From positions 24,428,001 to 24,492,000 of the forward strand of contig CAIIXF020000001.1 in the NCBI GenBank assembly GCA_903813345.2: a stretch of 64,000 nt of DNA. Reading direction: 5' to 3'. The DNA comes from Owenia fusiformis. Lineage: Eukaryota. A model generated the notes under the pieces. The model made no database searches. It saw only the letters and a list, made by a program, of their open reading frames with translations, and was not told where the DNA came from. The first letter of the stretch is position 1, and every line of letters starts with the position of its first letter. A program made the translations under genes and the position numbers. Shown one piece after another: positions 1 to 64,000 of the stretch.

Positions 1-884
1 TGTCACGTGATCGGTAGACTAGTCGCCATATTGGAAAAAACAATTCCATTCGACTTTCAATACTTTCATGCCAATCTTACCGCACTACAAACTGCGACAT
101 CGATGCAACAACTGAATAAAAGTATTCATCTTCAAATTACATTATAGAGTTACGTTGAAAACCCACAAACAACTGAGCAGTAGACCAAAGAAGACGCGTC
201 GCTATTATATAGGTCAATCTGTTCAGTGGTCTGAAAGCAAATCTATAGTACTCGTTTCCGAATTTTGTTGTTCATTGTACAATCTTTTATTGATTAAACT
301 CGGTATACTGACTATTAAAGCAATGACAAAGAAGAATACTTACGATGGTGCCATTGTTTTATTTAGCGTGCGGGTGTAATCACAAAATTGAGTAATTAGT
401 TTGATTTAGAACTTTCGTGTCACACAAATAGCTACGCGAAATGCAGTGGGAAAATATTGACCAATCAAATTTTGTCCTTTTTGAGTGCTTTTTCAGTGTA
501 TATTTGCGAACGTTCTGATTCAAAGAGCGAACCGCGAAAAGGAGAATTGGAAAAGTGACTTTTCATGCAAATGTGTACTAAAATTAAAATTTTATTCATG
601 AACTAGTGTTTCATTTACAAAAGATAGATACAATGGAATGTGTTAGAATTCGGTTGATTATGATTGAAGTTTGTTAACTTTTTTTACATCTTTGAATTAC
701 CAATTGATCATTCTTTCTAGTTATTGCAAAAGATAAAGTTTCTAAGTAAGTTTAAACGAGGAATAACATGAAAAGAGATTGCGGTTTAATTAACCAAAAG
801 TGGCTATAGCATTAACTTTCTACAGTGGAAGACTGTTTGACCTACTAGTAAACAAAGCTAAGAACTGGATACTGGGCTAATTAA

Positions 885-1772
885 TCAAAACCAGCTTGAC
901 AAGCGAACTGCCAGCTTAGGTTTACAGTGTGTACACAATTCTATAGAATCAATCTTATTCTGATCTCGGAAATCATGTCTTTTTAAGTTATTTCCTTTGA
1001 TCTGACTTTCACCATCTCCATTTTGATTCATAGGACTCTTATAAGTCTTTGTGTGTTTTGTTGATGTATACGGTACGGTACCTACATCCGGTTCGGCACC
1101 AACTTCCGGTACGAAACACATTTCCGGTTCGTTACCAACTTCCGGTTCGCGTACTTTGGTTTCATTTACACACCCTATACTACTTTCGTTTTTAATAAAT
1201 TTTCCAGAAATAACCATTTCGTGTTTTCCAGGAACAAAAATGGATTTTGCTACCACTATTCTATTTACAATACCATCGCCATCGTTTTCAAAGACATTTC
1301 TGTTCTCTTTCCTAGATAATTGTAACATATTTGACTTAAAATCTATATTACAATGATACTTTTCAAGTACGTCTGTACCAAATAACGCGTCACAATCAAT
1401 GTCAGCAACAATCACATCGTGCTGTATTTCTAGTGCATCCATCATGATATTCAATTTACATGAACCATGCACTGTCATTGGCCTTCCATCTGCCACTTTA
1501 TATACATTATTTACATCATTTAGCAACGGTCTATTGCCGTTAGCACGTACTTCCACAAACACATCATACGATATAATAGTAACATCACAACCACTATCTA
1601 CACAAAATTTTACACGTTTATTATTTACAAAACTATTTACAAATATTCCATTTGGTTCTTTATACATAGGTACTGTAACACATGTCCCATTTTCGTTACA
1701 GTTGGCTGAGTTCTGGGACTCTGCCTCAGCCATCGTTAGTTTCCCTGTTTGATTACTTTTGGATTCGTACAC
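885..1772 (-). CDS. pol: Truncated Pol: retropepsin-type aspartic protease followed by a low-complexity tail
   Basis: Catalytic motif FCVDSGCDVTIIS, flap YKVADGRPMTVHG and DALFGTDVL are present. The frame is -1 relative to gag and would be entered at ~1745. It ends after EPEVG-type repeats with no RT. Confidence 0.85.
   Translation of the reverse strand: MYESKSNQTGKLTMAEAESQNSANCNENGTCVTVPMYKEPNGIFVNSFVNNKRVKFCVDSGCDVTIISYDVFVEVRANGNRPLLNDVNNVYKVADGRPMTVHGSCKLNIMMDALEIQHDVIVADIDCDALFGTDVLEKYHCNIDFKSNMLQLSRKENRNVFENDGDGIVNRIVVAKSIFVPGKHEMVISGKFIKNESSIGCVNETKVREPEVGNEPEMCFVPEVGAEPDVGTVPYTSTKHTKTYKSPMNQNGDGESQIKGNNLKRHDFRDQNKIDSIELCTHCKPKLAVRLSSWF
1075..1152 (-). repeat. Short degenerate tandem repeats encoding EPEVG/VPEVG/EPDVG
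   Basis: Repeated ttccggttcg and accaacttccgg units inside the pol-frame ORF. Confidence 0.65.
1684..1745 (-). promoter_or_regulatory. Programmed -1 ribosomal frameshift signal (G GGA AAC plus predicted H-type pseudoknot)
   Basis: Minus strand: GGGAAAC (1745-1739), then a 6-nt spacer containing the gag TAA. Stem 1 is TGGCTGAG/CTCAGCCA (1732-1725 with 1710-1703). Stem 2 is GTCCCA/TGGGAC (1719-1714 with 1689-1684). Confidence 0.8.
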
Positions 1773-2734
1773 CGATCTTTAAAATGTCCAAATTCCAAGC
1801 AATTCCAACATTGTATCTCCTCCATGGAATATCGTTTCTTCTTACTATCATCCTGTTTGTTCTTCATGTTCATCTTTGACATTGATTCCTCTATTCATGT
1901 CAGCGTTTTCTTTAGTTCTGCTATTTCATCGTTACTATTAGTGATCGCCCTTACATTACTAGTGATACTAGAAGCACTTCTTCTTTGTCTTTCCGCAAGA
2001 TGGAATGCCTCTATTTCCATAGCCGCCAGCACAGCATCTTCCAAATTATTTGGCTTCTTCATCTGTACTGTGAAACGTGTCTGTTCATCTGGTAACCCTT
2101 CAATGAACTGATTCAATGCGATAGACTCTCGTACATCAACATCCCAATATGGATGTGCTCTCGCAACCAGTCGTCTAATAGCTTGTCCTAATTCTTGATA
2201 CGTTTCATTGGCTTGCTTCTGTCTAGCTTTAAGTTGAGCTTTAAACAAATCAGCTTGGCCCTGCGAATCAAAACGTCTAGCCATCGCTTGTGTTAAAGAC
2301 ACGAATGACTGTCTCTCTGTTGCATTCATATCACATAAATACTGCTGAGCGATTCCGCTTAAACTAACTACTAGATGTGCTGCTTTCCCATCGTCATCCC
2401 AATTATTTATAACTGCACATGATTCAAAATGCATCAACCAGTCTCTCCAACTAACAGACTGACCATCATATTTATCAGGCTTCACTCTCTGCTTGTTGCC
2501 AGATGGATATACAGCAGTTGCATTATATAATGGAACTGGATTTTCATTATTTGAAAGCATCTCATTTCCCAAAGATACATCACGATTTTCATTTCTCGTC
2601 ATTGAATTTTCATTCGAATTGTGACCATTAACACTTGTCAAAGGATGACCATGTAAATCACTAGACAATTGCCGAGCCATATTCCCACAAACAGCCTGGC
2701 CATTGACATTCTTAACTTCAAAATGTTGGTCCAT
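1736..2734 (-). CDS. gag: Retrotransposon Gag with premature TGA (1895-1897) ahead of a CCHC zinc knuckle
   Basis: The 279-aa ORF contains KPDKYDGQSVSWRDWLMHFESCAVINNW, QLKARQKQANETYQELGQAIRRLVARAHP and QFIEGL. The same frame continues past the TGA as IEESMSK...QCWNCLEFGHFKDRCTNPKVIKQGN to TAA at 1736-1738. The CX2CX4HX4C knuckle is at 1769-1810. Confidence 0.85.
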
Positions 2735-2859
2735 TCAATCTTAGCAGCAAAGGCATTTATAATTTTCTTCAAATCATGACCAATATTTACTTTTCCTTGC
2801 AGTTAAAAAATGTGTTCATAAATATTTTATTTAGATGCTATTTTTGATTTAAAATGTGC

Positions 2860-4200
2860 TATATTATATTATATAAATTATGTAATACTTTAAATGTTTA
2901 TTTTGAGTTGGATTGTCTAAGTTTTTTGTCCAAATTTCTTGAATACATTTCATCAGTATTTTGTAAAGCAACATTCTAAATTCTAATTTGCTGTTCATGC
3001 TTTGGTACCCCAGAAGTATATTTTTCCAAGTAATATCCACCTTTAGTGTTTCACTTAGAATATTCCATAGATTTTTAATTAGGCCTAACACACAATCATA
3101 TAATAAATGTCTTATGTCTTGTACAACATTACATTCACTACATTCTTTTGGTACATTCATATTCCACTTATTTACCAGTCTTCCACAGGCTAAGAAATTA
3201 TGTAATACTTTAAAGTTAAATTCTGATCACTTTTGGCATTCGATATCTTTTATCTTGTTTTTGTATATATTTCTAAAAGTGATTCTATCGTTCTGAATAT
3301 TGAACGATTTTGTCCAATCTGCTTCCATCCTTGGTCTAATAAATTTGTCTTTCAATAGGATTTCATAAAAGAACTTTGAACGTAATTTCTCAAGGTTTTC
3401 ATATTTATCATTTCTAAATACGTAGGAAAGAGTTTGAATGCATTTTGTTAACATTTTTCATACTTTGTTTACTCTCATATTTAATATTGTGCAAAGCAAG
3501 TCTAATTTTTAAATATTTGGTCATCCAATTTTGCTTATTCTAGTCTTAACTATTCTCTCGTCAAAAAGTCCTTGACATAAATAAAATCTGCATTTATCCA
3601 ATTTTTCGTGTATAAGATTTCTTTCCTATATAAAAACCGTTTGTTTAGCCATAAAACATCTGTTCCAGGATGTTTATTTTTCTTTATTTCTTTACATCTA
3701 TTGTATGCACAAAAGACATGTTTGTAGAACTTATAGTGATCTAAAATCTTAACATTTTCGTCAAAATTGGTTTTGTGAAAATCATTTATTGTAAAACCAA
3801 GCTTATTTATGATAAATTCTGGAATCATTTTAACCGGTGTGTTTGTTGTTTTTATACGAGGTGCCCATGCAGCTTTTAAAGCATCAATTTTACATTGAAT
3901 GTCTACCAGATTAATCCCACCATCAAATATATTTCCAATTAAAGTATTTCGTTTTACCCAATCCTTATTCCATAGAAAACCGAAAATAATTTTATTTATT
4001 CTTTTAACAATATCATCGGGTACATCTAGAATACTTAAATTGTACACTACTTTTGAAATTCCAAGAGTGTTAATAACATGTGCTTTCCATGATTCAAAAG
4101 GTTTTTCAAAGTTGTTAGTCTTGTTATCCCAGTTTTTTTCGTTGCACAAAGTTTTGTCATTTCCAATATATATTCCCAGACATTTAACAGGTTCTACTCC
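2860..4200 (-). mobile_element. Degenerate L1/Tx1-clade LINE, 3' part of ORF2
   Basis: Frameshifted pieces include PVKCLGIYIG (end of RT), INKIIFGFLWNKDWVKRNTLIGNIFDGGINLVDIQCKIDALKAAW, LWLNKRF and a zf-RVT-like CSECNVVQDIRHLLYDC (ORFs 3550-4149, 3227-3454, 2864-3160). Confidence 0.85.
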
Positions 4201-4479
4201 CTATTTTTTTCATATTGATCCACAATATTTCTAAAATTAATTTTATATATGGCACTTAAACCATATTTAGTATTTCCAAGGGTTTTAATTTTTAGTTGAA
4301 ATCATTGAAAGTTACTTTAAGGTGGAAACTAATAAATGCTTTATCAAATTACCATCAATCAATTGTGATCAATTTTCTAGATTTAGGTTTGGGATGCACA
4401 AGGAAATTAATCACCCGAAGGCAAACATGATCTAAACTACTCATATTGTATTTGAATAGCTGTTGGCACAGTTAGTCTT

Positions 4480-5365
4480 ATTAAAAAGACATATAAATAC
4501 AAATAAAACTAGAAGGGATATGCAAATCTTGAGATTTATGTATCGTGTTAAGCACAATTTATGTCCAAATTATATAATCGAAATTTTCGAACCCCTTAAA
4601 CGTCAAAATCAAAGAATATTAAGATATAATTTAGACTACCCTTAAAATGTTCAGATAAACTGAAAAACTCACCAGTTTTTAATTGTGCATCAATGTGGAA
4701 CAAAGCTTCTCAGTATCTTAAAGATAGCCAAAGTCTCTCCAGCTTCGAAAATTGTCAAAAGAAACTGATTCAAACATTAAAACCTAATCTTGACACTATC
4801 ACGAGCTTAAAGCTAAGCAGGAACTTTTAAACAGAAATTTTAATGAACAGATTCAGAGTAGATTTGGTTTTTAAAGCACAACTATATGCTCACAATTTTA
4901 CAACATTAAACACTCCAAACTGCACATTGAGATTACCTAAGACCTCAAAACATGTTTTTTCAGATGCCCTCAAAAGTACTGCAATTAGAACAATGCTTTT
5001 TAATAAGTTATCAAGATATAATCCGCAAACTATCAAAAACGAAAACCAAATAATGCATTTTTGAAATATGGAAGTAACGACCTCTCACCCTTACAAAAGA
5101 AGAAATACTTTATAAACGTGGCAAGACCATATAAAAGAAGATCCCTTCCATGGTTTTCACCACTATCTGCCCTTGTTGAACCAATGACTTGACACCTATT
5201 CATTCTTATTCTTAGCCAGAATCCCCCAGATAGCCTCATTGTACTTAATGTTGTTCATAATTAGCTCATGTTTGAAATATTGTTATCTTTAAGCTTGGCC
5301 TATAATGCCTTTTTGGCGATTGGCAGGCCATCTGATGTAAAATAAGATTTATGAAATAAATAGAT
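4480..5365 (+). mobile_element. Degenerate CR1/L2-group LINE 3' fragment
   Basis: Pieces RRDMQILRFMYRVKHNLCPNYI, ASMWNK..SQSLSSF and LMNRFRVDL..LYAHNF..PNC resemble post-RT C-termini. They are followed by a 3' UTR stem (ttggcct...aggcca) and an AATAAA-rich end. Confidence 0.6.
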
Positions 5366-8300
5366 AACCACATAATATTAAATAAAAAAACTACCAAGAC
5401 AGTAGCGTAACACAAATAGTGTGCAATATATCAGCTGCAGAAGACATGCTATAATTAATGTTGATAAATTGAAAAATTCCATCTATCCTTTTGAAGATCA
5501 TTTGTACCTAAGCCAATTGATGTAGTGGATACATTTTCAAAGAATTAATTCTTGTTAAACATAATTGAAGCTCATGAGGACTATTACTTTATTGGAATAT
5601 TTCCTGTTCAATTGTTGGCTTGAAGAGTGTAAAACGTTCCTTCTGGAGTATCATTACATCGGTCATGAACCTACTTTATTTTATATAGAATAGACGATTT
5701 CAATAAACCCTGCCATCGTATGGTACATCAAATAAGCTTTTTTATATAGTTTAGACTGCTGATGTTTTTAAGTGAACTTTAAAAAAAATTAGAAATAGGC
5801 CTTAGTTAATCCTATTTTTGCTTTTGCTACATCAAGAAGCTTTGATGATGTCATAAATTGTACTTTTAAAAATTAGCGATGGGCCTAAGTTAAATTTATT
5901 ATTTTTTTACTTAGACAAATTGCTACCTTCAACCTATGGCATCATCAATCTAGCAAATATGTATGAGTTTAGGGAAATATACAACAAATACAATGCAGGC
6001 AATGACCTGCATCCATTTGAGATTGGCCCGATACTCAACATAATACATACATGGCATAAGTGTGCCAAAAGGTCAACCGCTCATCATAGTCCATAACACT
6101 AACCAAGTGGAAAGCGAAGATGATAAGATATATGATGTTAAGATATATTAAAAACGTATTTATACAGATGTTAGATGTTAGCTATCCTTTGTGGGATCTT
6201 TTAATATATTATCCCTATCAAAAAAGAATCAATCGAAAGTTTCTTTTGCAATTTACCCTGAGCACATTACATCATGCATCATACACGTAAAATGTTTTGT
6301 CATACTAGGATTAGCAAGTTGCATTCTCTCAATTTGTATTTCATCTTCTAGAATATACTGAATATCCATTTGATATAAGATAACAAATATAATGTTATAT
6401 TATTAAACTTAATTACCTTTTATTTAATCAGCACGAGTCAATTGCTAATAAATTTTCTTCTAGAGTCATACGCTAAAGCCTCGAATCACAAATAACAGAG
6501 TATGTATTTCATTGTTCAAAGCAGTCTTATGATGTTTTGGGTTTAGTTCAGTTTAGGATAATATATTATTAGAGAACAAATTAGAGCATTACCAATTGTT
6601 ACTTTCAACTTTCATCTTATAATGGAGATGGCATAACTATCTCCAATATTAAGTCACAGCTACTATTTAGATCATATAACTGCAATACAATGCCCCCTTA
6701 TATTATGATATGGCTATTGTTCGAATCTTTGGGCTATAGGGTACATGACAAAAGAGTTGGATTTGGATATTGACTATTTAAGAACGCTAATTGGATTTGA
6801 ATGGAATTCTACTCCACATCATTTATGACTAAATACTTTATCTTATTGACATTGTTTCTTTGTCTGGTTGTACTTTCAGATGGTCGCTTTTTAACTTACT
6901 TAAAAACCGATTTTCCATTTTTTCTGGTAATTGTGATTTCTATTTCCCATTTGAAAGGTCATATTCACTGTTTTTATAACAAAATGAATGTTCTTCAGTT
7001 GGGGAAAATTTTCATTTTCACCACAAAAGAGGTCGAATTTGTGTCCAAATATTTTACCCATATGTTACTAAAACGCGAATCAGTTACGACTATATATACA
7101 TCCAAAGGCCTCAACAATCGAGTGAGAAATCCCTAACATTAGTAGGACCTTTACACAACGCAACCAAGGCATTGAGAAATTCACCAGAAAACTTCCTTTT
7201 ATGAAAGTAAAAATTCCCTAATTGGAAGTTCATCCATTTTGTAACGTAAGATGTAACATTTTTATAGCCAGGTTTGGACCAGTAATATTGTTCCTAGATT
7301 AAGTTATTTGGAAACGTCTTTTGCTTTTCTTTAAATCCAGATATGAATGTAGATATTATTCATTTCCTTTTAAGGATATTACATTTTCATGCAATAATCC
7401 ATTTCAACTGCTCTAGAGGAGGACTTAAATATATCAAAAAGGTATTTTAGTGTCCTTTTTGAAATGGTTTCATAAAGCTTCAAGGTTCTGCCTGAAAATG
7501 TGGGCATAATATTATTCCGTGTAATTAATTTTCTATTGAATCTGGGATTCACATAGGAGTAATTGTGGAAGGGATTGTATTATCCAATTCCTTTTCAGTT
7601 TTCAATACGCAAATTATATTTTTGTTTACGTGCAAAGAACTTGATGCGTGCAGCTTGGAAGTCAACTTCATTTGGAAGGTTTTTAATTGAGGGAATTATC
7701 AAGGTGAAGGCTGCTTTTCTTTGTTGTACCTGGTTTGCTTGATTACTTACCGATTCTCGATCTCTGATTTTCAAATCTAGGTTTTATTCCAACTTGAAAC
7801 ACCTAGGTATTTACTTTAGCTATTTACTACACAAAATTTATTAATTCAAATAGTTTGTGTGAACATAATATGAAAATTTCGAATTCTTATGAGACATTTT
7901 AAGCCCAGATGTATCCTAACCAAACCAAATCACAGAAATAAGATTAAATACAATATTTGTAGTCAATTCACGTAGGACACATTTATAATTTAAAGCTGTC
8001 TAGAAGTTATGTTGTCATTATCAATAGAAAAAAGAGATCATTTTGATTGTGTAGCGGGAATAAGTTACAGCACTTGCTGATGGATTAGTATGAGGGTTTT
8101 TTCATTCATGTGTACACTTTGTATGGAAATGATTGCCAAATACTTCAAAACGCATATACATTTAGCATTTACACATATATATGATTAGCGAATTATGTTC
8201 TTGTTTTCAAAGACATCGATAGGGCTAACCTATTTTAGATTCCATCAGGGATGTATTATTATCTAATCGTCTGTCCAGACATTCATGAAATAGGCATAAA

Positions 8301-9110
8301 CAATTCTAGGTTTTCTATGTTTGCGCCTTTATCCACCTGGGTGATCTTGTGTCGTCCTCATACAGAAAGTAATATATCCTGCTAAGCCTGCTACCCACTG
8401 AACTCATTCCAATGCAAATCTCCTTTGGTAACATCACGTTTATGCATTAGGGATCATTACTGTGATGGCTATAGTGCTATTTGCTTGGACATGAAGGTCA
8501 GCAGTCATTTCTTAAATGTCCGTGTTCTTTTTTTATACATTCGTCATTTACGCTGTTATATGAATAAGTTAATATAGGTATCGAATGAACATAACTTTCA
8601 AAGAAATGTTTACTCCATCAATTAAATGTTCTATTCACTGCATACGGGATGTAAAAATTGGGTTGCGTAGGGAGGGGAAAATGTTCCTTTTTAGGGGAGT
8701 CTCACGGAAACAACCCCATGTCCAGGTATGATCTTCCACCCTAATCAACCAGAGAAAATAAGAAAAATTCCGATGAGCTCCTATCTTGGTCCTCTACATC
8801 AATGCATTGACGGGCCAATATCACATCATATTTAAAGTTCTGTTTCCTCACTGTAAATAAAGAACTCATCTGACGGTGGCCAAAATGCCCCAATACGTCC
8901 GCTGAAAAATGAATGTAGTCCCAACACAATTGTGATAATGACGAGTCCGTAAGTATAGTTGTCATTTTTTGCAATGATAACATGCCATTTCTTCTAAAAA
9001 TGCGTTCATTTGGGTTATCTGAAGGAAAACTTCGAGTCAAGCGGCGTATTAATTTTGGCTTATTTTTTGTGAATTTCAATTTCTTTCGGCAGAGAGATGG
9101 GGTAGTGTCA

Positions 9111-9266
9111 CACTGGCGGATCTGTGGTGGGGGGGGGCAGGGGCCCCCTTGGGTGGGCCCAAAAAAATGACATGGTCATTACTGGGCCTTTTGGTCATTA
9201 CTAGGCCTTTAAGGGCCTTATTTTTTATTTTAGGCCAAATTTTGAAGATAATGAAACACCCTGTAT
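9111..9266. mobile_element. Fragments of DNA-transposon ends (hAT-like GC-rich end abutting a Tc1-like end)
   Basis: cactggcggatct followed by a G-rich tract resembles CAGTGGCGGATC-type ends. gaaacaccctgTA is the reverse complement of a TA-CAGGGTGTTTC Tc1-like terminus. No partner ends were found. Confidence 0.4.
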
Positions 9267-10415
9267 GCAAGATTTATTGAAAATTGTCAATTACGTTTCT
9301 ATCGCTCGCTCTAAATGATATTTTACTATTGCCCTTGTTTTCTAAATGTCGATGAAAGTTTCAATCCAATATGGGAAATACAGTGATCAAATCAGATTTT
9401 AGAATGCTGGAGAAGAAATGGGCACGGAAGCTACATTTTCTCTGCATGAATCTATCATATACCTGTGGTTCGACTTGACGTAATGGATGTTCTTATTTTT
9501 AGTATATGGAATCAGTTTAGATGTTTGTTTGATTTTTGCGGATGAAAGATATTGTGTAAAAACAGATTTTCAGAGAACCTTATTGTATTTTACTGATAAG
9601 ATTAACCAGGGCCTTCAACAGTATCCATTTGTGGTTTATAAGTGTTTTTGATTCGTTGAATGTTGGTGATCATGTATCTTAATTTGAAGTTGTTAACTTT
9701 TTTACTTTTGATAAGATCTATATACCCTTGTCTCAAAAAGGTGCATTGATACAGTGACCCGATTCGTCGCTTTATTTAATGGTTGAAATGCTGCGTTTCA
9801 ACGGTAAGTATCAAGAATAAGTTAGACCTAATAGAGAAATGTTCCTTTAGCACGAAAGCTTCGAATAGCTGATTTGATTTATTTGGTCTCTCAACCTCCC
9901 TGCTCTACTCAGATAACAAATTAAACTAAAGACAATACAATTCACTCAAATTTATAGTGAACTCATTCAAAATAGAAAAAATAATCAATATTTTGTCATT
10001 CTGACTGCTTTTTGTAAATACATGTTGGGTTAAGACTTCATATCAATTCGACAAATTGTCTTTTCCTGCAATTGTACAGTGGTATCACGCCAAGTGATAG
10101 GAAAATGAATGGAGGCGTTAGTAGCCGATTTCTGCTAGAAAATTCAGCAAGTTTGCAAGATTTATTTTTTCATGAGAAAGTTGACGAATAAATCGCTAAA
10201 TGAATAAGTGTATGGCATGGTGAAATCTTTTAGGTATCACTGTCCTGCTTCCCCAAGATATCAATTCTATATATCTCTGTTATGTACTTGAAAACTCACT
10301 TCTCATATGATAAATCATTTTATTGTCCAGAACTAATTTTGTTCCATGACAATACAACTAACAAAATACTCCCAAAATAAAATCAATCTAGATAAACAGG
10401 TTACGGGCGACATTA

Positions 10416-10904
10416 CCGGATTTTCTCGCATATAAGCCCTGGGCGTATAACTGAAAGAAGGGGTTATTTCGTCTGTTATTTTACCTCTTATTTTTCGCCC
10501 ATGGGCGTATGAGTGTACTACTTTCGATTTTTGGCCCAGCGGGCGTAAAGGTGAGAAGAGCTGATGAATACAATGGTTCCTCAAAGACTACCGTACCTAC
10601 TGTTGTAGTCCTACAGCATGTTTTGTAAGAATTATAAAGGAAATGTCACCTACAACCTTGGACTTATGTTGAAACAAAGTAACAACAGAACGATCCACCA
10701 CTGCCACTTACGGCACAGCGTTGAACTTAATGTTGAAACAAAGTAACGACAGAACGATCTGCCAGTGACAAAATACTCTTGAATTTATTGAAAAAAATCA
10801 ATAAATAGTCATTTTTTATAGGCCCATGGGCGTATAAGCGTACTACATTCGATTTTTGGCCCATGGGCCTAAATTTAGGGGGGCGTATATGCGAGAAAAT
10901 CCGG
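10416..10904. mobile_element. Tc1/mariner (pogo/Tigger-like) MITE, 489 bp
   Basis: 24-bp TIR CCGGATTTTCTCGCATATA(A/C)GCCC, flanked by TA at 10414-15 and 10905-06. Internal direct repeats: gcccatgggcgtat...ttcgatttttggccca twice and atgttgaaacaaagtaac...agaacgatc twice. Confidence 0.85.
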
Positions 10905-11547
10905 TATGCAGCAATTCATAGAAATGTGTGTTGCTATGATCGTACCCCATTGGAAATTTTGTCGCGAACTTCGAATTTCCCCTGTCACAAATTTTTGCTA
11001 ATTTTCCATAACATTTGGAACACTCCTAACACTCAAATTTTTTTGTTTGTCTTTGAACCTTTTATTTTAGAAAATACAATGGATTTAGAAAATATGTGTG
11101 ATTTTTCAATTTACTGCGAAAAAATAGCACAAAATTAAACATATTATTTTATTCAAGTCATCTAAACTTTATTCATTCAAATTCTCCAGGCATATGTTTA
11201 AATAAAGATTATCTTTGAGAGATTGTATTTTCATTTGCAACAACTTCATATTTAGCATGTGAATGTTGTTGTTGAATATAAGAGTTAAGATCTGCTTTTT
11301 ATCGTCGTTCAGGCCATTGAAAAACCTGTCTATTACGAACCTGACTGGTTCTGCAGATTCTGAACTTGGCAACATCACTCTTTAATACCATATTTATCAG
11401 TTTCAGTTGCATGATTTGCAATCTTGCAAATGCCTCTGTTGTAAGGTACCATTAAGTGCTCAAAGACTTCAAATGGCCAAGGACCAACAGTTGTGCGGCC
11501 ATAATCGTCCGTGGGTGAACAAGGCGGATACCGACTGATTACACTCT

Positions 11548-12837
11548 CACGGTGTATAACCCAAACGCTCCTACATGCACGACGGAGCGTTTCATTTACG
11601 CGGAAACGCTCCGGAGCGAAATAAAATGGCGGCTAATGAAGATTCCACTATGACCGTAAGTATTGTTTCTCTCGTCTCTCTTACATATCATATGTTATGG
11701 TGAAATATTATGTACCATTCGATGAACAATACCGTGAGCAAAGATCTTATTTATTCAACTTCTGGTGGTAAACTGTTATTTGCTTGATCAAAGCTCCGAA
11801 GTGTAGATCGAACGAATCTGAAGATGACGATCTGACCACAAATTACGAATTAAACTAGTATTTCTATGAAAACGTTAATCTTTCTGTGAAAGTAGTAGAT
11901 CACAAACTCGTATTCTCATTTCCTAAAATCCCAGTCCAAATCCATTACTTGTTCTCAAGAAATCGCTTGTTTTCCTCGAAACGCTCCGTCGATTTAGAAC
12001 ACAATTTTAGAAACGCTCTTACCATTTTGTTTTGATATCATTTTCAGATTATAAGAGAAGAGTTCCGAATCGAATCTATCTCTCAAAAACGTGTTGTACT
12101 TGTTAGGCAAATTGAAACATCTAAACCCGGTGGTGCTAAACGTGCAACTAGCTGATTTAAGCCTACATTAGATGATGTCATGCCTACATGTGTGCTAAAT
12201 CATAAAACTATAGAAAAAACGAAAATTTATATGTGAATTAATCTTTCTTCTTTTGATGCCAGGGGGGTATAATAGATCTTTTCTTTCTCTTCCTGAAAAG
12301 GAAAGGCAAGCTATATATTTCCTAAACTGATCTAGACTACCGGAGCGTTTCCAGTTCACTGTGTTAACCAGATCGGAGCGTTTCTTGAATATGAGAATGT
12401 CATCATTTTTAAGACTGGATTTTCGGTCATCAAATCACTATTACGATAATGCATGGTGCGTTGAAGCATTGGAATTTGACTAAAATATACGTTGGTGCTC
12501 TAATCTTGGCTCAACTAATCACATGTATCGACAAAAGGGGTTTTGACCGGTAGAATGACAAATACGTTTTTGGATTTTGATAACTATACTGCTTCGTACA
12601 GCTCTTCCTAATTGCTTCAAACGTCAACAGCCAGCCAAGTACAACATGAATATCACACCCATCGAATGGTATACTCGAAATATGTAACTCATACCTCTTA
12701 TTCCCATTATTGGGGAAATCGTCAGACGGCTCATCATTCCCGCCAGCCAGTTTTCCTACTCCGGAGCGTTTCTTTGTTTAATTTCAGTAATGAAACGCTC
12801 CGTCGTGCATGTAGGAGCGTTTGGGTTATACACCGTG
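11548..12837. mobile_element. Non-autonomous Transib/RAG-like transposon, 1290 bp
   Basis: Perfect 49-bp TIRs starting CACGGTG (11548-11596 and 12789-12837). 5-bp TSD ACTCT at 11543-11547 and 12838-12842. About ten AAACGCTCC/GGAGCGTTT motifs. Confidence 0.8.
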
Positions 12838-13334
12838 ACTCTGCTGGATGGCATTATTGAACAACTCTGCACGGTTAAGTAAGAGCAGGGAAACCCCCAG
12901 AGTTTTAGCGTTGGCAGACATATAACGTCTCTTGCGTACCACCTTCGTTTGCGCACATTCTCACCGGTTAGTTTTTGAATATAACACGTCGTTGTGATGT
13001 TTGAATTGATGTGAGCATATTCCTTACATCTTTCAATTTATTGATGTGAAACATCATTTTTTGAATCCGCCATTTTTGTTTGTCGATTTGGACCAACCAG
13101 GACGATGGGTCGTGTCGATACAGATCTACATTATAGACGTACGTCATCTTTAAACCCGTGGTTCCCCCCTCTTGGGTTAAGTATACATGAATGTCTATTA
13201 GGGAGTGGCATAATCACATTGATACAAGCATTTTCTAGTTCTTTTGTATTTCATTGTAGGGATAAGAGACCCCGAGCCAATCCTTTTACTCTCTTCATAC
13301 TTTTTAGAACTGTATTCCTGCATGTGCTGTGTAA

Positions 13335-13886
13335 CCCTACTATCACACCAAACTAGTTCTCACTACGTTCTCGAAAACGGGCTTCAACTGTGTACGAACG
13401 GACTGGACGTACTTAGAACCGGTTGGGGTATATTTACAAACTTCATAGAACGTACTCGAACGAGTAGGTCCTCTAGATTGACACCAAGCAAGTTGCCAAT
13501 ACGTTCTTCAAAACTGGTTTTAAACTGTGTGCGAACGGAATGAACGTAGCTACAATGTTCTACGGTCTGTTTACGCATGGACTTTCCCGGACAGGGAATG
13601 TGATTTAGAATTTTGAATCGATTCAAAATTCGATGGCGACCATGCCGTTCTGTAATCAGGTCATGATGACCTTCTAGACTAATGGACGCATTATACGACG
13701 TTGCACACTGACGTGGTGCGACCTGAACGAACTGCGAATGAGATGGACGTATTGAAGACTGTTTATGAACGAAGTAGCTAATTATTTTAGACATATTTCC
13801 CGGCCACAGCCAGATTGAGCCCGTTTTACGACGTTTTCGTAGGACTGGCAAGAACGGGTAAGAACTAGTTTGGTGTGATAGGGGGG
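13335..13886. mobile_element. PIF/Harbinger-type MITE, 552 bp
   Basis: 26-bp TIR CCC(TA/CC)CTATCACACCAAACTAGTTCT. TAA TSD at 13332-34 and 13887-89. CpG-rich interior. Confidence 0.8.
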
Positions 13887-16068
13887 TAACACACATTACC
13901 TGCAATTTGTTGCAATATTCCTCCATTTTTTCAAAAATTGAATATCAATACTGAAACTCTTTTGGTGATATTTAAAAAACAAATGAATTTGAGTGTTAGA
14001 AAAAGTCCAATGAACATGTGTTCTAAATTTCATGGAAAATGAATAGACATGAGTGACACTAGGGAATTTTGAAGTTCGCGACTACATTTCCTATGGGATA
14101 CATAAGTGATATGTCATTAAAGTCAAGTTACGGTACAACTACTTCAGTTTTTCTAGGCCTTACATTTATTTAAGTTGCAGCTATTGTAGCAGTTCCTTGT
14201 GGATATGATATAACATACTGTAGAATATGAATGTCACATTATATCGCACTCTCACCATGGGACATATGGTTTTAATAATGGCTATTTTTATAATGAATAA
14301 TTGATTATTTACATATTCGATATACTTAAAATAGCACCTTTCTGATGTGTTGCTTCACTCGAATAGTTGTGCTATATACATAGGTTTGATTACAAAATTA
14401 CCCCCCCCCCCGATCGGTATTTACCAATTGATTTACCTCAATGCTACTTACATGACTTATTGGAGTTATGTCAGGTTCTCAATGAATGTTAGTACTGTTA
14501 ATGAAATTAAGTATCAGTCATAACAACTGAAGGGTATTACTCTTGTGTACAGGGTAGTCCAATGATTGAGAAATAGTGAACTGAACAGAATGCAAAACTG
14601 ATATTAAAACTAAATCATTTAGAATAGACGCAAACGCAAATGAAGGAAGTGGTGGATATCTCTGTGGATTTTTAATCAATGAATTGGATATTTAACATGC
14701 AATATTTTCAATTTTGTTTTCCCTGTATTTTTCTAGTATTGTGGTATAAAATGGTATTATCAGTGAACACATGCAGAATATAGTACCATGTTTGAAACAC
14801 GAACGATGTCATCAGTCTTCATAATTATGAGACAAGGCATCTTCAAATTTATAAGGACAGATTTAAAACCTTGTCTGATCAATCACTTAGCTAAATGATT
14901 GATGAGGCCTGAATAATAAAAACATAGCAGCATGGGTGGGCAATGTAGCACAGAAGCATAACTGTATGAAACTAACTTGTGGTATTCCTGTTTTTCATAA
15001 CTCCTGTCTAATTTGTAGTAAGTTCCCCATGGCATAAGGTTGAAAAATCCACATAAAGTTGAAAAGTCTACATCTGCATAGTCTTTGCGGGTTATTGTTG
15101 TATGGACTGGGTTTATAGCATATGTATATACTAATAGACTTCTCATTCTCATTCAAATCACATGAGAGGAATTCGATTGACTAAATTGAATTCCTTTCCA
15201 GCGTTTCTACTTAGAAACCAATTCATCTCTTAATTTCATAACTTCTTACATCCTTCATGATGAAGAAGTATTAGTTAACGGGATAATGATGTATGATACA
15301 TGAACCTATTCAATATCCTGCATGATTCCAAGAGAAAATAAAATATTCCTGTTTTCTGACATTAAGATATCCAGATAGACACATGGATCTTAATTTCGTA
15401 TTTTTATATCAGTTTAATGTGATTCAATCTTCCCATGGGGCTACCTAATTTTTCATGAAAACTTTTCAGAAATGGTCAAACAAAAACAACCATGTAATGA
15501 GGTACCATATATTTTCATGATTAGTGTCTACTGTACTATTACTTTTATGTGTAGGCCTAATCCATAAAACTATTTACAATACGGGAATAATTTTGCGATA
15601 TAGTAACAAATAACAATTTGCTGGACAATTAGCAGTGACATTAAACATGAAAGAAACATGGTTTTAATAGTGGCAGTAGCCAGTCCTAGCAGATAACAAC
15701 ATTTCCATGTTACTTTAACGGAGCCTACGTTTATTGTCATTTTAGATGAAACGAATGCCTTTGAATTGAAATAATCCCATAATCTTTGCAGCTTTACTGC
15801 AGTTTATGTGTCTTTAATGATGTAGAAACAGTCATACGAATACTAATGCAGAGAACTATTCCTCTTAAATGTTTACAGCATTTTTTATGTCCAATAGGGC
15901 ATTCCACGAATGGTTATGGCTGTTCCGTTTTAAGTACTGTGCGAATGTACTCAAGTTTGGATTGGCACAATTATATTTTATTATATTTTTGCCTGTAAAA
16001 TATTACCCTTGTGAATATAACAAGTGACATGTTCACCCCAGGTTAAGACTTAAGCACAGGTTAATTAA

Positions 16069-16504
16069 CCCTTAATTGTTTTTGTTTTTTACACCTTCTA
16101 AAGGTTTTTGGCCTCCCTCCGGACACCAAACATATCTTTTGCAATAACTCTACAACCAGAGAAGCTTTTTCATTCTGGTTTCAGTTTAAATAGGTTATTC
16201 AATTACCTTTAATAATATATATGCATTATTTATCTTATGAAATGCAAGGAAATGTGAGTAAACCTAATCACAAAGGGTCAGGTATCTTAGCATTTTGTAG
16301 CATTTCGTAGAATTTATATATAATTTTAATATGATTTTGGTGACTGATAGTGATGTTTTTTTACCTCAGTTACCATGCGATTTCAATCTGGTTTGTTTTA
16401 TTGGAAAGAAAATGAATTAATTTTATGTAGGTAGAATAATTATTTCTGTTACAATTATCGCGAAGAATGTGCTCTGGGGTCCAAAAACCAAAAACCATTT
16501 AGGG
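16069..16504. mobile_element. piggyBac-type MITE, 436 bp
   Basis: TTAA-CCCT...AGGG-TTAA ends. Imperfect ~27-bp TIR: CCCTTAATTGTTTTTGTTTTTTACACC vs CCCTAAATGGTTTTTGGTTTTTGGACC. Confidence 0.7.
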
Positions 16505-18839
16505 TTAAATGTTCATGATCAGTTCTTTAAACGCTTCCTCTGATCTGGGTTGCCACTTGGCTCATTACATAATCAGGAGTCAAACATATTAAGATAACAT
16601 AACTGTAAAATGGGTAGGAAAATTATGATTATGTGGTGTCATATTATATTAGATTTATAATAACAAAGATTTACCATAGGTGCCTTTATGTCTATAGTAA
16701 TCAGAAAACTAATACTCAAAGATGATGATGATTACCTTGCTTAAGTCTATCGTCATCAAAAGGACCTGTTATATCCGCATGCATGATTGATTGTTGAAAC
16801 GTTGACAAAGCATTGCGTCCCATACTGAGCTGAAAAGGCGATTATTATAACGAAGAATAATCTATGTACAAGCCATGGTTGGCGGAATGGGAATCATTTA
16901 AAACGGTGTTTATTTACACGTGCTCATCATTGGTTAGGATGTGTTTCTGTTTTCGGTTCATGTCTGTCCGATATCTTTCTACTTAATGCCCAATCTTACT
17001 ATTTTTCCACCTCCGAATTGATTTGGCGCGTATTGGAAACCGTTTAATTTGTTCTTCAACATGCGTTATATTGACTTCAGTACGAATTAATGGAAGTATA
17101 AAGTATTATTTTGCGTATTAGTAATCATGGGTCTGTGCGTTGGGACTTGTTTTCACACTTAGATGTTTCTTTTTTCTCGCCCTGCCTAGAAATGCTCTTT
17201 GTTCTTTCCACTTAAGGCACACGCACGTTCTAACACATTTCTTTAATTTACTGTTACTGTGCTTACCTTAGCGTATTTCATATTGTAATAGCTACGTTTT
17301 GACTCATTTACAATTTGAATAAGATGGTATGTATGTTATTTATTTTAGCAGCTGTCTGAAATTGTTTGAATTTGCAAATATGTATGATACTTGCAAACAC
17401 TTGCTATACATTGTATGAATTATGCTTGTATGTTTTGCATGATACTGAAATTCTTATTATCTCTCCCTATATCGTAGAGAATGTATAACTTCAAAGACTT
17501 GTTGGTTATAATACAATGTTTGCTTAAATGTCATACTCGCTCATACAAAACATACATTTCTGTTATTTTCTGTTAGCATGATTTATTTTGGTTTTGTCAG
17601 AGATAACAGCCTCGATTTATCATCTCCACGGGCATCAACTCACATTCTATTTTATTAGGTCCCTAGGATTGTTGATTAACTTCGGTATGGGTAAAGTAAG
17701 AAATGTGTTCTGGTTTTAGAGAAAACAGGATGTACATTGAATGGATAAATGTAAGCATGACCTGAGTAAATGATGATTCTTTGACACTTTGGATAATTTA
17801 CAGATTCGCTTGGTATGAAAAGATAAGCCATACTATTTCTATTTGTGCAATTGTTTATATAAATAAATTACCAGGTACCGTGCAGCTATTTTATTTAGAC
17901 CTCTAATGAACTTTGGTAGATATTATGGATGCAATATCTGTGAAGTGTTCACCTTTTCAGAATTGTACATACATTTATCCGTGGATGTTTATTTTGCATG
18001 TATTCATTTTCTAAGTTCCTTCATGTAGTTTGTTGCGCTATTTAAAGACCAGTAGATGGAAGGGTAACTTTGCATGCTAAATAAAATATACTAGCCTTTG
18101 AAAGATAACTAAACCTTGGCTAGTTTTAATTGGCATCCATAGCAGCGGAGTGAAAGGCATAGAAATATACGCTCCCGACTGTGCAACTGCATCAGTTGCC
18201 AGTAACCCTGCATGTGTATGTGGGATTATCAGGAATTATTGGACGCACTACCTATCGCCATATAATAGCCTATTACTTACCAGTGTAGCAAGAGAGATGC
18301 CTGAAAAGCTCAACCGAGACAATGATTTGTAGTGAAGAAGATTGAAAACGTTTCTGTGGAAAGTGGAAAATGATGAGAATATTGAAGACATTATTGTGTT
18401 TTTTATGTAGAGTGTGTGTCTAGAAAGTAATTTCTTATTCAAGGAAGTAAAACAAACATTCGCGAGGCTTATTCTGCTTGAAAGGATACTTTGTTAATGA
18501 GTCTGGCCTGAAGTGAACAAAGTAGTCGAACAAGACATAACGAAAGCGAGACATCGGTTGGTATTATCAAATAGGATGTTGTTAACTATTTGAAATAGTA
18601 TCTGCATACATATAACAATTAAAGACATAACAAGAAATCAGGTAAATATGCACATATATGTTTTCTCATTGAAGAAATATTTTGATTAAAGTGCTAATGG
18701 CTATTGGTTACACTTCATTTATTCCTATTTGACTGTGGGTTGTATTGGCTTATTCAAAGTTATTTGGGTCTATTGAGTATCAAGTATTGTTCATTGTACT
18801 TTGTCATTGAAAAGTTGGATACGTTGTTAATGGTATTTC

Positions 18840-19738
18840 AAAGGATTGGTATCGATATGGCGAACTGAATCGAACACATACATGTATATACTTTTCTCTA
18901 TATTGTTTTAGAAAACAAATCACTTCTTTTGTCCTTAGTATCATATGTTCTGTATGAAACGAAACATCTTTCCGAACCTCTGCATTGGAAACGACATGTA
19001 CAATAATAATAGGATTTTATTAGTACTGATGCCCTTTTAGGGCCAAACGTACATCCGATGTACTCAACGTGTTAAGGTCTCTCAACACAGTAATTGTACA
19101 AAGGAAAGTTTGGTTGATTTTAAAAAGTATCTTGTTAAAGAAATAAAAGGCTAACTTTAATTATTATCTATTTGTGGGTTTTTTGTTTTAATTTTTTTAA
19201 TACCTTTTGTTAAATCAACCAAGATTTTTTATAATATTGAGAGAAAATGTTGTATATGCTATTTTGTTCCAACAAGGTTCGGAAAGATATGTTATTTCAT
19301 TCTCAAGAATTGGTAGAAAGGAACAAAAAACAATTGCACTGAAAATCAAAAATGCTAACAAAAACTAATAAAAAATATATTAAAATAATGTGTATTTTCA
19401 ATTGTAAATTGTTTAAAGATGGCGTGGGTGGTATTTACCACGTGGTCATCTTTGTTTTCTGATTACTGCAGACTTCTTGTTATCTGTCTGCAACAGATGT
19501 GGGCACTTTAGTCTCAGCTTTTTTTATATTTTGCGCAATAAAATATATATTACACAACGTATGTCAGGTGTTTTGTGGTGTTTTAGGTTCAACCACATAA
19601 TGAATTTAATTTCACATTAAATTGTTGTCAATCAATGACCATTATATAAATGACCGTGTTTTTACAGAATGTTTTCATTAACTGGTTTGAGATAAAAAGA
19701 ATGTTAAATTCAGTTCACCATATCGATACAAATCCTTT
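18840..19738. mobile_element. Non-autonomous TIR element (family A, member 1)
   Basis: ~30-bp TIR AAAGGATTGGTATCGATATGG(C/T)GAACTGAAT. Homologous in inverted orientation to 21986-22707. Superfamily unresolved. Confidence 0.75.
19391..19597 (+). mobile_element. Solo LTR, 207 bp
   Basis: TGT...ACA termini. 5-bp TSD TAATG at 19386-90 and 19598-602. Internal AATAAA near 19537. Absent from the sibling element at 21986-22707. Confidence 0.72.
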
Positions 19739-19922
19739 ATTTGTTTTCGTATCTTATTTCTTTAAAAAGCCAGAGTTTTTAACTGACTCTTTAAAGTGGA
19801 TACTAGACTACTAGTACAAAGGTATTTTCCGATATAGACGGTGAATGGGACACACCCAATACAGACTACTTTTGCTTCATTGCTTCATTTGTATAATTTA
19901 TATGATAGAAAGGTTTATTTAA

Positions 19923-20053
19923 AGTAGTTATTCACCTGGAGGGATTTGATATTGGGAATATCACAAGGACGATATCAATATATCCCGAGGGAACGCGCCA
20001 GTGGCAATATCGATATCATCCGAGGGATATTACCCATGCAGATGAATAACGAC
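19923..20053. repeat. Imperfect hairpin end of a Crypton-like non-autonomous element
   Basis: gtagttattcacc...gatgaataacgac and ggaatatcacaaggacgatatcaatat...atatcgatatcatccgagggatattacc form nested inverted arms. A cccg-rich body follows to ~20410. Confidence 0.5.
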
Positions 20054-21985
20054 CTAATATCATGGTCAAGAACAATATTTACCTCAAAAATGATCTGATG
20101 GATGGGATAACTATAAATCAATTTTTGAATTATTCACGTTACATGTATTTCATTTATATAACTGGTAAACATAAAACTGATGACTAGAAATGACATTTAA
20201 CACTAGAAGTCCTTCTGTTAGTCATTGTCCATTTCCCTCAGAGAGTTCTATACGCAATGAATGCATTTCCCGGGTATTTATACTCGGAATTAGCGGGATG
20301 ATATGGAAATCAAACCCAATGTCATCCTAATTCAAATATCATCCCGATCCCAAATACGTGATTTATCACTTGCTGTTATATTCCTGATATTGCTTTGACT
20401 GATATAAAGAATGAGACATACTCATTATCAGTTATTTTACCAATTCAATCAATGAACAGATGAGGCAAACATGACAAAAAATAGAAAACAACAATTTAAA
20501 AATGTATTCATAGAACTAACGTTTGTATTTAAAATATATCTATGAATTGATTAATAATACTTTATCAACCTATAAGGCCATGATTATTGATCAGTATTGC
20601 AATCAACTATATACTTATACATCTCTACTCAGATTCTGGTTGGTGAATTTGGTTTGGGATAATGCCTTATTATATTGGCAAGGGGCCGCTGGTTAATAAC
20701 GCTCAATTTACGACGAACACAAATTGTCTTCAAATTCCCAGATTTGTGTTAATTTTGCTTTAATACTCTTGAATGGATCTGCACAGATCTTGGTATATTG
20801 TGCTTGAAATGTGTTTGAGACCCACCTTTGGCAACTCTGTGTTATCTCACAAAGGTATATACCTCATCTCTCTCACAATCTCTCATAACCTATATGGTAT
20901 CTGATAAGCAAAATTTAGCAGATGTTCACAGTAAAATTAAACTTTTCTCATAAAAGCTACACAATAACACAAGGCAGGTAAAACGACATTGTTATTACAC
21001 GTAGTATCGTCTTGAGGTCTCAATGTCCGTTATGTCGACAATGATCAATCAGTAATATGTTAAAGATGCATTATACCCCATAGGTTTCTCCCCCAGACAA
21101 TCAATGATGTCCTATTGTTATTGCTCATATAATATCTCACATTCCATGGATATATCTTGAGAATAACATTTGGGTATATTATTGCCGAAATATCGGAAAT
21201 AATCAGCAGAACAACTAAACTCCAGAATTAAACACAATCGATTCTTCGGCTAGCGAGGGGAATCCTCATTGAGTCACACAAGCGCCTTGAACCAGGCAGC
21301 CAATCAGGTTTATGATAAACAAATTCAACGACCAATCAGATATTAGGAGGATTTTCCCGGTATATTCAAACTTCAGATTGAATTAATTTCTTCGAAAATA
21401 ATTAGATCGGCCAGCACAATCGCAAAATTAACACTGAAAGAGGGGGATTTGGGACTTCTTCTTTGGTAAGTAGATGGGTATATATGTGGTGAAACTCAAT
21501 ATGCAAAAAGTCCAGAGGGGTCTTGATTGTGCTAGCCTATTGCATAGAGACTCTTTAATGAAATTAGTACACAATTACCTAAATGCTCGAGAGCTAAAGT
21601 GTATCACATTACAGTCCATCTGATATCCAACCCGAAATAGCTTAATCATGCAAATCTTTGTATTTTAGTAATTTATTGTTTTGTTCACAGTTTTTATATT
21701 ATTATTAATTGTTATTGCAATAACTTTCCTGTCTATGTCAATACATAGTAGCTTTGTTTTGCAACCTTTTGATATAATTATCAGATCCATTAGTTTCGAT
21801 CAACATAACGTTTCTAGTCTAACAAACTATTTTCTAAATGGCACTCGCATGATTCAGCAGAGATTATTGATAATTATTCAAATAGGTAAATTCGTTTTAT
21901 AATGAAAAATAAAAATTGAAGGTAATAGTGTCCTTGGTTTTAATTTAGTCAATGCAGAACTATTCTAGCAGTAGTGGCATTTCAC

Positions 21986-22707
21986 AAAGGAGTGGTATCG
22001 ATATGGAGAACTGAATTCAACAATGTTTTTCTCTTAAACCAATCATTGAAAACATTCTGTAAAAAACACGGTATTTTATGTAAGGTTGACTGATTGACAA
22101 CAATTTAATGCGAAGATTATTATATAACTGTTTTTGTTAACATTTTTTGTTTTTTAGTGCAATTGTTTTTGCTCCTTTCTACCCAATTCTTGAGAATGAA
22201 ATAAAATGTCTTTCCGAACCTTGTTGGAACAAGCATATACAACATGTTTTAGACCTCTCAATATTATAGTTATACAAAGGATTTTTTTTAAAAGTATTCA
22301 AAAAATTGAAACAAAATCCCCCCAAAATAGATAAAAATTAAGATAAACCTTTTATTTCATTAACAAGATGCTTTTTTAAAATCAACCAAAATTGTCTTTG
22401 TACAATTACAATATTGAGAGACCTAAACATGTTGAGTTTATGTCGTTTTGTTCCAATGAGGTTCGGAAAGATGTTTCATTTCACTCTGGAAACATGATAT
22501 CAAGAACAAAACAAATGTTTGAAGTGTTTTCTAAAACAATAGAGCCTAGGTGAAAGTGTGTATATATTTTTCAAATTATATTGTTACCATTTAAAAGATG
22601 ACCATTAAATTCTGAAATTGACGATGTGTTAAATTTTTAGATTTTTTTATGACTAGTTTAAGAGAAACGTGTGTTCAAAAGGTTCTCAATATCGATACCA
22701 CTCTTTT
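21986..22707. mobile_element. Non-autonomous TIR element (family A, member 2, inverted)
   Basis: AAAGGAGTGGTATCGATATGGAGAAC...GTTCTCAATATCGATACCACTCTTTT. The interior matches the reverse complement of 18840-19738 without the solo LTR. Confidence 0.75.
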
Positions 22708-24164
22708 CCCCATTTTACACATAATGTGCAGGGAATTAATTTACCACTTTTAACAAATTGTCTAAAACACTCGAAAATGATTGTATTCGTGTAATATATT
22801 CAAACTTTTAGTAGATTTTAAGATAAACTGCTGAGATGTCTTAAATGGCCTAGGTTTTATAGATTTTGAATAAGTTATAAACAAGTATTTATAAACACGC
22901 TATAAGTGAGATACGAAATCACTCAAATGTTATAAATAAAGTCTTTGCAAGTATTTTTGTTTACCATGATGTCAAAATAAATAAAAAATCAGAAACGTAC
23001 ATATCTAGAATTGATTTGATATAGATGATGAGCAAAGAATGAAATTTAAGCATATGCAAAATAACCGAATAACTGACTGACGTCAGATATAGATATATGT
23101 ATTCTATATCATTCTGTTATAAAAGTTCACATAGCATGTATTTAATTAGTACATAATTCTCCACCCTTCTATGATAGACATTACAGAATAACCTTTGAAT
23201 AGGTTGAACCTTATGGGTTAAACTCTCAAATACTCTCAAAAACTCAAATATAAAAAATGCTCTCAAATACTGCCACTCGTATCCATATGTTACACGTCAA
23301 TTAACTCATGGTTGAATTCTGTTAATTTAAGCCATGTCTAAATTCCGATACAGTTGACAAATGAGGGTTAAAAGAATGATACTAATTAATGTCCGGTGTT
23401 TCAATATACCAAAAGACAAGAGATCCGGAATGTGTCAAAATAATAAAATATTACGGAAGTCTGCCTGGCAAAAACTCTGATTACTTAGGCCTTTCATGAA
23501 CTTTGGCAAATTCTACATTTCAAATCTCAAAGACTTTTTGTGTCGAAGTCCGAACATTTTAATTTTTAAAAAAGGTTGAAATATCACACCGGACTAGCCT
23601 GTCAACGATAAAGTCAGATACTGTTGTCCCAAATGCGGACATAACCGTGCTTTATTGTCCCTAATTCTCTGCAAGTATTAAGCTCTTGTAATGATATATG
23701 ATATGGAATCCCAATTTCGATCAAATGGGATCGTGAATCGCCACGATATAATGTCTTCGATATCGCCAATGACAACGGAATCTGAATTTGAAATAATTTA
23801 CAAAGACAACGGCATATGGTGGATGTATTTCATTGGAACATTGGAACTAGACGTATGAGTTTTGTTAACTTTTATTTGTAAAAAATAATGATTCCCCTAT
23901 CCCACAGTATTATACCCCCTCTCTTTTCAAGGAATGGAAGTTTTGGAATTGTTATAGAGAGTCACAGAGTAGTACATCATATTTCCTCCAAGCCTTCTTA
24001 AGTTCTAAATGCAAATGTGGCCATGTCTTGTGTATGATAGATCTGGTAGTGAAAGTAGCATCCGTACTACTCTTCCCTGTACGTTTTCGCATTTAAGAAC
24101 TCTAATTTCTGTCTTACTCATTAATTATTAGAATGTAAATTGAATTGAGTTCAACTCCAGATTG

Positions 24165-24232
24165 AAGCTGAGTAAGTAGCTGAGTAGATTGCTAAGTAAG
24201 TACATAAGTAGGTAGCTGAGTACATAGCTGAC
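24165..24232 (+). repeat. Degenerate 12-bp minisatellite (agctgagtaagt-like, 5-6 units)
   Basis: agctgagtaagt agctgagtagat tgctaagtaagt acataagtaggt agctgagtacat agctgact. Confidence 0.7.
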
Positions 24233-24898
24233 TTTACCTCCGACTTAATATTGGAATATCATCATATTGATTTTCGAAATTTCAAAACAATATGAATCTA
24301 AACCGGAATTTTGAGAAACCCCGTAAATTTGAGCTTTTAATTGGTTTTCAGTGTCCAAAGATTTGACCTAGTTCTTGTTGGCAGCATAATCCATCTGCAC
24401 GCAAAAGTCCTCTTCGGAAATCCTTCGGACGCGCCTAAGCTAAACCTTTCTTCCATGTTATATTTCGTGAAGTGGAGAAGCAGCTGAGTAATTTGCTTGT
24501 CCCCTTTTGTACAATCAGCAGAGTCATACTATAAAGATCCAAATGTAGTTATAGTCATATAGTCATAGTCATATTACCCTTGCCAAATATTACCGTTGTC
24601 ATCCCGATTTTACAGCACATTTGACCAACATTTACCGTCGTTATTTATACAGTGTCATATTGTCCCGTATCTTATTTTGATCGGTCATATTCACTGGTAT
24701 TACATACCTAGCGAAGCATTTGTATGGAAGTCAATGGGAAAGTTAGCGAGCTATATCCACCGATATTGCCCGATTACCCCGATATAGCCCGCTTATTACC
24801 TCGTTTTGATATTAGATTTCTTTAATAACCATGATAATATCATGACGTCACGTCATTGATACAAAGTAACCATGGGAACAAAGGCATGTAATACATCA

Positions 24899-25010
24899 GT
24901 TATGTCACTATGACGTGAAATATGCCTTCGTTCTTGCCCAAATATAGAGCCTCCCAAGGTCGGCCTATATTGGGAGAACTCAGGCATATTTCACGTCATA
25001 GTGACATAAC
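24899..25010. repeat. 112-bp hairpin with a perfect 29-bp stem (Crypton-like element end)
   Basis: GTTATGTCACTATGACGTGAAATATGCCT...AGGCATATTTCACGTCATAGTGACATAAC, with further inner pairing. Preceded by a cccgat-rich body from ~24550. Confidence 0.75.
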
Positions 25011-25282
25011 CTCTAAGTACTCACCTATTTACGCTGACGACACGTCAGCGTAACAAGATAGAAGAATTTCCGGGTTTCGTTTTTGGTAAGATCTTTGTAT
25101 TTCTCGATTCTACACCACTTACAAGTTGTTGACAATAATTTGGCTCAAAGTTAAAGAAGATAGTCTAGTTTGAGAATATGCATGCGGTTCTATGTTTGGT
25201 ATATTAACGAAGACGCAGTTCACATATATAGTCCATCGCTCTTGTTACGTTGACGATCTTCGTCAATATTGCCAATGTGACA

Positions 25283-25423
25283 ATGTTAACAGATTCTCAA
25301 ATAGAGCACGATTTTTTTCTAGGTAATTCCAACAATGTCCATGTGAACATTTTCCAACCGGTTAATTTTCTAGGTGAAATTGCCTAGAAAAAATTCGAGC
25401 ACTGCTCGAGAATCTATTAACGT
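25283..25423. mobile_element. Small foldback MITE, ~140 bp
   Basis: atgttaacagattctc...ttttttctagg pairs with cctagaaaaaa...gagaatctattaacgt. Confidence 0.55.
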
Positions 25424-25432
25424 GATTAGATA

Positions 25433-26296
25433 CACTCCCCTCCATAAGTTTGGCAACCTTTTTTCCCCCATTGAACTACGTGTTAAAGCCTCTTTACCTT
25501 TGAATTTTTATTTACTTAACTTGCGATGAAAATACTTATACTATTGATGGAAACGTAATTTGACTTTAATTCCAATACCTCCAAATTTTCTCAATTTTTT
25601 TCCTCAACTACAATAGGTCGAAAATTGATGATGAATTTTTGAAAATCAACATTCCCATGTTAACCAATGGGAAATGGTAGGTTTGCCGCAAGTCATGACA
25701 GAATATCCATCCATCCGAGTCCTTGCAAAAAATACGAGTTAGGCAGGCAATTGAATTTGCTAACTCTATTTAACAAAAAATTGATGTGTTTCTTCAGGTT
25801 CAACAAAGTTATAGGGCTTTAAAGTCAAAATTGTTTTTCAAAAAACCTCTCCCATTGAAATAACACAAGAGGCGAAAAATTATTTTCAAACATGAGTTTG
25901 AAGCTCTGTAACGTTAATATTCATCAAATAAACTAAACACTTAGTGTTAAAAAAGTTAGACAATTCAATTTTCTATATCAAAATATTTTTTGCTGAATCT
26001 TTTACTGAAAAGATATCCTGATTTCTGATTTGCCCCGAACCCTCCATTTCACATTGGATTACATGGGAATGACGATTTTCAAAAATTCATCAAATTTATC
26101 ACCAATTGTCGACCTATTGTAATTGAGGAAAAAAATTGAGAAAATTTGGAGGTATTGGAAATAAAGTCAAGTTACGTTTTCATCAATATTATAAGTTATT
26201 TCATCGCCGATTAAGTGAATAAAAATTCAAACGTAAAGAGGCTTTAACACGTAGTTCAATCGGGAAAAAAGGTTGCCAAACTTATGGAGGGGAGTG
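25433..26296. mobile_element. Tc1/mariner-type long-TIR MITE, 864 bp
   Basis: TA-CACTCCCCTCCATAAGTTTGGCAACC...GGTTGCCAAACTTATGGAGGGGAGTG-TA. Arms pair over more than 200 bp. Confidence 0.9.
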
Positions 26297-26860
26297 TAGT
26301 TTAAAGTCTTGCCAAGAGCATGCACATGAAATTAAACATGAAATACTGCTTTGTATTCATCGGACAAATCTTTTAAAACCTACATCACAAGTTTTGCTTC
26401 AAACATGACAACGTACAGCTAAAGTGTACCACCGTATATTTTGTCAATGTACGTCGTCCATGGTTAGGCGTTTAAAAATACTTGAATACAAAACAAAATA
26501 CAAGTGACCAAAAATAGAAGTTTTTGACATTTGAGTTTTACTGCAACATCAATTTTCCCTTCTCATTAATTAGACCAGCTCATCGAAGCTGACACTCTCT
26601 TCAGATGGCCTTTTGAAACCTTTGGAGGTATTATGTCATTTTGTTTGACCAAGGTCTCGTTTATTCAGTTAATAAACAGGACATACATTTTGTTAAAAGC
26701 TATAACATAATACATCATTCTGAGATTATATTTTTTATATTGCATGACATGTTAATCCCTTGGTATCGGATCGTTGACGTTGTTGTTAGATTACCCTACT
26801 GAATTATAGATTTTGGTTTTCATTGGATTCATGTAGCGTGATATGACATTAAATCTCCTA

Positions 26861-28017
26861 CAGGGTGGGCCAAAAAACGCCACTTTTTTTCAAAATGCTA
26901 TAGCTTTTTTAATATTTGATACAAAATCATAATTTGCAGATCAAATGAAACTTGAGGTTGTTATCTATCCATTGATCATGAATTGAACACTTTTACTTGA
27001 ATAGAATATGTCACCAGCGTCTCACTTAAACATGTGGTGTGCCATGAGAAAGAAGCATAATTTGAAAAATGTTTCTGAACTGATACGGCCTGATGATCGC
27101 CAAGCTAATAGTCCTGATGCAAACCCCAGTGAGGGTATGGGAAGGTCTCCAGGAGATTGTATGAAGGCACCCAATCTAGAAAATTGCTCAACTAAAGCTG
27201 ACAATTAAGACAGGTTGAAAAAAACTTAGCTAACATTTCATTGATACTGCTATATCAGCAAGGCGAATAAAACTAAAATATATTTTTATTTTATTTATTT
27301 TAATTTTATTATAGTGTCATGAGTTAAAATACAATTCCATATATAAAACAATAGTACACTGTTAAAATCACCCCAGGCCCCCTATGGGCCTATAAGACAT
27401 TAGACATTAGACATTAAACACTGAAATTTACTCTCTTCATCTAAATTCATGAAACCAGTTACAATAGTAGAAACGTTTGCATACAATTCTAAACGGATGT
27501 CTTCATAACGAGAACAGTTCAAAATTACATGTTTTTCATTTTCAACTGCATTATAACATAAAGGGCACACCCTTTCATCAACTGGCAGCCTTTCATAACG
27601 ACCAGTTTCTATTCTGATTGGTGCTACACCACATCTTATAGAAGCAAATGACTTTCTTTGAGAAATAGAAAGCGTTGATGTAACATATCTTTCTGTTTTT
27701 ATGTCATGTTTATAGGTTCTAAAAGTTCTGAGTTTGTTTCATTGACCTTGTTGCCGCTTTGTATCGTCCCAGAGTCTTGTTTGCCAGTTGTTCTGCACTT
27801 GACGTTCCAGCGGTGACACAATCGCCGACACCGGGTCGGTATCATCAAATAGGGTGGCGAACCATTTGAACTCCTCTTTTAAATCAAATAGAAACCAAGT
27901 TGAAGGACTAGTTACATTATGTTATTACTAAGAACCCCTGGCACTATATAACTGCAAAATTTGGGGTATGTAGGTTGGAAAATAAAAAATTTGTAGTGTC
28001 TTTTTTGGCCCAACTTG
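26861..28017 (+). mobile_element. Internally deleted Tc1/mariner element with a transposase C-terminal remnant
   Basis: TA-CAGGGTGGGCCAAAAAA...TTTTTTGGCCCAACTTG-TA. ORF 27008-27208 contains ANSPDANPSE, matching the WPxNSPDLNPxE/D motif. Confidence 0.75.
27278..27810 (-). mobile_element. Non-LTR retrotransposon 3' fragment (RTE-X-like) nested in the Tc1 element
   Basis: Minus-strand frame KLRTFRTYKHDIKTERYV...IRCGVAPIRIETGRYERLPVDERVCPLCYNAVENEKHVILNCSRYEDIR, followed by an A-rich tail at ~27310-27278. Confidence 0.8.
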
Positions 28018-29779
28018 TATATGGACTTATCTTAGTTATGGACCCCGCCATGCCACCTTCCAATTGCTTCAGTCTAAGAGTGTGCTATCCGTAACTCTCT
28101 AGGACACTATAACGTCATATTTAAATTACAAAATAGTGATCTATCACTATAAAATTATATTACAATATTACACAAAACTTGGAAATGTTCTTGGAATACT
28201 ATTTTGAGCGGTTTAAGCTGCCACCTTTTCCCTGAGGCTACGAACGCAAATTAGACGAGCCTTATAAAATTAATGTACATTCGGATCAAAATTGAGACAA
28301 AAAGTTCAATAGGCCTATCTCTGGGTTCAGTTGTCATGGATTGATGTATTATGGCTTGTTAGAAAGGTCTTCTTACATATTTTATGGATATATCAGAATA
28401 TCAAATATATTCAAGTTCACTAGATTCTGATACAGCATTTTGATTGTGTGGGGCTGTATCCATGGTGACATTTTACTCACTCAGAAATGCGTTAAACCCC
28501 AAACTTAGTTACTCTTAAGCACTCATAATGTTTCAGAGGGTTCAAAGGAATATTTTGACAAAGGTTTCATTGATGTACTCGAGATGTCATGTAAAACTAA
28601 TTTTAGGGGCATTTCAAAAAGCGCCCCTTGGTGGTAGCCCCAAATTTGTCACTTAAGAGTATACACATATAATGCCCAGAATAACTGGGAAACATGTGAT
28701 CATAACGGTGAACGGTGAAATATTTGGGATTATTTTCTGCGGATGGATGAGCTTGATAGTGGTGAATTGGTCAATGTACATAAATATGATGACGTTTTAG
28801 TAATCCAACTATGCAAGAGAGCAGAACTTTTGATTTTCGTGGGTTTTTGTTGAATTTTTTTGACACGAATGTGAGATGTTTTGCTGATGTTTTGCTCTGA
28901 AATTCTTTGAAAATCGATAAGCTGCAATTTGAGAAATTCTAATTTGAACTTTGTCAATTTTAACATGCATCTCAATGGTACAAAAAGTAAGGAGAGTTCT
29001 ACCTAACTTTGGTCACCGAAATTTGATATCAGATCTTTACCTCTTTTTTATAAAACCCTGATAACCCGGATTTAAAAAAATCAGCCTAAAATTTGACAAA
29101 ATTTAGGTTTGAAAGTATGACTCGGGATCCCAATTCATGGATTATTAAAGGGTCGGATTGATCATTGCCTTATAATGGAAGAAAACACGTTCTGTATATT
29201 CTAAACTACCCTCGTGTCACTAACATCACTTAGGATAAGATAGGTCGTTTTCAAAGTAGACTTAGACGACAATGTGGGAAATATGTTGATGGTTTGATTC
29301 TCAATTTCACAGAATCCTAATCTCCTTCATTTGTATATACTTTTTGTATATACTGTATTGACCTTAAAGATACAATGCCACCCTGGTCAGCAAAGCATCA
29401 CAGTCCCAGATATAACTGTCCATAAGCATTTATTTTTTGCGTTTGATTCACGAAGTATGAATTAGCAAGAAAATAGCATTCGTTAGCGCTATGAAAAATA
29501 GAACATATACTTACATAACTGCATTTAGATTCAGGTGTTATCACGATTGGGGTTTTAGAAAGGCGCTTTTACAAACCACACCTGTCAAGTAAAAAATTGG
29601 GGGTTGTTTGAAAAAATCGGGGTTCATCTTCTAAAAAATCGGAAACATCGTGGTTTCCAAACTACAATTTGAGAAAACCGACTAAGCACATATTATATGT
29701 CAATGCCATCATACAGAGGGGACGAACAAAATGGACACCGTGAATTTCATAATTGTGAGTACGTCCCAGAAGACATATA

Positions 29780-30804
29780 CACGCCCGGTGATCGTACAAA
29801 ATGGATGGAGGGGGGGGATTAGGCGATTTCTGCAAGAAAACTCAACAAACTTGGAAGATTTATTTTTTCAAGAGAAAATTTACAACTGAATTGCCAAATG
29901 AATAGGCGCAGTGCATGGCAAAATATGTTAGGTCATCTAGTATTTTTTTGCACTGATACGCTTCAAAGATATGAGATCTATTAAAAAAGGCGCATCATCA
30001 CCAACGTGCAAAAGTCAATGTTTTTGCTATAAATCGGGCCACAATGGTCTACACAACCTGTAATAAATAGGTTAAAGGGGCATTATTATCACAATACTAA
30101 TGATATTGCTCACTTTTTAAAGTTAGTTTCCATGCGTTATACAAAAAATAATCGAAATAAATTAATTTTGGATGGAGGGGGGGGGAGTGGATGGAGGGGG
30201 GGATTAATATGTCTTTACGATGGAACAAATTCACAAGAACTCGGGTATTTGAAAAAACTAAACTCAGTACCCCAGTAAGAAACTGGATATTATATCTCTG
30301 GAGAAAGAAAAATGGGAAAATTTGGAGTCATAAGAATAAATTCAAGTAGCATGTCTTATCATGTCTTACATACACGTGATCCCCCCTCCATCCAATCCCC
30401 CCCTCCATCCAATATTAATTTATTTCGATTATTTTTTGTATAACGCATGGAAACTAACTTTAAAAAGTGAGCAATGTCATAAGTATTGTGATAATAACGT
30501 CCCTTATACCTATTTATTACAGGTCGTGTAGACCATTGATGCCCGATTTATAGCAAAAACATTGACTTTTGCACGTTGATGATGATGCGCCTTTTTTAAT
30601 AGATCTCATATCTTAGAAGGGTATCAGTTCAAAAAAAATACTAGATGACCTAACATATGTTGCCATGCACTGCGCCTATTCATTTGGCAATTCAGTTGTA
30701 AATTTTCTCTTGAAAAAATAAATCTTCCAAATGTGTTGGAGTTTTCTTGCAGAAATCGCCTAATCCCCCCCCCCTCCATCCATTTTGTACGATCACCGGG
30801 CGTG
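29780..30804. mobile_element. Foldback MITE with ~425-bp TIRs and TA TSD, 1025 bp
   Basis: TA-CACGCCCGGTGATCGTACAAAATGGATGGAGGGG...CCCTCCATCCATTTTGTACGATCACCGGGCGTG-TA. Arms are ~29780-30204 and ~30379-30804. Confidence 0.9.
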
Positions 30805-31432
30805 TATACCCTCCACATATTGTAGAACAGAAACAGAAGCTCTAATATTTTTATATTTTCTGATTTAATCTACAGCTGTTTGCATGATACCTGGATAGCA
30901 TACGGTTATACATGCAGGCTAAAACTTCCCTTATAACCTACTGTAGCAACAAACATTACAAAAGCCGTTTTGAATGGGAATGTCAGTTCTCCATGCTATA
31001 GATGGATCCTGAAAATAAAATGCAAATAAAATAGAGAATTCAAAGGAAGACAATTTTGAATAAATAGCAGCATAGACAAAAGCACTCTACCTGAAATCGT
31101 TCATCCTCATTACATTTCTACAATCAATAAAAACACCAAGTGGAATCTGCTGTATTATTCGTTAATGTTTGCTGAATTATATTTTTGGGGCATCTTCAAT
31201 TGTTACTTCACATTTGCATTTCCGTATCTCTCCTTCATCATATTTGGCCTGATATTCACGTATATTGACAGCTCTCTGGCTTAACGTTAACAAATCCAAA
31301 GTTTTTTCATTCTCTAAAATTGACTGCATCAGGTTCACATAAGGGGTGTAAACTTGAATCTATCGCAACTAGTGGGATTTATTATTGAGGATGATACTTG
31401 ACAGCCCTGAATCAAGACGATAAGTCAATTAA

Positions 31433-33276
31433 GGTGCAGTGGTACTTAACAGGAATATATATATATATATTTTATTAACTTAATAACCATGTCATGCAAA
31501 TGACATAGTCACTACAGTGTAAAAAAACCTACAAACTACAACTACATATTACAAAACAACTTTACATCAGTTTCATATGTCAGGGTATGATAACAGAATA
31601 TCAGCGTGGTGTATCCATAATACATGTTTACATAATATTAATAATTTCCAAATTTTTAAGAGTGATATACAAATTTGGCTAATAAGTTAACATGAGAGCT
31701 TTTATTAGACATAATAGTTTCAAACAGTGTATCTGGATCTTTGCACTGTTTCAGATCAGATTCTAAAGTTTCAAACAAAAGTTATTTGTGTTTTAAGTTC
31801 TTTGTACAGCTTGTGATAAAGTGAATCTCATCTTCAATTACCCCACATTTGCTACTCAACCTTTCACTTGTGGGTTTTTGCTTTGGTTTTGAGTACCGCC
31901 CGACCTCTATCTGTAATTTGTGTGAATCCTGAGCATAACAAAACAGGAAGTGACCAAAAATTCGGCATTTTGTGAACAAAGATAACAGAGTTCTGTTTTG
32001 ACCTCCAGTCAATTCAAATAGTTCCACATATCATTTACAGGACCAGGGATCACAATGTCCATGGTCAGAATGACCCTAAACATGATGAAATAATGCTAAA
32101 AGTAGCCCCTCGGGAAAGATCACTGAACAGAATCTTTTGAATTTTTCAGAAAATGTACGCAATAAATTGAATGCAAGCATTGCCATTATACAATTGTATA
32201 TGTCAGAATGTATTATGGTCACATGAATCACTCGAGGCATCCTGTGGCAAGGATTACTCAACCATGACATGCAAGCATGTTGTTGCCTCCATCCCGTTAG
32301 AGAAATCTGATTGTCATGCTGCGATTGACTTTCTTAGTGGTTTACTTCACAGTGTAGGTACACAAACACAAGAAGTGAAGTACATATACCGCATTATTTT
32401 GTTAAAATGCTGAACCGTGAAGAGATCTCTTCGTTTCATTGGCCACGGGCCATTAATTGAGATTACCATGAAGGATATACCCCATTTGCATTGCCCTCAT
32501 CCTACGACTGGTATGTAATTTAGCCACTGACAACAAATGCAATGTTTTGGCATGTTTGTATGTGGTGAAAGTCACAAAATGTTTTACGAGAAATTATATC
32601 TCAAAACTGTTTTACCAGAAGGAAAGGAGAAGAAGGAAGGAATACCAGAAGTCGGAAATGTGGCATTTTTAGACATTTTTTGAACAAAGATAACACAGTT
32701 CTATTTTAACCTCCAGCCAATTCAAATAGTTCCACATATCATTTGCAGGACAAGGATCATAACGCACATGGTCAGAATGACCCTAAATATGATGAAATAA
32801 CTTTTTCAGCCCTCTGAAAACGTGACTGGAAAATAGAATGGAATGGAAAGTAGGAGCTTAGAAAATGTCACTGAACAGAATCTTTTGAATTTTTCTGAAA
32901 ATGTCCCCAATATATTGCTCTAAATAATATAATCTTTGAAAATGTGATATCATGCGAAGAAAAAAAAAGAAAAAACTGAATTGAAAAGCGATCTATTTCC
33001 CTTTTTATGACTGCCATTTTGTTTCAGACAATTTTTAAAAATTGTATCATTTAGAGCAATTTATTGGCCACATTTTCTGAAATTCAAAACATTCTGTTCA
33101 GTGACCTTTTCTGACCATGTACATTGTGATCCTGGTCATGTAAATGATATGTGCAACTAATTAAATTGACTGGAGGTCAAAACAGAACTCTGTTATCTTG
33201 GTTCAAATAATGTTTGAAATCAAGCATGGTATTGTCACTTCCTGTTTTATCATTTCCTGTTAAGTACCACTGCATA
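31433..33276. mobile_element. Kolobok-like (TTAA, GG termini) long-TIR non-autonomous element
   Basis: TTAA-GGTGCAGTGGTACTTAACAGGAA...TTCCTGTTAAGTACCACTGCA. The left TIR resumes at ~31935 after a LINE insertion. An internal direct copy of the arm lies at ~32680-32910. Confidence 0.7.
31456..31930 (-). mobile_element. Non-LTR retrotransposon 3' fragment (RTE-X-like) with (TA)n tail
   Basis: SHKLQIEVGRYSKPKQKPTSERLSSKCGVIEDEIHFITSC in ORF 31782-32027. The 3' end is AATAAA followed by (TA)n. Confidence 0.75.
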
Positions 33277-33919
33277 TAAACGTCAGAGATAAACTTTAAA
33301 ATTATATATTAATATCCCCATAACAAGAATACAACAAATAGCAGGAATTAATGCTTTATTATGCTTTGATTGATTCGGAATAGTTTCATCAAAATTCGAG
33401 TGGGTAAAAGAAAATAGAACCTTAATATTTTATCTACTGCTTTTGTAAATATAAAGCACTTAGGTCTTTTGGGTTTTAGGAAAATGTATTCAGAGCATGA
33501 AACATTTTAGTCAGTATGATGAGTTTCTTAATTTGTTTCATGAATGTTTATAGAACTTTAAATTAATGTATTTCCCCTTCCCGAATTTTGTCTACAAAGT
33601 CTTGTGTACATATATTAGGCAAATCGTAGGTGCATTTAACATCTCGGGGGTGAATTTCTGCACTTTTCAAAAGACTTGGTCAAGGACCATGTATAGTACA
33701 TGTAGTATAGCAAGTGGTTAAGTCAGTCATATCTTTTACCATGAGTACTTTCTCAATAATCCATTGGAAAATAACATGGGATATGTGGTTTTTAACTTTA
33801 TTCAAATACTCTTTTAATGTATTTAAAATGAAAAGAAAGATCCTCTTTTTACAAAATAAGCCTAAACCACTGTATAAATGGCCAGAAAGTACTCATGATG
33901 AAAGCTATGACGTGCCATA

Positions 33920-34133
33920 CTACACCTGCTCCTTTTAAGGCAAGGCCAAATGTGATACATATGACGTTTACGTTGTGTCGTCGTTACTTCTTATGTACGG
34001 ATACCTACTTTTATTATCTTTGGTACTTTTTCATTTATAATGGAACTTATACACCCCTCGGGGTGTCTTTTCATGTCAATGTAAAACACTGTATTTGAAA
34101 CATTTGAAATAAAGTGAATTGAATTGAATTGAA
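33920..34133 (+). mobile_element. CR1/L2-group LINE 3' UTR and tail remnant
   Basis: T-rich UTR, hairpin acacccc-tc-ggggtgt, AATAAA and a (TGAAT)4 microsatellite tail. Confidence 0.55.
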
Positions 34134-34346
34134 TAAGTCACGGACAACAATGACAACTGTCATGAATGGGATTCTTCACTATGTTAGGGAACTGAGTAGG
34201 TATTTCCTTGACAGTGAGGCTAACCTAAATGGAACATTATCTATACTTAAAATACTTCAACTGCAGCGTATTTCCATTAGGCAAATAGGTGCAATATAGA
34301 GGTAGGATAGCCATTTTCTTTGGCATTTCATGCTTCATCAATTATA

Positions 34347-35312
34347 CAGGGTGGTCCAAAAAAGTAAACTGTTGCAAGAGGTAATATTTTGTAGGCCACA
34401 TGTTGTAGAGGTAGGTCTAAAACTTTTGTTGGTACCATACATTTTTCGTCGTTTTGAAATTTGCAGAAATTATAAGCCCTAACTAAACATTACTGAAAAT
34501 TGATAAATGTGAACTTCAACATTTCCGATTCGTCAATACTTCAACAATCTTCCCGTGGAAATATTTTTAGCTGCTCTCTGAAAAACCAATGTTTTTTGAT
34601 TTGGTCTGGTTTTGAATCCCGCACATTCTTGTGTAAAAATTAGCATCCTGCCTCCGTTAGTTGCAAAGTTATTGTGATCCAAAGAAATGGTCTAAGTTTC
34701 CAACTTGACGAGAACATCCTCCAGTGAAATCGCAACATACCCTTATAGTATGGTCTTTAAATGTCAATATCTTCATTAATCATGAACCAATTCTAATGAA
34801 ATATGACTCAAAATACTTCAATTAGATTTCCGTTTGATTTTTGTAATATAAGATATTTACACGAAGGGTTTCTCAGAGTTTGGGTCACAGGGATAACTGT
34901 GCCCCCCCCCCGCTCTAACCGTTTGTGTAGGTAACATGCCCCTTAACTGTTGAATGGTCAAAACTGCTTCAAAATGGTCAACGAAAGTGTGAAATGTGTT
35001 TCCTGCTCAAATAGTGTCCCATTTGTCATATGGTATGGTTTAAACTTATATCTCACTGTAAGTTTTTTAAAGATCATCCAATGTGTTTCAACAATTTCCG
35101 TGAATCACATTGGTAAGATTTTTCACAATATCTAATTTTAGGCATGTTTGTTAAAATCTTGTTATTTCTTCAAAATTCAAACCTGAGAATAAATTATGGC
35201 ATCGACAAATTTTTTAGACCTTTCTCTACAAGATGTGATGATATGAGCAAATTTATGCATGTATTAAGGACAGTATTGCCTGTTGCAGGGGTCCACTTTT
35301 TGGACCAGCCTG
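34347..35312. mobile_element. Tc1/mariner-type MITE, 966 bp
   Basis: TA-CAGGGTGGTCCAAAAAAGT...ACTTTTTGGACCAGCCTG-TA, with weaker subterminal inverted similarity. Confidence 0.78.
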
Positions 35313-36065
35313 TATAAATACATGTGATATTTGTGAAGACCTGCGTTGTCCATCATGTTATTGAATTGGAGGGTACTTTGTAATGACTAAGATAAATACC
35401 AAATAGAGGAAGGCATTAGAGGGACCAAATGTTCTGAAAATACTATTTTTAGAAATAAATTAAGTTCATTTTTGGATAATGTAGTACTTTAAAAAGAAAA
35501 GTTAAACTTCCCAACTTGAACACATTTGTAAAGGTTATTACTGTAATGAAATTGCAGTTTCAAACACTATGTTTTTTCTAATATACATGTATGTACCTTT
35601 ATAAGTTAAATGTGTCGACTATCATATGGTCATTATAGAAAAATAAACCTAATTTATACCGTATTAAAAACGTAATGAAAATGATCCATATCGCTCAGCC
35701 CATTGGGAACACTTCAATGATTTGAGCGAATTTTTCGGATTGCATAGTCGATTAATTTTTTACTTTCGTCCACCCTTTATTTATAGTCAAATTGACCAGC
35801 CCTCCTTTTAGCTAACGCAATAACTTGAAAATCACAAATGATGAAACTCAAGCTCCTAATCTTTCTCTAATCCTTCACATAATTGTTTGTCATTCTTGCC
35901 CATATCATCTTGCCCTCGACCTAAATCAGGCTAATATGTGATATCATCATTTAATCCCTTTTTGTTGAAACTCTCCTTAATTAATGGTATCGTGTAATAC
36001 CATTTGTCCTGATTGAAAGAGAGTAGATCGGCAATTTAACTGCAGAACTGATGAGCTATTAGCAC

Positions 36066-36945
36066 CCCATGCAGACAGATCGCCTAAAATTACATTCGTA
36101 TGATGTGAGAATCGACATTCACCAGGAAAGTAGAAACATTTTGTCATGATGCACATTAATTTTTTACTGTTTAATAAATGTTGAATGACAGTCATATAAA
36201 ATTCTATTAGTATGAGAATAGCATACCGTCTTGATATTTCAAGGTAACTCGTTCGAAAAATGATGACGGTGATTGAAATGACGATGTAAAGATAAAACCG
36301 CAACGAAATATTTGTAGATTTCTTTGAAAAACTAATATACATATCTGAGAATATACATCTCATATTGAATTTTTCAAAAACATAAAAACATGTATAAATA
36401 GTAAGGCATGTAGGTCCGATTCCCTCTGGTAGCATTAACATTTGTGTCGTATAAGTCATACAATTAATCTTTGAAACCAGACTTTTATTCAAACTTATGA
36501 TCGGATATAGGTATGATGTGTACTTCAATGTAATATTAATAAAGTAACATCATACTTATGTCCAATCATAAGTTCAGATGATAGTTGTTTTTCAAATATT
36601 AATTGTATGACATATATGAGACCAATGTTAATGCTACCAGGGGAAATCTGAACTGCAGGCCTTACATTTTTCTTACCTTTTCAAAGAAATCTACAAATAG
36701 TTCATTACGGTTTTATATTTACATCGTAATGTCGATCACCGCCATCACCTTTCGAGCGAGTTACCTTGAAATATCAATACGCCATGCTTATCTCATTCTT
36801 ATAGAACTCAATGTAACTGTCCTTTACCATTTATTAAGCAGTAAAAAATAATTTGCTTCATGGGTGACAAAATGTTTCTACTTTCCTGGTGAATGTCGAG
36901 TCTCGCATCATACGAATGTAATTTTAGGCGATCTGTCTTCATTGG
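36066..36945. mobile_element. Near-complete foldback element, ~880 bp
   Basis: agacagatcgcctaaaattacattcgtatgatg... pairs with ...catcatacgaatgtaattttaggcgatctgtct. Pairing continues inward to a ~25-nt loop near 36520-36545. TSD unclear. Confidence 0.85.
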
Positions 36946-39776
36946 ATGTATTGGTCTCTGTTCAATAAACTCATTGATCAGCTTCAATACGAACAGTTCT
37001 CACTTAGTAAAAAGGTCGTCTTTTTCTGAAATTGGATGTTCATTTAAGATCAACATTAATCTCTTATTTGTGAAGGTTGAGTTCATTTTATTTATTTTTA
37101 CGAACAATGCGAAACATTTCACTGCATAAATAAGAGTTATAATAAACCCAGAATATCTTGAGTCAAATTTTACCATATTTCAAAAACTTGCAGTAACATT
37201 TAGTGATGTCTTCTTTATAATATGGGGTTTGCTTTCATGGTTTTATTGGACACTTGGCAAAGTAATAATGGTTTGTGATAGTCTGAATTATGAGATCATA
37301 GATTAATAATAAAATGAAATATCTCTGAAAGGATGTTATTTCAACCCACTTTTGGGTATTGCCTGGTTTCTATGAATCAGCAGTGTTATTGTTTCCATCA
37401 ACATGATCCGAGAAGCACGCACAGGAACATAATTAGTATGATTACATCCCTCTGTTTGAAAACTGAACCTGTTTCACTAGAAACTTCTTCATTGTGAATG
37501 TTGATTTGGGATCATTATATTGAATTGGAGATATGGAATCTGGGAAATGTGTCATATTGCATACAAATAGTTGGCATACAGACACTTTTAAATTGAGATC
37601 AAGATTTGTATTTATAATGCCAATAATAATGCGCTTAATAGCAAAAAACCAAGTTGCAATACTATAATTACGAGATATATTGCGTCTTATAAAACTGTTC
37701 GGTACATCCACTCATCATTCAAATACTGTTTAAAATCAAAGTTTATGACCGCTGTCTCGAACCCTGCTATTACAATAATTGATAGACCTTTGTTTAAAGC
37801 CTATATTACTCCCAATAGGTAAAATTTACATAAAGTGAATATATGCAATTCTGTCTCGACCAAATTGATTTTCAAGTCTGGCAATAGCATGTGAAGATTA
37901 TGTAAGTCTGTAATTTTATTATGATATAAAGGAAGAATACTTTAATTATGTTCGGTCATTGTACCAGAGAATGAGGTTTCTGAGTGCTTAATGAGAAAAT
38001 CTAGGTAAGTATTGGACTTGTGTACTTGTGCACACAAAGCTTTAAGACTAAATATTACATATTCAATTATACATAAGTGCGTGTGACATACAATTTTGCC
38101 TGCAGTGTGTTTTGGTTTATAAACCCTAATGGCTGCAGATTGGGGGGAGGTTAAATCCGTTATTTTTCTAGCTTCAGCCACAGGCAGACAGGTGAATTAC
38201 ACTTTTTGGCGTAAAAATCAAGGTGATTGGGAGTTGAGGGGTCAAGTTATGATTATGAGTCGAAAATTGATGCCAATAAAAAGAAATTCATAAAATATTG
38301 ATAGTGACCTTGTTTCTATAACTGTAGAAAATGCAAAGTGATCATGTTTGCTCTTTTTGATATATAGATAATCATAAGCACATTGAATTCACTTTCCAAC
38401 ATGCTTTATTTTATTACAATCGAGCCACTTCAAAGACCTGTTGGTTATAATACAATGTTTTCTTAAATGTCATACTCGCTCATACAAAACATACATTTCT
38501 GTTATTTTCTGTTAGCATGATTTATTTTGGTTTTGTCAGAGATAACAGCCTCGATTTATCATCTCCACGGGCATCAACTCACATTCTATTTTATTAGGTC
38601 CCTAGGATTGTTGATTAACTTCGGTATGGGTAAAGTAAGAAATGTGTTCTGGTTTTAGAGAAAACAGGATGTACATTGAATGGATAAATGTAAGCATGAC
38701 CTGAGTAAATGATGATTCTTTGACACTTTGGTTAATTTACAGATTCGCTTGGTATGAAAAGATAAGCCATACTATTTCTATGTGTGCAATTGTTTATATA
38801 AATAAATTACCAGGTACCGTGCAGCTATTTTATTTAGACCTCTAATGAACTTTGGTAGATATTATGGATGCAATCTGTGAAGTGTTCACCTTTTCAGAAT
38901 TGTACATACATTTATCCGTGGATGTTTATTTTGCATGTATTCATTTTCTAAGTTCCTTCATGTAGTTTGTTGCGCTATTTAAAGACCAGTAGATGGAAGG
39001 GTAACTTTGCATGCTAAATAAAATATACTAGTCTTTGAAAGATAACTAAACCTTGGTTAGTTTTAATTGGCATCCATAGCAGCGGAGTGAAAGGCATAGA
39101 AATATACGCTCCCGACTGTGCTACTGCATCAGTTGCCAGTAACCCTGCATGTGTATGTGGGATTATCAGGAATTATTGGACGCACTACCTATCGCCATAT
39201 AATAGCCTATTACTTACCAGTGTAGCAAGAGAGATGCCTGAAAAGCTCAACCGAGACAATGATTTGTAGTGAAGAAGATTGAAAACGTTTCTGTGGAAAG
39301 TGGAAAATGATGAGAATATTGAAGACATTATTGTGTTTTTTATGTAGAGTGTGTGTCTAGAAAGTAATTTCTTATTCAAGGAAGTAAAACAAACATTCGC
39401 GAGGCTTATTCTGCTTGAAAGGATACTTTGTTAATGAGTCTGGCCTGAAGTGAACAAAGTAGTCGAACAAGACATAACGAAAGCGAGACATCGGTTGGTA
39501 TTATCAAATAGGATGTTGTTAACTATTTGAAATAGTATCTGCATACATATAACAATTAAAGACATAACAAGAAATCAGGTAAATATGCACATATATGTTT
39601 TCTCATTGAAGAAATATTTTGATTAAAGTGCTAATGGCTATTGGTTACACTTCATTTATTCCTATTTGACTGTGGGTTGTATTGGCTTATTCAAAGTTAT
39701 TTGGGTCTATTGAGTATCAAGTATTGTTCATTGTACTTTGTCATTGAAAAGTTGGATACGTTGTTAATGGTATTTC

Positions 39777-40675
39777 AAAGGATTGGTATCGATATGGCGA
39801 ACTGAATTGAACACATACATGTATATACTTTTCTCTATATTGTTTTAGAAAACAAATCACTTCTTTTGTCCTTAGTATCATATGTTCTGTATGAAACGAA
39901 ACATCTTTCCGAACCTCATTGGAAACGACATGTACAATAATAATAGGATTTTATTAGTACTGATGCCCTTTTAGGGCCAAACGTACATCCGATGTACTCA
40001 ACGTGTTAAGGTCTCTCAACACAGTAATTGTACAAAGGAAAGTTTGGTTGATTTTAAAAAGTATCTTGTTAAAGAAATAAAAGGCTAACTTTAATTATTA
40101 TCTATTTGTGGGTTTTTTGTTTTAAATTTTTTAATACCTTTTGTTAAATCAACCAAGATTTTTTTATAATATTGAGAGAAAATGTTGTATATGCTATTTT
40201 GTTCCAACAAGGTTCGGAAAGATATGTTATTTCATTCTCAAGAATTGGTAGAAAGGAACAAAAAACAATTGCACTGAAAATCAAAAATGCTAACAAAAAC
40301 TAATAAAAAATATATTAAAATAATGTGTATTTTCAATTGTAAATTGTTTAAAGATGGCGTGGGTGGTATTTACCACGTGGTCATCTTTGTTTTCTGATTA
40401 CTGCAGACTTCTTGTTATCTGTCTGCAACAGATGTGGGCACTTTAGTCTCAGCTTTTTTTTTATATTTTGCGCAATAAAATATATATTACACAACATATG
40501 TCAGGTGTTTTGTGGTGTTTTAGGTTCAACCACATAATGAATTTAATTTCACATTAAATTGTTGTCAATCAATGACCATTATATAAATGACCGTGTTTTT
40601 ACAGAATGTTTTCATTAACTGGTTTGAGATAAAAAGAATGTTAAATTCAGTTCACCATATCGATACCAATCCTTT
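39777..40675. mobile_element. Family A TIR element (duplicate of 18840-19738)
   Basis: Copy within the tandem duplication. Confidence 0.75.
40326..40534 (+). mobile_element. Solo LTR (duplicate of 19391-19597)
   Basis: TAATG-TGT...ACA-TAATG. Confidence 0.72.
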
Positions 40676-42922
40676 ATTTGTTTTCGTATCTTATTTCTTT
40701 AAAAAGCCAGAGTTTTTAACTGACTCTTTAAAGTGGATACTAGACTACTAGTACAAAGGTATTTTCCGATATAGACGGTGAATGGGACACACCCAATACA
40801 GACTACTTTTGCTTCATTGCTTCATTTGTATAATTTATATGATAGAAAGGTTTATTTAAAGTAGTTATTCACCTGGAGGGATTTGATATTGGGAATATCA
40901 CAAGGACGATATCAATATATCCCGAGGGAACGCGCCAGTGGCAATATCGATATCATCCGAGGGATATTACCCATGCAGATGAATAACGACCTAATATCAT
41001 GGTCAAGGGCAATATTTACCTCAAAAATGATCTGATGGATGGGATAACTATAAATCAATTTTTGAATTATTCACGTTACATGTATTTCATTTATATAACT
41101 GGTAAACATAAAACTGATGACTAGAAATGACATTTAACACTAGAAGTCCTTCTGTTAGTCATTGTCCATTTCCCTCAGAGAGTTCTATACGCAATGAATG
41201 CATTTCCCGGGTATTTATACTCGGAATTAGCGGGATGATATGGAAATCAAACCCAATGTCATCCTAATTCAAATATCATCCCGATCCCAAATACGTGATT
41301 TATCACTTGCTGTTATATTCCTGATATTGCTTTGACTGATATAAAGAATGAGACATACTCATTATCAGTTATTTTACCAATTCAATCAATGAACAGATGA
41401 GGCAAACATGACAAAAAATAGAAAACAACAATTTAAAAATGTATTCATAGAACTAACGTTTGTATTTAAAATATATCTATGAATTGATTAATAATACTTT
41501 ATCAACCTATAAGGCCATGATTATTGATCAGTATTGCAATCAACTATATACTTATACATCTCTACTCAGATTCTGGTTGGTGAATTTGGTTTGGGATAAT
41601 GCCTTATTATATTGGCAAGGGGCCGCTGGTTAATAACGCTCAATTTACGACGAACACAAATTGTCTTCAAATTCCCAGATTTGTGTTAATTTTGCTTTAA
41701 TACTCTTGAATGGATCTGCACAGATCTTGGTATATTGTGCTTGAAATGTGTTTGAGACCCACCTTTGGCAACTCTGTGTTATCTCACAAAGGTATATACC
41801 TCATCTCTCTCACAATCTCTCATAACCTATATGGTATCTGATAAGCAAAATTTAGCAGATGTTCACAGTAAAATTAAACTTTTCTCATAAAAGCTACACA
41901 ATAACACAAGGCAGGTAAAACGACATTGTTATTACACGTAGTATCGTCTTGAGGTCTCAATGTCCGTTATGTCGACAATGATCAATCAGTAATATGTTAA
42001 AGATGCATTATACCCCATAGGTTTCTCCCCCAGACAATCAATGATGTCCTATTGTTATTGCTCATATAATATCTCACATTCCATGGATATATCTTGAGAA
42101 TAACATTTGGGTATATTATTGCCGAAATATCGGAAATAATCAGCAGAACAACTAAACTCCAGAATTAAACACAATCGATTCTTCGGCTAGCGAGGGGAAT
42201 CCTCATTGAGTCACACAAGCGCCTTGAACCAGGCAGCCAATCAGGTTTATGATAAACAAATTCAACGACCAATCAGATATTAGGAGGATTTTCCCGGTAT
42301 ATTCAAACTTCAGATTGAATTAATTTCTTCGAAAATAATTAGATCGGCCAGCACAATCGCAAAATTAACACTGAAAGAGGGGGATTTGGGACTTCTTCTT
42401 TGGTAAGTAGATGGGTATATATGTGGTGAAACTCAATATGCAAAAAGTCCAGAGGGGTCTTGATTGTGCTAGCCTATTGCATAGAGACTCTTTAATGAAA
42501 TTAGTACACAATTACCTAAATGCTCGAGAGCTAAAGTGTATCACATTACAGTCCATCTGATATCCAACCCGAAATAGCTTAATCATGCAAATCTTTGTAT
42601 TTTAGTAATTTATTGTTTTGTTCACAGTTTTTATATTATTATTAATTGTTATTGCAATAACTTTCCTGTCTATGTCAATACATAGTAGCTTTGTTTTGCA
42701 ACCTTTTGATATAATTATCAGATCCATTAGTTTCGATCAACATAACGTTTCTAGTCTAACAAACTATTTTCTAAATGGCACTCGCATGATTCAGCAGAGA
42801 TTATTGATAATTATTCAAATAGGTAAATTCGTTTTATAATGAAAAATAAAAATTGAAGGTAATAGTGTCCTTGGTTTTAATTTAGTCAATGCAGAACTAT
42901 TCTAGCAGTAGTGGCATTTCAC

Positions 42923-43644
42923 AAAGGAGTGGTATCGATATGGAGAACTGAATTCAACAATGTTTTTCTCTTAAACCAATCATTGAAAACATTCTGTAAA
43001 AAACACGGTATTTTATGTAAGGTTGACTGATTGACAACAATTTAATGCGAAGATTATTATATAACTGTTTTTGTTAACATTTTTTGTTTTTTAGTGCAAT
43101 TGTTTTTGCTCCTTTCTACCCAATTCTTGAGAATGAAATAAAATGTCTTTCCGAACCTTGTTGGAACAAGCATATACAACATGTTTTAGACCTCTCAATA
43201 TTATAGTTATACAAAGGATTTTTTTTAAAAGTATTCAAAAAATTGAAACAAAATCCCCCCAAAATAGATAAAAATTAAGATAAACCTTTTATTTCATTAA
43301 CAAGATGCTTTTTTAAAATCAACCAAAATTGTCTTTGTACAATTACAATATTGAGAGACCTAAACATGTTGAGTTTATGTCGTTTTGTTCCAATGAGGTT
43401 CGGAAAGATGTTTCATTTCACTCTGGAAACATGATATCAAGAACAAAACAAATGTTTGAAGTGTTTTCTAAAACAATAGAGCCTAGGTGAAAGTGTGTAT
43501 ATATTTTTCAAATTATATTGTTACCATTTAAAAGATGACCATTAAATTCTGAAATTGACGATGTGTTAAATTTTTAGATTTTTTTATGACTAGTTTAAGA
43601 GAAACGTGTGTTCAAAAGGTTCTCAATATCGATACCACTCTTTT
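42923..43644. mobile_element. Family A TIR element (duplicate of 21986-22707)
   Basis: Copy within the tandem duplication. Confidence 0.75.
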
Positions 43645-45835
43645 CCCCATTTTACACATAATGTGCAGGGAATTAATTTACCACTTTTAACAAATTGTCT
43701 AAAACACTCGAAAATGATTGTATTCGTGTAATATATTCAAACTTTTAGTAGATTTTAAGATAAACTGCTGAGATGTCTTAAATGGCCTAGGTTTTATAGA
43801 TTTTGAATAAGTTATAAACAAGTATTTATAAACACGCTATAAGTGAGATACGAAATCACTCAAATGTTATAAATAAAGTCTTTGCAAGTATTTTTGTTTA
43901 CCATGATGTCAAAATAAATAAAAAATCAGAAACGTACATATCTAGAATTGATTTGATATAGATGATGAGCAAAGAATGAAATTTAAGCATATGCAAAATA
44001 ACCGAATAACTGACTGACGTCAGATATAGATATATGTATTCTATATCATTCTGTTATAAAAGTTCACATAGCATGTATTTAATTAGTACATAATTCTCCA
44101 CCCTTCTATGATAGACATTACAGAATAACCTTTGAATAGGTTGAACCTTATGGGTTAAACTCTCAAATACTCTCAAAAACTCAAATATAAAAAATGCTCT
44201 CAAATACTGCCACTCGTATCCATATGTTACACGTCAATTAACTCATGGTTGAATTCTGTTAATTTAAGCCATGTCTAAATTCCGATACAGTTGACAAATG
44301 AGGGTTAAAAGAATGATACTAATTAATGTCCGGTGTTTCAATATACCAAAAGACAAGAGATCCGGAATGTGTCAAAATAATAAAATATTACGGAAGTCTG
44401 CCTGGCAAAAACTCTGATTACTTAGGCCTTTCATGAACTTTGGCAAATTCTACATTTCAAATCTCAAAGACTTTTTGTGTCGAAGTCCGAACATTTTAAT
44501 TTTTAAAAAAGGTTGAAATATCACACCGGACTAGCCTGTCAACGATAAAGTCAGATACTGTTGTCCCAAATGCGGACATAACCGTGCTTTATTGTCCCTA
44601 ATTCTCTGCAAGTATTAAGCTCTTGTAATGATATATGATATGGAATCCCAATTTCGATCAAATGGGATCGTGAATCGCCACGATATAATGTCTTCGATAT
44701 CGCCAATGACAACGGAATCTGAATTTGAAATAATTTACAAAGACAACGGCATATGGTGGATGTATTTCATTGGAACATTGGAACTAGACGTATGAGTTTT
44801 GTTAACTTTTATTTGTAAAAAATAATGATTCCCCTATCCCACAGTATTATACCCCCTCTCTTTTCAAGGAATGGAAGTTTTGGAATTGTTATAGAGAGTC
44901 ACAGAGTAGTACATCATATTTCCTCCAAGCCTTCTTAAGTTCTAAATGCAAATGTGGCCATGTCTTGTGTATGATAGATCTGGTAGTGAAAGTAGCATCC
45001 GTACTACTCTTCCCTGTACGTTTTCGCATTTAAGAACTCTAATTTCTGTCTTACTCATTAATTATTAGAATGTAAATTGAATTGAGTTCAACTCCAGATT
45101 GAAGCTGAGTAAGTAGCTGAGTAGATTGCTAAGTAAGTACATAAGTAGGTAGCTGAGTACATAGCTGACTTTACCTCCGACTTAATATTGGAATATCATC
45201 ATATTGATTTTCGAAATTTCAAAACAATATGAATCTAAACCGGAATTTTGAGAAACCCCGTAAATTTGAGCTTTTAATTGGTTTTCAGTGTCCAAAGATT
45301 TGACCTAGTTCTTGTTGGCAGCATAATCCATCTGCACGCAAAAGTCCTCTTCGGAAATCCTTCGGACGCGCCTAAGCTAAACCTTTCTTCCATGTTATAT
45401 TTCGTGAAGTGGAGAAGCAGCTGAGTAATTTGCTTGTCCCCTTTTGTACAATCAGCAGAGTCATACTATAAAGATCCAAATGTAGTTATAGTCATATAGT
45501 CATAGTCATATTACCCTTGCCAAATATTACCGTTGTCATCCCGATTTTACAGCACATTTGACCAACATTTACCGTCGTTATTTATACAGTGTCATATTGT
45601 CCCGTATCTTATTTTGATCGGTCATATTCACTGGTATTACATACCTAGCGAAGCATTTGTATGGAAGTCAATGGGAAAGTTAGCGAGCTATATCCACCGA
45701 TATTGCCCGATTACCCCGATATAGCCCGCTTATTACCTCGTTTTGATATTAGATTTCTTTAATAACCATGATAATATCATGACGTCACGTCATTGATACA
45801 AAGTAACCATGGGAACAAAGGCATGTAATACATCA

Positions 45836-45947
45836 GTTATGTCACTATGACGTGAAATATGCCTTCGTTCTTGCCCAAATATAGAGCCTCCCAAGGTCGG
45901 CCTATATTGGGAGAACTCAGGCATATTTCACGTCATAGTGACATAAC
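45836..45947. repeat. 112-bp hairpin (duplicate of 24899-25010)
   Basis: Same 29-bp perfect stem. Confidence 0.75.
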
Positions 45948-46369
45948 CTCTAAGTACTCACCTATTTACGCTGACGACACGTCAGCGTAACAAGATAGAA
46001 GAATTTCCGGGTTTCGTTTTTGGTAAGATCTTTGTATTTCTCGATTCTACACCACTTACAAGTTGTTGACAATAATTTGGCTCAAAGTTAAAGAAGATAG
46101 TCTAGTTTGAGAATATGCATGCGGTTCTATGTTTGGTATATTAACGAAGACGCAGTTCACATATATAGTCCATCGCTCTTGTTACGTTGACGATCTTCGT
46201 CAATATTGCCAATGTGACAATGTTAACAGATTCTCAAATAGAGCACGATTTTTTTCTAGGTAATTCCAACAATGTCCATGTGAACATTTTCCAACCGGTT
46301 AATTTTCTAGGTGAAATTGCCTAGAAAAAATTCGAGCACTGCTCGAGAATCTATTAACGTGATTAGATA

Positions 46370-47233
46370 CACTCCCCTCCATAAGTTTGGCAACCTTTTT
46401 TCCCCCATTGAACTACGTGTTAAAGCCTCTTTACCTTTGAATTTTTATTTACTTAACTTGCGATGAAAATACTTATACTATTGATGGAAACGTAATTTGA
46501 CTTTAATTCCAATACCTCCAAATTTTCTCAATTTTTTTCCTCAACTACAATAGGTCGAAAATTGATGATGAATTTTTGAAAATCAACATTCCCATGTTAA
46601 CCAATGGGAAATGGTAGGTTTGCCGCAAGTCATGACAGAATATCCATCCATCCGAGTCCTTGCAAAAAATACGAGTTAGGCAGGCAATTGAATTTGCTAA
46701 CTCTATTTAACAAAAAATTGATGTGTTTCTTCAGGTTCAACAAAGTTATAGGGCTTTAAAGTCAAAATTGTTTTTCAAAAAACCTCTCCCATTGAAATAA
46801 CACAAGAGGCGAAAAATTATTTTCAAACATGAGTTTGAAGCTCTGTAACGTTAATATTCATCAAATAAACTAAACACTTAGTGTTAAAAAAGTTAGACAA
46901 TTCAATTTTCTATATCAAAATATTTTTTGCTGAATCTTTTACTGAAAAGATATCCTGATTTCTGATTTGCCCCGAACCCTCCATTTCACATTGGATTACA
47001 TGGGAATGACGATTTTCAAAAATTCATCAAATTTATCACCAATTGTCGACCTATTGTAATTGAGGAAAAAAATTGAGAAAATTTGGAGGTATTGGAAATA
47101 AAGTCAAGTTACGTTTTCATCAATATTATAAGTTATTTCATCGCCGATTAAGTGAATAAAAATTCAAACGTAAAGAGGCTTTAACACGTAGTTCAATCGG
47201 GAAAAAAGGTTGCCAAACTTATGGAGGGGAGTG
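46370..47233. mobile_element. Tc1/mariner-type long-TIR MITE (duplicate of 25433-26296)
   Basis: Same TIRs and TA TSD. Confidence 0.9.
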
Positions 47234-47797
47234 TAGTTTAAAGTCTTGCCAAGAGCATGCACATGAAATTAAACATGAAATACTGCTTTGTATTCATCGG
47301 ACAAATCTTTTAAAACCTACATCACAAGTTTTGCTTCAAACATGACAACGTACAGCTAAAGTGTACCACCGTATATTTTGTCAATGTACGTCGTCCATGG
47401 TTAGGCGTTTAAAAATACTTGAATACAAAACAAAATACAAGTGACCAAAAATAGAAGTTTTTGACATTTGAGTTTTACTGCAACATCAATTTTCCCTTCT
47501 CATTAATTAGACCAGCTCATCGAAGCTGACACTCTCTTCAGATGGCCTTTTGAAACCTTTGGAGGTATTATGTCATTTTGTTTGACCAAGGTCTCGTTTA
47601 TTCAGTTAATAAACAGGACATACATTTTGTTAAAAGCTATAACATAATACATCATTCTGAGATTATATTTTTTATATTGCATGACATGTTAATCCCTTGG
47701 TATCGGATCGTTGACGTTGTTGTTAGATTACCCTACTGAATTATAGATTTTGGTTTTCATTGGATTCATGTAGCGTGATATGACATTAAATCTCCTA

Positions 47798-48954
47798 CAG
47801 GGTGGGCCAAAAAACGCCACTTTTTTTCAAAATGCTATAGCTTTTTTAATATTTGATACAAAATCATAATTTGCAGATCAAATGAAACTTGAGGTTGTTA
47901 TCTATCCATTGATCATGAATTGAACACTTTTACTTGAATAGAATATGTCACCAGCGTCTCACTTAAACATGTGGTGTGCCATGAGAAAGAAGCATAATTT
48001 GAAAAATGTTTCTGAACTGATACGGCCTGATGATCGCCAAGCTAATAGTCCTGATGCAAACCCCAGTGAGGGTATGGGAAGGTCTCCAGGAGATTGTATG
48101 AAGGCACCCAATCTAGAAAATTGCTCAACTAAAGCTGACAATTAAGACAGGTTGAAAAAAACTTAGCTAACATTTCATTGATACTGCTATATCAGCAAGG
48201 CGAATAAAACTAAAATATATTTTTATTTTATTTATTTTAATTTTATTATAGTGTCATGAGTTAAAATACAATTCCATATATAAAACAATAGTACACTGTT
48301 AAAATCACCCCAGGCCCCCTATGGGCCTATAAGACATTAGACATTAGACATTAAACACTGAAATTTACTCTCTTCATCTAAATTCATGAAACCAGTTACA
48401 ATAGTAGAAACGTTTGCATACAATTCTAAACGGATGTCTTCATAACGAGAACAGTTCAAAATTACATGTTTTTCATTTTCAACTGCATTATAACATAAAG
48501 GGCACACCCTTTCATCAACTGGCAGCCTTTCATAACGACCAGTTTCTATTCTGATTGGTGCTACACCACATCTTATAGAAGCAAATGACTTTCTTTGAGA
48601 AATAGAAAGCGTTGATGTAACATATCTTTCTGTTTTTATGTCATGTTTATAGGTTCTAAAAGTTCTGAGTTTGTTTCATTGACCTTGTTGCCGCTTTGTA
48701 TCGTCCCAGAGTCTTGTTTGCCAGTTGTTCTGCACTTGACGTTCCAGCGGTGACACAATCGCCGACACCGGGTCGGTATCATCAAATAGGGTGGCGAACC
48801 ATTTGAACTCCTCTTTTAAATCAAATAGAAACCAAGTTGAAGGACTAGTTACATTATGTTATTACTAAGAACCCCTGGCACTATATAACTGCAAAATTTG
48901 GGGTATGTAGGTTGGAAAATAAAAAATTTGTAGTGTCTTTTTTGGCCCAACTTG
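47798..48954 (+). mobile_element. Deleted Tc1/mariner element with nested RTE-X-like fragment at ~48215-48747 (duplicate of 26861-28017)
   Basis: Copy within the tandem duplication. Confidence 0.75.
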
Positions 48955-50716
48955 TATATGGACTTATCTTAGTTATGGACCCCGCCATGCCACCTTCCAA
49001 TTGCTTCAGTCTAAGAGTGTGCTATCCGTAACTCTCTAGGACACTATAACGTCATATTTAAATTACAAAATAGTGATCTATCACTATAAAATTATATTAC
49101 AATATTACACAAAACTTGGAAATGTTCTTGGAATACTATTTTGAGCGGTTTAAGCTGCCACCTTTTCCCTGAGGCTACGAACGCAAATTAGACGAGCCTT
49201 ATAAAATTAATGTACATTCGGATCAAAATTGAGACAAAAAGTTCAATAGGCCTATCTCTGGGTTCAGTTGTCATGGATTGATGTATTATGGCTTGTTAGA
49301 AAGGTCTTCTTACATATTTTATGGATATATCAGAATATCAAATATATTCAAGTTCACTAGATTCTGATACAGCATTTTGATTGTGTGGGGCTGTATCCAT
49401 GGTGACATTTTACTCACTCAGAAATGCGTTAAACCCCAAACTTAGTTACTCTTAAGCACTCATAATGTTTCAGAGGGTTCAAAGGAATATTTTGACAAAG
49501 GTTTCATTGATGTACTCGAGATGTCATGTAAAACTAATTTTAGGGGCATTTCAAAAAGCGCCCCTTGGTGGTAGCCCCAAATTTGTCACTTAAGAGTATA
49601 CACATATAATGCCCAGAATAACTGGGAAACATGTGATCATAACGGTGAACGGTGAAATATTTGGGATTATTTTCTGCGGATGGATGAGCTTGATAGTGGT
49701 GAATTGGTCAATGTACATAAATATGATGACGTTTTAGTAATCCAACTATGCAAGAGAGCAGAACTTTTGATTTTCGTGGGTTTTTGTTGAATTTTTTTGA
49801 CACGAATGTGAGATGTTTTGCTGATGTTTTGCTCTGAAATTCTTTGAAAATCGATAAGCTGCAATTTGAGAAATTCTAATTTGAACTTTGTCAATTTTAA
49901 CATGCATCTCAATGGTACAAAAAGTAAGGAGAGTTCTACCTAACTTTGGTCACCGAAATTTGATATCAGATCTTTACCTCTTTTTTATAAAACCCTGATA
50001 ACCCGGATTTAAAAAAATCAGCCTAAAATTTGACAAAATTTAGGTTTGAAAGTATGACTCGGGATCCCAATTCATGGATTATTAAAGGGTCGGATTGATC
50101 ATTGCCTTATAATGGAAGAAAACACGTTCTGTATATTCTAAACTACCCTCGTGTCACTAACATCACTTAGGATAAGATAGGTCGTTTTCAAAGTAGACTT
50201 AGACGACAATGTGGGAAATATGTTGATGGTTTGATTCTCAATTTCACAGAATCCTAATCTCCTTCATTTGTATATACTTTTTGTATATACTGTATTGACC
50301 TTAAAGATACAATGCCACCCTGGTCAGCAAAGCATCACAGTCCCAGATATAACTGTCCATAAGCATTTATTTTTTGCGTTTGATTCACGAAGTATGAATT
50401 AGCAAGAAAATAGCATTCGTTAGCGCTATGAAAAATAGAACATATACTTACATAACTGCATTTAGATTCAGGTGTTATCACGATTGGGGTTTTAGAAAGG
50501 CGCTTTTACAAACCACACCTGTCAAGTAAAAAATTGGGGGTTGTTTGAAAAAATCGGGGTTCATCTTCTAAAAAATCGGAAACATCGTGGTTTCCAAACT
50601 ACAATTTGAGAAAACCGACTAAGCACATATTATATGTCAATGCCATCATACAGAGGGGACGAACAAAATGGACACCGTGAATTTCATAATTGTGAGTACG
50701 TCCCAGAAGACATATA

Positions 50717-51742
50717 CACGCCCGGTGATCGTACAAAATGGATGGAGGGGGGGGATTAGGCGATTTCTGCAAGAAAACTCAACAAACTTGGAAGATTTAT
50801 TTTTTCAAGAGAAAATTTACAACTGAATTGCCAAATGAATAGGCGCAGTGCATGGCAAAATATGTTAGGTCATCTAGTATTTTTTTGCACTGATACGCTT
50901 CAAAGATATGAGATCTATTAAAAAAGGCGCATCATCACCAACGTGCAAAAGTCAATGTTTTTGCTATAAATCGGGCCACAATGGTCTACACAACCTGTAA
51001 TAAATAGGTTAAAGGGGCATTATTATCACAATACTAATGATATTGCTCACTTTTTAAAGTTAGTTTCCATGCGTTATACAAAAAATAATCGAAATAAATT
51101 AATTTTGGATGGAGGGGGGGGGGAGTGGATGGAGGGGGGGATTAATATGTCTTTACGATGGAACAAATTCACAAGAACTCGGGTATTTGAAAAAACTAAA
51201 CTCAGTACCCCAGTAAGAAACTGGATATTATATCTCTGGAGAAAGAAAAATGGGAAAATTTGGAGTCATAAGAATAAATTCAAGTAGCATGTCTTATCAT
51301 GTCTTACATACACGTGATCCCCCCTCCATCCAATCCCCCCCTCCATCCAATATTAATTTATTTCGATTATTTTTTGTATAACGCATGGAAACTAACTTTA
51401 AAAAGTGAGCAATGTCATAAGTATTGTGATAATAACGTCCCTTATACCTATTTATTACAGGTCGTGTAGACCATTGATGCCCGATTTATAGCAAAAACAT
51501 TGACTTTTGCACGTTGATGATGATGCGCCTTTTTTAATAGATCTCATATCTTAGAAGGGTATCAGTTCAAAAAAAATACTAGATGACCTAACATATGTTG
51601 CCATGCACTGCGCCTATTCATTTGGCAATTCAGTTGTAAATTTTCTCTTGAAAAAATAAATCTTCCAAATGTGTTGGAGTTTTCTTGCAGAAATCGCCTA
51701 ATCCCCCCCCCCTCCATCCATTTTGTACGATCACCGGGCGTG
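50717..51742. mobile_element. Foldback MITE (duplicate of 29780-30804)
   Basis: Same TIRs and TA TSD. One G-run is 1 nt longer. Confidence 0.9.
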
Positions 51743-52370
51743 TATACCCTCCACATATTGTAGAACAGAAACAGAAGCTCTAATATTTTTATATTTTCTG
51801 ATTTAATCTACAGCTGTTTGCATGATACCTGGATAGCATACGGTTATACATGCAGGCTAAAACTTCCCTTATAACCTACTGTAGCAACAAACATTACAAA
51901 AGCCGTTTTGAATGGGAATGTCAGTTCTGCATGCTATAGATGGATCCTGAAAATAAAATGCAAATAAAATAGAGAATTCAAAGGAAGACAATTTTGAATA
52001 AATAGCAGCATAGACAAAAGCACTCTACCTGAAATCGTTCATCCTCATTACATTTCTACAATCAATAAAAACACCAAGTGGAATCTGCTGTATTATTCGT
52101 TAATGTTTGCTGAATTATATTTTTGGGGCATCTTCAATTGTTACTTCACATTTGCATTTCCGTATCTCTCCTTCATCATATTTGGCCTGATATTCACGTA
52201 TATTGACAGCTCTCTGGCTTAACGTTAACAAATCCAAAGTTTTTTCATTCTCTAAAATTGACTGCATCAGGTTCACATAAGGGGTGTAAACTTGAATCTA
52301 TCGCAACTAGTGGGATTTATTATTGAGGATGATACTTGACAGCCCTGAATCAAGACGATAAGTCAATTAA

Positions 52371-54212
52371 GGTGCAGTGGTACTTAACAGGAATATATAT
52401 ATATATTTTATTAACTTAATAACCATGTCATGCAAATGACATAGTCACTACAGTGTAAAAAAACCTACAAACTACAACTACATATTACAAAACAACTTTA
52501 CATCAGTTTCATATGTCAGGGTATGATAACAGAATATCAGCGTGGTGTATCCATAATACATGTTTACATAATATTAATAATTTCCAAATTTTTAAGAGTG
52601 ATATACAAATTTGGCTAATAAGTTAACATGAGAGCTTTTATTAGACATAATAGTTTCAAACAGTGTATCTGGATCTTTGCACTGTTTCAGATCAGATTCT
52701 AAAGTTTCAAACAAAAGTTATTTGTGTTTTAAGTTCTTTGTACAGCTTGTGATAAAGTGAATCTCATCTTCAATTACCCCACATTTGCTACTCAACCTTT
52801 CACTTGTGGGTTTTTGCTTTGGTTTTGAGTACCGCCCGACCTCTATCTGTAATTTGTGTGAATCCTGAGCATAACAAAACAGGAAGTGACCAAAAATTCG
52901 GCATTTTGTGAACAAAGATAACAGAGTTCTGTTTTGACCTCCAGTCAATTCAAATAGTTCCACATATCATTTACAGGACCAGGGATCACAATGTCCATGG
53001 TCAGAATGACCCTAAACATGATGAAATAATGCTAAAAGTAGCCCCTCGGGAAAGATCACTGAACAGAATCTTTTGAATTTTTCAGAAAATGTACGCAATA
53101 AATTGAATGCAAGCATTGCCATTATACAATTGTATATGTCAGAATGTATTATGGTCACATGAATCACTCGAGGCATCCTGTGGCAAGGATTACTCAACCA
53201 TGACATGCAAGCATGTTGTTGCCTCCATCCCGTTAGAGAAATCTGATTGTCATGCTGCGATTGACTTTCTTAGTGGTTTACTTCACAGTGTAGGTACACA
53301 AACACAAGAAGTGAAGTACATATACCGCATTATTTTGTTAAAATGCTGAACCGTGAAGAGATCTCTTCGTTTCATTGGCCACGGGCCATTAATTGAGATT
53401 ACCATGAAGGATATACCCCATTTGCATTGCCCTCATCCTACGACTGGTATGTAATTTAGCCACTGACAACAAATGCAATGTTTTGGCATGTTTGTATGTG
53501 GTGAAAGTCACAAAATGTTTTACGAGAAATTATATCTCAAAACTGTTTTACCAGAAGGAAAGGAGAAGAAGGAAGGAATACCAGAAGTCGGAAATGTGGC
53601 ATTTTTAGACATTTTTTGAACAAAGATAACACAGTTCTATTTTAACCTCCAGCCAATTCAAATAGTTCCACATATCATTTGCAGGACAAGGATCATAACG
53701 CACATGGTCAGAATGACCCTAAATATGATGAAATAACTTTTTCAGCCCTCTGAAAACGTGACTGGAAAATAGAATGGAATGGAAAGTAGGAGCTTAGAAA
53801 ATGTCACTGAACAGAATCTTTTGAATTTTTCTGAAAATGTCCCCAATATATTGCTCTAAATAATATAATCTTTGAAAATGTGATATCATGCGAAGAAAAA
53901 AAAAGAAAAAACTGAATTGAAAAGCGATCTATTTCCCTTTTTATGACTGCCATTTTGTTTCAGACAATTTTTAAAAATTGTATCATTTAGAGCAATTTAT
54001 TGGCCACATTTTCTGAAATTCAAAACATTCTGTTCAGTGACCTTTTCTGACCATGTACATTGTGATCCTGGTCATGTAAATGATATGTGCAACTAATTAA
54101 ATTGACTGGAGGTCAAAACAGAACTCTGTTATCTTGGTTCAAATAATGTTTGAAATCAAGCATGGTATTGTCACTTCCTGTTTTATCATTTCCTGTTAAG
54201 TACCACTGCATA
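52371..54212. mobile_element. Kolobok-like element with nested RTE-X-like fragment at ~52394-52866 (duplicate of 31433-33276)
   Basis: Copy within the tandem duplication. The (TA)n tract is one unit shorter. Confidence 0.7.
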
Positions 54213-55282
54213 TAAACGTCAGAGATAAACTTTAAAATTATATATTAATATCCCCATAACAAGAATACAACAAATAGCAGGAATTAATGCTTTATTATGC
54301 TTTGATTGATTCGGAATAGTTTCATCAAAATTCGAGTGGGTAAAAGAAAATAGAACCTTAATATTTTATCTACTGCTTTTGTAAATATAAAGCACTTAGG
54401 TCTTTTGGGTTTTAGGAAAATGTATTCAGAGCATGAAACATTTTAGTCAGTATGATGAGTTTCTTAATTTGTTTCATGAATGTTTATAGAACTTTAAATT
54501 AATGTATTTCCCCTTCCCGAATTTTGTCTACAAAGTCTTGTGTACATATATTAGGCAAATCGTAGGTGCATTTAACATCTCGGGGGTGAATTTCTGCACT
54601 TTTCAAAAGACTTGGTCAAGGACCATGTATAGTACATGTAGTATAGCAAGTGGTTAAGTCAGTCATATCTTTTACCATGAGTACTTTCTCAATAATCCAT
54701 TGGAAAATAACATGGGATATGTGGTTTTTAACTTTATTCAAATACTCTTTTAATGTATTTAAAATGAAAAGAAAGATCCTCTTTTTACAAAATAAGCCTA
54801 AACCACTGTATAAATGGCCAGAAAGTACTCATGATGAAAGCTATGACGTGCCATACTACACCTGCTCCTTTTAAGGCAAGGCCAAATGTGATACATATGA
54901 CGTTTACGTTGTGTCGTCGTTACTTCTTATGTACGGATACCTACTTTTATTATCTTTGGTACTTTTTCATTTATAATGGAACTTATACACCCCTCGGGGT
55001 GTCTTTTCATGTCAATGTAAAACACTGTATTTGAAACATTTGAAATAAAGTGAATTGAATTGAATTGAATAAGTCACGGACAACAATGACAACTGTCATG
55101 AATGGGATTCTTCACTATGTTAGGGAACTGAGTAGGTATTTCCTTGACAGTGAGGCTAACCTAAATGGAACATTATCTATACTTAAAATACTTCAACTGC
55201 AGCGTATTTCCATTAGGCAAATAGGTGCAATATAGAGGTAGGATAGCCATTTTCTTTGGCATTTCATGCTTCATCAATTATA

Positions 55283-56248
55283 CAGGGTGGTCCAAAAAAG
55301 TAAACTGTTGCAAGAGGTAATATTTTGTAGGCCACATGTTGTAGAGGTAGGTCTAAAACTTTTGTTGGTACCATACATTTTTCGTCGTTTTGAAATTTGC
55401 AGAAATTATAAGCCCTAACTAAACATTACTGAAAATTGATAAATGTGAACTTCAACATTTCCGATTCGTCAATACTTCAACAATCTTCCCGTGGAAATAT
55501 TTTTAGCTGCTCTCTGAAAAACCAATGTTTTTTGATTTGGTCTGGTTTTGAATCCCGCACATTCTTGTGTAAAAATTAGCATCCTGCCTCCGTTAGTTGC
55601 AAAGTTATTGTGATCCAAAGAAATGGTCTAAGTTTCCAACTTGACGAGAACATCCTCCAGTGAAATCGCAACATACCCTTATAGTATGGTCTTTAAATGT
55701 CAATATCTTCATTAATCATGAACCAATTCTAATGAAATATGACTCAAAATACTTCAATTAGATTTCCGTTTGATTTTTGTAATATAAGATATTTACACGA
55801 AGGGTTTCTCAGAGTTTGGGTCACAGGGATAACTGTGCCCCCCCCCCGCTCTAACCGTTTGTGTAGGTAACATGCCCCTTAACTGTTGAATGGTCAAAAC
55901 TGCTTCAAAATGGTCAACGAAAGTGTGAAATGTGTTTCCTGCTCAAATAGTGTCCCATTTGTCATATGGTATGGTTTAAACTTATATCTCACTGTAAGTT
56001 TTTTAAAGATCATCCAATGTGTTTCAACAATTTCCGTGAATCACATTGGTAAGATTTTTCACAATATCTAATTTTAGGCATGTTTGTTAAAATCTTGTTA
56101 TTTCTTCAAAATTCAAACCTGAGAATAAATTATGGCATCGACAAATTTTTTAGACCTTTCTCTACAAGATGTGATGATATGAGCAAATTTATGCATGTAT
56201 TAAGGACAGTATTGCCTGTTGCAGGGGTCCACTTTTTGGACCAGCCTG
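55283..56248. mobile_element. Tc1/mariner-type MITE (duplicate of 34347-35312)
   Basis: Same TIRs and TA TSD. Confidence 0.78.
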
Positions 56249-57001
56249 TATAAATACATGTGATATTTGTGAAGACCTGCGTTGTCCATCATGTTATTGA
56301 ATTGGAGGGTACTTTGTAATGACTAAGATAAATACCAAATAGAGGAAGGCATTAGAGGGACCAAATGTTCTGAAAATACTATTTTTAGAAATAAATTAAG
56401 TTCATTTTTGGATAATGTAGTACTTTAAAAAGAAAAGTTAAACTTCCCAACTTGAACACATTTGTAAAGGTTATTACTGTAATGAAATTGCAGTTTCAAA
56501 CACTATGTTTTTTCTAATATACATGTATGTACCTTTATAAGTTAAATGTGTCGACTATCATATGGTCATTATAGAAAAATAAACCTAATTTATACCGTAT
56601 TAAAAACGTAATGAAAATGATCCATATCGCTCAGCCCATTGGGAACACTTCAATGATTTGAGCGAATTTTTCGGATTGCATAGTCGATTAATTTTTTACT
56701 TTCGTCCACCCTTTATTTATAGTCAAATTGACCAGCCCTCCTTTTAGCTAACGCAATAACTTGAAAATCACAAATGATGAAACTCAAGCTCCTAATCTTT
56801 CTCTAATCCTTCACATAATTGTTTGTCATTCTTGCCCATATCATCTTGCCCTCGACCTAAATCAGGCTAATATGTGATATCATCATTTAATCCCTTTTTG
56901 TTGAAACTCTCCTTAATTAATGGTATCGTGTAATACCATTTGTCCTGATTGAAAGAGAGTAGATCGGCAATTTAACTGCAGAACTGATGAGCTATTAGCA
57001 C

Positions 57002-57881
57002 CCCATGCAGACAGATCGCCTAAAATTACATTCGTATGATGTGAGAATCGACATTCACCAGGAAAGTAGAAACATTTTGTCATGATGCACATTAATTTTT
57101 TACTGTTTAATAAATGTTGAATGACAGTCATATAAAATTCTATTAGTATGAGAATAGCATACCGTCTTGATATTTCAAGGTAACTCGTTCGAAAAATGAT
57201 GACGGTGATTGAAATGACGATGTAAAGATAAAACCGCAACGAAATATTTGTAGATTTCTTTGAAAAACTAATATACATATCTGAGAATATACATCTCATA
57301 TTGAATTTTTCAAAAACATAAAAACATGTATAAATAGTAAGGCATGTAGGTCCGATTCCCTCTGGTAGCATTAACATTTGTGTCGTATAAGTCATACAAT
57401 TAATCTTTGAAACCAGACTTTTATTCAAACTTATGATCGGATATAGGTATGATGTGTACTTCAATGTAATATTAATAAAGTAACATCATACTTATGTCCA
57501 ATCATAAGTTCAGATGATAGTTGTTTTTCAAATATTAATTGTATGACATATATGAGACCAATGTTAATGCTACCAGGGGAAATCTGAACTGCAGGCCTTA
57601 CATTTTTCTTACCTTTTCAAAGAAATCTACAAATAGTTCATTACGGTTTTATATTTACATCGTAATGTCGATCACCGCCATCACCTTTCGAGCGAGTTAC
57701 CTTGAAATATCAATACGCCATGCTTATCTCATTCTTATAGAACTCAATGTAACTGTCCTTTACCATTTATTAAGCAGTAAAAAATAATTTGCTTCATGGG
57801 TGACAAAATGTTTCTACTTTCCTGGTGAATGTCGAGTCTCGCATCATACGAATGTAATTTTAGGCGATCTGTCTTCATTGG
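57002..57881. mobile_element. Foldback element (duplicate of 36066-36945)
   Basis: Copy within the tandem duplication. Confidence 0.85.
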
Positions 57882-59623
57882 ATGTATTGGTCTCTGTTCA
57901 ATAAACTCATTGATCAGCTTCAATACGAACAGTTCTCACTTAGTAAAAAGGTCGTCTTTTTCTGAAATTGGATGTTCATTTAAGATCAACATTAATCTCT
58001 TATTTGTGAAGGTTGAGTTCATTTTATTTATTTTTACGAACAATGCGAAACATTTCACTGCATAAATAAGAGTTATAATAAACCCAGAATATCTTGAGTC
58101 AAATTTTACCATATTTCAAAAACTTGCAGTAACATTTAGTGATGTCTTCTTTATAATATGGGGTTTGCTTTCATGGTTTTATTGGACACTTGGCAAAGTA
58201 ATAATGGTTTGTGATAGTCTGAATTATGAGATCATAGATTAATAATAAAATGAAATATCTCTGAAAGGATGTTATTTCAACCCACTTTTGGGTATTGCCT
58301 GGTTTCTATGAATCAGCAGTGTTATTGTTTCCATCAACATGATCCGAGAAGCACGCACAGGAACATAATTAGTATGATTACATCCCTCTGTTTGAAAACT
58401 GAACCTGTTTCACTAGAAACTTCTTCATTGTGAATGTTGATTTGGGATCATTATATTGAATTGGAGATATGGAATCTGGGAAATGTGTCATATTGCATAC
58501 AAATAGTTGGCATACAGACACTTTTAAATTGAGATCAAGATTTGTATTTATAATGCCAATAATAATGCGCTTAATAGCAAAAAACCAAGTTGCAATACTA
58601 TAATTACGAGATATATTGCGTCTTATAAAACTGTTCGGTACATCCACTCATCATTCAAATACTGTTTAAAATCAAAGTTTATGACCGCTGTCTCGAACCC
58701 TGCTATTACAATAATTGATAGACCTTTGTTTAAAGCCTATATTACTCCCAATAGGTAAAATTTACATAAAGTGAATATATGCAATTCTGTCTCGACCAAA
58801 TTGATTTTCAAGTCTGGCAATAGCATGTGAAGATTATGTAAGTCTGTAATTTTATTATGATATAAAGGAAGAATACTTTAATTATGTTCGGTCATTGTAC
58901 CAGAGAATGAGGTTTCTGAGTGCTTAATGAGAAAATCTAGGTAAGTATTGGACTTGTGTACTTGTGCACACAAAGCTTTAAGACTAAATATTACATATTC
59001 AATTATACATAAGTGCGTGTGACATACAATTTTGCCTGCAGTGTGTTTTGGTTTATAAACCCTAATGGCTGCAGATTGGGGGGAGGTTAAATCCGTTATT
59101 TTTCTAGCTTCAGCCACAGGCAGACAGGTGAATTACACTTTTTGGCGTAAAAATCAAGGTGATTGGGAGTTGAGGGGTCAAGTTATGATTATGAGTCGAA
59201 AATTGATGCCAATAAAAAGAAATTCATAAAATATTGATAGTGACCTTGTTTCTATAACTGTAGAAAATGCAAAGTGATCATGTTTGCTCTTTTTGATATA
59301 TAGATAATCATAAGCACATTGAATTCACTTTCCAACATGCTTTATTTTATTACAATCGAGCCACTAGTGACTATCTTATGGAATTTTAAAGATTAAATGC
59401 GGTTAATGCCTCTTATTTTTTCGCATGTTCCTGAATGTTTATACAAACGTTAGTATTAGAATTTTGATGATAACTTTCTCCAAATGTTAGCTATAATTTT
59501 CCCCTATCCCATTTTTTCAATTTCACCAATTCGATCTGGACCGAAATTGTAGTATTCCAAGTCAAGCAGTTATCGGCTATCTTATTTGATCACTGAACAA
59601 CTTGTGAAATATTGATGCTAAAG

Positions 59624-60091
59624 ACAAAAAATAGTGCCGTGGGTACTGGGCTCACATGGTGTTGCTCAAAAGTGAATGATGGCTAAAATGACAGAAAATA
59701 AAAAAAACTGATATAATTTTTTGCCAATTATTTGTAACAAAATTATTTCATACAACTACTCTTTACAGTGACATGGTTTTTACAATGCAGGACGTAAAGC
59801 TAGGAAATGGGCCAAAAGTGTATTTCGTGAGACAAAAATGGCGACCATTTTGAAAAAAAGACAAGCTTTTGAACCAGTCATAGGGGAGTTTTTAGTATTG
59901 ATGTTAAACAAAAATAAGTGAATTTCGTGAGACAAGAATGGCGACCATTTTGAAATTAGGCGAGCTTTTGAACCAGGAGTCATAGGAGAGTTTTTTGTAT
60001 TGATGTTGAACAAAAATAACTTAAAACAGGAATCCTATCGACGGAGGTTTTAAAACGTGCCACTGCAAAAGCTCACCAAGTGAGCTAAAAA
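59624..60091 (-). mobile_element. Helentron-associated (HINE-like) non-autonomous element with internal ~100-bp tandem repeats
   Basis: Terminal palindrome AGCTCAC-caa-GTGAGCT followed by AAAAA (60070-60091). Matching subterminal GCTCAC at ~59650. Two ~100-bp units starting gtg(t/a)atttcgtgagacaa at ~59818 and ~59918. Confidence 0.6.
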
Positions 60092-61412
60092 CAACTTGAA
60101 CTTGAAATTGTTGATTATTAAATTACACGTCCCATTGATTTCAATGTGTTTTCGCGATACCTGCTATCTTTGAAGGTGCATGAGTTCAGTTCTAGAAAAG
60201 CTTTTACCTTGATTTTTGATTTATTTGAAAGATAATAAATTGTTCTTTTCGGAAATAAAGCAGTGTTGGCAACAACAATTCTTTAAAAAAAATCACAAAA
60301 GGCTAAACAATTCACTCCCTAGGTAACGTTGACTTTGATTTGACCTTCGTTGATCCATTTTTGGGAAAACCAATACATCTCTGAAGAGTTTATTGAATAA
60401 GGTTTACAACAATACCAACATTATTTCAATCAGTTCAATTCAAGTAATAGAAATTCACGAGGGGGTCCCCCTTGCGACTTATAAAAAGTTATAAAAGATG
60501 TTATAAAAAAGGTTGCAGACATATAATGGTTAAGCGAAAACATAACGAGTATTTTTGTTGTCTTGTTTATAAATGTACTCATATTTTGTTCCATAGTGAT
60601 ATGATAAGTAACTACAATATATGGAATTAATTGAATTTAAGATATACATACATCAAAGTTAGCGACTTTGATGATGACATTAAATTACAAATGAGTTTAC
60701 CATATTTACCATAAATAGTTATTATATCAGAATGAATTCTTCCTCAGCCTCGCTCTCATTGCATCTCGGTATTTTAACACTGATCAGAAAAATCAGTAGG
60801 CATATATTGCGCAGTATATCATACAATCTTGGTCTTTATTAACTTAATTATTTTCCCATTAAAAAATATAGTATGTCCTGGATCATCAGCTGAGACTCCT
60901 TCAAGCTATTTTAGTTTTAATGTTGGCATTTAGTTTGTGACATATACCATTTGAGGTCTTTATGGTATACTCATTTGTCTAATATTACACAAGCTTGTAA
61001 GTGATTTATTGTGTTTTAGCATGATTTGTTATTGGCCACAATGATTTAGATGGCCTATTAGTTAACAATATATACACATAGAAGAGAATGAGGCTTTAAC
61101 GATCACTCTTTTCCAAAATGTTCAATAATTTAGAGAATTCTGGGATAATATTACATGTATTATTCTTTGTCGTACTTGTTTTCTAAATATTGATATGTAT
61201 TACATGAAAAGCAAAGGTAATCGAGTATCTATAAGGTTTTATATTTGGGAGAATTTATCCAACTTTTGTTCTTTGAATCGTGAATAACTTCAGCGGTTGA
61301 TTCAGAAGGCGCTTGTATTTGTGATGGTAATTATTTGAAGGTCAATTATACATATTATTTGCAATTTTGTCATCCCCTTTATCTCAAATTCTGCCTTAAA
61401 TATATGCGAATA

Positions 61413-62409
61413 CAGGGTGTCCAAAAAAAAACAGGACCGTAAGAAAGTTGATTAACTCGATCAATTTTGCATATTTTGCCTTGAAATTTCAGAATTATTT
61501 AGTTCATTCAATGTGAATTTTGTTGTGAAAGTTTGATAATAATCTACTAATTGAGTCAAAAACTACAGCTCCTTACAAAACATGCCCCAAATGTGCACCT
61601 CTCATCTCCATGCACAATTCAATCCGGCGAACAAAGCTGTTGATGATCCTCCTACACACACAACTTTCTGAATGGACAAGTTTGTTCCAAGAACAATTGT
61701 TACTGGGGCTTACATCCTCCTGATGAAGTGTTACAGCATCCATTGCATTCTGAACAATGTACTCCCTGGGTGGCAATGAGGAAACATGGAATCATTAGTC
61801 CCTTTTGGTTCGAAAGTGACTGGGGACTTGCTATCACCATGAACAAGGACCAGTAAGTCCTCATCAAGTTTTAGAGGTCACTAAGCACCAGAAGGGACAT
61901 CTAAGGAGATAATTAAGCAGTGGTTTCAACAAGCCAATACCACCCCAACACTGCAAATGATATGCTGAAATGGTTTAGGCAATGCTTTGGTGGTCAGATC
62001 ATCAGTTGCAGAACGAAAACCATATGGGCAGCTCATTCGCCTGATCTAAATCCCCCAAATTTTTATCTTTGAAGATTTCTCAAAGTCAATTTGTATACTG
62101 ACAGGCCCCTAACAATCTTAAGAGGGCATTAACTACCCCAATATTTACCATCCACATTAATGTGTGTAGGTAAGGGTCATTAACAACTTTGTTTGCAGGA
62201 TTCGTTTGTGCATAGAGAGGAGAAGTGCCCACTTTGAGCATGTTTTGTAAAGTACTGTAGTTTTTGACTCAACTAATAGATTATTATCAAACTTTCAGAA
62301 CAAAATTCACATTGAATGTACTAAATAATTCTGAAATTTCAAGGCAAAATATGCAAAATTGACCGAGTTATTCAACTTTCTTACGGTCCTGTTTTTTTTG
62401 GACACCCTG
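61413..62409 (+). mobile_element. DD41D (rosa-type) Tc1/mariner derivative with long inverted arms, 997 bp
   Basis: TA-CAGGGTGTCCAAAAAAAA...TTTTTTTTGGACACCCTG-TA. Arms pair over ~240 bp, with a transposase remnant inside. Confidence 0.88.
61664..62250 (+). pseudogene. Disrupted DD41D-type transposase catalytic domain and C-terminus
   Basis: FLNGQVCSKNNCYWGLHPPDEVLQHPLHSEQCTPWVAMRKHGIISPFWFE, then WFQQ...TANDMLKWFRQCFGGQIISCRTKTIWAAHSPDLNPPNFYL and VINNFVCRIRLCIERRSAHFEHVL*, with stops and frameshifts. After correcting one frameshift, 41 residues separate the inferred second and third catalytic positions, both of which are mutated. Confidence 0.8.
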
Positions 62410-64000
62410 TACATCGAAATAAAGCTGAACTATTAATACTACATATTTTGTTAGTCGCAATAAATCGAAGTTTTCAGATGTAACCAGTGTTCATAGTTAT
62501 CATTGTTAAAGGAGTTCGTAATCTGTTTTTTCTGTCATCTTTGATTTATTTCTTGGCCTCCACCTTCAATCAATCTGTTACATATATAATCTAAATGATG
62601 ACATGTATATTTAAATTATATTCATTAGGGAAATTTAGTATCAATCTTTATTGATCAAAGTGCAGTGGATATGACCTCCACTTACTGTATAAAAAGGTCT
62701 TCAGGGTATTTCGAAGCATCCAAGAAACAAGTATTTAAAGAATATGTCCCATGGCTAGGCTTTATCAGCAACAGTTCATTTCACATTTACAAAAATGAAT
62801 GGGTTGCCATCGCTATTATTTGGACAATTCGTAATAACAGTACAATTAATGACCTAAATCTTTAAAACGCTATTAAGTATTCACTGCGTAAATGTTAGGT
62901 CAAATGGGAATAACAGTTATCATCAAATCTATCCATCTTTATTGCCATCGTCATCAATTATTTAAACTATGAGATTTTCACTAGCACATATCAGGATTTA
63001 TTCCCAGTGCTATATAAATAAGGACTCATTTTCCTCGTTTAATTGACAACTCATTATATTTAGAAATATCTGTCATGTCTACTTATTTTTGAAACCCGAC
63101 CAACTGCAAATAGTTTGCTTTGGCCATCGAAGACAACGTATAGATTGAATCGTTTTTGCGTATTCTCACTATTTAGAGATATGACTTATAAGATTTTCAG
63201 AACAACATTTCTAAGTACAGCGTATTAATACATCTGGCTCAATTGGGAATAGTATTTACTATCAAATATATCCATCAATATTCCCATCGTCATCAATATT
63301 CAAATTATGCCATATACTAGGGGTTTATGGCATATATGATTGTGATGATGAAGTTTTTTACCTTGACATATGTTGGTACATGTTATTTGGTTTACTCTTT
63401 TTCTATAGTTTGACACGATGGGAGCCAGGACCCATAATGGGTTTAGATGGCAGTTAAATTCTTTGCTCTAGTTGTTTTTTCACACCAGTCCTACCAGTCC
63501 TAAATATGACTTAGTCAAACTTCAAAAACACTTCATAAATCAAATTCATATCACATTTTCTCTTCGGAATTATTTACTAATTATTTATTATGTAGGTTAA
63601 GGTTTTGAATATTTTCAATGAATTTTATGTTTGGAGATTTTTGAAGCAATTTTCACAGATTTAAGTATACGATTAAATCCATTGAGTTCTGTGCCATTTA
63701 TTGACAGTCCTTGAGGCCACTTAAGTAGTAATATATCATATCAAATAAAACTAATAATTGTTTCTTTAATTACTCACCTGTTTTCGACCATTGATTAAAT
63801 AGTTGTAAAAGCTGTTCTCTAAAAATAGAAGCTCTATACAATTCTGGGCATTTCTATTATTCTTGATTTCATTGCAATCGATAAGTGTAATCGTACATTT
63901 TTGAATACGTGCTGTTTGGTGAATTGAAAAGGTAAATTAGAAAATAACTTCGATTCGAAAGGATTGAAATGTTAATCTTGAATCTAACGTGAAAATAACA

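Follow-up and report, generated by a model that had tools for sequence, protein, structure and literature searches.

A short non-autonomous DNA transposon of probable Transib type in Owenia fusiformis

The locus analysed here raises the question of which transposon family placed a short sequence with CAC...GTG ends into the genome of Owenia fusiformis, and whether the unequal position of a motif at its two ends has any meaning comparable to the 12/23 arrangement of the V(D)J recombination signal sequences (RSS). It lies in a stretch of 64,000 nucleotides (contig CAIIXF020000001.1 of the assembly GCA_903813345.2, positions 24,428,001 to 24,492,000 of the forward strand), which is called the window and is numbered from its first letter. 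An earlier note on this DNA had described the sequence at 11543-12842 as a recently mobile, non-autonomous member of the Transib/RAG-like lineage with phased asymmetric ends; all its sequence claims on this element were re-checked and all are correct.

Layout, coding capacity and insertion site of the element

The element is a non-coding copy of a cut-and-paste DNA transposon of about 1.3 kb, non-autonomous and MITE-like (Table 1). Its terminal inverted repeats (TIRs) of 49 bp are perfect (49/49 positions complementary) and are built as CACGGTG + 8 nt + AAACGCTCC + 12 nt + GGAGCGTTT + CATT. A repeat finder adds one T/A to the pair, making it 50 nt long; the boundaries at 49 nt are preferred because the direct repeats adjoin the ends only with these. 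The 5-mer ACTCT is an exact target site duplication (TSD), and boundaries of 3, 4 or 6 bp leave the flanks unmatched. The spacing from the heptamer to the first motif is 8 bp at the left and the right end alike, while the 14-bp box GAAACGCTCCGGAG is offset from the inner TIR edge by 6 bp on the left and by 16 bp on the right. The left box sits within a 12-bp palindrome, CGCTCCGGAGCG.

Table 1. Features of the element and its surroundings, with positions in the window
Feature	Position	Strand	Remarks
Older inverted-repeat unit hosting the insertion	10943..14101	.	arms ~105-125 bp, ~79% identical
TSD, left copy, ACTCT	11543..11547	.	same 5-mer directly adjoins both TIRs
Left TIR, 49 bp	11548..11596	+	heptamer CACGGTG 11548-11554
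Motif AAACGCTCC in left TIR	11563-11571	+	
Inverted motif copy GGAGCGTTT in left TIR	11584-11592		
Subterminal 14-bp box GAAACGCTCCGGAG, third motif copy	11603..11616	+	6 bp inside left TIR
ATG + 10 codons, then GTAAGT	11626..11661	+	read from sequence
Internal motif pair	11978..12019	+	11978-11987 exact; 12010-12019 8/9 of nonamer; centres 32 bp apart
Internal motif pair	12342..12384	-	12342-12351, 12375-12384; centres 33 bp apart
Terminus-like word CACTGTGTTAACC	12357..12369	+	edit distance 2 from terminal 14-mer
Subterminal 14-bp box, third motif copy	12759..12772	-	16 bp inside right TIR
Right TIR, 49 bp	12789..12837	-	perfect complement of left TIR
TSD, right copy, ACTCT	12838..12842	.	

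The TIR and motif pattern of the element is well beyond chance. When all 64 kb were searched for CAC...GTG pairs (14 terminal nt with no more than 2 mismatches, identical flanking 5-mers, spans of 80-6000 bp), this element alone was returned, and the terminal 24-nt word with up to 3 mismatches matches only the two element ends (0 matches in 100 shuffles); no second copy of the element is found within the 64-kb window. A degenerate pattern of the TIR has 0 matches in a contig collection limited to bacteria and archaea, a result without bearing on the host genome. All ten window matches of AAACGCTC fall within the element (expected 1.0, shuffle maximum 5), and so do all seven of GAAACGCTCC (expected 0.01). 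The ten copies of this element-specific 8-10-mer, (G)AAACGCTC(C), are distributed as three per end and two internal pairs, the latter being the places where the nonamer had been said to recur. Inside the element, CACTGTGTTAACC is the sole extra window match to the terminal 14-mer at an edit distance of at most 2, for which the chance expectation is 0.69 per 64 kb or about 0.014 per 1.29 kb; it is followed after 5 nt by GGAGCGTTTC, and the two in this order thus resemble a TIR minus its first motif arm. The left end as single-stranded DNA folds into a hairpin of -17.2 kcal/mol (z -4.2), a value which reflects the internal palindrome. A palindromic design of the whole element was considered and given little weight, as the half-versus-half score (173.5, against 125.7 in shuffles with sd 12.7 and maximum 164) comes mostly from the motif islands.

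Of the open frames that overlap the element, the longest has 93 aa and extends into the flank, and the longest one contained in it has 88 aa. Among the 22 ORFs of the window scanned with Pfam, five frames overlapping the element (85, 79, 88 and 93 aa and one more) have no match, and no transposase or RAG1 family is found in any of the 22; the 88- and 79-aa frames have no match in PDB at E up to 10. These results agree with the earlier deduction that a partner transposase must sit elsewhere. A RAG1L/RAG2L gene pair is found neither in the element nor among the window ORFs scanned, and a non-autonomous derivative could lack both. As a lead only, we suggest that the short frame at 11626-11661 may go back to an autonomous ancestor, of which it would preserve remnants of the first exon and splice donor. 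No RNA families or tRNAs are found in the 64-kb window.

The element is nested in an older, TA-flanked unit within repeat-rich DNA. This host unit has the ends TA|CCCCATTGG... and ...CCTATGGGA|TA and, judged by these, resembles a non-autonomous element of the Tc1/mariner type. Elsewhere in the window there are a gag sequence, which matches Mytilus at 39-44% identity (5/5 matches), and matches to LINE reverse transcriptase. The copy is probably young, in keeping with the recent mobility that had been proposed: there are 0 changes over the 108 sites of TIRs and TSD, which corresponds to a divergence under about 3% since insertion (P=0.04 at 3%). The 35-bp target site has a GC content of 0.43 against 0.34 in the window, placing it in the top 19% of window 35-mers; the direction agrees with the published target preference of Transib, for a single site and without significance. 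Excision in silico of the element and one TSD copy, meant to reveal the empty site through protein homologues, gives a 96-aa frame on the minus strand across the junction. For the 55-aa flank piece of this frame no relative with shared words was found, and HMMER gave one match among 1.84 billion representatives, which is judged spurious: a protein of 1,486 aa with fibronectin-III repeats, aligned over 7 stretches with 29% identity. The coding status of the 96-aa frame is therefore unsupported.

Family assignment from the ends and the insertion scar

CAC...GTG ends in combination with a 5-bp TSD form the published signature of Transib/RAG-like elements, so that the element is of Transib type by its ends, and on the strength of these ends and the insertion scar we consider it probable that it is a young non-autonomous Transib/RAG1-like member of the CACTA-Mirage-Chapaev-Transib (CMCT) clade. 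The heptamer of the form CACNGTG, the 5'-CAC...GTG-3' termini and the exact 5-bp TSD, on which the earlier note had relied, are indeed the published diagnostic of this group. The available text of PMC1131882 gives Transib 5-bp TSDs and a CACAATG-type heptamer in which CAC is invariant; the element has the 5-bp TSD at its one insertion and the CAC start, which is not exclusive to Transib, and CACGGTG agrees with CACAATG at 5/7 positions and with the RSS heptamer CACAGTG at 6/7. No block resembling an A-rich nonamer follows the heptamer at about 23 or 12 bp, the TIR reading GCTCCTACA at positions 20-28 and CACGACGGA at 31-39. For HzTransib, the accessible part of PMC4840297 describes TSDs of invariably 5 bp and TIRs that are RSS-like in the heptamer and not in the nonamer; since HzTransib has little or no nonamer similarity, the A-rich block is not universal in Transib.

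The heptamer is not specific to the lineage, for the curated consensus of a mussel CMC-Chapaev-3 opens with CACCGTGTAAC. With so similar a start in Chapaev-3, the heptamer is unable to separate Transib from CMC, and the assignment therefore leans on one 5-bp TSD. As far as the available portion of bioRxiv 10.64898/2026.08.26.747230 goes, TSDs have 2-4 bp in CMC and 5 bp in canonical Transib, a single Transib lineage can differ internally both in its TIR starts and in the length of its TSDs (5, 3 or 2 bp), and the authors caution against placing the ends above transposase phylogeny. Repbase sorts non-autonomous elements by termini and TSD, according to the consulted section of PMC4455052. The assignment proposed here draws on one copy and one TSD. 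The TIR was not found in the bivalve TE library of PMC10294476 (files 1-12, 24 and 25, first 400 characters per sequence line).

Among described elements, the Transib-N families of insects and sea urchin and Hopper/Kodama of Drosophila are like the element in the 5'-CAC...GTG-3' termini, the CACNNTG-type heptamer, the exact 5-bp TSD, the lack of a transposase ORF and the size of about 1 kb. The element differs from them in lacking an A-rich nonamer 12 or 23 bp away from the heptamer, in its long 49-bp TIRs holding an internal 9+12+9 palindrome, and in its ten GC-rich 8-10-mer copies, of which two pairs lie deep inside. An end of the Helicoverpa zea Transib may carry the same heptamer as the element; no paper text was found that gives both the heptamer CACGGTG and the word Transib. 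HzTransib resembles the element in the 5-bp TSD and in RSS-heptamer-like TIRs without nonamer likeness, a likeness by description and not by TIR sequence, whereas it is autonomous, has 3.5 kb and a transposase ORF, and its TIRs are described as symmetric in the portion of the literature available.

The alternative that survives best, although unlikely, is a non-autonomous CMC (Chapaev-like) or other CMCT element that makes 5-bp TSDs and is mobilised by a Chapaev/EnSpm-type transposase. Subterminal motif arrays in two orientations, like those of the element, resemble En/Spm ends and count for this origin, and subterminal arrays with many copies occur more typically in CACTA/En-Spm than among the Transibs described so far. 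The termini CAC...GTG suit a CMC element as well, since CA..TG termini, along with TSDs of 2-5 bp, are common to the CMCT clade in the text available from PMC12730594. CMC_M.nervosa_3, the CMC-Chapaev-3 of the freshwater mussel Megalonaias nervosa mentioned above, has 8 of the 9 first bases in common with the element TIR (CACCGTGTA against CACGGTGTA), both being placed in the CMCT clade with its CA..TG ends; however, the likeness stops past base 9, and no AAACGCTCC occurs in the first 400 nt of the consensus. CMC is present in all mollusc genomes surveyed, while Transib accounts for 1 of 14,275 DDE/D transposase ORFs (PMC10294476), and a related lineage has TSDs of changeable length according to the part of the bioRxiv text cited above. 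Against this origin, the exact 5-bp TSD is outside the CMC range of 2-4 bp, the flanks are unmatched with boundaries of 3 or 4 bp, and no CMC family with a 5-bp TSD was found in the literature as far as its text was available.

The probable Transib-type origin has also to be weighed against descent from a RAG-like (RAG1L + RAG2L, ProtoRAG-type) transposon, of which the element would be a non-autonomous derivative; we rate this as quite improbable. RAG-like transposons with CAC ends and 5-bp TSDs are known from oysters and a mussel, with a few non-autonomous copies (PMC7204232), and positions 12-19 of the TIR read ACCCAAAC, an 8-mer shared with AanRAGL of a pelagophyte, where it is part of a terminal element of 13 bp (PMC9435367). 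CAAAC belongs to the protostome RAG-like consensus CACTWMCAAACKTYKBB (PMC7204232), but the CAAAC-like word of the element is displaced 8 bp inward and CAC alone is in register, with GGTG against TWMC at positions 4-7 and TAT against AAA at 8-10. When the supplements of PMC7204232 on RAG-like loci (9 files with 1.47 M characters) were searched, neither the TIR nor the motif in terminal context was found, all matches being incidental and internal, and RAG-like elements are low-copy and seldom spawn MITEs (PMC7204232). RAGL-B, RAGL-A and ProtoRAG of molluscs, amphioxus and acorn worm are like the element in the CAC start and the 5-bp TSD, and some of these families are length-asymmetric; unlike them, the element has no RAG1L/RAG2L gene, its TIR misfits the protostome consensus beyond CAC, and its asymmetry is at a third site outside the TIR and not in the spacer from the heptamer to the second element. 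Because of this misfit a ProtoRAG-like partner is less likely than a plain Transib, and the element more probably derives from the latter. A hAT5-type element (of the hAT family with 5-bp TSDs) is hardly credible, as hAT ends without exception have G as their third base according to the figure S7 legend of PMC1131882, whereas the element has C there (CAC).

The 10-bp offset between the ends and the 12/23 comparison

In the heptamer the element is one central base off CACAGTG, as had been stated, and its ends differ by about one helical turn, in which it is like the 12/23 RSS. The RSS have a second element of the ACAAAAACC-type nonamer, whereas the motif of the element is unlike it, with the first copy 8 bp away at both ends; the repeated 9-mer, earlier called a nonamer, is not one of the RSS type, being neither rich in A nor placed at a distance of 12 or 23 bp from the heptamer. 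The element further differs from the RSS in having three or more motif copies per end and no link to antigen-receptor genes. As for the phased asymmetric ends, the 10-bp difference of 6 and 16 bp is real, and the idea of a conserved or functional rule is unsupported by a single copy. In the alignment the difference shows up as one indel of 10 bp, located beyond the perfect TIR in an extended and diverged inverted repeat, and the simplest account of where the third site lies is such an indel, preserving the helical phase.

We think it quite improbable that 6/16 is a functional, selected length asymmetry, making the ends non-equivalent under a 12/23-like pairing rule, and a 12/23-type pairing rule is unproven for the element. 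The offset amounts to exactly 10 bp, and the motifs are all spaced at near multiples of about 10.5 bp (neighbouring centres 21, 20, 30, 32 and 33 bp apart); the concentration of the centres in a 10.5-bp phase has a Monte-Carlo p of about 0.03, a post hoc statistic with n=5. The length-asymmetric 27/31 ends of ProtoRAG are functional in the available text of PMC8289069, and length asymmetry is also present in PflRAGL-A (10-bp), AanRAGL (4/13; PMC9435367) and several Transib families. As end-length asymmetry is thus already described in both Transib and RAG-like elements, 6/16 is not new in kind. A functional role is opposed by the one copy in the window, by the position of the asymmetry beyond the perfect TIR together with the 8/8 spacing from the heptamer to the first motif, and by two spacers without common sequence, the region aligning as one indel in an already diverged zone; moreover, the same text of PMC8289069 gives symmetric TIRs for most Transib families.

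If the element is of Transib type, a transposase encoded elsewhere would bind both its ends, cleave at the edge of CAC with the nick-hairpin chemistry that has been described in Transib and RAG, and integrate it with a 5-bp stagger, which would produce the ACTCT duplication. The repeated motif copies would be accessory sites bound by the transposase or its DNA-binding domain, and, lying about two or three helical turns apart, they would keep the bound protein on one DNA face. It would go much further to assume a still-active, undescribed Transib/RAG-like lineage with the element as its recent product, whose transposase reads multi-site helically phased ends with 6/16 making left and right distinct, and thereby an independent invertebrate 12/23-like rule with three GC-rich sites per end in place of heptamer and A-rich nonamer; we hold this to be very improbable.

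Meaning for the Transib group

The element looks like an ordinary new member of a Transib-type family. As the lineage is already known for end asymmetry, 5-bp TSDs and RSS-like heptamers, the finding extends the catalogue and opens no question. If the family assignment holds, the element marks a recently active Transib-type transposase, and its 49-bp TIR can be used directly as a probe for the autonomous partner. With its multi-site phased ends it would also give one more example of end recognition by RAG1-like transposases, Transib being the group from which RAG1, the recombinase of antibody genes, arose.

Structure, age and surroundings of the insertion

The element, a 1.3-kb transposon copy, is bounded by perfectly complementary terminal inverted repeats (TIRs) of 49 nt, which are ordered as CACGGTG, 8 nt, AAACGCTCC, 12 nt, GGAGCGTTT and CATT, and both TIRs are adjoined by a target-site duplication (TSD) of 5 bp, ACTCT, just as the earlier note had described. 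The repeat finder gave a 50-nt TIR pair with one extra T/A pair, but identical direct repeats abut both ends only with the 49-nt boundaries, and boundaries implying 3, 4 or 6 bp gave no matching repeats in the flanks. Within the window, the 24-nt terminal word (up to 3 mismatches) occurs solely at the two ends of the element (0 of 100 shuffles matched), a generic search of the 64 kb for CAC...GTG pairs flanked by the same 5-mer on both sides returned this element alone, and there is no further TIR copy. Prokaryotic genome contigs gave 0 matches to the TIR pattern, a result that covers prokaryotes only and hence has no bearing on the host genome. The longest frame fully inside the element has 88 codons' worth of amino acids (88 aa), none of its frames matched a Pfam family and a PDB search with the two longest internal frames yielded no relative; the element is non-coding. 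With perfect TIRs, an abutting TSD and no ORF, it is therefore a non-autonomous cut-and-paste transposon. An ATG at 11626 is followed by 10 codons and GTAAGT, which could be a relic first exon and is taken as a lead only.

The element is nested in an older inverted-repeat unit, the host unit, whose arms (~105–125 bp) are ~79% identical and whose ends both adjoin TA (TA, CCCCATTGG... and ...CCTATGGGA, TA), resembling a non-autonomous element of the Tc1/mariner type. Since TIRs and TSD carry 0 changes over 108 sites, the insertion is young relative to the host unit; given perfect TIRs in the source, zero changes would be met with a probability of 0.34 if divergence were 1% and of 0.04 if it were 3%. 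The element is thus probably young, and the earlier description of it as recently mobile is no more than plausible. In-silico removal of the element and one TSD joins minus-strand frames of 39 aa and 55 aa (11378-11542 and 12844-12960) into a single open frame of 96 aa, for which a HMMER search of 1.84 billion representatives with the 55-aa piece gave no credible homologue.

The window is eukaryotic, has ~34% GC and consists mostly of repeats. The gag and protease frames and, likewise, the LINE fragments score under the Pfam gathering cut-offs, and all 5 significant matches of the gag frame are Mytilus proteins (39–44% identity). The TA-ended foldback elements, with arms of up to 430 bp at 88–94% identity, are probably TA-targeting MITEs, and the tandem duplication is a segmental duplication of very recent origin or else an artefact of assembly.

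Features of the element and its surroundings (window coordinates)
Feature	Position	Strand	Remark
Element with TSDs	11543-12842		
TSD	11543-11547; 12838-12842		
TIRs	11548-11596; 12789-12837		
8-mer ACCCAAAC	11559-11566; 12819-12826		TIR positions 12-19
14-bp box GAAACGCTCCGGAG, left	11603-11616	+	6 bp from inner TIR edge
14-bp box GAAACGCTCCGGAG, right	12759-12772	-	16 bp from inner TIR edge
Internal motif pair	11978-11987; 12010-12019	+	centres 32 bp apart
Internal motif pair	12342-12351; 12375-12384	-	centres 33 bp apart
Internal word CACTGTGTTAACC	12357-12369	+	GGAGCGTTTC 5 nt downstream
Host unit	10943-14101		
LTR-retrotransposon gag and aspartyl-protease frames	885-2734	-	
Further retroelement remnants	2864-4200; 27400-27738; 48337-48675	-	LINE reverse-transcriptase C-terminal fragments among them
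Head-to-tail tandem duplication	17488-38429; 38427-59365		~20.94 kb, 99.88% identity, 3-base overlap at joint
Inverted-repeat/foldback elements	10414-10906; 25431-26298; 29776-30808; 61411-62411		ends C...G, adjoined by TA on both sides
Duplicate foldback copies	46368-47235; 50713-51746		
Inverted-repeat pair	36069-36330 / 36678-36948; 57005-57266 / 57614-57878		~266 bp, 86% identity

Motif array and asymmetry of the ends

A GC-rich motif, (G)AAACGCTCC, recurs through the element: all 7 window matches to GAAACGCTCC lie within it (0.01 expected), as do all 10 to AAACGCTC (1.0 expected, shuffle maximum 5), and these counts, together with those for the terminal word and the CAC...GTG pairs, exclude a chance origin of the structure. 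Each end carries three copies, two of which form a 9+12+9 palindrome within the TIR (centres 21 bp apart), while the third, the 14-bp box, lies further inward by 20 bp on the left and 30 bp on the right. The four internal recurrences pointed out previously were confirmed as two pairs, ~430–490 bp from each end. The copies are arranged as inverted pairs and abutted half-sites, among them a perfect 12-bp palindrome at 11607-11618. The five independent spacings (21, 20, 30, 32 and 33 bp) group on multiples of ~10.5 bp, but as a post hoc test with n=5 (Monte-Carlo p ~0.03) this is only suggestive of helical phasing. Past the TIRs the ends have diverged yet are still alignable, and full-length alignment of the two halves scores 173.5 against 125.7 for shuffles (sd 12.7, maximum 164, 100 shuffles), with the motif islands contributing most of the signal. 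The internal word CACTGTGTTAACC differs from the terminal 14-mer by an edit distance of 2, and 0.69 chance matches of this kind per window, or ~0.014 per 1.29 kb, are expected. It looks like an additional left end, degenerate and shortened, in which the first motif arm is missing; it may have arisen by aberrant transposition, be left from an old relative nested here, or represent an alternative end.

A transposase supplied in trans would pair the ends, nick the DNA at the CAC boundary and form a hairpin there, a chemistry published for Transib and RAG (PMC4840297), and then join them to the target with a stagger of 5 bp. The motif copies would probably be accessory binding sites, and spacing by whole helical turns would bring protein bound there to the same side of the helix. 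No transposase was found in the Pfam scan of window ORFs.

The different distances of the 14-bp box from the TIRs had been compared with the 12/23 rule of V(D)J recombination signal sequences (RSSs). The measurement of 6 and 16 bp holds, and corresponds to a single 10-bp gap in the alignment of the ends, the two spacers having no common sequence; the analogy is loose, since heptamer and first motif are 8 bp apart at both ends and the length difference concerns a third site beyond the TIR, and the motif is GC-rich whereas the RSS nonamer is A-rich. Length-asymmetric ends are already known in several Transib families, in all subgroup I Transibs (PMC9435367), and in AanRAGL (4/13; PMC9435367) and ProtoRAG (27/31, where the asymmetry was shown to be functional; PMC8289069), so that they are not new with this element. 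PflRAGL-A has a 10-bp end asymmetry. The one copy in the window cannot speak for conservation of the 6/16 difference, and we regard a functional asymmetry of the element's ends as unlikely.

Superfamily assignment

Non-autonomous elements are classed by their ends in Repbase (PMC4455052). In Transib elements the TSDs measure 5 bp, and the TIRs combine an invariant CAC with a heptamer of the CACAATG type (PMC1131882). The TSD of HzTransib is always 5 bp and its ends are similar to RSSs in the heptamer, not in the nonamer (PMC4840297), and CAC and 5-bp TSDs are shared by RAG-like transposons (PMC7204232). By these published criteria the CAC ends and 5-bp TSD make the element Transib-type, an assignment based on one insertion, and we consider it reasonably probable that it is Transib/RAG1-like in the broad sense. 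Caution comes from a preprint that records TSDs of 5, 3 and 2 bp in one Transib lineage and advises that transposase phylogeny should not yield to ends (bioRxiv 10.64898/2026.08.26.747230).

A smaller but real chance is left to a CMC-like or other lineage of the CACTA-Mirage-Chapaev-Transib (CMCT) clade with an unusual 5-bp TSD. The clade as a whole has CA..TG ends and TSDs of 2–5 bp (PMC12730594), and CMC_M.nervosa_3 (CMC-Chapaev-3) of a curated bivalve library starts with CACCGTGTAAC (PMC10294476), identical to the TIR in 8 of the first 9 bases, so that the heptamer is not lineage-specific; moreover, the mollusc survey reports CMC in every genome and Transib as 1 of 14,275 DDE/D ORFs (PMC10294476). 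Against this, the TSDs of CMC, the sister group, are 2–4 bp (bioRxiv 10.64898/2026.08.26.747230). Within the Transib/RAG1-like reading, a RAG-like identity, which the earlier note had allowed, appears unlikely: the match to the protostome RAG-like consensus CACTWMCAAACKTYKBB (PMC7204232) ends after CAC and the TIR was not found in the RAG-like locus supplements of that paper, which makes a ProtoRAG-type partner the less likely option. The 8-mer ACCCAAAC also occurs in the 13-bp terminal element of the pelagophyte AanRAGL (PMC9435367) and includes the CAAAC of the consensus, but 8 bp further from the end; the match may be coincidence and is an unweighted lead. That the element is a hAT5 transposon is highly improbable, because, despite the shared 5-bp TSD (PMC12730594), its third terminal base is C and that of hAT termini is G (PMC1131882).

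Although nothing so far makes the element different in kind, its end architecture is of interest, and this real, well-formed, probably young, non-autonomous transposon is best catalogued as a new family member of the Transib type.
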